NCBI GenBank assembly: GCA_963575745.1
Contig: CAUYUJ010000105.1
Span: 1-64,000, forward strand
From: Prorocentrum cordatum
Taxonomy: Eukaryota
DNA: 64,000 nt
Direction: 5' to 3'
Below the pieces are notes generated by a model. The model was not told where the DNA came from, made no database searches, and worked only from the letters and a program-made list of their open reading frames with translations. Positions within the stretch are counted from its first letter, which is position 1. Each line of letters begins with the position of its first letter. A program made the position numbers and the translations under genes. Below are positions 1-64,000 of this stretch, piece by piece.

Positions 1-632
1 ATGCTTCGTATTATCCGTATTATTACTCTTATTATTATTAGTCGTATTCTTATTATTCTTCTTCTTATTAGTATTATTATTCTTATCATTCGTATTTTAT
101 TCGTCTTATTCTTAATAGTATTCTTATTATTCTTAGTATTCCTATTCGTCTTATTTTTATTAGTCTTATCCTTCTTCTTATTATTATTAGTATTCTTCTT
201 ATTAGTATTCCTATTATTATTATTATTATTATGTTTCCTCCTCCTCCTCCTCCTCCTCCTTCTCCTCCTCCTCCTCCTCCGCCTCCTCCTCCTCCCCCTC
301 CTCCTCCGCTTCCTCCCTCCCTCCCCTCCTCCTCCTCCCCTCCTCCTCCTCCTCCTCCTCCGCATCCCTCACTCCTCCTCCTCCTCCTCCTCCGCCTCCG
401 CCGCCGCCTCGCCTCCGCCTCCGCTCCGCCTCCGCCTCCGCCTCCGCCTCCTCCTCCTCCTCCTCTCCTCCTCCTCCTCCTCCTCCTCCTCCTCCTCCTC
501 CTCCTCTTCCATCTTCCTCCTCCTTCCCCTCCTCCTCCTCCTTCGTCCTCCTCCTTCCTCCTCCTCCTCCTCCTCCTCCTCCTCCTCCTCCTCCTCCTCC
601 TCCTCCTCCTCCTCCTCCTCCTCCTCCTCCTC
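1..632. repeat. Low-complexity (TAT/TCT) then (CCT)n microsatellite
   Basis: Directly visible trinucleotide runs; overlapping ORFs are homopolymeric. Confidence 0.95.
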
Positions 633-855
633 GCTTTCGAAAGAGGCGGGACGCGCCCCGCCAAACGGCCGCACGCGCGCGCGACGTGGCCGCTCCTGCG
701 TGGCCGGCATGCCCAGCTGCGCGGGCGGCCCGCCGTCGACCTCGCAGGCCGGGAGGGGTCTGGGAGGGGCTCCTGTGCCAGGGGGGGGGGGCCACAGCGG
801 CGGTTGCCGTGGGGAGGAAGAGAGGGAGGAGGAGAAGGAGGAGGAGGAGGAGGAG

Positions 856-1515
856 CACTGTAAACCCAAGAGTCATCAACGATGCTGGAATTGCCCCTCC
901 CTAGAAGTTCCCTCTTCACAGGCTCCTACAACGGTTCATTCCCATTGAGGGAACTGCCTCGTTGGAAAACAACAAACAGTTTGAAGACCCTGAAGCATGC
1001 CAACAAATTGTTTTCGGGATTTCAACGCCACAAACCAACGTGACTGCTGCGTCTTGCCGATCCGGAATCGTGCCAGAACACCATGTTTGGATATTCGACA
1101 CGGCGAAGCAACGTAACTGCAGCACCCGCATAATCCAGAATCCTCCCCAAACACCGTTTCTGGTTCGTTGCACGGCGCTACAGCGAGAGCCACATGTTGA
1201 AAACCACCCGCCCTCAAGCCGCGAAGCTTTTCCAAATATTGAAAACCACCGCTCGAAACGCGGAGGCGAGAGCCACATTTGGAAAACCACCCGCCCTCAA
1301 TCCGCGAAGCTACTGAAAAGTTTGAAAACGAATGCTCGCGGCGCTGAGGCGAGAGCCACATCTTGAAAACCACCCGCCCTCCATGTGTGAAACTGCTGCC
1401 ACTTCTTAAGCTTCAGAATCATGAGTGGTGGGGAAGTCTCAGGCGAAACGCCTGGCCCGCCCTAACAACTTGCCTCGATGTGCGACAGGGAGGAGTTATC
1501 TATAAGGAAAAGGAA
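856..1515 (+). mobile_element. Dispersed non-coding repeat with internal 83-bp tandem units (copy 1)
   Basis: GAAAACCACCCGCCCTC recurs at 1199, 1282 and 1365. The whole block is colinear with the reverse complement of 34120-35000. Confidence 0.75.
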
Positions 1516-2439
1516 CTGAGGAGGAGGAGGAAGAGGAGGAGGAGGAGCCCCCAAGGGTGACCTAGATGCGTGGGCGGCGCATCGGGGCCCCTGGGGGAAC
1601 TGAAATCCGCCAAGACGTCGCTTGCGGCGCCGCGGCCCAGGGACGTTGGTGCCCTCGCGGGCCTGGGGCGGCCCCCCGACTCTGCATGGAGCGAGTGGGC
1701 GCATGCGGGGTCGGTCTGCCGCCTGAGGTCCCCCGGGGACCTGTGGTTCTGGGGCCGCGCGGGTAACCGCCCAGGGCTGGCACGGGCTGGTTCTCCAGTC
1801 TGCGTTGGCCTGCGTGGTACCAGCCTATGCGGGGGCTGGCTCTAGCCACAGTAGGGGCGCGCCCCTGACGTCGGGGTGTCGGGTGTGGCCAAGGGGGTCG
1901 ACTCTCGTTTAGGGTACGGTTCAAGACGTATACCGCCTGGCCCCCCTTGGGCAAGGGGGCCTGCGGGGGCGGGCCTGGTTACCTATGCACGGTAACACAC
2001 GCCGCGTGCCCCGCACGGTGACGCGGGGCAACCTGTGTCCAATGGCGCAAGAAGAACCAAGGAAGCATAAGAGCCGCCCGCCTTCGGCGTGCTGGTGAGC
2101 TCATAAAGCTCCACGCGGTGAGCCTGGCGCCTCTTTTTGTTTCTCTGCCCCTCTTTTTCCTTCCTTTCCACGGAGTCGCGGGGCGCGGGGTTCGCCCCAC
2201 CCCGCGGCGGCGGCGGGCGCGCAAGGCCTCGATTATGCGCGTTGCTTCTCGATTTCTGCGCGTTGATTCTCGATCTTCTCTCGTTTTGTTATCAGACCCT
2301 GGAACATCAAAAATGGGCCCACGGCGAAAAAACTGCACCCACGGGGGGGGGCACAGGGCGCGGAGGAGGACGAGGACGGCGAGGGAGGAGAGGGGAGGAG
2401 GTTCGAAATTCAGACTTGTATGATTTGAGGTCTTGGAGT

Positions 2440-3618
2440 GTGCGTGAGCGTTGCGTTGCGTCGCGGTGCGTTGCGGCGCGCGCGTGCGTGCGTGAATGCG
2501 CGCGCGCGTGCGCGCGCGCGGGGGGCGGCGGCGGGCCGGGCGGGAGGGCGTGCGGGCGGCAGGCTGGCGGGCGCAGGCCAGCACGCCGGCAAGCGGGCGG
2601 GCGGGCGGGCGGAACGGGCGGGCGGGCGGCTGGCGCGAAGGCGGCGTGCGGGCGTGCGCGCGAGCGCGCGCTGTGCGCACGCGTCGTGGCTAACCGCTCG
2701 CGTTCACTGCGTGTGTGCGTGCCCGCGCGCGTGCTGCGCGCGAGTGCGCGCGTGCGCTGCGTGTCGCGCGCAGCGCGCGGCAAGGCGCGCGCGGGGCGCG
2801 GCGCGAGGCGCGCGCGGCGCGCGTGCGCGCGCGCGCGTGCACGACGTGCGCGCTGAGTCGTGCGTGCGCACGCCGCGTGCGTGCATTGGCGCAGCGCGGC
2901 GTGCCGCGACGGGGCAGGCGCAAGGTCGTAGCGGGCGAGCGGGCGGGCGGCGGGCGGGCGGGCGGCGCTGGAGTTGCAGCATCGGACACAGAGTCCTTCG
3001 GTGCGCGAGTGCGCTTCGTGCATGCACGCGTGCGGCGCGCCGTGCTTGCGCGCGTTGTCCGTGCGGCGCGCGCGAGGGGCGGGCGGGCAAGCGCGCGTGC
3101 GTGCGCGCGCGCGGGCGCGGCGTGCGTGGCGCGGCGCGCGTGCGTGCGCGCGCGCGTGCGCGCGTGCGTGCGAGGCCGCGTGCGTAGCGGTAGCGGTTGC
3201 TGCAATGGGTGCGTGCGTTGCGCTCGTGCGTGCGCGCGTGCGTGCTGGGTTTTGGTGTGAATGCGTGCGTGCGTGCGTGCGTGCCGTGCGTGCGTGCGTG
3301 CGTGAGCTGGTGGGGTTGGGGGGCTGGGTGGGTGGGTGGAGTGGGTGGGTGCGTGGGTGTGTGGGTGTCTGGGTGTGTGGGTGCGTGGGTTTGTGCGCGC
3401 GTGCGTGCGTGCGCATGCGTGGGTGCGTGGGTGGGTGGGTGGGGGGGGGCTGGGGGGGTGTGAGGGCGCGCGGCTGTGCGGGTGCGCTGGCGCGTGCGTG
3501 CGCGGGGGCGGGTGCGCGTGTGTGTGCGCGTGTGTGTGTGTGTGTGGGAAGGGGGGGGGCGCGCGCGCGCGTGCGTGCGCGCGCGTGATCGCGCGTGCGC
3601 GCGTGCGTGCGCGCGCGG
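2440..3618. repeat. CpG-rich alternating purine-pyrimidine (GC/GT) low-complexity tract
   Basis: GCGCGC, GTGCGT and GGGC runs over about 1.2 kb. Confidence 0.9.
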
Positions 3619-5473
3619 GTTGCCCCTTAATGTGCCTTTGGGGGCTTCTCAAGGCCACTGCTGGATCCGCCTCGAAATTCCAATCAGAAACAGCCCGTGG
3701 ACGCGCCGGAGGGCGACGCGGGGCGGAAGTACGCGGAGAGGCCAAGGAAAAGGACGAGGAAGAGGAGGAGAAGGAGGCCGCGGAGGCGAAGGGCGCGAAG
3801 GAGAAGGAAGAAGGCGAGACGAACGTAGAGGATGTGGACGTGGACAAGGACAATACATGACACAAGCGCTTACGAGCAGTGGTCGCGGGTCTTGCCTGCG
3901 AGCTGGACGCTGGCGCTATCGCTTTGACATCGTCATGCACGCCGCAAAGGGGGCAACAGCTGCGCGCATCGCCCAGCGGCCTACCAGCGGAATTGCCAGG
4001 GGACGCCTCTGGCGCAAAGACGGACGACACGCGGGGGAGGAGGAAGAGGACGAGCAGGAGGAGGAGGGCGCGAAGCAGGAGGCGGAGGACGTGGACGAGG
4101 AGAGAGCCGCCACCAATGGGGATTCTGTCCGATGACCCAGCCGCTGGCGAAGAGCCTCCTAGTCATGGAGCTCCTTCGGGCACATGCCCTTGAGCGCGCC
4201 CTCACGCAACGCCGAGGTTCCCCGACCATCTGCTGGGCTCGGGTAGGCTGGGCATGAACTGGATAATCGACTACAGCCAAAATGCTGTTCTCGTCAAGTC
4301 AATGAATGGACTGGACGCGAAAATTTCGAGTGAATCACTTCTGCAGTCGACCCCCTAGTCGAGGAGGCGGAGGCGGAGGAGGAGGAGAACGGGGAGGAGG
4401 AGGAGGAGGAGGAGGAGGAGGAGGAGGAGGAGGAGGAGGAGGAGGAGGAGGAGGAGGAGAAGCGAGCGCCCCCAACCGGACTCTCCCTCCAGGCTAGGCG
4501 GCTAGGCCGCCTGCCGCACCGAGCCCCTCAGGCACGCGGCGGCGTCGTCCAGGCGGATATCGGGGGAGCCGAAGTAATCGTCATAGCCAACGCAATCGTC
4601 AAACTTGTCGCGATTGCAGGACCTGCCCGCGCGAGCAGGCAGAGCGGCACGAGACCGCGCCGACGGCGTCGAATAGCAGGACAGAGCGGAGGAAGGCGAC
4701 CTCGTGGAAGGCGCCACCGCAGAAGATGACGGCCGAGGCGAGGTTGATGGCACCGTAGGAGAGGGCGAAATAGTCGCAGCAGACTGCGAAGCTGAAGAGT
4801 CGGAATTGTCATTGATCGCTGACTCGCCGAGGATGCCCATCATCACTGCCTCGGCGTGGGCGCCAACGAGGAAAGACGGCAACGCAACGTCGCGGCAGTC
4901 GGCCAGCGCGCGGGAGCCACGCCCCATAGACACAGCACGCACCAGGAATTCTTGCGGCGCTGGCTTTGACCCAGAGGACGTCTGGCGCCAGCGGCACTCC
5001 GAAGTAATCCCAGTAGTAAAAACGCGCGAGGTCTCGCGGGGCAGGCAGTCTTTGAGCTCCAAGATCGAGTCCATCACAGCCGCCCAGCGACACTGAGGGC
5101 TGAGCTCGGCAGAAGCGGCGCAGGCTTGCACCTCCGAGAGGTCACCCCGAAGCAGCGCGCGGGCTCGCACCAGCCTCGCCAGCGCCTGCCCATCAGGAGG
5201 GACCGGAAGGCCAGGACGCGCAGCACGTGGAGCGAGAGGATCATCGGGACGGCAACGGCGATCCGCGCGTCCAAGAAGGGCACCAGGTGGGACACGACGG
5301 GAGACTGAGGCATTGTGACGGCGCGCAGCCTTGGCCCTGGCCCGAGCCCGCGCTCGCTCGGAGGTGATGGGTTGGGAAGATCGCGGGGCCTCGTCCAAAA
5401 GGGCGTCGGGAAGGGCGCCGAACAGGGCGCGGGGTGGGGCGGCGGGTAGGACAACACAAGCCGCACCTCCACC

Positions 5474-6018
5474 GTGAACACCCCCGCGACGAGCGGAACC
5501 CTCGTGAGGCAGCGTGGCAAGGCGGGCGCGAAGATCCACGCCATATTCAGGAACGAGAGCAGCGTCGCACTCTGGAGGTGCACGGAGTGCTCCACCACAG
5601 GGCCCGCGAGCACGGACACGAGTGCACGGGGGCAAATAACACGAAGAGCGAGTCCAAGCACTCGTCGTAGCAGCGCGCCACCGGGAGGACCAAACACGCC
5701 GGTACCCCACGACCTTCCCGAAAGAGGTAGTTGCGCCTTGAAACACCACCATGAACACCCCCGCGACGAGCGGAACCCTCGTGAGGCAGCGTGGCAAGGC
5801 GGGCGCGAAGATCCACGTCATATTCAGGAACGAGAGCAGCGTCGCACTCTGGAGGTGCCCGGAGTGCTCCACCACAGGGCCCGCGAGCACGGACACGAGT
5901 GCACGGGGGCAAATAACACGAAGAGCGAATCCAAGCACTCGTCGTAGCAGCGCGCCACCGGGAGGACCGAACACGACGGTGCCCCACGACCTTCCCGAAA
6001 GAGGTAGTTGCGCCTTGA
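5474..6018. repeat. Near-identical 277-bp tandem duplication inside the retrocopy
   Basis: TGAACACCCCCGCGACGAGCGG... units start at 5474 and 5751. The period is not a multiple of 3, so the frame shifts. Confidence 0.95.
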
Positions 6019-7709
6019 GACATGTTCTGCACCAGGCTAGTGCCAGCACCGGCGCAGACCTGGGCATTGCGGGCAGGAGGAATAAGAGCACAATCGACAG
6101 CCCAATCCACAGCAAGGTCCCGATGCAGAAAACCGTATCCAGCAAGGAGCTCTGCGTCTTCAGTTTCACAGTCGTATTGAGGAGAACGGGGATCCCGAGC
6201 GAGACAGTCACCACCGTCGCCCATGCTAGAATCGGAAGCGCCGTCAGGGACGGCATCGACACAGCCAGAAACACGAACACCTGGAAGCAGAAGATGACCG
6301 CCACAAGCAGCGGCGACCGCATCAGCACGAACCTGCCCACGCAGAACGGCTTCATTTGAAGCTGCGTCAGCAGCAGGACGGTCCCCACGATGAGCGCAAA
6401 GAGCGTCTTGCGGTCCAGCTTGAATGAGTACCCCGTCAGCGCCGCGACGGTCGCCGCCAGCGACCACAGGCCCTTCATCGACGCGAGGCGAGCCACAGGC
6501 AGCAAGTGGAGCTGGGGGAGCGTCGTCACCCTCAAGAAGAGGGTCCACACGAGCACCGTGCCGTACCTGGAAAAGCAGGCAAGGCACCGCCAGGCGGAGC
6601 ACCATCGTGAGAAGGCAGTTCACCAGGCAATTCACGGGCAGCTTTCGCTTCAAACACGCAGAACTTGGACTCGAAGTCCAGGCCAGGCACGAAAGACGCA
6701 GAGAAATCGTGGCTCAGGTGGTGGGGCTCTTCCTGCCAGGACTCCTGCGCGACGACGGGATACTAGACGAGGTGTGTAGACAGCACGTAGAGGAGCACGT
6801 CCAGCGCGTACGAAATCTGAGACATGTATGGGATGAGAAAGGCCGTCGGGCGCGTGATCTCGTCAGTCCGCGCCGCGCTGTCAAACGTGAGCACTGTGCA
6901 AACGACAGCGCACCACTCTCCCGTTCCAGGTGGGGGACGGTCAGACAGCTCGCCACCCACGGCGAGAGCACTAGGGCAACGAGCGTCGTCGACAGGAGCA
7001 TCAGCCCAGCGGGTGGCGAAAAACAGCACGACGGTCTCGACAGTCAGCACGTGCGGAAGCTCCCGCAGGGTCCCGTCTTTCAGCGCGATCCTGATGTCTG
7101 TCGGGGGCCAGAACGCCAGCACGGTCCCGACCTTCAGCTAGGTCCCGATGTCCAGCATGGTCACGGCTATCAGGCGGTCCTGCAGGAGACGTCAGCGAGC
7201 AGTGTAGATGCTTGGCGCTGTCAGCGCATTCCAGAGTTGTTCGAGCTCGAGCATGGTCATCCACAGAGTGTTCAACACGTCGGAGGGCACGGTGAGCAGC
7301 CACCTCACCAGAGGAAAACGGGCGGACACCCACACGCAGGCCAGAGGCATCCAGTGGGCGATGGAGCGCTTTGCCTCGCGTCATCCTTTTGGTGTCGTCA
7401 CGGTCGATGGTGTCACCCTCCACGAAGGTGCGGTTGGACGCGCTGTACGAGGTGAAGTAGTCGAGGTCCCGCTCGCGGCGGCAGGCTTGGGCGCCACACA
7501 AATGCGTCCCAGCAGCAACAGCGGCCATCCAGGAGCGGCAGCGCGGCATCTCCACAGCAGCAGATCCATCCCACTCGAAGATGGAGACACGCGACGACAA
7601 GCGCGAAGACCAGGAACGTCGCGGCGGCGCCATGCCAAGCAGTCCCGCACGGCGGCGGCTGTCCGAGCACATGCAGGGACCCGCGGCGACGCGGCGCGGT
7701 CCTGAAACT

Positions 7710-7731
7710 CTGGCGCCAAAACGGCTACGGA
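7710..7731 (-). other. Relic dinoflagellate spliced leader (DinoSL)
   Basis: Minus strand TCCGTAGCCGTTTTGGCGCCAG versus DinoSL DCCGTAGCCATTTTGGCTCAAG: 19/22 match. Confidence 0.85.
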
Positions 7732-7844
7732 GGAGGAGGACGACGACGAGGAGGAGGAGAAGATGAAGGCCCCTGGAGGCCCGCGCGTGGGAGGGTGGCC
7801 GCTGAGGGCCTCGCCCCATCCTCGCGCAACACCCCGCGTGCCCA

Positions 7845-7862
7845 AGACGGCGACGGCAGCGG

Positions 7863-7894
<32 letters not shown>

Positions 7895-8323
7895 ACGCCG
7901 GCCACGGCGGCGGCAACGCCGGCCACGGCTGCGGCGGCAGCGGCGGCGACGACCACGGCGACAACGATCACTTCGACGACGCCGACGACGAAGGCGAAGG
8001 CGGCGACGGCGGCAGTAACGGCGGCGGCGGCGACGACAACGGCGGCGTCGGCGGCGGCGGCGGCGACGGCGGCGGCAACGATGACGCTGCAGAGACGCCC
8101 AGGCCTCGGCGCGCGGTCTGCCGCACGAGTTGCCGTTGCAGTTCGTGCGCGTGGGGAAATTCTGCGCGCGACGACGACCGACGACCGACGACCGACGCAT
8201 GACGACCGACGACCGACGACCGACAACCGACGACCGACGACCGACGACCGACGACCGACGACCGACGACGACGACCGACGACCGACGACGGACGATGTCG
8301 ACCGACGACGGACGACGGACGAC

Positions 8324-8371
<48 letters not shown>

Positions 8372-8441
8372 ACTACGGACTACGGCGATGACGACGACGA
8401 AAACGACGACGACGACGTACAGACGACGACGGACCACGACA

Positions 8442-8480
<39 letters not shown>
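7845..8480. repeat. (GGC)n, (ACCG/ACG)n and (ACG)n simple repeats
   Basis: Directly visible. Confidence 0.9.
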
Positions 8481-8481
<1 letters not shown>

Positions 8482-8561
8482 CCGATCGAGCACAGTCGAG
8501 ACAGGGCCACGAAGCCGCTCCGCCGAATGCCAGAGTCCTCATATGGATGCCCCAAAACGAA

Positions 8562-9670
8562 CATGGGACGCACAAAAAACACACTAGTATACGTCCTCCT
8601 TGGAGGCGCGCGTCCGACGCGAACATCTGATAAAACCACTGTAGTAGATCGTTTCCCGAACGGTACGGCCAGAGAGCGCCCGCCACGGAGCTTATACTCT
8701 AAGATTTCTCGGTGCGCGCGTCGCCCCAGGGGGACACACACACACATAAGACCAGCGCGTTGAAGCGACGCCGAGAACAAGATTCCGGGGAGGAGGGCCC
8801 AAGCACGAAGAGCATCAGGGAGTACCCCTCCATGGCTCGGGCTGTTCGTGCACCCTCGGGCCAAATGTGGCCTGCCTCAGGGGGCTGAGGGAAACGTCGC
8901 CGATAGACCCGCGACAGCGAAGAGACATACTAGTACTATGTGTTCTCCTTGGAGGCGAGCGTCAGACCGGAAAATATAGTATGCCCATCTTATATTTCAT
9001 CGTTTCCCGAGCGGTGTGGCCAGAAAGCGCCCGCCGCGACACATATACTAGAAGATGTCTCGGTGCGCGCGTCGCCCCTGGGGTGGCGACGCGCATGTAG
9101 TATAAGTAGATTGCGGTGACGCCGAGGGAAGGGGAGGGAAAGAGAGGAGAAGGAGATCGCCGGAGTCGCGCGCGACTCCGCGAGGGAGCCCGCCCGCGCC
9201 CGCCAGGGCGGGGCGTGGAGGCCGTGGCCTCGCAAATGTGATACGTGAGCAGACTCGCGGGGAAGCCGCCACGCCCTGCTCCCCTCCGCCGATGACCGTC
9301 GTGGGTCGTTCGTGTTATGCTCCTCCTCCTCCTCCCACCTCTCCTCCTCCTCCTCCTCCTCCTCCTCCTCCTCCTCCTCCTCCTCCTCCTCTTCCTCCTC
9401 CCCCTCTTCTCTACATCGAGCCCAACTGCTCCCCTCCGGCGATAACCATCGTATGGGACGCACAGGGACACACTAGTACTATATGTCATCCTTGGAGGCG
9501 CGCGTGCGACCCGAACATATAGTATACCCATCTTGTAGTACATCGTTTCCCGAGCGGCGTGGCCAGAAAGCACCCGCCACGGCGCATATACTATAGGGTT
9601 TCTTGGTGCGCGCATCGTCCCTGGGGGGGCGACGCACACATAGTATAAGTATGTTGGGTTGGCGCCGATC
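8562..9670 (+). mobile_element. Three copies of a ~200-bp SINE/MITE-like dispersed repeat (about 8562-8750, 8924-9125, 9452-9670)
   Basis: Shared core CCTTGGAGGCG(C/A)GCGT...CATCGTTTCCCGAGCGG...GGTGCGCGCGTCGCCCC...GACGCACACATAGTATAAG. A fourth copy is at about 51287-51510. Confidence 0.8.
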
Positions 9671-10118
9671 GCAGGTCATTTGTACTATGTTGCTCGTGTT
9701 AGGTTGTTCCCATCGTACTTGAGGACCGCATCCCAGAAAAAACTATCGAACACCTGGAAAAGTGTCGAAACAGTGTCGGACGAGTGTCTCCCAAGGCCCG
9801 ACACTTGAAAACCCTTGAGTTTCGGTACTTTTGGTGCTCGACATTCTTTCTGGTGATCAAGGCTAAAGTAGGTTGGATCAGCATAATGCTCGTGCCGTCT
9901 CGGCGTGGTTGCTGCCCAGATCTGGTCCCGCTCGGCGTCGGCGTCGCAGCATTGCCCGCCCAGGCTGTGTAGATATTTCCGGGCGTCGCCTTCCCATCAT
10001 TTTTGGTTGCCCTCGATGCTGCCGGCGTCCTCGCTGGTGGCGCCCTTGCTGTCGCTGAGGAAAGGAAAGGGAAGGGGAGGGGAAGGGACGGGAAGGAGGA
10101 GGAAGGGCCATATCTCGC

Positions 10119-11541
10119 TACCATGCGGCTCCCCACCACCACCGCGGAGCTCGACGACCTCATCGACAAGATTGATATCCCGCCGTGGCTCAGACCAGTC
10201 CTGACGCAAAACTTGCAGTGTCCAGAAGATACCATGCAAAAAATCGACGACCACCACCTTTGCGGGATGATCTCGGACCACCATACATCCAACTGGATGA
10301 CAGCTCGATAAGCTACTCACTATCAGGTGCCAACCACGGGAACCCGACCTGGAGTACCCTTCTCCGGCATCACCTTCAACATGCATTTCGCTTTGCTCTT
10401 GAACGCGATCGACAAGGACGCCAACGCCCAGCAGGACAACCACGACGGCCATCCTTTTCCTCCTTGCCCTAACCCTGTGTTCGCCCAATAGCAACACGAC
10501 GGAGACACACTAAGGCACCTATCATACGTCGACGACCTCACCGGAGTCATATCTACAGCCGACGCTACAGACCTGGCCGAGGCAACTACTGCCGTGGCCA
10601 CCAACCTTTGCCAGACCGCCCTTTCCTTCGGTCTCAAGCCGCACCCCGACAAGACAAGGGTCATTCTCAACTTTTACGGCACCAACGCAAGGAAGGAAAG
10701 GCAGCGAATGGCAACAGACCGTACCGTATCAGTACCCTTGACCTTCCCGACATCAACTTCAAGCTGAAGATCACCGACCAGCAGAAGGCCCTGGGCACGA
10801 ACGATCATCACGACTGGAGCAGCAATGGGACCCGAGACCAGACTTCGGGCCAACCGATCCGCTACAACGACTACAGCCCTGGAGCGGCAAATCTTACGAA
10901 GAAAAGGACTCCCAGCCAAAGCTAAGATCAAGTATGTACACGCCCTGTCTACCTCTGCCCTCACATTCAACCACCACATTTGGAACGACTTGACGAACAA
11001 GGACACGAAATTCATGGAGGTTAAGTATGCAGGGCCATACCGTGTCGCCATGGGCCTACCGAAGACCAACTCCCCCAGCGTCCACATCACAGCGAAGGAA
11101 GTCATTGCAGCTACTGGAGTCCCAGACTTCTCAACCCATCAGTCAATCGCACGACTCAAATATTTACCTCGCCTACTCAACAACGCACCACGAGTCCTGC
11201 TACGGCTACTTGACAATATCGCTACCGTCAAACGAGGATGGGTGCAGTTGCTCAAGAATGACTTCAATTTTCTCCGAACATACCTCAGACCTGGGCGATG
11301 GAATGCCGCAGGCCAAGACGACCACCACATCATCGAGTGGGCAAGGCGGAAACCGAAGGAGTGCAACTCGGCCGTGGGCACAGCCACCAACGCCTTCCTA
11401 AGATACGCATGCGAAGATGCTAAGACATATAGAACAAGTCGCGACATTGGATACGCCCAGCAAGTTCCTGCGAACGGCCGCCCAGTTACAGACACACCGA
11501 CCACAGAGTACATTTGTTACATATGCGGCTACAACCACTAA
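10119..11541 (+). pseudogene. LINE ORF2 reverse transcriptase and post-RT region (disrupted)
   Basis: YVDD; FGLKPHPDKTRVIL; QKALGT; MGPETRLR...ARLKYLPRLL. Two stops and compensating frameshifts. Confidence 0.9.
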
Positions 11542-12445
11542 GCAGGGGATGGCCGTACACATGGGAAGAGACCACAAGCACCATGACGACCCCCGACACT
11601 GGGCTACAAGCACTGCATGCCGAGGCTGCCAAACGGAATTCCACTCTTACCCACGACTCGTCAGGCATTTAAAGGCATCAAGGCAACGCTCGGTATCCTG
11701 GTACGCATGGCACACAATCTACGGCACGCCCTTGTCCGACCAGCAAGTCGCCTTCAACAACGACCACCACAAGGAAGTTACAACAAAGAACCGACGTGAC
11801 GGACGACCCGAAGCATACGGAGCACAACCAGCACACAGATGCGATATCACGCCACGTCCCATTCTCGAGACATCCCCACAGCAACCAAAGGTCTACGCCC
11901 CATTTCGCACCAGACAGCCTACGCCGCACCCCCATATCCCAAACGCGTCAGCACGGCAAGCTATTGTTTGCATAGCTGACGGCTCTGTGACGCACAACGA
12001 CATCTTCCAACATATGGCCACTCAGAGCGTCTACAGCTTGCGCGTGACTGACTACATCCACATCAGCCTACACCTGGGACGCGACTCAACAACGACGAAA
12101 AGGCGAATCAACCAACTAAAGGCGAACATGAAGGAGGGCATCATCGCAGGTATCTACGCGCATATTCCTACAGCCACGTGGTTCGTCGAAGACGGTGACT
12201 ACGACGGGCGGAAGATAGCATCCAACCGAACCTCACGCTACATATGGGGAGTACCAAGCATGGGCCAAAAAGAATACGACACCATCTCGGCCATGAACGA
12301 CGACCTCAGAGACATCATCGAGATCTCCAGCATCTCGCAGAATCTCCAGATCCCCATGATCGTCGCCCATCCAGAGGAAGAGCCCACCAACCCGCACGGC
12401 ATCACCGCGTGGAAGATACCTCAGTTGCAGCATTTGGAACGCTAA
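11515..12445 (+). pseudogene. LINE ORF2 C-terminus: two C2H2-type fingers and a divergent C5-cytosine methyltransferase-like domain
   Basis: Fingers: CYICG..(frameshift)..MAVHMGRDH and CRGCQTEFHSYPRLVRHL. Then GIIAGIYAHIPTATW, RTSRYIWGVP, N, IVAHPEE and AWKIP, in the order and spacing recalled for dinoflagellate LINE-borne DNMTs (GPPCETW, R..WGLP, N, LEHP, SIW.LP). Confidence 0.65.
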
Positions 12446-12659
12446 CCGACATCCAGAAGTACCACCACCACAAGCCCCAATCGTATTCGTATGAAGATTA
12501 TGGCAACGAACCATGGCCTGGACGATCACGGCGAACACCGCGACATGGTCCCATTCATCTCGCACTACATGGACAGGATGATGATAGCCCGGTGGGGGAT
12601 GTCCTCGACACCGACGTGGACATCAACACCAGCTTGGACGGCGTCCACTACAATCACGG

Positions 12660-12734
12660 GCAGCAACAACACCATCATGGACATCAACACCCGCTTGGAC
12701 GGCATCACGGACAACAACACCACCATCATGGACG

Positions 12735-12809
<75 letters not shown>

Positions 12810-12940
12810 TCATGGACAACAACACCATCTCGGACATCAACACCATCATGGACAGCAACACCATCACGGACAACAACACCATCATGGACCGCAACAACAC
12901 CATCATGGACAGCAACAACACCATCATGAACAACAAAACC
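12660..12940 (+). repeat. (AAC)n microsatellite and ATGGAC(A/C)(A/G)CAACACCATC 18-21-bp minisatellite inside the LINE 3' region
   Basis: Directly visible. Confidence 0.9.
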
Positions 12941-13940
12941 GTCATCGGGGACCCCCCCTCCGGCAGGAGGGGGATGTCGGCTACCCCGTCCAGTGAGATA
13001 GCCCCGTAGATGCGGGCCGCGCCTGCCAGGACCCAGGCGCTCCCCCCGCTCTTCGCCCAGGAGAGGCTTCATCCCCCTTCCTCTCCTGTCCTGGCCTGGA
13101 GGTATGCGGCGCAGCCGCCTCCGCAATGTCACCCCCGCCCCATGCAGCTGCACTTCGGCGGGCGGCCGCTCCATCTGGGGCGGGGGTATCAAGACTTATG
13201 TGCCCCTGGGCTCCTGGATCCCGACCCCCGTCGCTCGCCCCTCCCCCTTCCTTCGGCCAGGCAGCCTTCCTTCCCCCTCTTCCTGGGGGTCGGGCCTCCT
13301 GCCCCGGTCCGCGGGACCCTCTCCCTCCTCTGGCCAGATAGCCTCCTTCCCTCTTTCCTCTGGGTCCCGCCCGCCCTTTTTGTTTCTCTGGCCCTTTGGT
13401 CCTGGGCCCCTCCCGCTTGGGCCGCTGGCGGCCGTCCTGGCCTCCTGAGGCCTTCGGACCCTCGGTGCTGGGCGCAGCGGCCGCGCTGCGCTCTGTCGCG
13501 GCAAAGTCCGCAGCCTCCGCGGCAACTGCCGCGGAGGCGATCGGCCGCGTCGCGGATGCGACCTGGGGCCGCGCTCGAAAGGCTCTAAAAAGGCCATATC
13601 TCGCCTGCTGTCACTGGAAACCCTGAGGCGGCATCAGCAGAACCGAGGAGGCGCAGGGGGGATCGTGAGCCTGGGACGGTCCTCTTGGACGGTGCGGTGA
13701 CAGACAGTGCGATGACCTGATAATCCTGAAGAGGCCTCACAGCACAGGCCCCTGTCGCCCGAGGCGTCCTCGGAGGACGACACAAGTCCCAAAGCCGTGG
13801 GATCATCCCGAACCTTGGCGGCGCGCACGAGGGGGTATAGGGGGAGGAGGGAAAACTTTGTTGCAGGAAGCTGTTTCTTAGAAAGCGCCCGCCCTACATT
13901 TACGGACGAGGCCACTGCTTTCTTTTGGAAGAAAAAACGC

Positions 13941-14585
13941 CATGAACATAAACTTTTGGCGCTCCGCGCGGATTCCTCGGATCCGCGCCAAACCCACGTC
14001 CCTGGCGCGCGGAACGCGCCAGGGGCGGCGCCAGAGGCGCCGCCAGGGGGGGGCCCAGCGCCGATCCGAGAAATCCGCGCGGACCTCCGAGTTTTACGTT
14101 TCATGTCACTGTCCGTTCCCCTAACTTCTTCGAAAGCGCCGGCCCCACATCTACTGACGAGGCCCGTGCCCTCTAAGAAGCAGGGGTGTTTCTGAGAAGC
14201 CGTCCCCACTGCCCTCACCCCCCTCGTCGCTCGGCCGAAATGCCCCTGAGAGCTCGTTCGGCTGCCTCTCCAGCCCGCGGTTCGCTGCCATCCGGTGCCT
14301 GAACACTTCGGGTTCCCTCTGCACGCACAGCAGGCTCGCGCGACATCGGCGCACGCAAAGGTTTGTGACACCGCGTCGATCGTTCCGCCTTTGAGGGAAC
14401 GAGCAATGACATGAGCATAGAAACTCGGAGGTCCGCGCGGACTCTTCGGATCGGCGCTCGGGCCCCCTGGCGGCGCTTCCAGCGCCGCCCCTGGGCGCTC
14501 CGCGCGCCAGGGAGGGGGGTCCACCGCGGATCCAAGAAATCCGCGCGGACCTCCGAGTTCATGTTTATGTCATGTTTCGTTCCCC
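13941..14585. mobile_element. Foldback/MITE-like element with ~180-bp inverted arms
   Basis: 13941-14120 is an inverted copy of 14395-14585. Each arm is itself bounded by CCGCGCGGA...TCCGCGCGG. Confidence 0.7.
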
Positions 14586-15647
14586 CATTTGTGACACAGC
14601 GTCGATCCTTCCACCTTGAATCGATCGCGGCCCCAATCGTCCAGGGTTGGATTCCGTCTGGCCTGGTGGCTTCACCGTGTCCCCCGGCGCTTCCACGCCG
14701 CAGAATTCAACCTTTCACGCATTCGCTGGAGTCGCCGGCGGCGCCATCGCCGCATGAACCTACCGCAGGAGCCGGCGCGCGCTCAGTTCCGACCCTTCGG
14801 GGGGGCAAAGGCCGCGGAGCCGCTCGGGCCTCTCCTGACGACGCGGCGCCCCCGGCGCCGGCCCCTCGGGGAGTCCACCGGCTTGCCGTCGCTCGGACGT
14901 ACATTCCCCGCGCGCCTTTTTCGGCTCCGCGCGTGTGAAAAGGGCCCGGGGACCCACAAAGAACTACACACTAATCAAAGGAGTCCCCATAGTTCCATGT
15001 TTGCTAGGCTCTTGTCTTCCCCCCCCCCCACTTCCCATGTTTGTTGTCCCGCATTTTCCGTGGAGTCCACGATGAATTGTGTCTATATGTTTTTTCCCCC
15101 TCCTGAGCGCGCTTCTTTTGCTCGAAGATCCAAGACTTTCCTCGATGGCCCTCGCCGGAACAAACAAACAAATAAAAATACTCCGACGGAGAGATCCCAC
15201 ATCCGACGGACAGATCCCACATGAAAACCCTTTCGGCTAATCTGGAAATAACCTTCACTGTCATCCTCGCGATTAGTGAAGCACCCTTCTTGTCTTCTCT
15301 GCGTATTATCATTCTCGCCCTGGCACAGGGCCCTCACCCGCTCCCCGCGTCGCCCTTGCCTCGCCCTCGTGCTGTGTGTTTCGTCACCCACCACCTCCTC
15401 TCCTGTCTATTGCAAGAGCGCGCGCGTCGATGTTCCTCCACGCCGTAGCCGCCTCGGCCAGCGCGGGCGCATTCTCGAATGGCCGCGTCGCGCGGCCGTT
15501 GGGACAAACCCCGCGGGCCAGGCCGCTGGGGCAACCGCGCGAGCCGCTGGGGCGCGGGAGCAAGCCGCTGGGACAACCCCGCAGGCACCGAGCTAGTCTC
15601 GGCCGCGCTCAGGCGGGAGGCAGCACGAAGCCAAGCTTTGCGGCGAG

Positions 15648-15830
15648 CCCGATTCGGCCGAGAATGGGTTACCGCCCCTGGCCCGGACGCAAGGTCTCCC
15701 CCCTGCGCCCGATTCGGCAGACGATGGGTTACCACCGCCAGCCCCGAGACAAGGGTTCCCCCCTGCCCCCGATTCGGCCAAGGATGGGTTAACACCCCCG
15801 GCCCGGACGCAAAGGTTTCCCCCTGCGCCC
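15648..15830 (+). repeat. 60-bp tandem repeat x3
   Basis: CCCGATTCGGC...ATGGGTTA...CAAGG..TCCCCCCTGC recurs every 60 nt. Confidence 0.9.
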
Positions 15831-15914
15831 GGCCGCCGTCGTCGTCCTCACCACATGTTCCTCCTCTCCCTCCTCACCTGATGGGTCGGGCGAATCGCCC
15901 TCTGAAGAGCGCAT

Positions 15915-17057
15915 AGGGAGGCTCCCGCCTGAGAATTCCTCGCAATTCACTCACAGACGAGGCTCCCCGCCTGGTACTTCATCCAGATTCAGGCCTCGGG
16001 AGCCCCAAAATGACGACAGTTACAAGGTTGAGGATGATCCGCTCGGATTAAAAACTTGGAGTGCGGGCCCCATGAAGAGGGGGCACGGACGAGACTCCCG
16101 CATGATAATTCCCCCCAACTGAGGCCTCAGGAGCTCAACAGTGACGACAATTACAGGTTCGAGGATGACCCGCTCGGATTAAAAACATGAAGTGCGGGCC
16201 CCATAGGGAGAGGGCTCCCGCCTGCGACGTCCTCACAGACGAGGCTCCCGCTTGATACTTCCCCTATATTCAGGCCTCAGGAGTCCAAAAGTGACGACAA
16301 TTACAGGTTCGAGGATGACCCGCTCGGATGAAAAACATGAAGTGCGGGCCCCATAGGGAGAGGGCTCCCGCCTGAGACTTTCTCGCATTTCACTCACAGA
16401 CGAGGCTCCCCGCCTCGGGAGCCCTAAAGTGACGACAGTTACAAGGTTGAGAATGACCTGCTCGGATTAAAAACATGAAGTGCAGGCCCCATGGGGAGGG
16501 GGCTCCCGCCTGAGAGTTCCCCACAGTTCACTCACGGACGAGGCTCCTCGCCTGATACTTCCTCCATATTCAAGCCTTGGGAGCCCACAAGTGACGACAG
16601 TTACAGGTTCGAGGATGACCCGCTCGGGTTAAAAACATGAAGTGCGGGCCCCATGGGGAGGGGGCTCCCGCCTGAGACTTCCTCGCAATTCACTCACAGA
16701 CGAGGCTCCCCGCCTGATACTTCCCCCATAATCAGGCCTTGGGGGCCCCAAAGTGACGACAGTTACAGGGTTGAGGATGACCCGCTCGAATTAAAAACAT
16801 GAAGTGCGGGCCCCACAAGGAGGGGGCTCCCGCCTGCGACTTCCTCGCAGTTCACTCACACACGAGGCTCCCCGCCTGATACTTCCTCCATACTCAAGCC
16901 TCGGGAGCCCCAAAGTGGCAACAGTTACAGGGTTGAGGATGACCCGCTCGGATTAAAAACATGAAGTGCGGCCCCATAGGAAGAGGGCTCCCGCCTGAGA
17001 CTTCCTTGCAATTCACTCACAGACGAGGCTCCCGCTTGATACTTCCCCCAAATTCAA
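15915..17057 (+). repeat. ~160-bp satellite, about 7 copies (some internally deleted)
   Basis: GAGGATGACCCGCTCGGATTAAAA(A)CATGAAGTGCGGGCCCCA recurs at 130-163-nt intervals. Confidence 0.95.
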
Positions 17058-17440
17058 GCTAGCGAATGAGTGGGTGAGTGAGTGAATGACTGAATGAGTG
17101 ATGATGATGATGATGATGATGATGATGAGGAGGATGATGCAGATGATGAGTGAGCGGGTGAGCGAGTGTGTGATCGAAAGGTGGTCAAGGTGATTAAGAT
17201 GGTCTGTGTGTGAGTGAATGTGAGTGTGAGTGAGTGTGTCTTCTTGTGTGTTCCTGCGCGGGGTATCCAGAGAAAACAAGAACCCCACTTTGGATGTGGG
17301 GAAAAAAACGTCCGAGCGATGCCGAGCCGGACCCCGCCTGCTGGGAGGACCTGAGGTCGTGTGTCGGGCACGCGCTGACGTGGATTGGGGATCCATGGAC
17401 GTGGCGCGTGGGCGGCGCCAGATCCACCCCCCGAAATGAT

Positions 17441-17571
17441 GGGCCTGTTTTCCACCACCACCACCACCATAAGATGGAGGGGGAGGGGGTCCTCCTCCTC
17501 CTCCTCCTCCTCCACCGCCTCCTTCCTCCCTCCAACCTATGGTGGTGGTGGTGGTGGTGGAAAACAAGCCC
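17441..17571. repeat. Inverted repeat (~45-bp arms with (CCA)n/(TGG)n) enclosing a CCT microsatellite
   Basis: GGGCCTGTTTTCCACCACC...ATAAGATGGAGGG pairs with CCCTCCAACCTATGGTGG...GGAAAACAAGCCC. Confidence 0.8.
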
Positions 17572-18810
17572 TTCACAAAACCTGGCGCGAGTGCCGCCTC
17601 ACTCGGCGACGGAGCGTCCTAATCCATGTGCTCGTTTCCCTCGTGTGTGAGATGTTTGGCTGGCTGTGCCCATCCCCCCCCCCTTTCCCCCTCCGCAGGG
17701 CCCAAAAAACCCATGCCAGATGGGGGGGGTTACTCGCCAACGCACTTCCCAGTCCCTCAGAGTTGCCAAAAACATAAGCCACTGGGCCTCGAGGGCCCTC
17801 AAAATTGGCCAAGATGGCAGACAGGTGAAACCCGCAGAGAGCCTCGGATGGCCAAGTATAGCTCTCGGATGGACCAGCGAAGGATAGGAACAAATCTAAG
17901 ATGGCCCCCAAGAGGCAACCAAACAGACCCAAAGATGGATTTTCGCGGACGGCTCCAATGAGCCAAAAAACCTCAAAATCGCGCCGCACCTACATTTCGG
18001 CATCCCCCACTGTTCCTCCGGTCAAAGTCGTCAGAATTCGGCATTTCTGAATCATCCGGATTTGACATTTCCCGTCTTTCGACTCAAGATCCCGCAACGA
18101 CGGGCTACCGAGGCCTCCGAAATAATCCGAGAGCCGTCCAGGAGACCTCCAGACGGCCCAAGATGCCCCCGAGATAGCCCCAAGATTGCCCCATAAGCTC
18201 ATGGATGGCCTTCAAGACGGTCCCACAACGACTCCAAGACGGCCCCAAGACGGCCCAATAATCCCCCTTGTGCCGCCCCAGACCCTCCCAAATGGCACCA
18301 AGACCTTCGAAGGGACGCCAAGATGGCCCCACAAGGCATCGAGAGAGCCCAAGAAGGCTGGAAAAAGTCCCCACTCGGCCCCACGAGGGCTCGAAGACTG
18401 GCGATTACACACGTGTCCAGGCCACAATAGGTTGGGAGAGCTGCATGCTGGTTCCCCGCAGGGAGGGCCCGTGACTCCCGCTTTGCGGAGTCACCCCCCG
18501 CTGGCAGTGGCAAAGCGAAGAAGCAAGGCTGACCACCCTCCTCCTCCTGCTCCTCCTCCTCTTCCTCCTCCTCCTCCTCCTCGTCCTCGTGGTCATCCTC
18601 GTCCTCCCCCTCCGCCTCCCCCTCCTCCTCCTCCTCCCCCTCCTCCTCCTCCACCTCTTCTTCCTCCTCCTCCTCCTCCTCCACAATTACTCAATATGAA
18701 TACTACCCTCCCTCTTCCCCTGATGACGGTTTGAAAGTGCTCGACCCCCCCCGCGTACTGTTTTTTTACACAGGTTTCCCCGGAGTTGGGTTTTCGCCCG
18801 CATTTTTTCC

Positions 18811-18962
18811 CCGCTCGTTCCGAATCGTGCTCCCGCTGCAGCGCTGGCCTCATTTCCGTGCTTCCGCTCGTTCCGAATCGTGCTCCCGCTGCAGCGCTGG
18901 CCTCATTTCTGCGCTTCCGCTCGTTTCGACTCGTGCTCCCGCTGCAGCGCTGGCGTCATTTC
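18811..18962 (+). repeat. 53-bp tandem repeat x3
   Basis: CCGCTCGTT(C/T)CGA.TCGTGCTCCCGCTGCAGCGCTGGC at 18811, 18864 and 18917. Confidence 0.9.
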
Positions 18963-19552
18963 CCGTGCCATGCCACGGCATGCAATGCAATGCTAGGCTG
19001 ATACTACGCTTTGCGGTGCTCTTCTACGCCATGCCATGCCGTGCTCTACAATGCATCGCGTACCCTTTCGGGATCATTGCCCTGCTCGACATCCGATCTG
19101 CGCCATGGTAAGGGATGGGAGGGAGGAGTAGGATGTCAGATATGACGCGAGCGCACCTAGCTTGCCCTCCTCCCCCTCCGCCTCCCCCTCCTCCTCCTCA
19201 TCCTCCTCCTCCTCCTCCTCCTCCTCCTCCTCCTCCTCCTCCTCCTCCTCCTCCTCCTCCGCATTATCCTCCTCCTCCTCCTCCTCCCCCTCCGCCTCCC
19301 CCTCCTCCTCCTCCTCCCCCTCTTCCTCCCCTCCTCCTCCTCCTCCTCCCCCCCTCCTCCCTCTCCCCCTCCTCCTCCTCCTCCTCCTCGCCTCCTCCTC
19401 CTCCTCCTCCGCCTCCTCGTCCTCCTTTTCCGTCGCCTCCTCCTCCTCCTCTTCCTCAACGTCCGAATTCTCCTCCTCCTCCTCCTCCGCCTCCTCATCA
19501 GTCTCCTCATCGCTTCAACATGATACCTGAGAAAAAAACAAGTCTAAGTCTT

Positions 19553-20338
19553 TTTAGGGCTATAGGGCTATTGGGCTATGAAGCTATAGGGCGATAGGGC
19601 TATGGGGATATAGGGCTATGAAACTATAGGGCTATAGGGCCACAACGCTATAGGTATACAGGGCTATAAGGCATAGGGCTATAGGGCCATAGGGCTATAA
19701 GGCTGTAGGGTTATGAGGCTGTAGAGCTACAGGGCTCGGGGCTATGGGGGTGTTGGGGCTATGAGGCTATAGGGCTATAGGGCCATAGCGCTATGAGTCT
19801 ATAGGGCTACAGGGCTATGGGACTATAGGGCTGTAGGACCATAAGGCTGTAGGGCTATAGGGATATAGGGCTATGGGGCTACAGGGCTATAGGGCTATAA
19901 GCGTACATAAAGAGCTATAGGGTTCTAGGGCTGTAGGGCTATAAGGATATAAGGCTATGGGGTTATAGGGCTATAGGGATATAGGGCTATAGGGCTATAG
20001 GGCTACTGGGCTATTGGGCTACAGGGCTATAGGGCTATAGGGCTATGGGGCTATAGGGCTGTTGGGCTGTAGGGCTATAGGGCTACAGGGCTATAGGGCT
20101 ATAATGCCATAGGCCTATAGGGCTGTAGGGCTATAGGACTCGAAGGCTCTTGAGCGATAGGGCTACAGGGCGATAAGGCTATAAGGCTATAGGACTATAG
20201 GCCTATAGGGCTATTGGGCTATAGGGCTAAAGGGCTATTGGGCTATGGGGTTATAGGGCTATAAGGCTACAGGGCTATAGGGCTACAGGGCTATAGGGCT
20301 ACGGGGCTATAGGGCTATAAGGCTGAAGGGCTATAAGG
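19553..20338 (+). repeat. Degenerate (CTATAGGG)n telomere-like satellite
   Basis: About 790 bp of 8-9-nt units, strongly G-strand biased, starting with TTTAGGG. Confidence 0.95.
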
Positions 20339-22196
20339 CACCCAGGCACCCGGGCACACGGGCTGGCCGCGAAAAGCGGTGGCAAACCTCACCTAAGCAT
20401 AGAACCCCTACATTGAACCCAAGGATGAGCCAAGATGACCCATCAGGTTCACTCCAGAGGCGGATTTTAAGAGACCATAGGAAGCCATTGAGGATATTGT
20501 CACAATGAATTTCCACCATCCTGCCAGCTCCTCCTCTCCATTGCCTCCGTGTCCTTCCTGGGCCTTATGTCTCTCTTCGTCATCTTCCTACGCTTTACCG
20601 TACTGGGGCAGCACCTGCAACCCGGATTGCACTCGCCCCGTCTACTTTCCAGAGGTCGGCAAAATGGCTTAAGCGTCTTGAGAAACTCTACGGCATCATC
20701 AGGCGTCGTCGCCCTGGACCTCGCATGGCGTAGCTGCCCAAATCGTCTCGCTCGAGAAGGGTTGATCCCCGTGACAGGGGACGAGACGTCTACGCCCGCT
20801 GCTCTTCAAGATGGCCTGGGCTGCCCAATATACACACGCCTCCCTTGTCCTCCCCCCGCTCCTCCATCTGCGCCTCCCCCCTCTCTGTTCCTCGTCCTTC
20901 CTCCGCCTCCCTCCGACCTTTCCGTTCCCTCCTCTGCCTTCCTTCCTTCCTTCCTTCCTTCCTTCCTCCTCCTAACTCCTCCTCCTCCTCCTCCTCCTCC
21001 TCCTCCTCCTCCTCCTCCTCCTCCTCTTCATCCTTCATCTAGTACTGTTATCATCAGTACGATCATTATTCGTAGTATTCCTCTTCCTCTTATTATTAAT
21101 GTCAGAATTCATGTTACTCATCTTGTTAATATTAACAGTATTAGTAATATTCGTCGTATTACCATGATCGGTATCAGCACTCTTCTTCATAATATCATGA
21201 TTATTAGTATTCTGAATAATGATATTAGTATGAATATAATTATTACTGTTAGTATTAGTAATGCTGGTCGTATTAGTGTTCTCATTATTAATATTATTAA
21301 AACCATTATTACTCCGAGTATGCTGATTAGTAATATTCTGAACAATATGATTCGTACTAGTCTTCTTCAACAATGTTATTATTCTTCCTCCTCCTCCTCC
21401 TCCTCCCCCCTCCTCCCTCCTCCCTCCTCCTCCTCCTCCTCCTCCTCCTCCTCCTCCTCCTCCTCCTCCTCCTCCTCCTCCTCCTCCTCCTCCTCCGCTT
21501 CCCTGCCCAACCTGTCCTCTTCCTCCTCTTCCTCCTCGTCTTCCTCCTCCTCCTCCTACTCCTCCTCCTCCTCCCCCCATTCCGCCCTACTCCCATCGCG
21601 AGCGGCGGCGCCACGTTCTGGCACATGACGCACACCCAGGAGCCCTCCGGCACAGCAGCGGCGGCGCCCTGGCGGAAGGCGGCAAAGGGCAGAGGGGGGA
21701 GGGAGGAGGGACTCTTTCTGTGGTAGCACCTCGGGGAGGAGAGAGAGGAGGAGGAGGAGGAGGAGGAGGAGGAGGAGGAGGAGGACTAGAAACGCAACGA
21801 GTTGGAACAATGATGTGGATTTGCGACGCGACCCAGCAGACAAGATCGGATTCCGATCGCTCATGGCGCTTCGATCGGATCTGCCGCAACAGCATGCCCC
21901 ACCAATCATGGAGCAAGCTCTGGCGCAGAGCACGTGCCACTGTTCGATGCACCGCCTGCTTCCGCAGGCGTGCCAACCGCCACAGCTTCTACGGCACTAC
22001 CCGCCAGGATGAGCACCTCTCGCATTGCTGGGGTGCACCATGCACTCACCCACTCAACATGCACATCGATTCCGCACCGAGTTGCGAAACAGCCGCGCAA
22101 CAGTGCAACGGTGCCTCGCATGACGTCGCCTCGATCGATCCTGGGAGCTGCAAGCCAAAGCCCAGCGGCCAGGCAGCCACGCTGCAAGTGCCATTG

Positions 22197-23245
22197 TCAC
22201 GCCGGCACTCTGGGCAGTTTCTTCTTCAACTTCTCGCAGTTGCAGCTGAGCGCGCTGCGGACGTAGGCGAATTTGCCCGTCAACGAGGCCTCTGCAAATT
22301 TACTCTTCGTCATCGCCTCGGCTCGCAGATTGACTACCTACCAGACCACCCCAACCCAACCCGAAGACCCGAATTTCGGGTTGGGGGGGTACGGGCTTCA
22401 TATGTTTTTCCTATGTTCCCCGACCCCCCCATTGGAGATGGAGGGCAAATCGGGGCCCTCGGGTTCGGTTGGGGAGGTTTGGTGGGCGGTGACATATCCC
22501 GCGTGTACCACCACAGCAGGTCCTCCATCTGCTTCGTCCGAAGCCAGCCGGCGAACCACCACAAACGTCTGGCCTCGTTTTCCTCGCACGGCAGCTTGAC
22601 CACGCCCAAGAGCAGCGCGGATAACACGGACATGTTGCCAACCCCCACGGCAGACACCACGTCCACGGCGGACATGTTGTCGACCACCGCCACCACCATG
22701 TTCTCTGGGCATCCCAGCCCCGCCGGAAGAGGCGGGACCAGGCTGCATGTTGGGCAGTGTCGATGGGATGACCTCCTGTCCGTCGGCGGCCCCACATGCG
22801 GCCAGAAGCTCCAGCCGAAACTCGATCTCCGGACATGTTTGTATGACCGGGGCACCGCGCCCAGCGAGTGGCAGGTATCTTGGCCGCTCTGGCGACAGTT
22901 TCCCATCCTCGTGTTCGCTGCTCTTCCCATTCCTTATCCAATGTCCTCCTTCTCGCGCATGAACCAACCATGTCTGTGAACCGTCAGCCAACCGCCCACT
23001 GCACTCCATGGCCTGGTAGGTGGCGCGGTGTTGACCTGCATCACGTGCCAGCTGAGAAACTTGTTCGTGGCCCTCTGCAGGGCGACGATGCGAACTGCAA
23101 GTGCGCAAACATCTTCCCCAGCAAGTTCAAGAAGAGCTGCGGCAATAAACCTTCCGCCGGCTATTCCGCCACCGCCTTCACCAGGTCGACGTGCTTGATG
23201 GCGACAAACGCGTCGATGTTCTCGTTCTGGTCAGTCGTCACTTAA
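22197..23245 (-). pseudogene. Putative decayed spliced gene of unknown function
   Basis: Protein-like segments in several frames (..RLWWFAGWLRTKQMEDLLWWYTR; terminal exon 22337-22197 VVNLRAEAMTKSKF...PRVPA*). No family recognised. Confidence 0.3.
22337..22487. mobile_element. 150-bp MITE / Introner-like insertion
   Basis: 40-bp terminal inverted repeats (22337-22376 vs 22447-22486, 32/40 identical). On the minus strand GC and AG|G lie at the TIR edges. Confidence 0.65.
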
Positions 23246-23451
23246 CCATCGGAACTACACTGCTGACGAAGCGTTCCCTGTAAAAAGCAGCCGTGCACGG
23301 AAAGAGCGGGATATGGTCGGCATGTGAGCCGGGGGCGAGTGGAGAGCTGTATTCATGTCGCGCAGTTGTGGGGAGAAAGAAAGAGAGAGACAGCAACCGA
23401 GACAAAAAAAAGAGGCAGAGGTAAAAAGACAGCGATCCCGCCTGTTCGACA

Positions 23452-23682
23452 CCCCTAGAGGCCTTGTGGGGTCCGAATAGATGGGGTCGGAGGATCGCGC
23501 CGAACCGGCGATACATCGGCGCGTCATCGCCAATGCGTCGGCGATGCATCGGCGACGTCGGCGATGCGTCGGCGCCGTCGGCGTGGAGACAGTCGGGTTC
23601 TACATCGAGCTGCATCGGCGATGCATCAGCGATGCGGCACGATCCTCCGACCCATCCACAGTCGGACCTAGGCCAGAGGGAC
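23452..23682. mobile_element. MITE-like element with internal GCATCGGCGAT repeats
   Basis: GGGTCGGAGGATCG / CGATCCTCCGACCC perfect 14-bp inverted pair inside longer imperfect arms. Confidence 0.65.
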
Positions 23683-26600
23683 ATCCCTCAAAAATACGAG
23701 ACCCTCCGTCGGCCATGCAAACAGAACATCCGACAAACAAGAAAAACACCAGGGCACCCTCCCCGGACCGACCTCGATCTTATACCTCGGTCAGACTGCA
23801 CTCGGACCCCATCTGGGAGGCCGAGAACCCCGCTCCAGAGCTCCACCGTCGCCACAGCCAACCGCCACCGTCACCACCTCCGCAGCCGCGCCCGTTCCTT
23901 CGCTCCCTCCGCCCATGCCGCCAAGGATACCCCTGCTCGTCCCAAGATATTGCCTCGATGCTCCTCCTCCTCCTCCTCCTCCTCCTCCTCCTCCTCCTCC
24001 TCCTCCTCCTCCTCCTCCTCCTCCTCCTCCTCCTCCTCTTCCTCCTCCTCCTCCTCCTCCTCCTCCTCCTCCTCCTCCCCCCTCCTCCTCCTCCTCCTCC
24101 CCCTCCTCCTCCTCCCCCTTCTACGCACGACTCAAAAGAAAAAGGGGCATACGTCCCTCAGTCCTGCTTGAAACTGAACGGGGGGCCCATCGGAGCAAGA
24201 CATTGTTGCCACCGTGTCTGGGCTTGACGCACCCAGACAAGGGCCAGCGACAGGGCCCCCCCTTCCCAAAACTCCCGACAGGCCTGAGCGCCTGCAACTA
24301 CATCTCTCGGCCTCCAGGGCTCCGCGAGAGGGATCCAGGACTTGCCCGTGAGATAGCTGCCCTCGGCAAGACCCTTCAACGCACGGCGACAGGCGGTGGG
24401 ACGCTGGCTGCAAGGTTCCCTGAAGGAGGCCTGAAGCGCGACACCTCCCGCCCCACAACTCGCGCAGACGATACCCTTCACGCCATTGGACAGCGCAAAG
24501 GGAAAGGCACGATGGGAAACGCGGCCGTCGCCGCGGAGCGAGGCGAGCATAACATCAGCACGTGACAGCACGGGCGGCACCACAGGCTTAGGCTCAGGCT
24601 TAGGCACGTGCAAAGCGTCAAGATCGGCAATCTTGACGCCAATCCTACCCGCCCAGGAGGTGAGGAACTGAACGACCTTAGCCTGCCTTCGATTGTTGTC
24701 ACGATAGGCAAGCGACACTCGAGAGAAAGCAGCGGCCTCCTCGGCCGCCTCGCCAGCGAGCTGGTTGCCCGCCCGCGCACACGCAGTGAAAATGCCACGG
24801 GCGAGATCAACACAGGTGGCGTGGGCCTTCTGCAGCCGAAGACACTCCATCCCCCCCCCCCATCCTCGAGGTAGGCCCACACCATCACCCAGATGTCTGC
24901 CCAGGCCGACTTGGCCTAGAAAGGAAAAAAATCGCGCCTGGCAACACCGCCATACACAAACATGGAGTCAGTCCAAAAGGCGGCCCCAAGGATTGCAAGA
25001 CGCAGGCCAACCAGAAAGTACATAGCTCACGCGCATCGATATCGTGGATACCTGCGGGAAGGCCCCCAGCCACGACAGCGGCCGCCACGGGTCCATCATC
25101 TCCCAGCGCCACTAGAGCCAGGCGGGGGGGAGGTCCCCGTCCAGGGGACTCCCGTCCATGAAGATGCCCTCATTCAACTTGCCTGGATGTCCACGGGTCC
25201 CAACCTCCGACGGGGGAGGAGGAGGAGAGGGAGGAGCAGGAGGGGCGGCAGGCAGCGGCGCCAGCAGCCCCTCGGCGAGGAGACGGACAGGGGGGGTGAC
25301 CACTGGCTTGCAGGAGCGCAGCTGCTACTGCTGGTGTTTCTGACTCGAAAACCTGTTCGTGCCCAGGACACGCGAGATGGCGATGCATGAGCGTGCCAGG
25401 CGCATGCTGACAGATCTGACACTCGGCAAAATCATAGCTGCAGCTCCGCCTGCCGCGCCTGCGGCCACTCCCCCCCGCCCCCCCGACACGACCGAAATGA
25501 CGCGCGCCATTTCACGCGCTGCGAGTGGGCGCACGCCAGCAAGAACGGGAGCGATAAAGAGTCCTCGCTCAAAACAAGACTGTCGAGATGCTCGGCGACC
25601 CTGCGCCGACGCCAAGCATCGACGACGCGCGCGAGGGCGACACCGAACGAACGCGGGCAGAAGTCGAACGGTGGAAGCATCCGACCACCTGGCGACGCCA
25701 CCTGAGGCCATCGATCTGAATGCCAAGGCGAAGGACACCACTGCTTGTGCGCCCCCCCCCGCGCGGCCGCCCTCGTCCTCCCCCCCCCCCCCTTGCACGC
25801 CAGACAATTCGCCTTTTCGGTGGCCCCGAGTAGCCGCGCGCTGGAGTCGCCGCCGACGGAAACATTGTCTGCGTGCCGCAGGGCCCCTTCGGGGAGGGCC
25901 GCCGAAGAAACAGCCGAGGGCAGCGGGCCGCGCGCCGCGCTGCGGCAGCGCAGGCCGCGAAGGGCCCTCGGATGGCTTTCCACGGAGAGGCGCGCCCTTC
26001 CAGGGCCTGCAGGGCATTCAGAAGCCCAGCCACGATGAAACCCCGAGGGGCCCCCGAATCCCAGATGGCGGAGGCCAGAAGGCGAAGGGAAGCGACGCGA
26101 AGCCTCCAAGCAGGCTCAATGTGCTTGACCCCTAGCAACTGCAACGTGACAGCGAGACTGCACGCTGCCCTGCAAAAATCTGGCTCGACGCAACCCCTTG
26201 CTCGAGGTGCCCCCCGACCCGTGCGAGGTGGGGGCCCGCGCGGCGGCTCGGACCACGTCGCGCGCAGCTCGCTTGCGCAACTGACCAGCCAGGGAAGCAA
26301 TCTTGCGTTGCCTAGCGACGGCAGGCTTCCTGCGCCGCCGCTTCGCGGAACGCTCGATGACCCCGCCCGCCGCGCAGTCAACCCCCGAGTTTCCCTCAGA
26401 CTGAACGGACAGAGCACGACGAGAACGAAGGGCGGCGGCGAGCTGACTTCTCAACACGGGGCGGGCGCAAGCTCGCGGCTCCTCGGACGGCCAGTTGGCG
26501 CGTGAACTTCGTCGAGCTCCTGGGCAACACGTCCGCGGGTGAACCTACTCTGCGCAAACCGACATCGCCCGCCACAGCGCCGATCTGCACGCGCCCCCGA

Positions 26601-26861
26601 GTCCGCGGCGAAAAGGCGGCCTGCGCCACGCCAAGTGGACAGGGCAGCACCATCTGAAGACAGGGTGGCGAACTGACATTCTGCGAGCAAAGCTTGCTGC
26701 GCCACAGCGGGCACGGAGCTAACGCCGGCACACTCAAGCACCCGCGGCGCAAGATGCGAGGCGACGAGCAAGCGAAGCCGCCGCAAGGGGGAGCCAGACT
26801 TCCGAGCCCGGCCCAGCAGCGCCCAGCAGGACCCCACGCCTGATGCCCCCAGGGGCTTTGC

Positions 26862-29443
26862 GCAGGCAAGCAAGCAGGCAAGCAAGCAAGCAAGAGACTG
26901 CGTGTACATAACGGCACATTAGTGCGGGAAAAAGTTAACCGCCGTTATGGAAGTACCCCTTCAAACCCGCTTCCCACTCACTCTGTAGCCTGTAGCTCAG
27001 CAGTGTGTTGAGCCTCTTTACATTGCCAGCAGCTGCGAGCGCGCGCTTGAAAGCACCCTTCGCCCAACTAGTTCTGGGCCTGCCGCGGCGCCTTTGGCCC
27101 GCCGGCTCTCCAGGCTGCAATGACAAGCACTCGGGGTCGAAAACGCCCTGCCTCAATGCGTCGGTCGCGCGTCGCCTGGCCAGCGCCCCCATGAACTTGA
27201 GCTGCCTCTCCGACAACATGCTGCTCATACGCTGAGCACCAGCTTGCTGTAGAACCGAGGCGTCGGCCACATGGCTGTAATATGAGAACGGTATGTTCAT
27301 GATTCCTCCTAAGCACCTGCTCTGAAACCCATCGATCTCCTGGGCCTCCGCGGCGGGCAGCAACAGCGAGCGCAGGTTGCACAGAAGCTTGCCGACAACG
27401 CAAGCGTTGAAAATCTCCAGCTTTCTAGCGCGAGAAATTACGGAGTGGGACCAGATGCGGCGTAGTTGATCAAATTATTCCCGCACAGCTCCAATTCGGC
27501 GATCGAGCTCTGATCCGGACGCCCCGTCAGATGTGATCGCGCAGCCCAGGTAAACAAGTTTACCTATCGGTTGGACTGCCGACAAGGATGCTAGCGACGC
27601 CCGCGGAGGAAACGAGCTCCAACTTCTCCCAGTTGAAACTCAAGCCGTAGACGCTGCCCGCTCGTCGCACGCAGCGCATGCACTTCTCTACGCTGCCGAT
27701 GTCAACGTCGATAGGAGGAGCGTCGTCTGCATAAAGGGTCTCATTGGCATACGTATTGGTACAAAGGTGCGTCCCACATGCTTTCAGTAGCTCCTTGGCG
27801 GCGGTGATGAGGACCGCCATGGCCATGCTGGAAGGTACGGGGACAACGGGCAACCCTGGCAGATTCCGCGGCGTTGCCTCCCGCGGCCCGATTGCCTGCC
27901 TGCGTCAGATATAACGAAGCAGCGATTCGCATAGACCACCTCGATGCACCGCAGGAATGTGGCTGACAGACCAAATCTCTTCAACGACTGACATAATGCC
28001 TCTGGCGCGATCGAGTCAAAAGCCTCGGCCCCATCGAGGGCTAGAAGCACCAACCGCTTATCCTGCATTGCATTCGCCTCCTCAACGATCCTGCGGACGA
28101 GGAAGACCGCATCGAGGGTGCCACGACCAGGGCGAAAACAACTGGGCGTCCCAATTGCGCACGTCATCACCAGCTCTGATCAACCGCTGCAGTAAAATCG
28201 ATGCAAACAGCTTGTATCTGACCTGTAGATGCGAAATAGGTCTATAATCCCCACAATTGGCAACATCACCCTCCCTGAAAATCATGGCGACACGCGCCTC
28301 GCGCCATTTCTTTGGCACTGCTCCGTGCGACCAACATGTCCGACAAAGTTCCAATGCCCACCGGCACGCTCTACTTCCTCTCCTTCAAATCTGCTCCCAA
28401 AATTATGGGGGCAGGTCGTCGCTCCCGGCTGCCTAGCGGACATTGAGCTTTGCCGCCGCCGTCACAATCTCGCCCTCGGATACGTCGCGCAAGTCGACGT
28501 CAAGCTCGGGGCCCCAAACAAGAGTCGGCAATAACCGGCTCCAAAGGCCGCACTGCCCATTGCGCCTTCTCCAAGTACTCGGCCAGCGTGTCTGCCCGCT
28601 CCTCTGAACTGACAAGACGACCTTGCATATCCTTCAACCGCCCATGTCTGTGGCGCACGCCTTCGCGGAGAGATTTGACTTGGTCCCACGGCCCTTTTTC
28701 CGACAGGGATGTGAGCCATTGATCATTATCTGTCTTGACAGACTGTTCTACCTCACGGTTCAAAGCTCGTTCGAGAAGCAAATTGCCATTGCGTCTCGCC
28801 TCCGACCTGCTGTCGATTAGCCCCAGCGCGCGTCCGCTGATCCACGCTCGGCGAGGGGTGGCCTGCACAACGGGCAACGTCTGTTCAGCAGCGCGGAGCA
28901 TACATGTCGTAATACGCGAAGTGAGCCAATCGAGATCCTGCAGGTCCGCGCCACGATCCTCCCCATTCTCCTCCGTCTCCATCAAGTGCTCAAAACGCGA
29001 GCGGAAAGCCCTTGTCGTTTAAGCTGCTCCTGTCGGGCCTGGGGCCTCGAGTCCGCGGCGCCCCCTTCGCCGGCACAGCGTCCAGCTCTGCAGCGACAAG
29101 GAAATGGTGCGAAGGAAGGGCCAACTGCTAGTGAGAGCTCACCGCACACGCCAAGCGAAGGCTACCCTGCGGAACGAATACGAAGTCCAGCTGCCCAAAA
29201 TGCTTGAAGTCCAATGCGGCATGCGGGTGCAACCCCACGCTGTAGCATGCAACTTGGTTCTTGGGCGCCGATGCGAAGAACGCGTTACCCACGGCCAGCG
29301 TCGAAGTAGCGCAAAGCTCCATCAAAAGACTTCGATTCGAATCGGCGCTGCGCGCTGCCGTCGGGCTGCCAAAAACACGCCCCCCTATATGTTTTCTTCA
29401 CCAGACTGTCGCACGGAAATGAAATTGGACAGGCCGGAATAGA
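26862..29443 (-). mobile_element. LINE-B: 5'-truncated RTE-like LINE (partial APE plus RT) nested in LINE-A
   Basis: QLDFVFV..SHHFLV; YRPISHL; LALDGAEAFD; GICQGCPLSPYL; YADD (27733-27722); YLG; RRRGRPRTSW; (CTTG/CCTG)n tail at 26862-26894. Confidence 0.92.
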
Positions 29444-29866
29444 AGTTAGATCGAGCAAAACGGCGCCTGCACAGAGCCCCCCAGTGACAGCCCACTCCGA
29501 AAATGCCGCTGGGGCCCTAGCGAGCCGCTGCGACCCCTGCCCGCGGTCGACCGCCATACCTCACGAAAGTTGCATTGCTGTCATTTCCAGAGCAAGGGCC
29601 TGGAAGACGCCCCTGCATTCGCGCACTCACGTGAATCAAAGCACTGGGTCGCCAACCTCCTGCACGCTTGGTGAGAAACGCAATCTTATTCCACATGGTG
29701 GACCAGCACATCGCGCCCCCAATGAGACAGATGAGCCCCCGCAAGAGTTTGGGCCCCTCGTCGCAGAGCTCAAGACGCTGACGCGGTCTGACCTGCTCAA
29801 AGCCAGCGCCTGAGGCGACCTCGAAGACTTCAAACGCGCACACAGCTCATCTAAGGATTATGATCA

Positions 29867-31451
29867 TGGCGAAGAACCCAACCGCATGCAGTTGTGAATA
29901 CCGCCGTTGCGGGCATCGCCTTCGGGGGATCTCCTCACGGGGCCATGACGCATGCGAAAGGTGTGCCGGCGTGGGGCGGGGCCGCCACGCAGGCGCTGCC
30001 ACTGGTGCTTTAGGCGGACCGCGCTACGGACCCGCGACAAGTGCGAGGGGCGCGCCGCAGCGGGGCGGGGCCGTGACTGGGGCTTTCGGCGGGGCTCCCT
30101 ATGGGGCAACAAAACGATGTAATGGGTGGGGAAACGCATGCGAGTACAGCAACCGAGGCCTTCGGCGCAGCCCCCCATGAGGCCACGAAACGCTGTGCTG
30201 GGTGGGGAAACGCATACACACACCGCCACTGGGGTCTTCGTTGGAGCTCCTATGGGGCCACGAAACGCTGCACTGGGCGGGGGTGGCGCATGCGAGTGCG
30301 TCCACTGGGGCCTCCCGTTGAGCTCCCTGTGAGGGGTGACGCATGCGGGCGGCGCCGCTGGGGCCTTCGGCCAGGCCCCCTATGGGGCCAAGAACCGCAA
30401 TACTGGGTGGGTGTGACGCGCGCGGCCGGTGCCACTGAGGCCTCCGGTGGACCTCCCCATGGAGGCACGAAGCGCAACACCGGGCGGGGGTGGCGCATGC
30501 GGGCGGCGTCACTGGAGAGGCCCCATATGGGGCCACGAAACGCTGCACTGGGAAGGGGGCGACGCACGCGGGCGGTGCCACTGGAATCTTCGGCGCGCCC
30601 CCTCTGGGGCCACGAAACGCTGCACTGGGCGGGGGCGACGCATGCAGGCGGTGCCACAGCAGCCTTCGGTGTGCCCCCTATGGGGCCACGAAGCGCTGCC
30701 CTGGGAGGGGGCGACGCATGCGGGCGGTGCCGCTGGGGCCTTCGGTCAAGCTCCCTATGGGGCCGCGAAACGCTGCACTGGGTGGGGGTGACGCACGCGG
30801 GCGGTGCCACTGGGGCCTTCGGCGGGGCTCCGTATGGGGCCACGAAACGTTGCACTGGGTGGGGGACGGCGCATGCGGGCGGTGCCACAGCGGCCTTCGA
30901 TGGAGCCCCCCATGGGTCCACGAAGCGCTGCGCTGGGCGTGGCGGACACACGCGGGCGGTAACACTGGGGCCTTCGGTGGAGCTCCTGGTGGGGCCACGA
31001 AACACTGTATTGGGTGGGATTGACGCATGCGGGCGGTGCCGCTGGGGCCTTCGGTCAAGCCCCCCATGGGGCCGCGAAACGCTGCACTGGGTGGGGGCGA
31101 CGCGTGCCGGCGGCGCCACTGGGGATTTCGGCGGGGCTCCCTATGGGGCCACGAAACGCTGCACCGGGTGGGGGGCGACGCATGCGGGCGGCGCCACTGG
31201 GGCCTTCAGTGGAGCTCCCTCGGGGGCCACGACGCGAAACGTGTAAGGGGTTTGCCGAAATACGCGTGGGTGACGCACGCGGGCGGCGCCGCTGGGGCCT
31301 TCGGTCAAGCCCCCTTATGGGGCCACGAAACGCTGCACTGGGCGGGTGAAACGCAGGGACGAGGGAGGAGGGGAAGGAGGAGGAGAGGAGGAGTGAGGAC
31401 GCGGGGCACTCCCCCTTCAAAACGAGGACCCAACACCACAGGATGATTGGA
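29867..31451 (+). mobile_element. Non-autonomous element with internal ~79-80-bp tandem array (copy 1), inserted in LINE-A
   Basis: Termini TGGCGAAG(A/G)ACCCAACC.CATGCAGTTGTGA and TTCAAAACGAGGACCCAACACC.CAGGATG.TTGG are shared with 41893-43151. Unit core is GGGGCCACGAAACG. Confidence 0.85.
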
Positions 31452-32852
31452 CAAAAAATCTGGCAAAGGCGGCCCCATGCCGTCGGGCCACTGCAGACGA
31501 CCCCCCTCGTCCAACCCTCCAGAACGAATTCCGCCCCTCCGCGAGCAGCTGCATCTCGTGCTGCTGCGAAGCGGGAGCGGCGCGAGTAGCGCCGTCTGCC
31601 TGAACGGCGGGGCCGGAGCACCAGGGGGCGGGGGGCTTGCCGACGGCGCAAACCGCCCCGCCTCCAGCGCCACTGCCCGCGCGGACCCGGGGCCCCCAGT
31701 CCTGGCCACGCTTGCGCTCGGCTGTTTCTTGCTGCAGATCCGCTGATGCGCGAGCGCGAGTGCGCAAAAAACTTACGACTGACCCATCCACGCTGGAAGC
31801 TGACTGCAACAATACGCGCCATCCTCCGACATAGTCTGCAAGCAGCCTGTCTGCAGAGGCGACGCGCTGCCACGAAACCAAATAGCGAGAGCCGAGGCGC
31901 GCGGGTTTAACAGCGCGCGGGGGGCTGTCGCACGACGGCGCCTCGCGGCGAGCGGCGACGCCCGCCCTACGCACTGCTGCTGCTGGTCGTCGGGGACCCA
32001 GTAGATCTCGACGAACTCGCGCTCCATGGTGGAGACGACCTCTGCCCGCGCCGCGCCAACGTCGGGCTACGCCCGGGCACGGGCCGCATACCTGGCAGCC
32101 TCCATGTTCAGCGGCGCGTCGAGGAGAAGGCCTCGCACACGCCCCCATCGAGCGCCCTCCCAGCAGCACCCTGCGGGTCGTGCTCTAGGGAAGAGCTCGG
32201 GCGAACGAACACACGGAAGCTGCGGCGTCTGCTTCGCGCCAACGAGCGAAAGCGAAACCGGCTCGCGGCCCTGCGCGCCCACGGCGCTGAGGACCTGGAT
32301 CAAACTACCGTACTGGAGCCCACTCACTGGACCCACGTAACAATCAAGCACCCGCGGGCCTGCGCCCCGAATGCACGTCGGAATCGACGGAGCTATAAGC
32401 ACCGCCTGCAGCGACCCGGCCCAGCCCGCGCCCTGCAACTCCCCCGGGGTGATGCACCAAACTCCTACCCGCGAGAGACCGCCCCAAACTTGACGAGCAA
32501 GTGCCAATTCAACTGCGACACGCAATGCGAGTCGCGAATATGCACGCTCACGCGCAGGAGCCCGCCCAGGCGCGCCACGGACAGATGCAACAAGCTAATG
32601 CGAGCCGTCTCAGTGCAGAAGCCTTGATCCAGTAACTCTGCCATATCAATACGTCTCGGCTCCAGTTGAAAGAGACCTCCAGCAGCGCCGCCGCTCACCG
32701 CGACCGACGCTGGAAGACCCTTGGCCGACCAGTCCATCATCCTTAGTCGGGCTTCCCAGTCTTGCACCTGCGCCACATGCCCCCGGTGATGCCACTGGAC
32801 ACAGACCGCCGCAGGACTCGAGAATCGGTCGCGCCTCCAACGCCGTAGCGGG

Positions 32853-33888
32853 CTAGGAGCTTGACGCAGCCATGCGATCCCGCTTGGACTGGCGCTCCTG
32901 CACGCGGCGAACGAGGTCCTCGAGCTCGGAGCGACCGATGAGAGCTGCGCCTCGCCTGGACCGACCACCGTCGGAAGCTTCGGATTCACCGCCACCTTCT
33001 CCTTCTTCATCGACAGCCATGGCCTGGGCGGCGACGAAGTCCTTGTAGAACTGGCCTTCGGGGTCAACGAACATAGACCAATCGAGAGGCCCATGGGGCG
33101 CCGCCAGAAGCTGGTGGAACGGACTGCGCCGCCGCTGACGCACCGCCCGCAGCTGTCGCATCGGCTGCCGCAGGCGCGCCTGGCGCGGCGTCGCCCCCAT
33201 TCTCAGATGGCGGCTCGGGGCCCAGCAGTTTGGCTCGGATGGCGTCGGCAAGCTCCTCGAACTGCCGCGCCTCATCGGGCACGGCCGCGCATGGCGCCGC
33301 CGCCATGCACTCGCGCTGCGCCAGCTGCCGGTTGGGGTCGACCTCAGACTTGCCCGCCATGGCGTTGTAGGCCTCGGCGGCCTCGGCTGATGCTGATGCA
33401 GCCTGCTTCTTGAGTAACTCGAGCTGGGTGCGGCAGTTGGCCATGTGCTGCATGGCCTTGACCGCGGCCCCTTGGCTTTTGTCGCAGCGACTCTGAGCTT
33501 GCTCAATCTGATGGCGGAGCGAGTCCGCGGCCTGCCGCGCGGCCTTGGCAACGGAGACTGGGGCACCAGAGTCGAGGGCACGATTCGCCACCACGCGGGC
33601 AATCTGCTTGGCCGACCAGTCGCACGCGAGTTTGTCGAAGTCAGCTGGCGGCATCCGAACATACACCGCGACGAGCTCGTCCGTGAGCTGCTGCTGCGGC
33701 TGCTTGGGCGTCTTGGACGGTGGCCCTTTGGCCCGCGCCCCGCGAACGACACGACGCGGCTTGCCATTGCAGCCTGGCAGGGAGCCGTGAGGAGCTGAGC
33801 CACAGATGCGGCAGCTCGTGCGCCAAGAAATATCGCCTTTGCACCCGCACCTCTTGATAGTGCACGCCCAACAAGAGAAGCCATCCAT
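32853..33888 (-). pseudogene. LINE-A ORF1 (RanBP2-like Zn finger plus coiled coil), one frameshift
   Basis: WACTIKRCGCKGDISWRTSCRICG, followed by an Ala/Gln/Lys-rich helical region; continues in a second frame to the stop at 32853. Confidence 0.7.
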
Positions 33889-34020
33889 CGCACAGGCTTC
33901 GACGGAAGAAAGAATCAAACCACCAAGAAAAACGCGGAACGGTACCGTACACAGAGTGCGTGCGCGCGCACCTGCGCTCGCTGTCGGGACCGCGACGTCC
34001 CCACGCCCAAATGTCAATTA

Positions 34021-34061
34021 CCTGAGCCACCGCTACGGACTTGAGACAAAATGGCTACGGA
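34021..34061 (-). other. Tandem DinoSL relics heading LINE-A
   Basis: TCCGTAGCCATTTTGTCTCAAG (34061-34040, 21/22 match), immediately followed by the degenerate TCCGTAGCGGTGGCTCAGG (34039-34021). Confidence 0.93.
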
Positions 34062-34119
34062 CCCCTCCCCCTCCTCCTCTTCCACCTCCTCCTCCTCCTC
34101 CACCTCCGCCATTGTTTTC

Positions 34120-35000
34120 CTTCTATATAAAAATAACGTTTCCCTGTCGCACCCCTGGGCCAGTTTTTGCAGCGGGCCGCGCGTTTCGCTTTAGACTTCC
34201 TCACCACCCATGACCCTGAAGCTTCAAACTCGACAACAGCTTCACAAATCGAGGGCGGGTGGTTTTCAAAATGTAGTTCTCGCCTCAGCGCCGCGCACAT
34301 TCGTTTTCAAAATGTGCAAAGGTTTCACGGATTGAAGGCGGGTGGTTTTCAAGATGTGGCTCGCGCCTGAGCGCCGCGCACACTCGTTTTCAAAATTTGC
34401 CAGAACTTCACGGATTGAGGGCGGGTGGTTGTCAACATGTGGTTCTCGCCTTAGCGCCGCGCACATTCGTTTTCAAATGTGCGAGAACTATATTCGTTTT
34501 CAAAGTGTGCAAGGCTTTCACGGATTGTAGGCGGGTGGGTTTCAAAATGTGGTTCTTGCCTGAGCGCCGCGCACATTCATTGCCAAGATCTGCAAGAGCT
34601 CCACGGAGTGAGGGCGGCTCTTTTTCAAAATGCGGCTCTAGCCGTAGCGCCGCGCACATTCCCACTTAACTCACGGATTCCCATGAACGACGTACCAGAA
34701 ATCGCGTGTTGGAAGGATTCGCGGTTAATGAGGGCGCAACAGATACGATGATCCGCGGTAGTGAAGTCCCAAACGTGGCGTTCTGGCACAATTCAGGATC
34801 GTCAAGACGCAACGGTCAGGTTTACCCAAGGCGTTGGGATACGTGGAACAATGTTTTGGCATGTTTCAAGGTCTTCCAACGGTTGTCTTCCAACGAGGCA
34901 GGTCCCTCTGTGAAAAAGAACCGCTGAATGTTGCCTATGAAGACGGAGCTTGGAAGGAGGACTTCTTCTGACATCGTTGGTGGCTGTTGGGTGTACACTA
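34120..35000 (-). mobile_element. Dispersed repeat with 83-bp tandem units (copy 2)
   Basis: G(A)GGGCGGGTGGTT at 34251, 34334 and 34417. Inverted homologue of 856-1515. Confidence 0.75.
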
Positions 35001-35003
35001 GTC

Positions 35004-35361
35004 CCCTTCCTCCTCCTCCTCCTCGTCCTCCTCCTCTTCCTCCTCCTCCTCCTCCTCCTCCTCCTCCTCCTCCTCGTCCTCCTCCTCCTCCGCCTCCTCC
35101 TTCTCCTCCTCCGCCTCCCCCTCCCCCTCCCTCTCCGCCTCCGCCTCCGCTTCCGCCTCTACCTCCGCTTCCGCCTCCGTCTCCGCCTCCGACTTATCCC
35201 TCCCCCCGCCTCCTCGTCCTCCTCCTCCTCCTCCTCCTCCTCCTCCTCCGCCTCCTCCTCCTCCTCCTCCGCCTCCTCCTCCTGCTCCTCCTGCTCCTGT
35301 TCCTCCTGCTCCTCCGCCTCCTCCTCCTCCTCCTCCTCCTCCTCCTCCTCCTCCTCCTCAG

Positions 35362-35456
<95 letters not shown>

Positions 35457-35491
35457 ATCATCATCCATCACATCATCATCTCATCATCATC

Positions 35492-35524
<33 letters not shown>

Positions 35525-35639
35525 CATCATCATCATCATCAGCATCATCATCATCATCATCATCATATCATCATCGTCATCGTCATCATCATCTCATCAT
35601 CATCATCTCATCATCATCATCATCATCAGCATCATCATC

Positions 35640-35673
<34 letters not shown>

Positions 35674-35942
35674 TCATCATCACCATCATCAACATCATCA
35701 TCCATCATCATCATCAGCAGCAGCATCATCAGCATCATCATCGTCATCATCAGCATCAGCATCATCATCATCATCAGCAGCATCATCATCGTCATCATCA
35801 TCATCAGCAGCATCAGCAGCATCAGCATCAGCATCAGCATCAGCACCAGCCCCATCATCATCAGCATCATCATCAGCATCAGCATCAACAATATCATCAG
35901 CAGCATTAGCATCATCATCAACATCAGCATCATCATCATCAT

Positions 35943-35978
<36 letters not shown>

Positions 35979-36629
35979 AATCAGTTTCATCATCATCATC
36001 ATCAGCATCAGCATCAGCATCAGCATCATCCTCATCCTCATCCTCATCCTCATCCTCATGCTCCTCCTCTTCCGCCTCATCCTCCTCCTCCTCCTCCTCC
36101 TCCTCCTCCTCCTCTTTCTCCTCCTCGTCCTCCTCCTCCTCCTCCTCTTCCGCCTCCTCCTCCTCCTCATCCGCCTCCGCCGCCGCCTCCGCCTCCGCCT
36201 CCGCCTCCTCCTCCTCATCCTCCTCCTCCGCCTCCTCCACCTCCTGTGTTTCACGTTTCTCCATGCAAGGCCAAACCCCCAACCCGCGAACGAGCGAACA
36301 TCGGGCCCAGTTTAAAGGGAGCGACAGCGGGCCTGGGCGAAGTCGGGGCTGCTGGCCTCCCAGCAGCAACCCGACCCCACCCAAGCTCACGCCAGTCGCG
36401 CTGGGGGGGGGGGGGGAACTCCGACCAAAAGAAGACCTTGCTGGACGGGTGCTTCCCCTCGCGGGGCATCTTGAGGCTCCGCATCACATCTTTATTGTGT
36501 GTGACCGATACACTTGGCAACTAAATACTGCGATCTGCTCATCAGCCTCCCCCTCCTCCTCCTCCTCCTCCACCTCCTCCTCCTCCTCCTCCTCCTCCTC
36601 CGCCTCCGCATCAGCAGCATCCTCATCAA

Positions 36630-36661
<32 letters not shown>

Positions 36662-36662
36662 G

Positions 36663-36706
<44 letters not shown>

Positions 36707-36747
36707 GCATCATCATCATCAGCATCAGCATCACATCACATCATCAG

Positions 36748-36799
<52 letters not shown>

Positions 36800-36846
36800 G
36801 TAATCATCATCATCATCATCATCATAATCATCAGCATCATCATCAG

Positions 36847-36881
<35 letters not shown>

Positions 36882-36888
36882 GCATCAG

Positions 36889-36920
<32 letters not shown>

Positions 36921-38332
36921 GCATCAGCATCATCATCATCATCATCATCAGCATCAGCATCAGCATCATCATCATCATCAGCATCATCAGCATCATCATC
37001 ATCATCGGCAGAATCAGCATCAGCATCATCATAATCATCATCATCATCATCAGCAGCAGCATCATCAGCATCAGCATCAGCATCACATCAGCATCATCAT
37101 CATCATCTCATCATCATCATCATCTCATCATCATCATAATCATTAGCATCCTCATCATCAGCAGCAGCAGCGTCATCAGCATCATCATCAGCATCATCAG
37201 CATCATCACAATCACCATAATCAGCATCAGCATCAGCATCAGCATCAGCGTCATCATCATCAGCAGCATCAGCATCATAATCAGCAGCAACATCAGCATC
37301 AGCATCAGTATCATCATCATCATCACCCTCATCATCAACATCATCAGCGTGTGCAGCATCATCATCGTCATCGGCATCATCAGAATCATCATCAGCGGCA
37401 TCAGTACCAGCATCATCATCCTCATCAGCAACATCATCATCAGCATCATCCTCATCAGCATCAGCGTCGTCATCATCCCCATCATCAGCATCAGCCACAG
37501 CACCCTCGGCATCAGCATCGTCATCATCGTAATCAGAATCACCAGCAGCAGCATCAGCATCATCATCATCGTCGTCGCCATCATCATCAGCATCATCATC
37601 ATCAGCATAATCAGCATCATCATCAACAGCATCATCATCAGCAGCAGCATAGTCATCAGCATTATCATCAGCAGCAGCAGCATCATCATCAATATCATAG
37701 TCAGCAACAGCATCGCCATCGTCATCAGCATCATCAGCCTCATCAGCATCATCATCACCATCATCATTATCAAAGGCATCACCATCATCAGCATCAGTAT
37801 CAGCATCAACGTCATCATCGGCATCAGCATCAGCATCATTAGCCGTATCATCATCAGCCTCGTGATCAGCATCATCAGCAGCATGATCAGCATCATCATC
37901 TTGAGCAGCATCGACATCGGTATCATCATCAGCATCATCATCAAAAGCATCAGCATCATCAGCATGTTCAGCATCAGCATCATCAGCAGCAGCATCATCA
38001 GTATCATCATCAGCATCAGCATCAACATCAGCATCAGCAGTATCCCTCCTCCTCCTCACCCTCCTGGCGATCCTCCTCCTCCCGTTCCTCCTTATCATCC
38101 TCCTCCTCATCCTCCTCATCATCCTCCTCATCCGTCGCCTCCTCCTCCTCACCATTAGCATCATCAGCATCAGCATCAGCATCATGATCATCATCCTCAT
38201 CAGCATCATGATCAGCATCATCAGCATCATAATCATCACCAGAATCAGCATCATCAACAGCAGCATCATCAGCACCGTCATCATCATCAGCATCAGCATC
38301 ATCGTCAGCAGCAGCAGCATCATCATCATCAG

Positions 38333-38397
<65 letters not shown>

Positions 38398-39565
38398 GTA
38401 TCGTTACCATTATCATTATCATCACCAGCAGCAGCATCATCAGAATCATCATCCTTACCATCATCCTCGTCATCATCATCATCAGCATCATCATCGTCCT
38501 CCTCTGCCTCTCCTCCTCCTCCTCTCCTCCTCCCCCTCCTCCTCCTAATCCTCGTTCTCCTCATCCTCCTCCTCCCAATCATTCTCCTCCTCCTGCTCCT
38601 CATCACCGTCATCATCAGCAGCATCATCATCCTACTTCTCCTCCGCCTCCTCCTCCACCTCCTCCTCCTCCTCCTCCTCCTCCTCCTCCTCCCCCCTCCG
38701 TCTCCTCCTCCTCCGCCGCCTCGGGCTTCACCTCTCCTCCTCCTCCTCCTCCTCTCATCCTCCTCCTCCTCCTCCTCCTCCTCCTCCTCCTCCTCCCTCC
38801 TCCTCCTCCTCCTCCTAATCCTCCTCCGCCTCCTCCTCCTCCTCCTCCTCCTACTCCTACTCCTCCTCCTCCCCTCCCCCTCCTCCTCCTCCTCCTCCTC
38901 CTCCTCCTCCTCCACCACCCTCCTCCTCCTCCTCATGCTTCTCCTCTTCCTCCTCCTCCCCCTCCTCCTCCTCCTGCTCCTCCTCCTCCGCAGCAGCAGC
39001 CTCCTCTTCCTCCTCCTCCTCATCCTCCTCCTGCTCCTCATCATCCTCCTCCTCCTCCTCCTCCTCCTCCTCCTCCTCCTCCTCCTCCTCCTCCTGGTGG
39101 CGGCCTTGGGCTGACGGGTGGGGCGGACCAGAGAAGGGAGGGACAAAAAGGGAGCCAGGAGCGGAGGAGGCCCAACACCCAACGGAGCAAGGGCAGGGAA
39201 AGAGAGCCAGCGGGAGAGGGCAGGAGGAGGAAGGAAGGAAGGAAGAAAGGAGGGAGGACCAGCGAAAGAGGCAGAGCACGAGCCAAGGAATAGCAAGGAC
39301 CCAGGACTGTCGCCCTTGCCCCCGGGCAGCACCCACCCAGGGTCAGGAGCGACAGAGCGAAACGATCAGACGCGACAACGACAACGGAGACGGCACAAGA
39401 CGGCAGCAAAACGACAAAACGCACAGACCTCATCCTCCTCCTCGTCGTCCTCCTCCTACTCGTCCTCCTCTTCCTCGTCCTCCTCTTCCTCCTCCTCCTC
39501 CTCCTCCTCCTCCTCCTCCTCCTCCCTCATCATCATCATCATCATCATCATCATCAGCCGCATCA

Positions 39566-39616
<51 letters not shown>

Positions 39617-39648
39617 CATCAGCATCATCATCTCATCAATCATCATCA

Positions 39649-39726
<78 letters not shown>

Positions 39727-39935
39727 TCACATCATCATCATCTCAGCAGCAGCACATCATCATCATCCACCACCATCAACACCATCATCATCATCACCAC
39801 CACCCCCATCGTCATCATCATCATCATCTCATCATCAGCATCATCATCATCATCATCGTCATCATCATCATCATCATCATCATCCTCATCATCATCATCC
39901 TCATCCTCATCATCATCATCCTCCTCCTCCTCCTC
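35004..39935. repeat. ~5-kb compound (CCT)n/(CAT)n/(CAGCAT)n microsatellite field
   Basis: Directly visible, with short unique interruptions at about 36245-36545 and 39095-39430. Confidence 0.95.
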
Positions 39936-41386
39936 CTATCCTTATTCCTTATTAGAATATACTCCTACTCCCCCCTCAGGCCGGCAGATAGCGGGCGCAT
40001 CCGGGTGGTCCCATCCTAACCTGTAAAAAACAATACAAAATCAACATGTTTCTTATTTTTTCCTCTCGACATGGACGTCCTGTCGTCCACGGCGATAATC
40101 CATTGCAAAAAATACCACAAAGAGCACACGCGCGCGTTCATGTCAGAATCCTACCGAACACCGTGTGTTTGCAAGCATTTCAACATAAAAACATCAAAAA
40201 CCCAATGCTTTTTCACAAAAATTGTACAAATTTCCCGCCCGGGCTCTCTTGCTGAAATCATAGGAAAACCATCGGAATCTTAAGAATTCGGTCAAATCCA
40301 GCGATTTCACGTCATCGCGCGGTGCACTCGCGATGCTCTGTCATGCACCCAGGCCGCGAATCCTGTGCAAAAAATACCACGCGGGCGACATGCGCGCGCG
40401 TCGCCGCGAGCGCATGCTCAAATCCTTCTAATCGTCATTGGCACCGTCGCATGGACGTCCTGTCGTCCAGAGCCGGGCTTCCTCCGGCCACCTCTGGCTT
40501 CCTGCGGTGTACCGGGCCATTCTCGACTCGTCTGGCAATGCGTGCGCGGCATTCAACACGCGCTCGCCAGTTCCCGTCGGCAACCGCCATCGCGGCCGCA
40601 TCAGCTGTACCAAACCGGCTGGCCGGTGTGACTTCGGCCCCCAGTTGTGCCAGCTTTGCTTCTTATGTTGTGGGAGGGCGGGTGGGACTGGGCATGCCAT
40701 GCTTGACTCGCTCGAGCTGGCTAGCTTGACTCCTACTCCTACTCCTACTCCTACTCCTCCTCCTCCTTCCCTCCCTCCCTCCCTCCCTCCCTCCCCCCCT
40801 CCCTCCTCCTCCTCCCTCCTCCACCTTCTCCTCATCCTCCTCCTTCTCCTGCTGCTCCTCCTCCTCCACCCTCCTCCTCCTCCTCTTCTTCCTCCTCCTC
40901 CTCCGTCAACTCCACTGGGCGGATGGCGAGAGGAAATGACGAGGCACGAAGAAATTTGTTTGATGACGCTGGCAGGCCGGACGCAGCCATGTGACGTTCG
41001 GTCGTGCCCAATTGTTTTGAACTGTGCTCACACGAGAGCTGGCAACCGAAAAACTTGGGGACGGGGGAAGCAAGATCGAGGAACCCAGGTTCATAAACCC
41101 GGAAAAGGAGAACGAGGATGAAGCCGAGGGCGAGGACACCGAGGGGGAGGCAGACGACGCGGGAGATGGAGAGAACGGCGAGGAGGGGGACCATGAAGCG
41201 GAGGGTGACTGAATATTGTTTGTTCGTGGTGTTGCGTCATGCTCATAACAGCGTGCTTGCCTTTCGTGTCAGGGAGGGAGGCGGAGGCGAAGGACGCGGG
41301 AGATGGGGAGAAGGGCGAGGAGGGGGACCATGAAGCGGAGGGTGACTGAATGTCGTCTCTCGTGGTGTTGCGCTATGCTTATAACA

Positions 41387-43613
41387 ATAACCAACTGCTC
41401 TTGATATGAATCCCCTGGGGGTAATACAGTTCGGGGTCCAGGGAAGGTAATAAACGTTTTCCTGGAGATCTCAGCACTATGATGAAGAGAATGACGATGC
41501 TGATGATAAAGATGATCCTGGACGCTGTATGGAAATCCTTGGAAATCCTTGGAAATCCGTGGAATTCCATCGGAAATCCATAGGATTCCTTCGGATATCC
41601 GTAGGACTCCTCCGGAAATATCCATAGGACTCCTCAGGACTCCTTAGGACATTCATAGGATTCCTTAGGACAGCCTTGGAATTCCTTCGGGAATCCAAAA
41701 AGGATTCCTGCGGAAATCCATGGGGTTCCTTAGGAAATGCAACATCCTGAGGTTTTCTGGGGAAATCCATCGGGCTCCTGAGGGAATACATAGGATTCCG
41801 TGGGAAATCCATAGGAGGAGGAGGAGGAGGAGGACGACGACGACGACGAGGAAACAGAGGACAAGTTTTCCCCCCCCCTCCAAAAAATTAGCCTGGCGAA
41901 GGACCCAACCACATGCAGTTGTGAGCACCGTCATTGTATGCACCGCATTCGGAGGAGCTCTTTGTAGGGCCACGAAACGTGTGATGAATGTGCCAAAATT
42001 TGCCCAGTGGGCGCATGCGAAAGCAGCCAGCTGGGCCGTCGGTGGAATTCCCTATGAAGCCACGAAACGCGTGAGAGGTGTGCCGAAATAGGTGCGATGG
42101 GCGCATGCGAACGCAGCCACTGGGGCCGTGCCGAAATGGGTGCGGTGGGTGCATGCGAACGCAGCCACTGGCGCCTCCGGAGGAGCTCCCTCTGGGGCCA
42201 CGAAACGCGTGAGGGGTGTGCCGAAACGCGCGTGGTTGAGGCATGCGGGCGGTGGCACTGGGGCCTTCGGCGGAGCTCCCTCCCGATGGGGCCACGAAAC
42301 GTGTAAGGGGTGTGACGAAATGGGTGTGGGTGACGCATGCGGGCGGTGACACCGGGGCCATCGTTGGAGTTTCCTATGGGGCCACGAAACGTGTGAGGGG
42401 TGTGCTGGAATGGGCGTGGGTGACGCATGCGTGCGGTGACACCAGGGCCATCGTTGGAGCTCCCTATGGGGCCACGAAACGTGTGAGAGGTGTGACGAAA
42501 TGGGTGTGGGTGACGCATGCGGGCGGTGGCACTGGGACCTGCGGTGGAGCTCCCTATGGGGCCACGGAACGTGTGAGGGGTGTGACGAAATGGGTGTGGC
42601 TGACGCGTGCGGGCGGTGGCACTGGCGCATTCGGTGGAGCTCCTTACGGGGCCACGAAACGCGTGAGAGGTGTGCTGGAATGGGCGTTGGTGACGCATGC
42701 GGGCGGTGGCACTGGGGCTTTCGTTGGAGCTCCGTATGGGGCCACAACACGTGTGAAGGGCGTGCCGAAATGGGTGTGGGTGACGCATGCGGGCGGTGGC
42801 GCTTGGACCTTCGGTGGAGTTCTCTATGGGGCCACGACACGTGTGAGGGGTGTGCCGAAATGGGTGTGGGTGACGCATGCTGGCGGTGGCACTGGGGCCT
42901 TCGGTGGAGCTCCATATGCGGCCACGACACGATTGAGGGGTGTGACGAAATGGCTGTGGGTGACGCATGCGGGAGGTGGCACTGGGGAGTTCGGTGGATC
43001 TCCATATGGGGCCACGAAACGCTGTACTGGGTGGCCGAAGCGCAACGAGGTAGGAGGAGGGGGAGGTGGAGGAGGGGGAGGGAGGAAGGAAGGAGGAGAC
43101 GCGGGGCGCCGTCTCTTCAAAACGAGGACCCAACACCGCAGGATGGTTGGGATGTTTAATCATTTTCTTTGGCACATGTGTAGTAGTTCATGGCGGCCCG
43201 TTCGCTGTTTTTTTTTTTATTTATTTTCTTAATAAACCAAAACAAACAAACAAACAAAAACGGAATAAAAAAAATTGGGGCGGGAGCGCAAGGAGGAGGA
43301 GGAAGAAGATTCCTTCGGAAATCCATGGAATGCCTGAGGAAATACATCGGATTCCTTCGGAAATCCATCGGAATCCTTAGGAAGTCCATGGGATTCCTTC
43401 TGACATCCATCGGAATCCATAGGAAATCAATCGGAAGTCTTGGGAATCCTTGCTACCCAACATAAGAAGAGATCAACTTCGATTCGCAACCTTCCTCCGC
43501 GATTATCAACTTCGGCCTTGCCGCCCCTCTTCCCCGACCAAATCTGCATTGGCCGGGGATAATCAACTTTCAGGGGTTAAGGGGGGGGTGACTTATCGGG
43601 TGGGATTAGGTTA
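41387..43613. mobile_element. ~2.2-kb composite insertion interrupting a 136-bp tandem duplication
   Basis: The intact unit reads ATAACAGCGTGCTTGCCTTTCGTG (~41245). The second unit breaks after ATAACA (41386) and resumes GCGTGCTTGCCTTTCGTG at 43614. The insert ends are TAACC...GGTTA. Confidence 0.7.
41893..43151 (+). mobile_element. Non-autonomous element with internal 90-bp tandem array (copy 2)
   Basis: Same termini as 29867-31451. GGGGCCACG(A/G)AACGTGTGAG recurs every 90 nt. Confidence 0.85.
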
Positions 43614-43749
43614 GCGTGCTTGCCTTTCGTGCCAGGGAGGGAGAGGGGGAGGGAGACAGGAAGGAGGAAGAGGAGGCCGACGCCGATACACCTGCACGGT
43701 CCTGTGATTTTGCCGCTCGGAGCGTTCCGTCTGGCCCTCTAGCCGCTGC

Positions 43750-43926
43750 TCACTCGTCGTCCTCGTCGGCCTTCTCCACGCTGGCGGTCAGGAGGTTCTT
43801 CGCCTCGTCCTCCTCCGGCCGGAGCATCTCGACGCCAGCGTCATCGCCGCCAGAGTGCATCTCCATGAGTTTGGTGATGTCAAACTTCGGCTTCTTCAGG
43901 ATCTTGACCTTCTTGATGTGGACGTC
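43750..43926 (-). CDS. RPS3A: 40S ribosomal protein eS1 (S3a), last coding exon
   Basis: DVHIKKVKILKKPKFDITKLMEMH is the conserved eS1 C-terminal motif. It has a CAG|G acceptor at 43927/43926, an intact frame to TGA, and GC-rich third positions. Confidence 0.92.
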   Translation of the reverse strand, partial: DVHIKKVKILKKPKFDITKLMEMHSGGDDAGVEMLRPEEDEAKNLLTASVEKADEDDE

Positions 43927-44466
43927 CTGGCGCGACCCGGACGTTCTCGCTCCAAACATCTTCGCATCGCGGAGAATCACGACGGGGGGGCCGTCCTTTG
44001 CTGTTTTCGGCCTCTGTGGGCCCTCGCAAAAGGCAATCGAAGCTTCAAAAAAACGGCTCGCGATGAAAAACAGCTTGCCCTGAAGAGAGGAAAACATTCG
44101 ACAGAAGACGACTCGCGGTGAAAAACAGCTTGCTCTGAGGAAAGTAAGGGTCGGAACTTCCAGGGGCCCCGCTGTAAAAAGCAGTTCGGCCACGCGCAGA
44201 GGGGGGTAGGGGGAGGGGGGAAGCATTCTTAGAAGCACCCTTGCTTAGAAGTGGCGGGCCTTCTTTGTAGATGTAAAGAGACGCGGCCTCCTTCTAAGAA
44301 GCCTTCCCCTCTCCCCCTACCCCCTTTGTGCGCGCCGCCAAGCAGTACGTCGGTTCTCTGGGGACGCTCTCGGCCGCTCCCCTTCGCCGCTGTTCGCGCC
44401 CACCTTGACCGCTGGACCCCTCGGGCGCGCGCTCTCCCACACGTTTTGGTTCCTTCCGACGCCAGT

Positions 44467-44497
<31 letters not shown>

Positions 44498-44921
44498 TTC
44501 TCGCTCTCCCTCTCTCTCTCTCTCTCTCTCGCACACCTGCCCGCGCATCCGTGAGACGACCTGCTCGCAAGCCCAGCCGTCAGGCACTCATCACATCGGA
44601 CGGGTAGCCGACAGTGCCATCCGAGCCCAAGTGGCGACGAGGACCCAAGACAGGGCACCGACAGGAGCAAGCACCTTCCGAGACCCGCACGGGTCTCGGT
44701 CTCGGAAGCTACACGCCCCACCCCCGCGGGGACGGCCCGACCCACCCAAGAGCCCAGACCAGGTCTCTCTCTCTCTCTCTCTGTTTCTGTTTCCCTCGCT
44801 CGCAAAAGGCCACCGAAAGGTATTCAAAGAGACCCGTCTGTGCATTAAAGAATCATGTGATCCATGACCAAAAAAAGTTGGCAGAATTGGCCGACAGAAT
44901 GGTGGGATATGTACTTGCGCC

Positions 44922-45690
44922 GGTCGCCCGGTCAGCCGGTCAGTCGGTCAGCTGGTCAGCTGGTCAGCTGGTCAGCCGGTCAACCGGTCATACGGTCAGC
45001 GGGTCGACGGGTCAGCCGGTCAACCAGTCAGCTAGTCAACTGGTCAGCTGGTCAACCAGTCAGCCAATCAGCCAATCAGCCGTTCAGCTGCAAGTCAGCC
45101 GGTCAACCAAACAACCAGTTTGCTGGTCAGCCGGTCAGCCGGTAAGCCCGTCTGCCCGTTAGCCGGTCAGCCCGTCAGCCGGTCAGCCGGTCATCCTCTG
45201 GTCTCCCGGTCAGCCGGTCAACCAGTCTTCTGGCCAATTCGTCAGCAGGTCAACCTGCCAGCCTGTCAACCGGTCAGCTGGTGAACTGGTCAGAAAACGG
45301 TCAGCTCGTCAACCTGTCAGCCAGGCAACTGGTCATCCAGTCAACCAGCTGGCCAGTCAACTGGTCAGCCAATTGCAACCAGTCAACCGGTCAGCCGGTC
45401 AGCCGGTCAGCCGGTCAACCGGTCACCCGGTCACCCTGTCAGCCGGTAAACTGGTCGGCCGGTCAACCAGTCAGCCGGACCCCCGGTCAACCGGTTTTCT
45501 AGTCACCCATGATCTCGAGCACCCACTCAGCCGGTCACCCAGTCAGCCGGATTTCCGGTCACCCGGTCACACGGTCAGCCGGTCAGCCAGTCAGCTGGTC
45601 AGCCGGTCAACTGGTCAGCTGGTCAACAGTTCAGCCGGTCAGCTGGTCAGCCAGTCAACCAGTCAGCTGGTCAGCCAGTCACCTGGTCAC
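44922..45690 (+). repeat. (GGTCAGCC)n 8-bp satellite
   Basis: Directly visible; a second array is at 53510-54100. Confidence 0.95.
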
Positions 45691-45700
45691 GGATTATTTT

Positions 45701-45948
45701 GATTGATGATGATGACGATGATGATGATGATGATGAGGAGGAGGAGGAGAAGGAGGAAGGGGAGGGGGTGAGGATGAGGATGAGGATGAGGATGAGGATG
45801 AGGATGAGGATGAGGATGAGGATGAGGATGAGGATGAGGATGAGGATGAGGATAAGGATGAGGATGAGGATGCGGATGCGGATGAGGATGCGGATGAGGG
45901 TGAGGATGAGGATGAGGATGAGGATGATGATGATGAGGATGATGATAC

Positions 45949-45994
<46 letters not shown>

Positions 45995-46033
45995 AATGAT
46001 GATGGCGATGATGACGGTGATGATGATGATGAC

Positions 46034-46065
<32 letters not shown>

Positions 46066-46430
46066 TGATGATGATGATGATGATGACGACGACGACGATG
46101 ACGATGACGATGACGATGATGGTGATGATGATACTGGTAATGATTGTGATGGTGAAGGTAATGGTGATGGTGATAACGATGATGATGATGCTGCTGATGA
46201 TGTTGGTGATGATGGTCATGGTGATGGTGACGGCGATGTTGGTTATGGTGATTGTGATGGTGGTGATGATGATGGTGGTGATGATAATGATGATGGTGAT
46301 GATGATGGTGATGGTGGTGATGATGATGATGATGGTGGTGGTGATGATGATGTTGCTGTTGCGGCTGCGGATGACGATGATGATGATGATGATGATGAGG
46401 ATAATAATGGTGAGGATGATGATGATGCTA

Positions 46431-46472
<42 letters not shown>

Positions 46473-46509
46473 GTGATGGTGATGGTGATGGTGATGGTGA
46501 TGGTGATGG

Positions 46510-46586
<77 letters not shown>
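45701..46586 (+). repeat. (GAT)n/(GAGGAT)n microsatellite
   Basis: Directly visible. Confidence 0.95.
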
Positions 46587-47172
46587 GGTCCCCTGCTCAC
46601 CAGTGTTCTCGTCCACGGCCAACTGGCTCACCAGTCCAGCAGGAGGAAGCTCAGTATGGGCAGGTGAGGCGAATAACCACATGCCAACGATGAGAAAGCA
46701 TCCCACCCCTTAATCCCTGAGTCATGGTTATGCATGGGCGGGCGGAGCGGCGAGGCCGAACTGTATTACCACGAGGGGGAGTACGAATCGTACATTGATT
46801 CATCTGATCCTGAGTATCCTTCGTTCTCATCATCAGCTTCCTTTTTTGTCATCATAACCCTCTCGTGGACCCCCATTCTGGCACACTCCATCACACGGTT
46901 CGTGGCCCCATGTGGTGCCCCAGTGCTATGCCTGCTATATCGCGTTGAGCATAGACCTCCTCTCCCTCCCCTTATTCCTCCCTCCACGCCCCAGCTGAAC
47001 TTGTTCATCGTCGTCATTGGTTATCACTCCGGATGAGAAACCATGAGTACTCCTACACGACGGGTGGAAAACCATTACGCTACCGAGGAACCCCACATAC
47101 CTAGTTGATGTCCCATGTGTATCATCGGTGCTTCTGCTGCTGCTCCTCCTTCTCCTCTTCGGTGTCCTCCTC

Positions 47173-47221
<49 letters not shown>

Positions 47222-47344
47222 TGCGTCTGCTGCTGCAGCTGCTGCTGCTGCCGCTGCTGCTGCCCCACCTCCCCGTCCTCCTCCTCCTCCTCCTCCTCCT
47301 CCTCCTCCTCCTCCTCCTCCTCCTCCTACCTCCTCCTCCTACCT

Positions 47345-48097
47345 CCCAGCGCACCCCCTGTGGCGTCGAGGACATGCCACGCCTGCCACGCCCTGGGAGC
47401 CTGCAACGCATAGGGCCCCCACCCCCAGCGCACCCCCTGTGGCGTCAAGGAAATGCCACGCCTGCCACGCCCTGGGAGCCTGCAACGCATAGGGCCCCCA
47501 CCCCCAGCGCACCCCCTGTGGCGTCGAGGAAATGCCACGCCTGCCACGCCCTGGGAGCCTGCAACGCATAGGGCCCCCACCCCCAGCGCACCCCTGTGGC
47601 GTCGAGGAAATGCCACGCCTGCCACGCCCTGGGAGCCTGCAACGCATAGGGCCCCCACCCCCAGCGCACCCCCTGTGGCGTCGAGGAAATGCCACGCCTG
47701 CCACGCCCTGGGAGCCTGCAACGCATAGGGCCCCCACCCCCAGCGCACCCCCTGCGGCGTCGAGGAAATGCCACGCCTGCCACGCCCTGGGAGCCTGCAA
47801 CGCATAGGACCCCCACCCCCAGCGCACCCCCTGTGGCGTCGAGGAGATGTCACGCCTGCCACGCTTTGCGAGCCCGAAACGCATAGGGTCCCCTCCCCCA
47901 GCGCACCCCCTCTGGTGTCGAGGAAGTGCCACGCCTGCCACGCTTTGCGAGCCCGAAACGCATAGGGCCCCCACCCCCAGCGCACCCCCTCTGGTGTCGA
48001 GGAAGTGCCACGCCTGCCACGCTTTGCGAGCCCGAAACGCATAGGGCCCCCTCCCCCAGCGCACCCCCTCTGGTGTCGAGGAAGTGCCACGCCTGCT
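47345..48097 (+). repeat. Homogeneous 79-bp tandem repeat, about 9.5 copies
   Basis: CCCAGCGCACCCCCT(C)TG(T)GG(C/T)GTCGAGGAA.TGCCACGCCTGCCACGC recurs every 78-79 nt. Confidence 0.97.
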
Positions 48098-51000
48098 ATG
48101 CCTGGACGACCGTCGTGCATAGCGGCCATATCGGGACGTGTCTCATGTGGGTGCCCACTATGTGGCGCACAAGTCGTGGATGTGTGATGCAGTGAACACG
48201 CCAGGCGCGCACTAGCGTTGTATGGTGTGTGTGTGTTGTGTGCGAATGTGTGCATGCGTGCGGCTGTATGTAGACGCGTGTGTCATGTACTTGCCGTGCA
48301 TGTGATGAGCGCGGGTGAGGAGAGGAAGAAGAGGGTGTGTTGAGCGCGGGTGAGGAGAGGAAGAAGAGGGAGGAGGGGAGGTGTGAGGAGACGCGGGTGC
48401 GCCGCGGCAGGGAAGAAAACCAGAACCCCACGAAACACGTGGGGAATTAAGAATCCATGAGTCTTACAAAGACAATTCGATTGGTAAGAAACTTTGATTC
48501 CTCTCGAAATCTCCTGCTCATCCTCCTCCCTCTCTTCGTGGTCCTCCTCATTATTTTCGTTATCCTCCCCTCCTTCCCTTCCTTTTCTTTGTTTTTCTCT
48601 GACTTCTATTCCTTCACTTCTCTGTTTGCTCCTCATTAGATTCCCCCTCCCTTCATTCCTCCCTCTGCCCCCCAGTTGAACTTTGTTTATCGCCGTCAAT
48701 GTTTATCACCCCCAAAGAGCAGCCATGAGTACTCCCACACGACGAGTAGGGAACGACCATACAAATCGAGTAGAAGTCCCACTCCATCCAGGGAAGGCCC
48801 CGCCAGAACCAAGAGCGAGGATGATTTCTCGGGCCTCGTGATCCTACATCCGTACACCGGACATGCCTACATGCGACTTGCTGGGAAAATCTTCAAATTA
48901 TCCCCCTGGGGGGCCCGAACTTTATTATCCCCATGGTGTGATTATCACCGGCACAGGGTTATGATGGGTGAGGATGGGGAGGAGACGGAGGAGGAAGAAG
49001 GCTTCGATGACGAGGACAAGGCGAATGAGGACCACGAGGTCAGCACGATGACGACCCTGAGGAGGAGAAGGAGGAGGACGAGAAGGAGGAGGAGGTGGAG
49101 GATCAGGTGGAGGACGACATTCAGGAGGGTGAGGATCAGGACGACGAGGAGCAGGAGGCTGAGGATAAGGATGATGAGGGTCAGGACAAGGAGGATCGGG
49201 ATGATCTGTGAGGGAGGGGAGAATGGGCGGGGCCAGCTGATTCCCGAAAGCTGGCAAGATTTACGCCTGCTCTCAATTGCGCGTTCCTTCCCCCACACCT
49301 CGTCCGCATTGGTTACCTGTCATGCCCATTCTTCCCTTTCTCCTTCCACACGGCTTCGCCAGGGTGTGGTTTGTTTATAGGCACAACCTTCGCTGCAGCT
49401 CCTCCTCCCTCGTCCCCCTTTTCTCATCGCCACCCGCCTGCTTCCCTCACCCCAATATCCTTGTCCCCTCCTCCTCGGAGTGGTCCGTTGGTATTCCCTT
49501 GGGTGCATTCGGGTATGTTCTGGAGCCGTTTCGGAGGCAATCGAGAAAAACAACCTCGGGGTCGTCCTGGGCCCTGGTGGGGCAATGTTTGAAGACATTG
49601 GGGCTGCCTTGGTGTCCTCCTGGGGCGCACCACCCCATCCAAACCCGCGGTTTCACATTCATGCCCAATTCTCCCCCCTGCTCCTCATCTGTGGGGTTTC
49701 GCCAGGGCCTGGTCCACTCCTGGGCACAACCCTGGCTGACCTTTCCCCTCGGCCGCCATCCCCCCCTTTTCGCTCGCCCCGCCCGCCCCCCGTTGTTCCC
49801 CATGCTATGGGAGGGCGGGGTGAAATTGGCGGGGCCAGCTGATTGCCAAAAGTTGGCAAAATTCATGCCTCCTCTCAATTGCGTGTTCCTTTTCCATCCC
49901 CGCCGTTTCCATAGTGGTTCGCCGGGCACCTTGTTGCCGCAGGCCAGGCATTTTTTCGCCCAAACCTCACCTTACGTTTTCAAACTGCTTCACTTTCATT
50001 CCCCCCCCCTCCGCGTAAACATGGTCGTGTCCTCGCCGGGTGGTTGTCGAAGGTGTCGTTACGGGCTGGGGTACTCTTAGGTGCAACCCTCGTTTCATTC
50101 CCGCCCCCGTTCATTCCCCCGCACCTCTTCCGCATCCGTCAACTTTCATGCCCCTTCTTCCCTCTATCCTTCCATGTGGTTTCGCCAGGGTGTGGTTTGT
50201 TTGTTTATAGGCACAACCTTTGCTGCAGTTCCTCCTCCCTCGTACCCCTTCTGAGCTCCCTATAAGAACCTCCTGGGAGCCCTCTGAGCTGAGCTGTCTG
50301 GGATCCCTAGAAGAACCTCCTGTGATTCGTGTCCCTCGCAGATTTTTGTTAGGGCTTGTCAGGGCTTCCCAAAGCTTCCTGCGGCCATGAGGGTATCCGG
50401 TGCCATACATGCTGAGAGAGTTTGCGCGCTTCCCTCTCCCAGTACTAATGGGAGCAAATCTTCGCCCGCGGTCACGTCTATATTCCTCACCATCTGTCGT
50501 CGTCCAGTGGACGTGCAGAGCTTGTTGGTGTGCACTGCTGAAATACTTTTCCCGCAAAGCTGCTCGGCTCGGCCGGAGGAGCAGGAGGAGGAAGGGGAGG
50601 AAGAGGGGGGGAAGGGAAACCAGACGGAGGGGGAGTGGAGTAGAAGGACGGGGGAGGACATGGAAGAGGACGAGGAGGAGCAGGCGTTCACAACTCGCAT
50701 CTCGGACGGCATGCTGGCGAAGAGCATCCAGAGAGAGGGAGGAGAGGAGAAGAAGGTCGAGGAAGAAGGTGCCCGTTTCGCGTCCGAGATGTTCACTGGA
50801 GGTGATTTGCCCCGATTCGCTTGGGACATCCCTACAACTCTGGGTTCCAGAATGCGATGCTCGAAGAGTTTTCGCCCGTTGTGCGTGAAGCATCATCTGA
50901 CTTCTGGGTTCCGAGATGCCTTGACCTGAGGTGGTCTGGTCCGTTTGGCTTGGGACATCCCCGAAGGTCTGGTTTCCAAAATGCGGTAGTCGACATGGTC

Positions 51001-51954
51001 TGGCCCGTTTCGCGTAAGACGCACTCGAGAGTTCTGGGCTCCGAGATAGTTTAACTCGAAGTGATCTGCCCCAATTTGCCTGGAACATCCGTGCAATTCT
51101 GGGCTCCAGGATGCGGTTCTGAAGTGTTCCAGCCCGTGCCCCGCGAGACGCCCTCGCAGCGCCGGGTTTCGATACAACGGGATTCGAGAAACTCCTGGGG
51201 GGCGCACAGGGTCGTCCGCCATTTTTACAGCATGACCGCTTGTCTGGGTCGGCCACCGCCGACGTGCAAGAATGCCGGGGCTGGCCATGGGACGCACAGG
51301 GACATACTAAAACTATCTGTCCTCCTTGGAGGCGCGCGTCCGACCCGAACATCTAGTATACCAATCTTGCAGTGCATCGTTTCCTGAGCGGTGTAGCCAG
51401 AGAGCGCCCGCCACGACGCATGTACTAGAAGACTTCTCGGTGCGCGCGTCGCCCCTGAGGGGGGCGACGCACATATAGTATAAGTATGCTGTGTTGACGC
51501 CGATCGTAGGTCGTTTGTGATATGTTTTGGCTTTGTCTTGGGGGTCTGCGCTATTGGGGGGGTAGTTCAGGGGCTGGCTCACGAGCAATCTTGTATTTCG
51601 CTTCCACGGCCTGCCGCACGCAGCGTTTGCCGCAATTGATTTGCATCTCGGCCCAGCTACCACTCATTATATCAGAGGACATTCGCAAATCGCAAACCGC
51701 CAATAACCGATGAATGGACGACTGAGGTAGCGGGCTTACGTTCAAAGCAAGCGCACTCACATAACGGCTTGCCAGGGAACTTCGGGGCTGCGCACGCGCG
51801 GCAATAGGCGTGCGAATTTCCATGCGTCGTTCGTGCGCCAACTCGTACACCGACCCCCCCCCCCATCGCTTTTCACATTGATGTTGCTTCCCATGCGTTG
51901 CCCATGCTCCCGGGCGCATCGGGGCACCTAGGGGCGATAGGGGCTACAGCAGCA

Positions 51955-52059
51955 TAACTTATGTTGCTCGTGTTATGTTGTTCCCATCGCACTGGAGGAC
52001 CGCATCCCATTTTTTTTCATAATAATAATTATATATATATATAGATATATATATATATA

Positions 52060-52147
<88 letters not shown>

Positions 52148-52315
52148 GAATACCCGGAAAAGTGTCGAAACAGTGTCGAAACAGTGTCGGACGAGTGTCT
52201 CCCAGGGCCCGGCATGTGAAAACCCTTGAGTTTCGGTACTTTTTTGGTGCTCGATATTCTTTCTGGTGATCAAGTGCACGCACATATAATGTAAGTATGC
52301 TGGAATGACGCCGAG
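51955..52315 (+). repeat. Paralogue of 9685-9861 carrying (TA)n and an A84 tract
   Basis: Flanks TATGTTGCTCGTGTTA.GTTGTTCCCATCG and GGAAAAGTGTCGAAACAGTGTCG...GGTGATCAAG are shared. The A run spans 52063-52146. Confidence 0.85.
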
Positions 52316-52429
52316 GCCAGGCCAGGAGCGGCCCCGATTCACTCAGCGCCCCGCCTGCGCGCTGCGCAGGCGCGCGCAGCGCCTGCGCTGCCCGCGCTCG
52401 CCGCCAGGAACGGGACGTCGGAGCAGTGG

Positions 52430-53215
52430 CCCAGCCATTTTCGCCGGAGAGATCCTCACACTTCTGACCTCGGGAATGCCCCAGTCTGAGGCGGTCCAGC
52501 AGATCCTCGCAAATCTGACCTCGGAGATGGCTTGCCCCACGATGGTCCAGCCACTGTCGCCCTGGGACAGCCTCGCAACTCTGACCTCCGAAATGGCCTA
52601 AACTCAGATGGTCAGGCCACCTTGGCCTGAGACATCTTCGCAACTCTGACCTCGGAGATGCCTTACACCATGGTGGTCTGGCCACTTTCGCCTGAGACAT
52701 CCTGGCAATTCTGGATTCCCAGATGCCCTGAGCACAGGAGGTCAGACCACTGTCGGCTGAGATATCTTCGCAACTCTGACCTCGGAGATGCCCTGCCCAT
52801 GGTGGTCCGACCGCCTTCGCCTAAAAGATCCTCACAACTCTGGGTTCCGAGATGCCCTGAGATGAGGTGGTCAGGCTACTTTCGCCAGAGACACCATCGC
52901 TATTTTGACATCGGAGATACCCCGCTCCATGATGGGCCGCCACTTTCGCCTGAGACATCCTCGCAACTCTGGATTTCGAAATGCCGAAAGCTGAGGTGGT
53001 CTGGCCACTTTCGCGTGAGACATCCTCGCGTCTCTGACTTCGGAAATGCCCTGCCCCATGGCGGTCCAGCCACTCTGGCCTGAGACATCCTCGTAACTAC
53101 CGAGATGCCTTGAGCTCAGGTGGTCAAGCCACTTTCGGCTGAGATATCTTCGCAACTCTGATGTCGGAAATGTCAAGTTCCTAGATACCCTGAGCTGAGG
53201 TGGTCTGGCCACTTT
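52430..53215 (+). repeat. Degenerate ~60-bp tandem repeat
   Basis: GCCACTTTCGCCTGAGACATC(C/T)TCGCAACTCTG...GAGATGCC recurs. Related units are at about 50770-51130. Confidence 0.85.
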
Positions 53216-53509
53216 GGGCCGTCGATGTCGTCGTCGTCGTCGACGTTGTAGTCGTTGTCGTGGTCGCCGTCCTCGTCATCATCGTCGCCGCCGTCGTCGT
53301 CGTCGTTGTGGTCGTCCTCGTCCTCGTCCTCGATATCGTCGTCCTGGTCGTCCTCGCCGTCGTCGTGGTCGGTCGTCGGTCCTCGTCGTCGTCGGTCGGC
53401 GGTCGTCGGTCGTTTTTCGTCAGTCGGCGTCGTCGCCGTCACCGACGCCGTCGTCTTCGTCGTCGTCGCCGTCGTCGTCGTCGTCGTTGCCGTCGGCGAT
53501 CTTCATCAG

Positions 53510-54100
53510 CAGGTCAGCCGGTCAACCGAAAAGACGGTAATTCAACCCGTCAGCCTGTGAACCAATCAGCTGGTCGACCGGTCAGCCGGTCACCTGGTCA
53601 GAATAGTAGCACGGTCAACACGGTCAGCCCAGTCAGCTGGTCAGCCAATCACCTGGTGAACCAATCAGCCGGTCAGCCGATCAGATTGTTTAACCCATGG
53701 CTTAACCACCTCACCGGCTGACCAGCTGACCGTTTGACCAATGACTGGTCATTCGGTCACGTCAAAAGTCAAACGGTCAGCCGTTCGGCCAGTCAGCCGG
53801 TCAGCCAGCTAGCCGGTCCGCCAGCTAGCCGGTCAGCCGGTCAGCCAGTCAACCGGTCAGCCAATCAACCGGTCAGCCGGTCACCCAGTCAGCCAGTCAA
53901 CTGGTGACTGGTCAGCCAATCAACCAGTCAGCCGCTTAGCCAGTCAGCTGGTCAACAGGTCAACTGCTCAGCCAGTGGCCTCGTCAACCTGTCAGCTGGT
54001 CGAACGGTCAGCCGGTGAGCAGGTCAACAAATCAACTGGTCAGCCGGTGAAACGTTAAGCCCGTCAGCCCGTCAGCCGGTCAACTGGTCAGTCGGGTCAA
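53510..54100 (+). repeat. (GGTCAGCC)n 8-bp satellite
   Basis: Directly visible. Confidence 0.9.
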
Positions 54101-54683
54101 TCCGTCACTTTGATGGGTGCGACCTTATAAGTAGTTATAGGTTAGGTAAGTAGTTCTATTTTAAGAGAGGTTTGGATGAATTGGGATTGGTTAGGATGGC
54201 CTATAAGTTTTATAGGAATGCCGATAGTGTAGTGCCCCATAGCCCCCCCCCCCCTATGTTTCACTATAGGATCTATAGGAGCTTACAGTGTCCTATCATC
54301 AGCAACACTTGAAATCCCTAAACTTATGTATTTTCACTATTCTTACTACGTTTCACTATGGTTTCACTATTCTTTACTATTTGTTACATGATTGTCCCCC
54401 TTGTTTTCACGATGTCCCGCAATTTGTCACTATTATTTTTACTTTTTCATTACTTTTCAAAATTCAGACATTGAAACAAGTCTGACCGACGCCAGAACGT
54501 TGTGCTCCAAGGGAGAAGAAGGAGAAGGAGGAGGGAGGAGGAGGTGTTCTTCTTGGTCGGCTTCTACGACCTGCAGCTCGACATCCTGACGCATGCCGCG
54601 CGAGCCGCCGCGGGGGGGATCCCGCTCTTCATCCGCTCGATACCTCCTCTTCCTCCTCCATGATGTGCCTCGTACCTTTCTAC

Positions 54684-55060
54684 AGCGGCCAGACCGCTTC
54701 GCATATTTTCTCGTTCTTCCCCCTTTATTCCTGCATGGTTTCTACAGCGGCCAGACCGCTCTGCATTCCCCCTCTATTTCTCCATGTATTCAACAGCGGC
54801 CAGATCTTGCATTCCTCCTCTATTCCTCCATGTATACTACAGCGGCCAGATCGCTTTGCATAGTATCATTGTGTCCCCTCCCCTTCTCCTTCTTCCCTGA
54901 CTTTCGCAGCGGCCAGGCCGCTTTGCATTTGGTTTCACGTTCCATATCACGCAATATCGCCCTTGCTCGTTGCAGCGGCTTGGCCGCTTCAGTTGTCACG
55001 GCGGTCTGACCGCTAACGTGCGTGTATGCGCCCTTGTTTGCAACAGCGGTCTGACCGCTA
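54684..55060. promoter_or_regulatory. First cluster of AGCGG-N5-CCGCT palindromes (about 8 copies); function inferred
   Basis: E.g. AGCGGCCAGACCGCT at 54684 and 54746, with variants at about 54795, 54841, 54909, 54974, 55001 and 55045. Confidence 0.45.
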
Positions 55061-55342
55061 AATCTTTACTATTTGGTTCACGCAGCTCGCGCGTCGCTTC
55101 GGGCGCCACAGCGGCATGCCCGCTTGTTGCTTGCGCGCAGCATATGAAGATGAGGAAGAGGATAATGAAGGGGAGGTGGAGGAGGAGGAGGAGCTGGCAG
55201 GAGGAGGAGGAGCAAGACCAGGAACGGCCCCTGCGCGCCGCAGCGTCTCTCCATCCAAGCGTCGCGCCGCAGCATGCGCACACAGCCGCGAAGCGCGACG
55301 GCTCAAGAGCGGCTATAGTCGCCGCTGACGGTTGCGCCGCAG

Positions 55343-57291
55343 GATGGACGCCCCTGCGATTGCGCGGCGCATCTCCGCAGTCGGCTTCATCCTGCAGTCG
55401 ATCTGCGACCCGCTGCAGGTTGCCGCGGTGTCGCGCGCGCAAGCGGGGCAGGTGGTTAAGGAGCTCAAGAAGGCGAGGTTGCCTCCAGAGGACATTCAGC
55501 CGATTCTGCAGGCGATCGCGGAGTCACGCATCGCCGGCGCCGACAAGGCAGCCCTCAACACCTGCATCTCGCAGCTGGCTAGTGACGGCGATTCTGCCAG
55601 TTGCGTCGCTGGCCTTCAGGACTGGGAGTCGCTCCAAGAGTTCTTGCCCCAGGCAGTCTGGGATTGCCTGCCGACAGGGGATCCCAACCCCCTCTTCGAC
55701 TTTCTGATCGACCTCGGCCTCCGCAGAGCATCAGAGCCCACGAAGCAGACGATGGCTTGCCTGCTCATGCATGCAGGGAGGGGCCTTGACGGCGCAATTC
55801 AGATTGACGCTGAGCAAAGGACGGACTCTGTGCTGGCCGTCGGCACGCTATTCGCTGAGAGGGTGGCCAAGCGTCACCTGACGACCCCCATTCCTGTCAT
55901 CCTGAAGTTGCCGACGGTGCCTAGTATCCTGGCGAACGACTACCCCGCTGCGCACCAGCGGGCGCACAGTCTGCACCCACCGAAGCGTTTCGATCTCGAC
56001 CCCGTCGGCTGGAACATCCTCAAAAGGACTACCAAGATGCGCCACCGTTCATCTCGGCCCGCAAGCGTTGCGAGCCCCTCGTGGAGCATCCGCGGGGCGC
56101 AGCCAGCTGTCTCGAGGCAGAGTCCTGCAGGTTCTCCACAATGGCCTTCTTTGCAGCAACAGCAGCAGCAGCAGCAGCAACTGCCGCCGAGCCAGGACGC
56201 GTCGCCTGCGATGGTCGCGAAGCTGGTAACGTCGATGATGCCGACGCTGCTTCCGATGCAGTCGCAGATCCAGCAGGTGCCCCATCAGGCGTTGCAGCAA
56301 TCTCTCACAGGGCTGCCGAGCGGGATGGCGCAAAGTCCAAGCTTGTTTCAAGCGGCCAGCGCTGCAATGCAGCATGCAGCGGCCCCTGCAGCGCTTGCTG
56401 CATCACCCCAGCCTGCCGCATCGCCAGGTGCGCTTGCAGCGCTGTCGCCTCCTCAAGGGCCAAGTGCGCTTGCAGCAGCATCGCCAGCACCATGCGCAGC
56501 TGCAACAGGACTGCGCGCAGCAACAGCAGCAGTGCCGAGCGCATCAGCATCAGCGTCCGCAGCAGCACCAGAAGCAGACGCACCAGCAGCAGCAGCAGCA
56601 GCAGCAGCTGCAGCACCGTTCGCAGACGGGCCAGCAGCACCAGCGGCGCCTGCCGTTAACGCCCTGACGGGCTCCGACCCAAGCTGACCGTAGCCGAAGC
56701 AACAGCGAGGATCACAGAGGCTTACGGCTCGCAGAAGGCCAACCGCAAGAGGGCAAGGAAGGAAGATGGCGAACCTCCTGAGCTCAAGAAGGCTGCAAAA
56801 CCCGCTATGAAAAAAAGCCAGCGGCCGCTGGCCCCGTGAAGTTGCCGCGCTTGCACGACGAGTCAACGCGTTCACATTTCCTCGTCCGCTTCATGGGCCT
56901 TGCAGACACGCAGGCTTCCATGAGCTCCCCGTACACCACGAAGACGAAGCAGGCGACAAAGAAGGAGGCATTTCCATCAGAGGGGGGCGAACTTCGCGGA
57001 GGAGGAGGAGGAGCAACAGCAGCAGAGGAGGAGGAGCAACAGCAGCAGGAGAAAGGGGAGCGTAGGGGAGAGCAGGGGGAGGATAGGTGCGAGTATGGGG
57101 ATAGTAGGGGAGTGCTGGGGAGAGTCCGGGAGTGCGCGGGGGGGGGGAGGGGAGTGCATGCAGAGGGGCGCAGGGGAGCGCACAGGGAAGGAACGCGGGC
57201 CAGCCTGCAGGCCATCAAGACCTGCAAAGACGCGTGCAGCAAGGCCAACGTGGACGTGCCCAGTGGCCACGAGTTTCTCTCGACGAAGTGA
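55343..57291 (+). pseudogene. Gene 1: unknown protein with globular N-domain, Q/A/P linker and basic AP2-like C-terminus; two frameshifts, putative GC-AG intron 56968-57210
   Basis: LQDWESLQEFLPQAVW..LGLRRASEPTKQ. After a shift at ~56675: KLTVAEATARI..AMKK. After the A-run at ~56810: HDESTRSHFLVRF..KKE|AIKTCKDAC. The AP2 resemblance is an inference. Confidence 0.6.
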
Positions 57292-57692
57292 TCGTGCCAG
57301 AGCTCAGACTTTCATCGCTGCGTTTGCGCGTCAGCAGCCCTGGCCGTATACGAGCATCTGCGCGCAAGCTTGCATCATCTCAGCATGCCCACGTTTGGTA
57401 CAGCGGCCTAACCGCTTTGCTTGATGCTTTCTATAGCGGCCAGTCTGCTTGCATGCGTTCGCCAATATTGCTACAGCGGCCTGGCCGCTTGGGGTTTGCC
57501 AGATTTGCTTGTTATAGCGGTCTGTCCGCTTTCATTATTTTCCGCTTTCCCCTCCTCCTTCTCCTCCTCCTCTTCCTCGCCCCCCTCCTCCTCCTCTTCT
57601 TCCTCCTCCTCCTCCAGCTTGCGCGGCCGCCTGCGCCGCGCCCCCCTGCGAGGCTCCGCTGAGCCTCCCTGAGGCCCCCTGCAGCGGGCGCC

Positions 57693-58985
57693 ATGGAGGC
57701 GTTCCTCGAAATGGGGAACGCGGCGGTGCACTCCTTTCTTCTTGGAGAGGATATCTCCGCATTTGTTGTCTCTGCTTCTTTCTACACCAACACAGCGTCG
57801 ATGTGCTTACGCTAGTCGTCGATTGTTTTGAGTTGCATGCTCACCTCCCCCTGCATTGCCCCACTCCGAGCCCCTCCCGTGCCCCAGGAAGAAGCTCCTG
57901 CAGATGCTGGCCAAGCAGCAGCAGCGGCAGCACCAGCAGCAGCGGCAGCACGAAGCACCAGCAGCAGCGGCAGCGATGAATCAGCAGCAGCGGCAGCACC
58001 AGCAAGACCAGCGCCAGCACGAAAGAGCACTCCGTGGCCGTGGCAGACCCCCCGAGCACGAAGGAGGCCGCGACTCGCCACAGAGATGCCAGGGCGCGAG
58101 TGCTCGATCGGCATCCACGGCCTGGACAACCCTGGCAGCCGCCAGGTGAAGAGCCCTGTGCGCAAGAAGAAGAAGATGGATCCTTCTTCAAAGCTCGGCG
58201 CCGAGCAGCTGCCGAAGAAGCACATGGAACCTGCTTCAAAGTGTCGCGCGCCAAAGCCGCAGGGGACATCGGCTACCTCGCTGCCACCACCGCTGCCACC
58301 GCCAGCTTCGCCACCGCCGCCTCCTGCGGCAGCTGCAGCAGGCCCTCCACCGCCGCCTCCTGCGGCAGCTGCAGCAGGCCCCCCCTCGGGGACAATGCCG
58401 CTTTGGCCGAAGGCGGCGTCGCAGTCCGAGATTTCGCCGAAGCCCAAGCCTATCGCGGCGTCATCGGCAGCGGCCCCTGCAGCGGCAACTCCAGCGCCGC
58501 CCCCAGCGGCGCGCCAGCCGCCTCCGAAGCAGCCGACGCCACCTGCACAGCCGCCGCCTCAGGCTCTGCTGCAGCCTCCAGCGCCGCCTCCAGCGGCCCC
58601 TCCAGCGGCAACTCCAGCGCCGCCTCCGAAGCAGCCGACGCCACCTCCACAACCGCCGCCGCAGGCTCTGCAGCCTGGCCCCCACGGCTGGAGATCGCCG
58701 AACGGGGAGCCGTGGAGGGCGGGGGTCAACGGCGGCAAGGCGCGGCACGGCATCAGCGGCGGCCGCAATCGCGACTACTCCCGCTTGCCTGAGGCGCGTT
58801 CAAGGCGCAGAACCCGCACCCGAAGGAGCTCGAGAGGGCGCGGCAGTTCTACCAGAACGCCCCGCACGTCGCCAGGACGGCCTCGCCAACGCCGCCAGCA
58901 GCAAAGGCGGAAACCAGCAACACCGCGGCCAGCAGCAGCAACAAGCTCGGCAAAACGCCTTCACCCAAGCCTTTCCTTTGAGTAG
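57693..58985 (+). CDS. Gene 2: Pro/Ala-rich unknown protein with C-terminal GEPWRAG..GGRNRDY motif; exon 57693-57725, GT-AG intron, exon from 57888
   Basis: ATG in GCCATGG context, phase-0 GT donor at 57726, and CAG|G acceptor in frame with ORF 57828..58985. Probable frameshift near 58790. Confidence 0.5.
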
Positions 58986-59881
58986 CGGGCGCGGCCGCTT
59001 AGCTTTGCAGCGGAAGCGGCCGCTTAGCGGACGCGACCGCTCAGCTCAGCGCTGCAGTAGCGGACGCGACCGCTAGGAGGACGAGGGGGAGAGGACGAGC
59101 AAGACGAGGAGGAGAGGACGAGCAAGGAAACGAGGAAGAGGAGGAGGGGGACGAGCAAGGAGACGAGGGCCACCAGAAGGATGACGAGGAGAAGGGAGTG
59201 CGGGAGGAGGAATACGATAAGCGGCAAGCCCATGCCCGACGCGCCTCGCATCGGGCGCACCCCCGCGCCCCCGCGACGCTTCTGCGCCGAGCAGACGAGC
59301 TGCCTCGGCCCGCGCGGGGTTGCAAAATAGCGTGCTCTCCAGCATCTGCCCCAAGCTCCCGCGCAGCTGCCATGCTTCCTCCTCTTCCTAACACCTCCTC
59401 TTCATAGCGGCCAGACCGCTTTTCCTATTCCTCCTCGTCCGTCCACCTCCATCGTCCTTCATCCGGTATAAGTAGCGGCCAGACCGCTTTGCCTCTCACC
59501 CTTCTCCTGCACCACCTCCTCCACCATATCGCGGCCAGACCGCTCTGCACCTCCCCCTTCTCCTGCGCCACCCCCATCCACCCATGCAGCGGCCAGACCG
59601 GTTTGCCTCCCCGTCTGTCCACCTTCATCGCCCCTTCCACCAAAATGGCGGCCAGATCGACGTGCGCCTCCTCCTTCCCCCGCAAGCCCTGCCTTTGCCA
59701 AACAGCGGCAAGACCGCTTTGCGTCTTGCCATCGCCATGTAGCCTCGCATTGGTTGCGCCACATCCTTGAGTTTCGGATCGAGCGCTGAGCTGCGAGCTC
59801 CGCTGCCGCCTCCTCGCGAGGCGCGCCGCTTCCCGCCTCCTCGAGCGAGGCCCCGCTCGAGGCTCCGCCAGCGCGCGAGCG

Positions 59882-60730
59882 ATGGCGAGCGATCGCGTCG
59901 ACGACGACAACACGCGCACGCAGTGGCGGTTCCATGAGTGCCTGTTCAGCCACAGTTGCCCGCAGGAGAAGTGGATTAATCGCTCTCACAGGTGCCAGAG
60001 CTGGGACTCCGAGGCGGACGCGCGGGATAAGCTGTCCATGCACCTGCGCTGGAGCGAAAAGCACCAGAGCGATGTGGCCGACATGACGGACGAGGAGCTC
60101 AGGGACTTCGCGCAGGCGGTCGGGATCGATAAGCGCACCATCAGCAAGAACGACGACGAGTACAAGCGTTGGATGAAATGGGAGGCGGAGAAGGAGGAGA
60201 ACAATAGGCTGGCTGCAGAAGCCATCGACCGCAAGCAGCACGGCGACAGGGCCCGCCGCGCCGACGACGACAGGGACCGCCGCGACGACGACAGGGACCG
60301 CGACAACAAGATGGCTCGTCGTGGCGGTGGCGGTCGTTCTGGCAGCGGCGTCGACACGGAGCAGATCGCTGAGTTGGCGGCGCCCAAGCTCGCCGCTGGC
60401 GCAGCAACATCAGGGACTTTAGCTGCAGCACCCTCAGCAGCAGCACCAGCGACGGCATCCAAGTCACCAGCCGCGTTGGCGCGCCTGCATCAGGGCAGCG
60501 GTGCCATCGTGGACAACGCCGCGAGGGTGACCATGAGCCTCGGCGAGCTCAAGGCGCCCCAGGACGACGTCAAGCGGTGCAGCAGGGCGTCGAGCCAGAT
60601 GTTGCGCTTCCTGGATGGCGCCAGGGTTGCGTTCCCGAACGAGCTGCAGACGTTCAACGACGCCGACGAGACCATCCAGCAGCTCATCGATGCGCACTCG
60701 CCGGGGTTGGTCTTCGGCGGTCGCGGCTGA
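59882..60730 (+). CDS. Gene 3: 282-aa unknown protein with atypical C2H2-like Zn motif and C-terminal helical/coiled-coil region
   Basis: Intact ATG-TGA ORF with GC-biased codons; CLFSHSC...HLRWSEKH. Confidence 0.7.
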   Translation: MASDRVDDDNTRTQWRFHECLFSHSCPQEKWINRSHRCQSWDSEADARDKLSMHLRWSEKHQSDVADMTDEELRDFAQAVGIDKRTISKNDDEYKRWMKWEAEKEENNRLAAEAIDRKQHGDRARRADDDRDRRDDDRDRDNKMARRGGGGRSGSGVDTEQIAELAAPKLAAGAATSGTLAAAPSAAAPATASKSPAALARLHQGSGAIVDNAARVTMSLGELKAPQDDVKRCSRASSQMLRFLDGARVAFPNELQTFNDADETIQQLIDAHSPGLVFGGRG

Positions 60731-61991
60731 GCGGCATCTGCAGTGGCTCGCTTTCTTCTCTTATCATTACCATCGAGAATCTCACCATCGCAATCTCACC
60801 GTCGAGAATCTCACCATCGAGAATTTCATCCTTCTTCAGTTGCTGCGAGCCTGTTCGCATTAGAGCACTTCACGTCTTGCGTTGGAGACGCCCCTGTTTA
60901 GCCAGCGCCCAGCGGAGTTCCGCTCGAGACGGCAACGCTCGAGCTTTGCGCGGCTTTGCAGGAGACAGAGGCTGCGCGAGATCCCTTGCCATCCATTCCT
61001 GCTCCTTTTCTTCCTCCTCCTCTTCCTCCTCCTCCTCCCCCTCCTCCTCTTCCTATAGCGGCCAGTCCGCTTGCATACGCTTGCAATGTTGCTTCGGCGG
61101 CCTGGCCGCTTGCGTGAGTTTGCCAGATTTGCTTGTTATAGCGGTCTGTCCGCGTTCATTCTTTTCCGCTTTCACCTCCTCCTCCTCCTCCTCCTTCCTC
61201 GCCCCCCTCCTCCTCCTCCTCCTCCTCCTTCTCCTCCTCCTCCTCCTCCTCCTCCTCTGCCCCCTCCCCCCCTTCCTCCTCGGCGCCCCTCTTGGGGCCT
61301 CGGCGCCCCCTTGGTGCTGGCGCCCCTGGGCCTCGGCGCCCCCAAATCCGAAGCTCCGAAGCTCCTGCACATTCCTCTTCCTCCTCCTGCCTCCTCTTCC
61401 TCCCCTTCTCCACCTCCTAACCCCTCCTCCGCTACCCTCTGCCCCTCCTCCTCCCCTCCTCCCTCCCCCCCATCTCCCTCTCCTCCTCCTACCTCTCCTC
61501 CCTCTATCATATTTCCCCTCCTCCGCCTCCCCCTCCTCCTCCCCCCCTCCCCCCCCTCCCTCGCCCCCCCCTCCCACCTCTTCCTCGTCTTCCCCCCTCC
61601 CCCCCCCTCCTCTATCCTCCTGCCGCTCCCCCCCCCCCCCCCCCCCCCCCCTCCCCCCCGCCCCCCTTCCCTTCCATTGGCAGCATGCTGTATGTTAGCT
61701 TGACGTTGTCTGGGCGTTGTTTTCATATTGCTTTTTGCTGTTTATTGTTGTTTTACGTCGTCTTTATGTTGCTGTTTTGTTGTTTTGTGCGTTCTTGTAG
61801 GGCGGAGCCAGACAACATCGACAACACTAAAACAAAAAAAAAAAAAAAAAAAAAAAAAATGGTGTGCGTTGTTGTTTTTTGTGTTGTTGTATGGTGTGTG
61901 TGGTGTTGTTTGTTGGCGTTTGCTTTTGTTTTTGTTGTTTTTGGTGTTCCTCTCTGTCTCTCTCTCTCTCCTCTCTCTCTCTTCCTCTCTC

Positions 61992-62083
<92 letters not shown>

Positions 62084-62519
62084 CTGACTACTATTACCCC
62101 CCCCCCCGCCCTCCGTCACCTCCCTCATCAGTTTCCGACCCCCTCCTCAGCGGGCCAACCGCTTTGCGCTCGCTTCCCGCCTGCCTCCCCATTTTGCTCC
62201 TCAGCGGCCCAACCGCTTTGCGTGGGAGGATGAGGAGGGGGGGGGAGGAGCAGGAGGAGGAGGAGGAGGAGGAGGACGGACGGAATAACTATTTCGTCGC
62301 AGCCGTTTTTGGCTTCAACTTTTTTTGAATTCGCCCAACCGAATTCGAGAATTCGTTAAATGGCTGCCCGGGGTGCTCGCTGCGCCACGCGCGGCGCCCT
62401 CGGCCCCGCAGCCAACATGAACGCGCGGCACTTCGCGCAGGACGTTTCCTGGTGGCATCGCTGCTGCCTGCAGTGCGTTCGGAATTGCCGAGCGAGCTTC
62501 GGTGATGAGCATCGCTTAA

Positions 62520-62678
62520 CCGAACCCTATCCCCATCTCGGTGGCCTTTTCTCCACTAGGGGATTTACCCCCCGACATGGGGATATAGGCGGAATGCCTG
62601 GGGTTTCGGGGTGTATATCCCCATGTCGGGGGCGGCGGGAGGGGGCGGGCTGGTGGGGGGCTACATGGGGTTGTTAGG
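62520..62678. mobile_element. 159-bp TTAA-flanked MITE (piggyBac-like)
   Basis: TTAA at 62516-62519 and 62679-62682; CC...GG ends with imperfect TIR; perfect internal 19-bp inverted repeat at 62569-62587 / 62614-62632. Confidence 0.75.
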
Positions 62679-63284
62679 TTAATCGATACTGAGGCGAGGC
62701 GCTACTCACCGTCGACGCGGACACGGCCACGAAGCTCGTCGACGAGCGCCCGGCGATCGCGGCTCAGGCGCGCGCTGCCCAGGACGGCGAGAGAGACAGG
62801 CACGCCAACCAGCGGCGACGGCTTCACTGAGCGAATCCGCGCGCCGCGCGTTTCGAATCGGGAGCCGTGCTCCCCGCCTGCACCCGCAGAGAAAAAGCGT
62901 CGCGGAGGGCGACGCCTCCCGTCGAGGAGGCGCCGCGCGCAGTTCCTCCCCCCCCTCCCCTTCCGCGTTCTCCTCAGCGGCGCAACCGCTTTGCTTTGCA
63001 TGGCCCCTGAGGGGGGGGGGAAGAGCGGCCGAAACCAGACAGATCAGTGATCTATATGTTTTGGGCCCTCCTCCACCTCTTCCTCCTCGCCCCCCCCCTC
63101 CCCCCCCTCCTCCTTCTCCTCCTCCTCAGCGGGCCCAGCCGCTTTGCCTTGCAGTTTTCGCATGCATTTCCTCTTCCCCCTCCTCCTCCTCCTCGTCCTC
63201 CCCCGCCCCCCCCCCCTCCTCAGCGGTCTACCCGCTTTGCTCTGCAAATTCAGCGGCGCGGTCGCTTCCCGCGTTCGCGCTTCC

Positions 63285-64000
63285 CGTTCGCAGCCACTTG
63301 AAGGGCTTCCCGAGGCGACTGCCTTCGTCGGAAGTTCTCCCGCGCGCGCCGTGGCGCCCAAGCGCGTGGCGAAGAAGCGGCGTCAAGGAAAGGTTGCTTC
63401 GCTGCCTCGTGACGATGACGGCGATCATGCCGCTTCTTTTCCCATGCCCTCACATCATCTCTCCATCCAGGCGCAGCGGCGTGACCGCTTGGCACCCGGC
63501 CCCCCTCCCCCGCACCTCTTCAGGCGACGCTGCTGATGCTGCAGACGCAGCACAGGTCATCGCCAACGCGATGATGACGACCTTGCCCAGCTTCTCCGAC
63601 GACAGCCCTGCTCCCATGGCGCCAGTGGCAGCTCAGAACGTGCTGCAGTCGCTCTTCCAGCGCCAGGCCGCGGCAGGCAGCCAGGATGCGCCAACCGAAA
63701 AGGCGGGGGACGCTGTCGCAGGCAGCCTTCAGCCAGCAGCAGGCGAGCCTGTCGGCGAACCCACCGACGCGCCCGTCGCCCGCGCCCCCGAGGTCGCGCC
63801 AGCAGAATCCCCGAGCGACGCCCGCCCGCCCTGTCCGCCCCAGCCCGAGGCAACCAAGGAGGCGACAAAGCCTGGCAAAGAGGCAGCAAGGGACACCCTG
63901 CCTGACAAAGAGGCAACAAAGGAAGAGACTGAAGAGGAGGCGGGCGAGGAGGCTGAAGATGAGGACGTGTCAGTGGAGCAGCTGTCGGACGACGACAAGA
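63285..64000 (+). CDS. Gene 4 (partial): basic then acidic low-complexity protein; putative GC-AG intron 63421-63523
   Basis: ..PKRVAKKRRQGKVASLPRDDDG joins in frame to DAADAADAAQVIANAMM...EDEDVSVEQLSDDDK, open to the window end. Start codon not identified. Confidence 0.45.

What the first reader, a model, noticed from the sequence alone, without database searches (positions are those of the whole stretch)
29867..43151. Non-autonomous element family with fixed termini but swappable 79- versus 90-bp internal arrays
Seen: copies at 29867-31451 and 41893-43151 share both ends and a repeat core, but one amplified a ~79-80-bp variant and the other a 90-bp variant. Each keeps a unit of the other type near its 3' end (~31225 and ~43010). 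Both termini contain ACCCAAC in direct orientation, and the 3' end can form a CCCAAC...GTTGGG hairpin. No TSD is evident. Inference: a Helitron/Helentron-type rolling-circle element that seeds satellites.
Basis: partly seen in the sequence, partly recalled or inferred. Interest (0 to 1): 0.5.

Follow-up and report, generated by a model that had tools for sequence, protein, structure and literature searches.

The report
Hairpin-ended repeat-carrying transposon family, dinoflagellate-type DNA
The two blocks are copies of a very abundant, non-coding mobile element that carries its own variable stretch of short tandem repeats; it is laid out like the small partners of rolling-circle (Helentron) transposons, which shows how such a huge genome fills with repeats.

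Summary
Copies A (about 29863-31451) and B (about 41887-43152) share both ends at about 80% identity. A holds 75-78-bp units and B holds 90-bp units. The "swap" is not a swap. A third copy from a metagenome (L003) holds both unit types plus an intermediate, in a fixed order, and 90 = 77 + a 13-bp insert. The family is genome-wide: 38,642 contigs of one public run match it. Summed depth is 10^3-10^5 inside the element against 0-190 outside. The right end is sharp and is followed by A-rich DNA. Canonical Helitron marks are absent (5' TC, 3' CTRR, A|T site). Read on the minus strand, the layout is that of DINE-1/HINE, the non-autonomous partners of Helentrons: a T-run, a 9-bp subterminal inverted repeat with a nearby complementary repeat, a microsatellite, a variable spacer, central tandem repeats, the second inverted repeat and a short tail. 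No target duplication was detected. Head-to-tail pairs are frequent. Three weak points remain: the inverted repeat is only 9 bp, the 3' stem-loop is unconvincing, and no Rep/helicase partner could be sought because no genome is held. An A-tailed retroposon (SVA-like) remains a serious rival. Best reading 0.5. New variant of a known kind. Interest moderate.

The parts
29863..29933 (-). It is the 3' flank (RF) on the minus strand and holds ACCCAAC (29876-29882), a decayed copy of the second subterminal inverted repeat.
   Evidence: 80.6% identical to 41894-41960. The conserved start ATC..TGGCGAAG was inferred from protein-level 5' junctions.
29934..31356 (-). Copy A, central tandem repeats. Degenerate units come first. 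Then 14 insert-less units (12 of 75-78 bp, one fused 130, one 68), one 96-bp insert-bearing unit (31226-31321), and a final partial 77-type unit (31322 ff).
   Evidence: TRF rows 30076-30282 and 30333-31232; unit split and typing.
31357..31397 (-). Copy A, purine-rich GGA-type microsatellite ((TCC)n on the minus strand).
   Evidence: Sequence. The same tract sits at the same place in B, L003 and L004.
31398..31451 (-). Copy A, conserved 54-nt end module. It is the 5' flank (LF) on the minus strand. The hairpin is decayed (ATTGGA for GTTGGG).
   Evidence: nhmmer with a model of four modules, E 6e-18; fold -1.9 kcal/mol.
31452..31469 (.). Flank of copy A: CAAAAAATC followed by TGGCAAAGG. The latter repeats the first 9 bases of the family's other end with one mismatch.
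   Evidence: Sequence. A local alignment test of the whole flank was not significant. Head-to-tail pairs in relatives are shown.
41887..41960 (-). Copy B, left end (RF on the minus strand): ATTAGC CTGGCGAAGG ACCCAACCACATGCAG. It holds the second subterminal inverted repeat.
   Evidence: In X1 the base at 41912 is T in contigs making up 102,321 of 105,566 summed depth, which gives CCCAACCAT. Its translation ISLAKDPT recurs in 6 of 6 new proteins.
41969..43046 (-). Copy B, central tandem repeats: 11 insert-bearing units (nine of 90 bp, one 94, one 138), then a final partial 77-type unit at 43011 ff.
   Evidence: TRF 42128-43021, period 90 x9.9, 84% matches.
43047..43097 (-). Copy B, GGA-type microsatellite ((TCC)n on the minus strand).
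   Evidence: TRF 43047-43086; alignment.
43098..43152 (-). Copy B, conserved end module (LF on the minus strand): GACGCGGGGCGCCGTCTCTTCAAAACGAGGACCCAACACCGCAGGATGGTTGGG(A). Hairpin arms are 43129-43134 and 43146-43151.
   Evidence: nhmmer E 3e-20; fold -4.9 kcal/mol. 127 contigs of X1 leave the reference at 43152 and go on with an A-run.
46871..46906 (-). Solitary, decayed fragment of an insert-bearing unit of the same family, in the opposite orientation.
   Evidence: The only nhmmer hit of 32 that lies outside A and B (E 0.0024); sequence.

Best explanation
A and B are old copies (about 20% apart) of one very high-copy, non-coding DNA transposon family built like DINE-1/HINE elements, the non-autonomous partners of Helentron rolling-circle transposons. 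On the minus strand a copy reads in this order. First a short T-run. Then the 5' subterminal inverted repeat CCCAACCAT. Then 11 nt and the complementary repeat GTTGGG, which together make a small terminal hairpin. Then about 35 nt of conserved core, a (TCC)n microsatellite that varies between copies, 1 to 16 tandem units of 77 or 90 bp, the second inverted repeat ATGGTTGGG, about 17 conserved bases (TCCTTCGCCAG..GAT) and again T/A-rich DNA. Inferred, not shown: a Rep-helicase enzyme encoded elsewhere nicks at these ends, moves one strand, and puts it into T-rich DNA without duplicating the target. Because each copy is bordered by T-runs, and perhaps because targets resemble the element's own ..GAT|T end, new copies often land beside old ones and give head-to-tail pairs. 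The 77 versus 90 difference is not a cassette swap. The 90-bp unit is the 77-bp unit plus a 13-bp insert. The ancestral array held both in a fixed order (77-type, hybrid, 90-type, one last 77-type unit), and unequal exchange or slippage expanded different parts in different lineages.
For: The family is real and sharply bounded. 38,642 of 6,054,007 contigs of run X1 lie on 41600-43500 at 80% likeness or more. Summed depth is 1.5e3-6.8e5 in bins 41856-43199, against 2.5 just left and 0 just right. 127 contigs leave the reference at 43152 and continue with an A-run. Copies with unrelated flanks are L003 and L001/L004.

The layout follows the published order of parts (passages read). The end module, microsatellite, array and other end appear in A, B and L003. 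The microsatellite zone varies ((ATG)n, (GAY)n and GGA-type tracts in P0002, P0004, P0007, P0008, P0010, P0014). The inverted 8-mer between B's ends is reached by 55 of 5000 shuffles, and it becomes 9 bases with the X1 majority base at 41912. The complementary repeat lies 11 nt from the inverted repeat.

The borders are A/T-rich. In all 4 DNA-level junctions the base after GGTTGG(G) is A. In 15 of 15 protein-level junctions from the searches not biased towards junctions, the first codon after GWLG/GWFG is I, K, N, T, Q, E or M.

No target duplication was found. The flank-versus-flank tests in A and B were reached by 1628 and 1867 of 2000 shuffles. The flanks of P0019 were reached by 14105 of 20000.

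The same end module heads a different body in L004: a relic spliced leader plus a 236-aa ORF on the same strand. Gene capture by read-through would produce this.

Head-to-tail pairs appear in P0013 (1 clear of 15 unbiased junctions) and in P0018, P0024, P0025, P0028-P0031 and P0037 (junction-biased searches).

The array history rests on L003. It holds 5 insert-less units, 3 hybrids and 6 units of 89-90 bp with the TGTGAGGGGT linker, then the last 77-type unit. Core identity within copies (0.75-0.82) barely exceeds that between copies (0.73-0.75). Array length ranges from 1-3 units (P0019, P0027, P0032) to 15 whole units plus a partial one (A).
Against: The inverted repeat is 9 bp, against 11-15 in described HINEs. 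In A it has decayed to chance level. The stem-loop expected between the second inverted repeat and the 3' end is not supported: B z = -0.02, A z = +0.26. The terminal hairpin is weak too (B: 40 of 200 shuffles fold as well). No Rep/helicase gene could be linked. No genome is held, and Pfam found nothing meaningful in 20 long ORFs of the window (only one weak sub-threshold DUF4031 hit, E 0.0035, 18 bits against a cut-off of 25.6). The A-rich stretch is longer on one side (about 5-24 nt after GGTTGGG; X1 consensus of 10 A) than on the other (0-6 nt). That asymmetry fits an A-tail better. With copies 20% diverged, a short duplication could go unseen. Protein-level junctions come from ORF calls on metagenome contigs, give only degenerate nucleotides, and those were selected by a query that spans a junction.
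Confidence: 0.5

Rival explanations
1. A-tailed non-autonomous retroposon read on the plus strand, comparable to SVA. It would have a fixed 5' end, a VNTR, a GGA microsatellite, and a 54-nt 3' module whose terminal stem-loop is recognised by a LINE reverse transcriptase, followed by an A-rich tail. New copies would often land in the tails of old ones.
For: 127 X1 contigs continue after 43152 with a consensus of about 10 A. A-rich stretches follow the end in A, L003 and L004 and run to about 24 nt in P0027. The 3' module occurs behind unrelated upstream sequence, as 5'-truncated copies would (P0002-P0004, P0010, P0014, L004). Head-to-tail pairs have A-rich spacers of 0-20 nt. Earlier scan notes report several LINE families in this genome (unchecked).
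Against: No target duplication appears in A, B or P0019. Pure A-runs are short, 1-7 nt, in the junctions seen. In A the 3' flank goes straight from the A-rich stretch into TGGCAAAGG with no second tail. The inverted-repeat relation of the two ends has no role in this model. Both ends have similar summed depth in X1, so there is no strong 5' truncation. No tRNA, 5S or 7SL likeness was found.
Confidence: 0.27
2. A cut-and-paste element with tandem repeats inside (a tandem-repeat-containing MITE), moved by a DDE transposase through its inverted repeats.
For: Short inverted repeats lie near both ends. The element is non-coding and high-copy and carries central repeats.
Against: The inverted repeat is subterminal at one end: 17+ conserved bases lie outside it in A, B and 6 of 6 proteins. 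No flanking duplication was found. Only 9 bp match.
Confidence: 0.08
3. Not mobile: a local segmental duplication, or pieces of a long-period satellite.
For: The two copies lie 12 kb apart on the same strand. Head-to-tail pairs exist.
Against: No other similarity at the 12-kb offset appears in the window self-comparison. Flanks differ in A, B, L003 and L004. Tens of thousands of contigs share the same sharp end.
Confidence: 0.03

Closest known systems
Cg_HINE elements of the Pacific oyster (PMC7492417; passages read)
   Same: Both are non-coding and dispersed in very many copies. The left flank holds a subterminal inverted repeat, a complementary repeat and a microsatellite. Then come a variable spacer, a central array of satellite-like units always in the same orientation, and a short conserved right flank with the second inverted repeat. 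Both have T-rich insertion sites and no duplication. Related elements share flank modules but differ in their repeats.
   Different: The inverted repeat is 9 bp here, against 11-12. The palindrome in the right flank is not supported. The microsatellite is (TCC)n rather than GTCY-type. The array holds two ordered unit types that differ by a 13-bp insert. The host is dinoflagellate-type DNA, not an animal.
DINE-1 of Drosophila and HINEs of mites and mosquitoes, partners of Helentrons (PMC4067079; passages read)
   Same: There is a 5' subterminal inverted repeat with an inverted repeat 3-22 bp away whose 5' arm lies within it. A microsatellite, optional central repeats and a 3' subterminal inverted repeat follow. 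Strings of T at the borders vary in number. Copy number is very high.
   Different: DINE-1 has 13-bp repeats and a clear 3' stem-loop, and its autonomous Helentrons are known. Here the second repeat is about 20-25 nt from the end (38-60 in mites), and no partner was seen.
SVA (SINE-VNTR-Alu) of hominids (PMC3287187; start of abstract in a search listing only; the rest recalled)
   Same: It is a composite non-autonomous element with a simple repeat, a central VNTR of variable length and an A-rich 3' end.
   Different: SVA has target duplications, a true poly(A) tail and parts of known origin (recalled). None of these was found here.
Canonical Helitrons (HLE1) (PMC11417382; passages read)
   Same: Both lack a duplication, have a hairpin near one end and carry foreign sequence.
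   Different: There is no 5' TC, no CTRR after the hairpin, and no A|T site.

Membership tests
Helitron proper (HLE1) | 5' end TC and 3' end CTRR preceded by a hairpin | tested here: not met
   The plus strand starts AT(C/T)..CTGGCG and ends ..GGTTGGG. The minus strand starts (T)CCCAACC and ends ..GCCAG..GAT. Criteria.
Helitron proper (HLE1) | Insertion between A and T | tested here: not met
   On the plus strand the base after the element is A in 4 of 4 DNA junctions, not T. The bases before the element differ.
HINE / DINE-1-like (non-autonomous Helentron, HLE2) | Subterminal inverted repeats of 11-15 bp | tested here: not met
   8 bp in B (55 of 5000 shuffles reach it), 9 bp with the X1 majority base at 41912, 5 bp in A. 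Present but shorter than the family criterion.
HINE / DINE-1-like (non-autonomous Helentron, HLE2) | Short inverted repeat 3-22 bp from the 5' subterminal repeat | tested here: met
   CCCAAC .. 11 nt .. GTTGGG at 43129-43151. The same is seen in L003 and L004. Thermodynamically weak (z -0.9 to -2.4).
HINE / DINE-1-like (non-autonomous Helentron, HLE2) | Microsatellite in the left flank, variable spacer, central tandem repeats in one orientation | tested here: met
HINE / DINE-1-like (non-autonomous Helentron, HLE2) | Palindrome or stem-loop between the 3' subterminal repeat and the 3' end | tested here: inconclusive
   Only a 3-bp stem (CCT TCGCC AGG) is predicted in B. Energy is no better than shuffles (z -0.02 in B, +0.26 in A).
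HINE / DINE-1-like (non-autonomous Helentron, HLE2) | T-rich / TT insertion site, no target duplication | tested here: inconclusive
   The T-run at the minus-strand 5' border is seen in 127 X1 contigs and 4 of 4 DNA junctions. The other border is only weakly T-rich. No duplication was found, but the copies are old and no empty site was available.
HINE / DINE-1-like (non-autonomous Helentron, HLE2) | Autonomous Helentron (Rep-helicase, with or without endonuclease) with the same ends | not testable with these tools
   No genome is held, the collections scanned hold too few copies, and Pfam found nothing meaningful in the window's long ORFs.
SINE / SVA-like retroposon | Poly(A) or A-rich tail plus flanking target duplication | tested here: inconclusive
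   An A-rich stretch is present. No duplication was detected.
SINE / SVA-like retroposon | Head derived from tRNA, 5S or 7SL, or a tail shared with a LINE | tested here: not met
   Rfam gave 0 hits at gathering and only E>0.9 noise at relaxed thresholds. ARAGORN gave 0. The LINE tail was not testable.
Cut-and-paste MITE | Terminal inverted repeats directly flanked by a duplication | tested here: not met
   The repeat is subterminal at one end and there is no duplication.

The most novel reading that the evidence does not exclude
A lineage of rolling-circle-type elements specific to dinoflagellate-type genomes whose enzyme picks targets that look like the element's own end (..GAT followed by T-run). 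Copies would therefore dock head to tail and build higher-order arrays, while each copy carries an expandable minisatellite and microsatellite. At 10^4 copies or more, this family would be a main engine of the tandem-repeat load of a multi-gigabase genome. It could also pick up spliced-leader-bearing retrogenes, as in L004, linking the retrogene recycling of these organisms to DNA-level transduction.
Probability: 0.15. Interest if true: 0.65.

Novelty: new variant of a known kind. Interest (0 to 1): 0.45.

Why it matters
Dinoflagellate-type genomes are huge and repeat-laden, and their transposons are largely unclassified. This family gives a concrete, sharply bounded, very high-copy element whose anatomy points to the Helentron/HINE way of moving. 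It shows how one element can spread both a minisatellite and a microsatellite to tens of thousands of places. It also offers clean terminal probes (a 54-nt module and a roughly 30-nt other end) with which the autonomous partner, the insertion rule and the share of the genome can be determined once an assembly is at hand. My searches listed no paper describing such elements in dinoflagellates, and the HELIANO survey text does not mention them.

Tried and rejected
Whole genome: none is held.

RNA families: Rfam gave 0 at gathering thresholds for the window. For A and B at relaxed thresholds it gave only noise (E 0.95-3.8). I looked by eye for a hammerhead-like core and found none. tRNA scan: 0.

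Pfam: nothing in 20 long window ORFs except one weak sub-threshold hit (DUF4031, E 0.0035, 18 bits against a cut-off of 25.6). That includes those across the arrays, and the L004 ORF also gave nothing. The open frames over the arrays are what GC-rich repeats give.

Collection scans: genome contigs gave 0 with the end 22-mer and 0 with a unit 22-mer. Viral contigs gave 0.

L002: this fourth metagenome hit is a bacterial contig (HipA, GmrSD). Its 22-base match is taken as chance and dropped from all counts.

Sequencing runs: no RNA holder listed. X2 had no contig and X3 one contig on the stretch.

Target duplication, or a second copy's start, in the flanks of A, B, L003 and L004: not significant (833, 1104, 1584, 1962, 1628 and 1867 of 2000 shuffles reach the scores). 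The apparent KQRF../KRF.. flank repeat of P0019 is not significant either. Similar faint flank likeness in P0027 and P0032 was not pursued, because frames need not agree.

Spliced-leader likeness of the 13-bp insert: GCCAAAATGG is the complement of the leader's core (recalled motif). It occurs exactly in 3 L003 units (28 of 3000 shuffles). B shares only an 8-mer (780 of 3000) and A nothing. This is a weak lead only.

One search hits P0026, P0033, P0035, P0036 and P0039 are other tandem-repeat proteins whose scores add up over repeats. P0033 is clearly unrelated. P0034 and P0040 were not inspected. None was counted.

The 79-bp array at 47345-48096 is also followed by a GGA tract on the minus strand. 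The unit model gave no hit there, so it is treated as another family.

Earlier scan notes: none lies near the finding or resembles it.

Full report
Setting. The window is GC-rich (60% G+C) and packed with micro- and minisatellites (168+ TRF rows). Pfam found no meaningful domain in 20 long ORFs; the only hit was a weak sub-threshold DUF4031 match. No whole genome is held. Earlier notes of this scan call the same genome a dinoflagellate, and one names Prorocentrum (unchecked). In keeping with that, the window's minus strand carries relics of the dinoflagellate spliced leader (motif recalled): 34040-34060 with 20 of 21 bases and 7710-7730 with 18 of 21. Five related ORFs in the protein collection bear a source name of a green alga. 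I cannot resolve that conflict.

The observation. The two blocks are real. Their left ends match at 80.6% over 67 bp and their right ends at 80.8% over 99 columns. Between the ends lie arrays of period 77 (A) and 90 (B). Cutting at the conserved GCCACGAAACG anchor gives the unit lists. A has 14 insert-less units (12 of 75-78 bp) and then one 96-bp insert-bearing unit at 31226. B has 11 insert-bearing units. Both copies close with a partial unit that has the 77-type linker, then a GGA-type tract, then a 54-nt module. The module is almost invariant in A, B, L003 and L004. The units share a core of about 63 bp. The 90-type differs by a 13-bp insert (GTGCCRAAATGGG) and a changed linker (TGTGAGGGGT for CTGCACTGGG). 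ACCCAAC stands in direct orientation at both ends, and the right end can pair CCCAAC with GTTGGG. The pairing is modest: -4.9 kcal/mol in B with 40 of 200 shuffles as good, -5.6 in L004 with 5 of 200, and broken in A.

The family beyond the window. A scan of metagenome contigs with 22 bases of the end module gave four loci. L002 is bacterial and was dropped as a chance match. L003 is a third member, cut about 25 bp inside its left end. It holds five 76-77-bp units, three hybrids (77-type linker plus the insert), six 89-90-bp units, the closing 77-type unit, the GGA tract and the module, followed by unrelated flank. So the two unit types are not exchangeable cassettes. They are neighbours in one ancestral array, joined by an intermediate form, and A and B are differently expanded or shrunk versions of it. 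Core identity within a copy (0.75-0.82) is hardly above that between copies (0.73-0.75). The arrays are therefore old and were not blown up recently in place. L001/L004 (one locus seen twice) carry the same GGA tract and module behind a different body: a relic spliced leader and a 236-aa ORF, both on the minus strand.

Abundance and borders. One public run (X1, kept as contigs) holds part of the region. Laid at 80% likeness on 41600-43500, 38,642 of its 6,054,007 contigs match. Summed depth is 1.5e3 to 6.8e5 in the bins from 41856 to 43199, against 2.5 in the bin before and 0 in the bin after. The tool warns that this is no copy number. At 43152, 127 contigs leave the reference, and the consensus of what follows starts with about ten A (overall agreement 0.36). 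At 41912 nearly all depth reads T where B has C. No loose-end row for the left border was among those shown, and part of that flank was masked as repeat. The left border therefore rests on A, B and the protein-level junctions.

Junctions from ORF calls. The module is open in all frames, so gene callers have produced small 'proteins' across it on metagenome contigs. These ORFs are not evidence of coding. Searching with the L004 frame (..RGAVSSKRGPNTTGWLG..) gave 4 of 4 and 12 of 69 candidates. Fifteen of these are junctions independent of the query locus. In all 15 the first codon after GWLG/GWFG is I, K, N, T, Q, E or M, which means A/T-rich DNA with an A bias. Pure A-runs can be at most 1-7 nt.

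One of the 15 (P0013) runs from the module, after K-I-S, straight into LAKDPTICSCE, which is the translation of the family's other end, and then into units. That is a head-to-tail pair. Two more (P0010, P0011) have a partial ..AK.. at the same spacing. Searches with that junction (biased towards junctions by design) added eight more pairs with spacers of 0 to about 20 A-rich bases (P0018, P0024, P0025, P0028-P0031, P0037). They also added six left-end junctions with unrelated upstream sequence (P0019, P0020, P0022, P0023, P0027, P0032).

These junctions move the conserved left border to I-S-L-A-K-D-P-T, that is AT(C/T) (TCN/AGC) CTG GCG AAG GAC CCA ACC. That places it at about 41887 in B and 29863 in A. 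P0019, P0027 and P0032 are whole short copies with one to three units, so unit number ranges from about 1 to 16. In copy A the right flank reads CAAAAAATC TGGCAAAGG, which is again the start of the other end.

What it is. No target duplication was found in A, B or P0019, but the copies are about 20% diverged. Canonical Helitron marks are absent on both strands (criteria). Read on the minus strand, the order of parts is the one published for DINE-1 and HINEs:
- a string of T at the border;
- a subterminal inverted repeat (CCCAACCAT) with a complementary repeat 11 nt away, whose 5' arm lies inside it;
- a conserved core;
- a microsatellite that varies between copies;
- a variable spacer;
- central tandem repeats, always in the same orientation;
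- the second inverted repeat (ATGGTTGGG, 9 of 9 with the majority base at 41912);
- a short conserved tail, and again A/T-rich DNA.

The complementary repeat of the left flank and the second inverted repeat share the 10-mer GTTGGGTCCT. It is what the DINE-1 design predicts. A shared end module on different bodies (L004) and very high copy number also fit.

Against membership stand three facts. The repeat is 9 bp rather than 11-15. The expected 3' stem-loop is no better than shuffled sequence. No Rep-helicase partner could be looked for. I therefore say it works like a HINE, at 0.5, without filing it as a proven member.

The main rival (0.27) is an A-tailed retroposon read on the plus strand. 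The A-rich stretch is longer on the right side than on the left. The module occurs behind unrelated sequence, as in 5'-truncated copies. Landing in old tails would also give head-to-tail pairs. Against it count the missing duplication, the short pure A-runs, the absence of a second tail after A's partial repeat, the inverted-repeat design of the ends, and the similar depth of both ends in X1. A cut-and-paste MITE (0.08) fails on the subterminal position of the repeat. A mere local duplication (0.03) fails on the unrelated flanks.

Unexplained. Three of four DNA-level right flanks end their A-rich stretch in ATC (A, B, L003). Nine of 18 protein-level right flanks have an Ile codon within three codons. 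ATC is also the first triplet of the other end. This may mean that targets resemble the element's own end, or that many copies once had a neighbour. With A-rich composition the excess is only borderline by my estimate, so I leave it open.

Literature. I read passages of PMC11417382, PMC7492417, PMC4067079 and PMC10666404. For PMC3287187 I saw only the listing. Six searches listed no description of such elements in dinoflagellates. Subscription journals and Repbase were not searchable.

Noticed in passing
window 813-1545 (+) and 34085-35043 (-): A second dispersed family: about 330 bp of unique sequence, an 83-bp tandem array (2.4 units in one copy, five or more in the other) and about 130 bp more, bounded on both sides by GGA-type microsatellites, 76% identical overall. 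It has the same general habit as the studied family (minisatellite inside, microsatellite beside).
   Followed up: partly
window 34040-34060 (-) and 7710-7730 (-): Relics of the dinoflagellate spliced leader (motif recalled): 20 of 21 and 18 of 21 bases. The first sits directly behind the GGA tract that closes the second family's copy.
   Followed up: partly
L004 1104-1889 (-), same locus in L001: A relic spliced leader (TCCGTAGTCATTTTGACTCAGG) and a 236-aa ORF with no Pfam match lie about 105 nt behind the (TCC)n tract of a family-type end module, on the same strand. This is either a retrogene captured by the element or one sitting beside it.
   Followed up: partly
window 47345-48096 with 46961-47065 and 48642-48747: A young 79-bp array (x9.5, 96% matches), followed on the minus strand by GGA and GCA microsatellites. 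The 1.6-kb block is flanked by direct repeats of about 106-150 bp (81%). It is unrelated to the 77/90-bp units by the unit model.
   Followed up: partly
window 41530-41816 and 43308-43436: A 21-bp tandem repeat (GGAAATCCATAGGATTCCTTA) lies on both sides of copy B. B and about 70 + 156 bp of GGA-rich and AT-rich DNA interrupt it.
   Followed up: no
window 35358-39942, 19555-20339, 44919-45689 and 53566-54095: Very long simple repeats: about 3.1 kb of (TCA)n followed by (TCC)n, an 8-bp array TAGGGCTA x98, and 8-bp GCCGGTCA-type arrays at two places that match each other.
   Followed up: no
proteins P0002-P0005, P0007: Five ORFs holding the family's end module carry a source name of the green alga Pyramimonas, whereas the window has dinoflagellate spliced-leader relics. 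This may be a labelling or contamination question in that source.
   Followed up: no
L003 units at 430-1234 of the reverse strand; window 42130, 42764, 42854 (-): The 13-bp insert that makes the 90-bp unit contains GCCAAAATGG, the complement of the spliced leader's CCATTTTGGC core. It is exact in 3 L003 units (28 of 3000 shuffles) and one base off in B. Weak, and found after the fact.
   Followed up: yes

What the first reader, a model, noticed from the sequence alone, without database searches (positions are those of the whole stretch)
54106..64000. Multi-gene cassette-like element punctuated by AGCGG-N5-CCGCT palindrome arrays
Seen: four same-strand genes of unknown family, three with dinoflagellate-style introns. 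Each is preceded or followed by clusters of one palindrome (consensus YAGCGG-N5-CCGCT-TTGC). There are more than 25 copies, near 54684-55060, 57400-57530, 58985-59075, 59405-59720, 61057-61155 and 62148-63490, and I did not see such clusters in the first 54 kb. Arms and spacer length are conserved while the spacer sequence varies, as expected for a dimeric protein-binding site or a hairpin signal. Inference: a large DNA transposon or virus-like element whose own putative DNA-binding proteins (gene 1 AP2-like tail, gene 3 Zn motif) read these sites for transcription, RNA processing or recombination. Defined cis-regulatory motifs are poorly known in dinoflagellates.
Basis: partly seen in the sequence, partly recalled or inferred. 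Interest (0 to 1): 0.8.

Follow-up and report, generated by a model that had tools for sequence, protein, structure and literature searches.

The report
Conserved hairpin arrays before transposon genes
The last 10 kb of this window is likely the left part of a large dinoflagellate jumping gene, and clusters of one small self-complementary DNA word sit just upstream of its genes, here and in distant relatives, likely as a folded one-strand signal for making those genes' RNA, a step that is poorly understood in these algae.

Summary
The motif is real: 18 exact AGCGG-N5-CCGCT copies against 0.16 expected, none before 54,684. The region is a mobile element. Cover in public runs starts at 54,106, with three different flanks, and genes 1-2-3 keep their order in relatives only 20-30% identical. 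Two relatives run on to a CMCT-type transposase; one is complete, with inverted ends and a TA duplication. This copy's transposase and right end lie beyond the window and were not seen. Seven of those distant families carry arrays of the same stem, ending a median 106 nt before start codons. The spacer is not fixed (5-8 nt, mixed within clusters), broken pairs are mostly sense-strand G-U (25 vs 3 sites; 12 vs 3 kinds), and gene 1's tail domain is swapped while the stem stays. So a sense-strand hairpin is likelier than a rigid site for gene 1's tail; a promoter-proximal DNA site remains a real rival. No RNA data were available. The scan earlier noted other palindrome-bearing CMCT-like elements and a GCGG-N6-CCGC hairpin in a copia element in this genome; no note shown described these gene-proximal arrays.

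The parts
54106..54470 (+). Left terminus (CAC...) and AT-rich subterminal region with TTATAA and TTTCACTAT repeats
   Evidence: Cover in run X1 rises from 0.49 to 77 at 54,106; contigs of X1, X2 and X4 join unlike flanks at 54,102, 54,114 and 54,108; shares CTTTGAT and AGTAGTTATAGG with the mapped left end of L038
54684..55124 (+). Hairpin array A (8 copies), upstream of gene 1
   Evidence: 0 of 20 listed differences in other copies fall in the arms, 3.6 expected
55344..57291 (+). Gene 1: conserved 235-aa helical domain, low-complexity linker, swappable C-terminal module; frameshifts near 56,680 and 56,815; likely intron 56,968-57,210
   Evidence: 297 representatives at E<=0.001; intact frame in P0001/P0004
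57402..57530 (+). Hairpin array B (4 copies), between genes 1 and 2
57693..58985 (+). Gene 2: likely intron 57,750-57,887, low-complexity middle, Arg/Gly-rich conserved C-terminal motif; exact end uncertain
   Evidence: profile from L035/L038/L048 hits it at E 6e-4 among 3,081 frames
58984..59074 (+). Array C: four copies with a 6-nt spacer, directly after gene 2
59406..59718 (+). Hairpin array D (5 copies with up to one mismatch), upstream of gene 3
59882..60730 (+). Gene 3: N-terminal Cys/His motif and C-terminal helical part, one open frame
   Evidence: profile from L035/L048 hits it at E 1.4e-9
61057..61154 (+). Hairpin array E (3 copies), a duplicate of block B
   Evidence: 88.5% over 192 nt
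62149..62217 (+). Hairpin array F (2 copies), upstream of the candidate gene 4
62360..62831 (+). Candidate small spliced gene 4, unverified
   Evidence: read from the sequence; no homologue in 20 loci
62976..63489 (+). Hairpin array G (62,976; 63,128 with 6-nt spacer; 63,222; 63,252) and one copy at 63,475, likely in an intron
63290..64000 (+). Start of candidate gene 5, acidic low-complexity, cut by the window end
   Evidence: open frame; no homologue detected

Best explanation
Window 54,106-64,000 is likely the left part of a large cut-and-paste (CMCT-type) transposon of a dinoflagellate, and its repeated AGCGG...CCGCT word likely folds as a small hairpin on the sense strand just upstream of each gene, where it would act as a signal for making or processing that gene's RNA. 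Shown: the arrays, the left end, conserved gene order, the same stem in seven distant families with loops of 5-8 nt, its place about 80-260 nt before start codons, and a surplus of G-U over A-C pairs on the sense strand. Inferred: this copy's transposase and right end lie beyond 64,000; the hairpin forms in the nascent transcript upstream of the spliced-leader acceptor, so it would be absent from the mature mRNA; several copies are bound together by one RNA-binding factor that would license 5'-end formation (trans-splicing, or continued transcription) for each co-oriented gene. About 0.85 for the element class, about 0.55 for the single-strand reading.
For: Element: three unlike flanks meet the left end in three runs. 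L036, L038 and L041 show three flanks meeting at TA|CTG.... Genes 1-2-3 are in order in L035, the L036 family and L048, genes 1-2 in L042. L052 is complete: 117-9,687, 20-nt inverted ends with 1 mismatch, TA on both sides, gene 1 first, and last a protein with D, D, C(2)C, H(3-4)H and E motifs read from its alignment with L054, the signature given in PMC12730594 section 3.1.6; Atlas look-alikes include a cluster with Plavaka on 38% of members (a lead). Motif: arrays in 11 of 20 loci, 7 families. Inverted pairs peak only at spacers 5-8 (40, 24, 10, 21; at most 3 at any other spacer 0-20). Spacers 7 and 8 alternate within single clusters of L035 and L043. L043 has AGCGA/TCGCT; the closing pair is T-A in four families and C-G in L036. 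L036 fixes AGTGG/CCGCT, which folds on the sense strand (z -3.3) and not on the other (z -0.3). Broken pairs: 25 G-U, 3 A-C, 9 other among 109 clustered sites; 12 vs 3 by family and kind, p 0.035; a mirror-image scan without the cluster filter gives 29 vs 6 after dropping 7 A-C rows nested in perfect sites. Background bias is small (49 vs 39). Last hairpin to ATG: 79-257 nt, median 106, 17 genes. The 3' end of the spliced leader (GGCTCAAG, sequence from PMC12014239) lies 36-45 nt before the ATG, downstream of the array, in 3 of 17 genes. Gene 1's tail differs among stem-bearing loci.
Against: No transposase or right end was seen for any stem-bearing element; the two loci with a transposase (L052, L054) lack the stem, so the link runs through gene 1 and the similar left ends. 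The window's left flank is GT, not TA. The G-U surplus by independent kind is borderline: p 0.047 with background bias, 0.07 without L044; copies within arrays are not independent. Two-sided changes are expected of a homodimer site as well. L044's word read on the opposite strand (CCTACAGCGG) resembles the window's sense-strand word, and its stem pairs better on the antisense strand in context (0.93 vs 0.67); for perfect stems the two strands differ little (window 0.60 vs 0.57). Arrays also follow stop codons (array C; after gene 3 in L035 and L048, where contigs end), so a 3' role is open. Only 2 of 17 genes pass p<0.05 for the 15-nt leader relic, and ATGs were assigned by eye. Relic leaders 50-100 bp upstream are proposed to be promoters (PMC5585692), which puts the arrays where DNA promoter elements would lie. 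Arrays grow by local duplication.
Confidence: 0.5

Rival explanations
1. Same element, but the word is an oriented double-stranded DNA site: two half-sites bound by a flexibly tethered dimer (host or element protein), working as a promoter-proximal activator or anti-silencing array for each gene.
For: Position just upstream of the presumed core-promoter zone; only inverted half-sites; arms conserved in other copies; two-sided changes fit a homodimer; L044 looks flipped.
Against: Spacers of 7 and 8 alternate inside one cluster, 5 and 6 inside the window; mirror-image variants are not equally tolerated (25 vs 3; 29 vs 6); gene 1's tail is swapped while the half-site stays.
Confidence: 0.33
2. 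The hairpin forms in single-stranded or extruded DNA and serves transposition or cassette shuffling (an attC-like recombination or transposase-enhancer site) rather than gene expression.
For: G-T tolerance fits DNA hairpins too; arrays flank every gene; gene content differs between lineages.
Against: Gene order 1-2-3 is kept across deep divergence; spacing is tied to start codons; no recombinase gene was noticed in the ORFs read; complete element L052 has intact ends without the word.
Confidence: 0.1
3. The arrays are non-functional minisatellite-like amplifications of a chance palindrome.
For: Units are visibly tandem in L035, L043, L048 and duplicated in the window.
Against: The same stem at the same gene-proximal places in 7 families whose gene 1 proteins are about 20-30% identical and whose DNA gives no blastn match to the window; 0 of 20 listed differences in arms.
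Confidence: 0.05

Closest known systems
CMCT clade of DDE transposons, nearest in style to ESTA (Kojima 2025, PMC12730594; passages and section 3.1.6 read)
   Same: [quoted passage not shown]
   Different: Described there from fungi; here a dinoflagellate lineage with an ordered set of unknown genes and gene-proximal hairpin arrays. The window copy's transposase is not seen, its left flank is GT, and no tree against ESTA or Plavaka was built.
Nascent-RNA hairpin signals such as lambda boxB-N and HIV TAR-Tat (recalled, no call)
   Same: Short stem-loop near the 5' end of a transcription unit of a selfish element, sense-strand oriented; works-like comparison only.
   Different: Many copies per gene, loop of variable length and sequence, no reader shown; no Rfam family near its gathering score.
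Dinoflagellate spliced leader and its relics (PMC12014239, PMC5585692; passages read)
   Same: The leader holds a 5-bp stem, T-AGCCA-TTT-TGGCT-C, that shares Y-AGC...GCT-Y with this word; leader-like relics lie between array and ATG in some genes.
   Different: Inner pairs and loop length differ; the arrays are not leader relics; the resemblance may be chance.
Integron attC sites (recalled, no call)
   Same: Strand-specific hairpins between co-oriented genes.
   Different: Clusters of very short stems rather than one long site per cassette; no integrase noticed; stable gene order.

Membership tests
CMCT DNA transposon (window copy) | DDE transposase with C(2)C and H(3-4)H motifs | not testable with these tools
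   A transposase profile from L052/L054 finds nothing in the window; the window ends inside the element and no genome is held. The motifs are present in relatives L052 and L054 (read by eye).
CMCT DNA transposon (window copy) | 5'-CA left terminus | tested here: met
   Cover starts at CAC, 54,106; exact base uncertain by a few nt (loose ends at 54,102-54,114). The L036 family begins CTG.
CMCT DNA transposon (window copy) | Terminal inverted repeats and a 2-5 bp target duplication | not testable with these tools
   No inverted copy of the end within the window. Met in L052: 1 mismatch in 20 nt, TA on both sides.
CMCT DNA transposon (window copy) | Independent insertions sharing one end | tested here: met
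   Three unlike flanks in runs X1, X2, X4, one contig each.
ESTA | TA target duplication | tested here: not met
   The window's left flank reads GT|CAC. TA precedes the end in L036, L038, L041, L045, L046 and L052; L054 reads AT|CAAG.
ESTA | Transposase groups with ESTA in a tree | not tested
   No reference ESTA sequences were fetched.
AP2/ERF domain (gene 1 tail) | Match to the AP2 profile or to solved AP2 structures | tested here: inconclusive
   No AP2 hit for 21 tail sequences at E<=1 or in the PDB at E<=10; the tail was not folded.
Known structured RNA family | Rfam match at gathering score | tested here: not met
   6 weak hits, 15.7-24.9 bits, all well under their gathering scores; such short hairpins could be missed.
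Integron cassette array | Tyrosine recombinase and attC core boxes | not tested
   No targeted search; none noticed in the Pfam scans of 9 window and 12 locus proteins.

The most novel reading that the evidence does not exclude
Dinoflagellate transposons carry a portable RNA hairpin, related in shape to the spliced-leader stem, that recruits the host trans-splicing or elongation machinery gene by gene; it is shared with an unrelated copia element and is the first defined cis-signal for 5'-end formation in dinoflagellates, usable to drive transgenes.
Probability: 0.15. Interest if true: 0.9.

Novelty: new variant of a known kind. Interest (0 to 1): 0.66.

Why it matters
Apart from the TTT(T/G) motif, few conserved upstream motifs are known in dinoflagellates (PMC5585692, passage read). 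Here is a 15-18 nt word kept at a near-fixed distance from start codons in element families whose proteins have diverged to 20-30% identity, with natural variants (loop 5-8 nt, G-U and two-sided changes) that specify the mutants to test. Whether it proves to be RNA or DNA, it gives a directly testable handle on how genes are switched on or processed in these nuclei, and it marks a widespread, apparently undescribed lineage of cargo-carrying transposons.

Tried and rejected
No genome is held for the window, so the genome-wide scan and the extension beyond 64,000 were not done; records behind L052/L054 are not held either. No RNA holder listed. Viral contigs: a two-copy pattern gave 34 stretches with 2-11 copies, judged unrelated from their contexts and not translated; protein scans found no relative. 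The first metagenome scan with close homologues found nothing; the second used the pattern GLR[NH]P[ST]EPT, so the 20 loci are a biased sample of the family. Word-indexed searches: gene 3 found nothing, L035 gene 3 only near-copies. Atlas gave no hit for gene 1. Pfam: nothing meaningful for 9 window frames, 77 family members or 12 locus proteins. Gene 1's domain folds well with 77 sequences (pLDDT 92.9; 43.5 with 3), but Foldseek gave no match at E<=0.001 and VIA only generic helical bundles over residues 1-87 (best Z 8.8, rmsd 2.7, 79 aligned); the viral fold library was not searched. A lower stem below the hairpin was rejected: no better than shuffled partners. The motif's leading YAG as a splice acceptor was considered: not Y in L048, untestable without RNA. 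The gene 1 tree (16 rows, four near-copies of L036 left out, L046 not recovered) is star-like; stemless loci L045, L049, L051-54 group at 91/87, below the starred level. Depth is not used as copy number. Literature searches (listings only) showed no paper on this word or lineage; the library lacks most subscription papers and Repbase, and supplements were not read.
Full report
Observation. The word is there and far beyond chance: 18 exact AGCGG-N5-CCGCT against a shuffle mean of 0.16, 26 copies with up to one mismatch in 54,684-63,489, and five exact copies with a 6-nt spacer. The first 54,105 nt hold no exact dyad at spacers 2-9. The word is oriented: Y precedes it in 26 of 26, T follows in 22 of 26, and the spacer leans to YCWGR. 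Part of the copy number is local duplication (57,427-57,615 vs 61,049-61,237).

Host and genes. Gene 1 is 63% identical to a protein that NCBI names from Prorocentrum cordatum and 75% to an ENA protein, so the host is likely a Prorocentrum-type dinoflagellate. A profile search found 297 representatives: a 235-aa helical domain, a low-complexity linker and one of several short tails. The window copy has two frameshifts relative to P0001/P0004, from decay or sequencing error. Genes 2 and 3 are confirmed by profiles built from related loci (E 6e-4 and 1.4e-9 among 3,081 frames). Candidate genes 4 and 5 are unverified.

The element. Public contigs cover the region from 54,106 on (0.49 to 77 in run X1), and one contig each in X1, X2 and X4 joins a different flank at 54,102-54,114. 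A metagenome scan gave 20 loci with distant gene 1 homologues. Gene order 1-2-3 recurs in L035, the L036 family and L048, and 1-2 in L042. L036, L038 and L041 have three different flanks that meet at TA|CTG..., and that end shares CTTTGAT and AGTAGTTATAGG with the window's end. L052 is a complete 9.57-kb element with inverted ends and TA on both sides; gene 1 is its first gene and its last encodes a protein with the D, D, C(2)C, H(3-4)H, E pattern that PMC12730594 gives for the CMCT clade (section 3.1.6 read, passages). Atlas look-alikes include a cluster with Plavaka on 38% of members. The weak point: no stem-bearing locus reaches a transposase, and the two that do lack the stem. L044 may bridge the groups, since it has the stem and a weak match (E 0.66) to the gene that precedes the transposase in L052/L054.

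The word in relatives. Arrays occur in 11 of 20 loci, which are 7 families because five loci are 96-99.9% identical. Nine loci have none: L039 lacks the upstream region; L045, L046, L049, L051-54 look like one lineage (six of them group at 91/87); L050 stands apart. The DNA of the 20 loci gives no blastn match to the window element, yet the stem persists: loops of 5 (L044, L047), 6 (L036, L042), 6-8 (L035), 7-8 (L043), 8 (L048). Over the window and six loci, inverted pairs number 40, 24, 10 and 21 at spacers 5-8 and at most 3 elsewhere; direct or everted pairs reach at most 11 at any spacer. L043 uses AGCGA/TCGCT; L036 fixes AGTGG/CCGCT. Among 109 clustered sites the broken pairs are 25 G-U, 3 A-C and 9 other; by family and kind 12 vs 3, p 0.035. 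Background changes among L036 copies are 49 vs 39, which moves p to 0.047, or 0.07 without L044. A mirror scan gives 29 vs 13 raw and 29 vs 6 after removing 7 rows nested in perfect sites. In close copies of array A, none of the 20 listed differences within 54,684-55,124 falls in the arms (3.6 expected, p 0.018; 16 rows of that table were not shown).

Position. The last hairpin lies 79-257 nt before the next ATG, median 106, in 17 genes with ATGs assigned by eye, including gene 1, which has no gene upstream. GGCTCAAG, the 3' end of the spliced leader as printed in PMC12014239 (passages), stands 36-45 nt before the ATG in 3 of 17 (about 0.04 expected in 2,300 nt by my rough, after-the-fact estimate); the full 15-nt relic passes p<0.05 in only 2 of 17. 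So the arrays likely lie upstream of the mature mRNA's 5' end: promoter DNA or discarded leader RNA, not a translation signal. PMC5585692 (passages) places core-promoter motifs and the best-kept relics at -50 to -100, which keeps the DNA reading alive.

Reader. Among stem-bearing loci gene 1 ends in five different modules: the HE.SR.Q type (window, L048), a TIYTD type (L035), a short Trp/Tyr module (L036), a CxxC-GCxxC finger (L042) and a helical tail (L044) (labels are mine). The AP2 label found no profile or structure match. Genes 2 and 3 accompany the stem in most loci and were not detected in L052/L054, a lead resting on one lineage.

Mechanism. Best reading: a sense-strand hairpin array in the nascent transcript, bound cooperatively, licensing 5'-end formation for each co-oriented gene. 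Against it: borderline statistics at the level of independent events, L044's apparent flip, arrays after stop codons, and no RNA data. The main rival is an oriented duplex site for a flexible dimer.

Known and new. The element works like, and is probably a member of, the CMCT clade; the window copy fails the TA test for ESTA and cannot be tested for transposase or inverted ends. Searches of the held library (listings) showed nothing on this word or lineage; PMC10666404 and PMC11453091 were read as passages. Earlier scan notes on the same genome describe CMCT-like elements saturated with a different palindrome and a GCGG-N6-CCGC hairpin in a copia element; these are unchecked leads. The GCTGCAGC word is not enriched here (5 in the element, 6 in the 54-kb flank). 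Verdict: real, a new variant of a known transposon kind with an undescribed conserved cis-signal; interest 0.66.

Noticed in passing
L052:2,800-3,185; L046:3,460-3,636; L054:5,120-5,500: The lineage without the AGCGG stem carries a different tandem array in mid-element, GCTT(N)GCCTRCGGGCAAGC, a bulged hairpin (core counts 12, 8 and 2).
   Followed up: partly
gene 1 family, P0005-P0154: One N-terminal domain is joined to at least five unrelated short C-terminal modules, a natural domain-swapping series; the N-terminal domain folds confidently with no informative structural match.
   Followed up: partly
L035:4,865-4,950: A GTTAAC-rich palindromic repeat at the contig end resembles the right subterminal repeats of L052/L054; L035 may be a short non-autonomous element ending after gene 3, or this is an assembly artefact.
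   Followed up: no
window 52,426-53,217 and 50,883-51,078: 65-bp high-copy host repeat with its own spaced palindrome GTGG-TCTGG-CCAC, whose core resembles the YCWGR spacer of the element's word.
   Followed up: no
window 62,300-62,318: A spliced-leader-like relic (10 of 15) 41 nt before the ATG of candidate gene 4.
   Followed up: partly
window 43,690-43,930, minus strand: An exon that reads like the C-terminus of ribosomal protein S3a (label recalled, not searched); no stem arrays near it.
   Followed up: no
window 31,460-33,900, minus strand: A stretch that reads like the 5' ORFs of a decayed non-LTR retroelement (by eye).
   Followed up: no
L041:2-1,180: The L036-family element here is inserted at TA inside another long open frame, likely a retroelement gene.
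   Followed up: no
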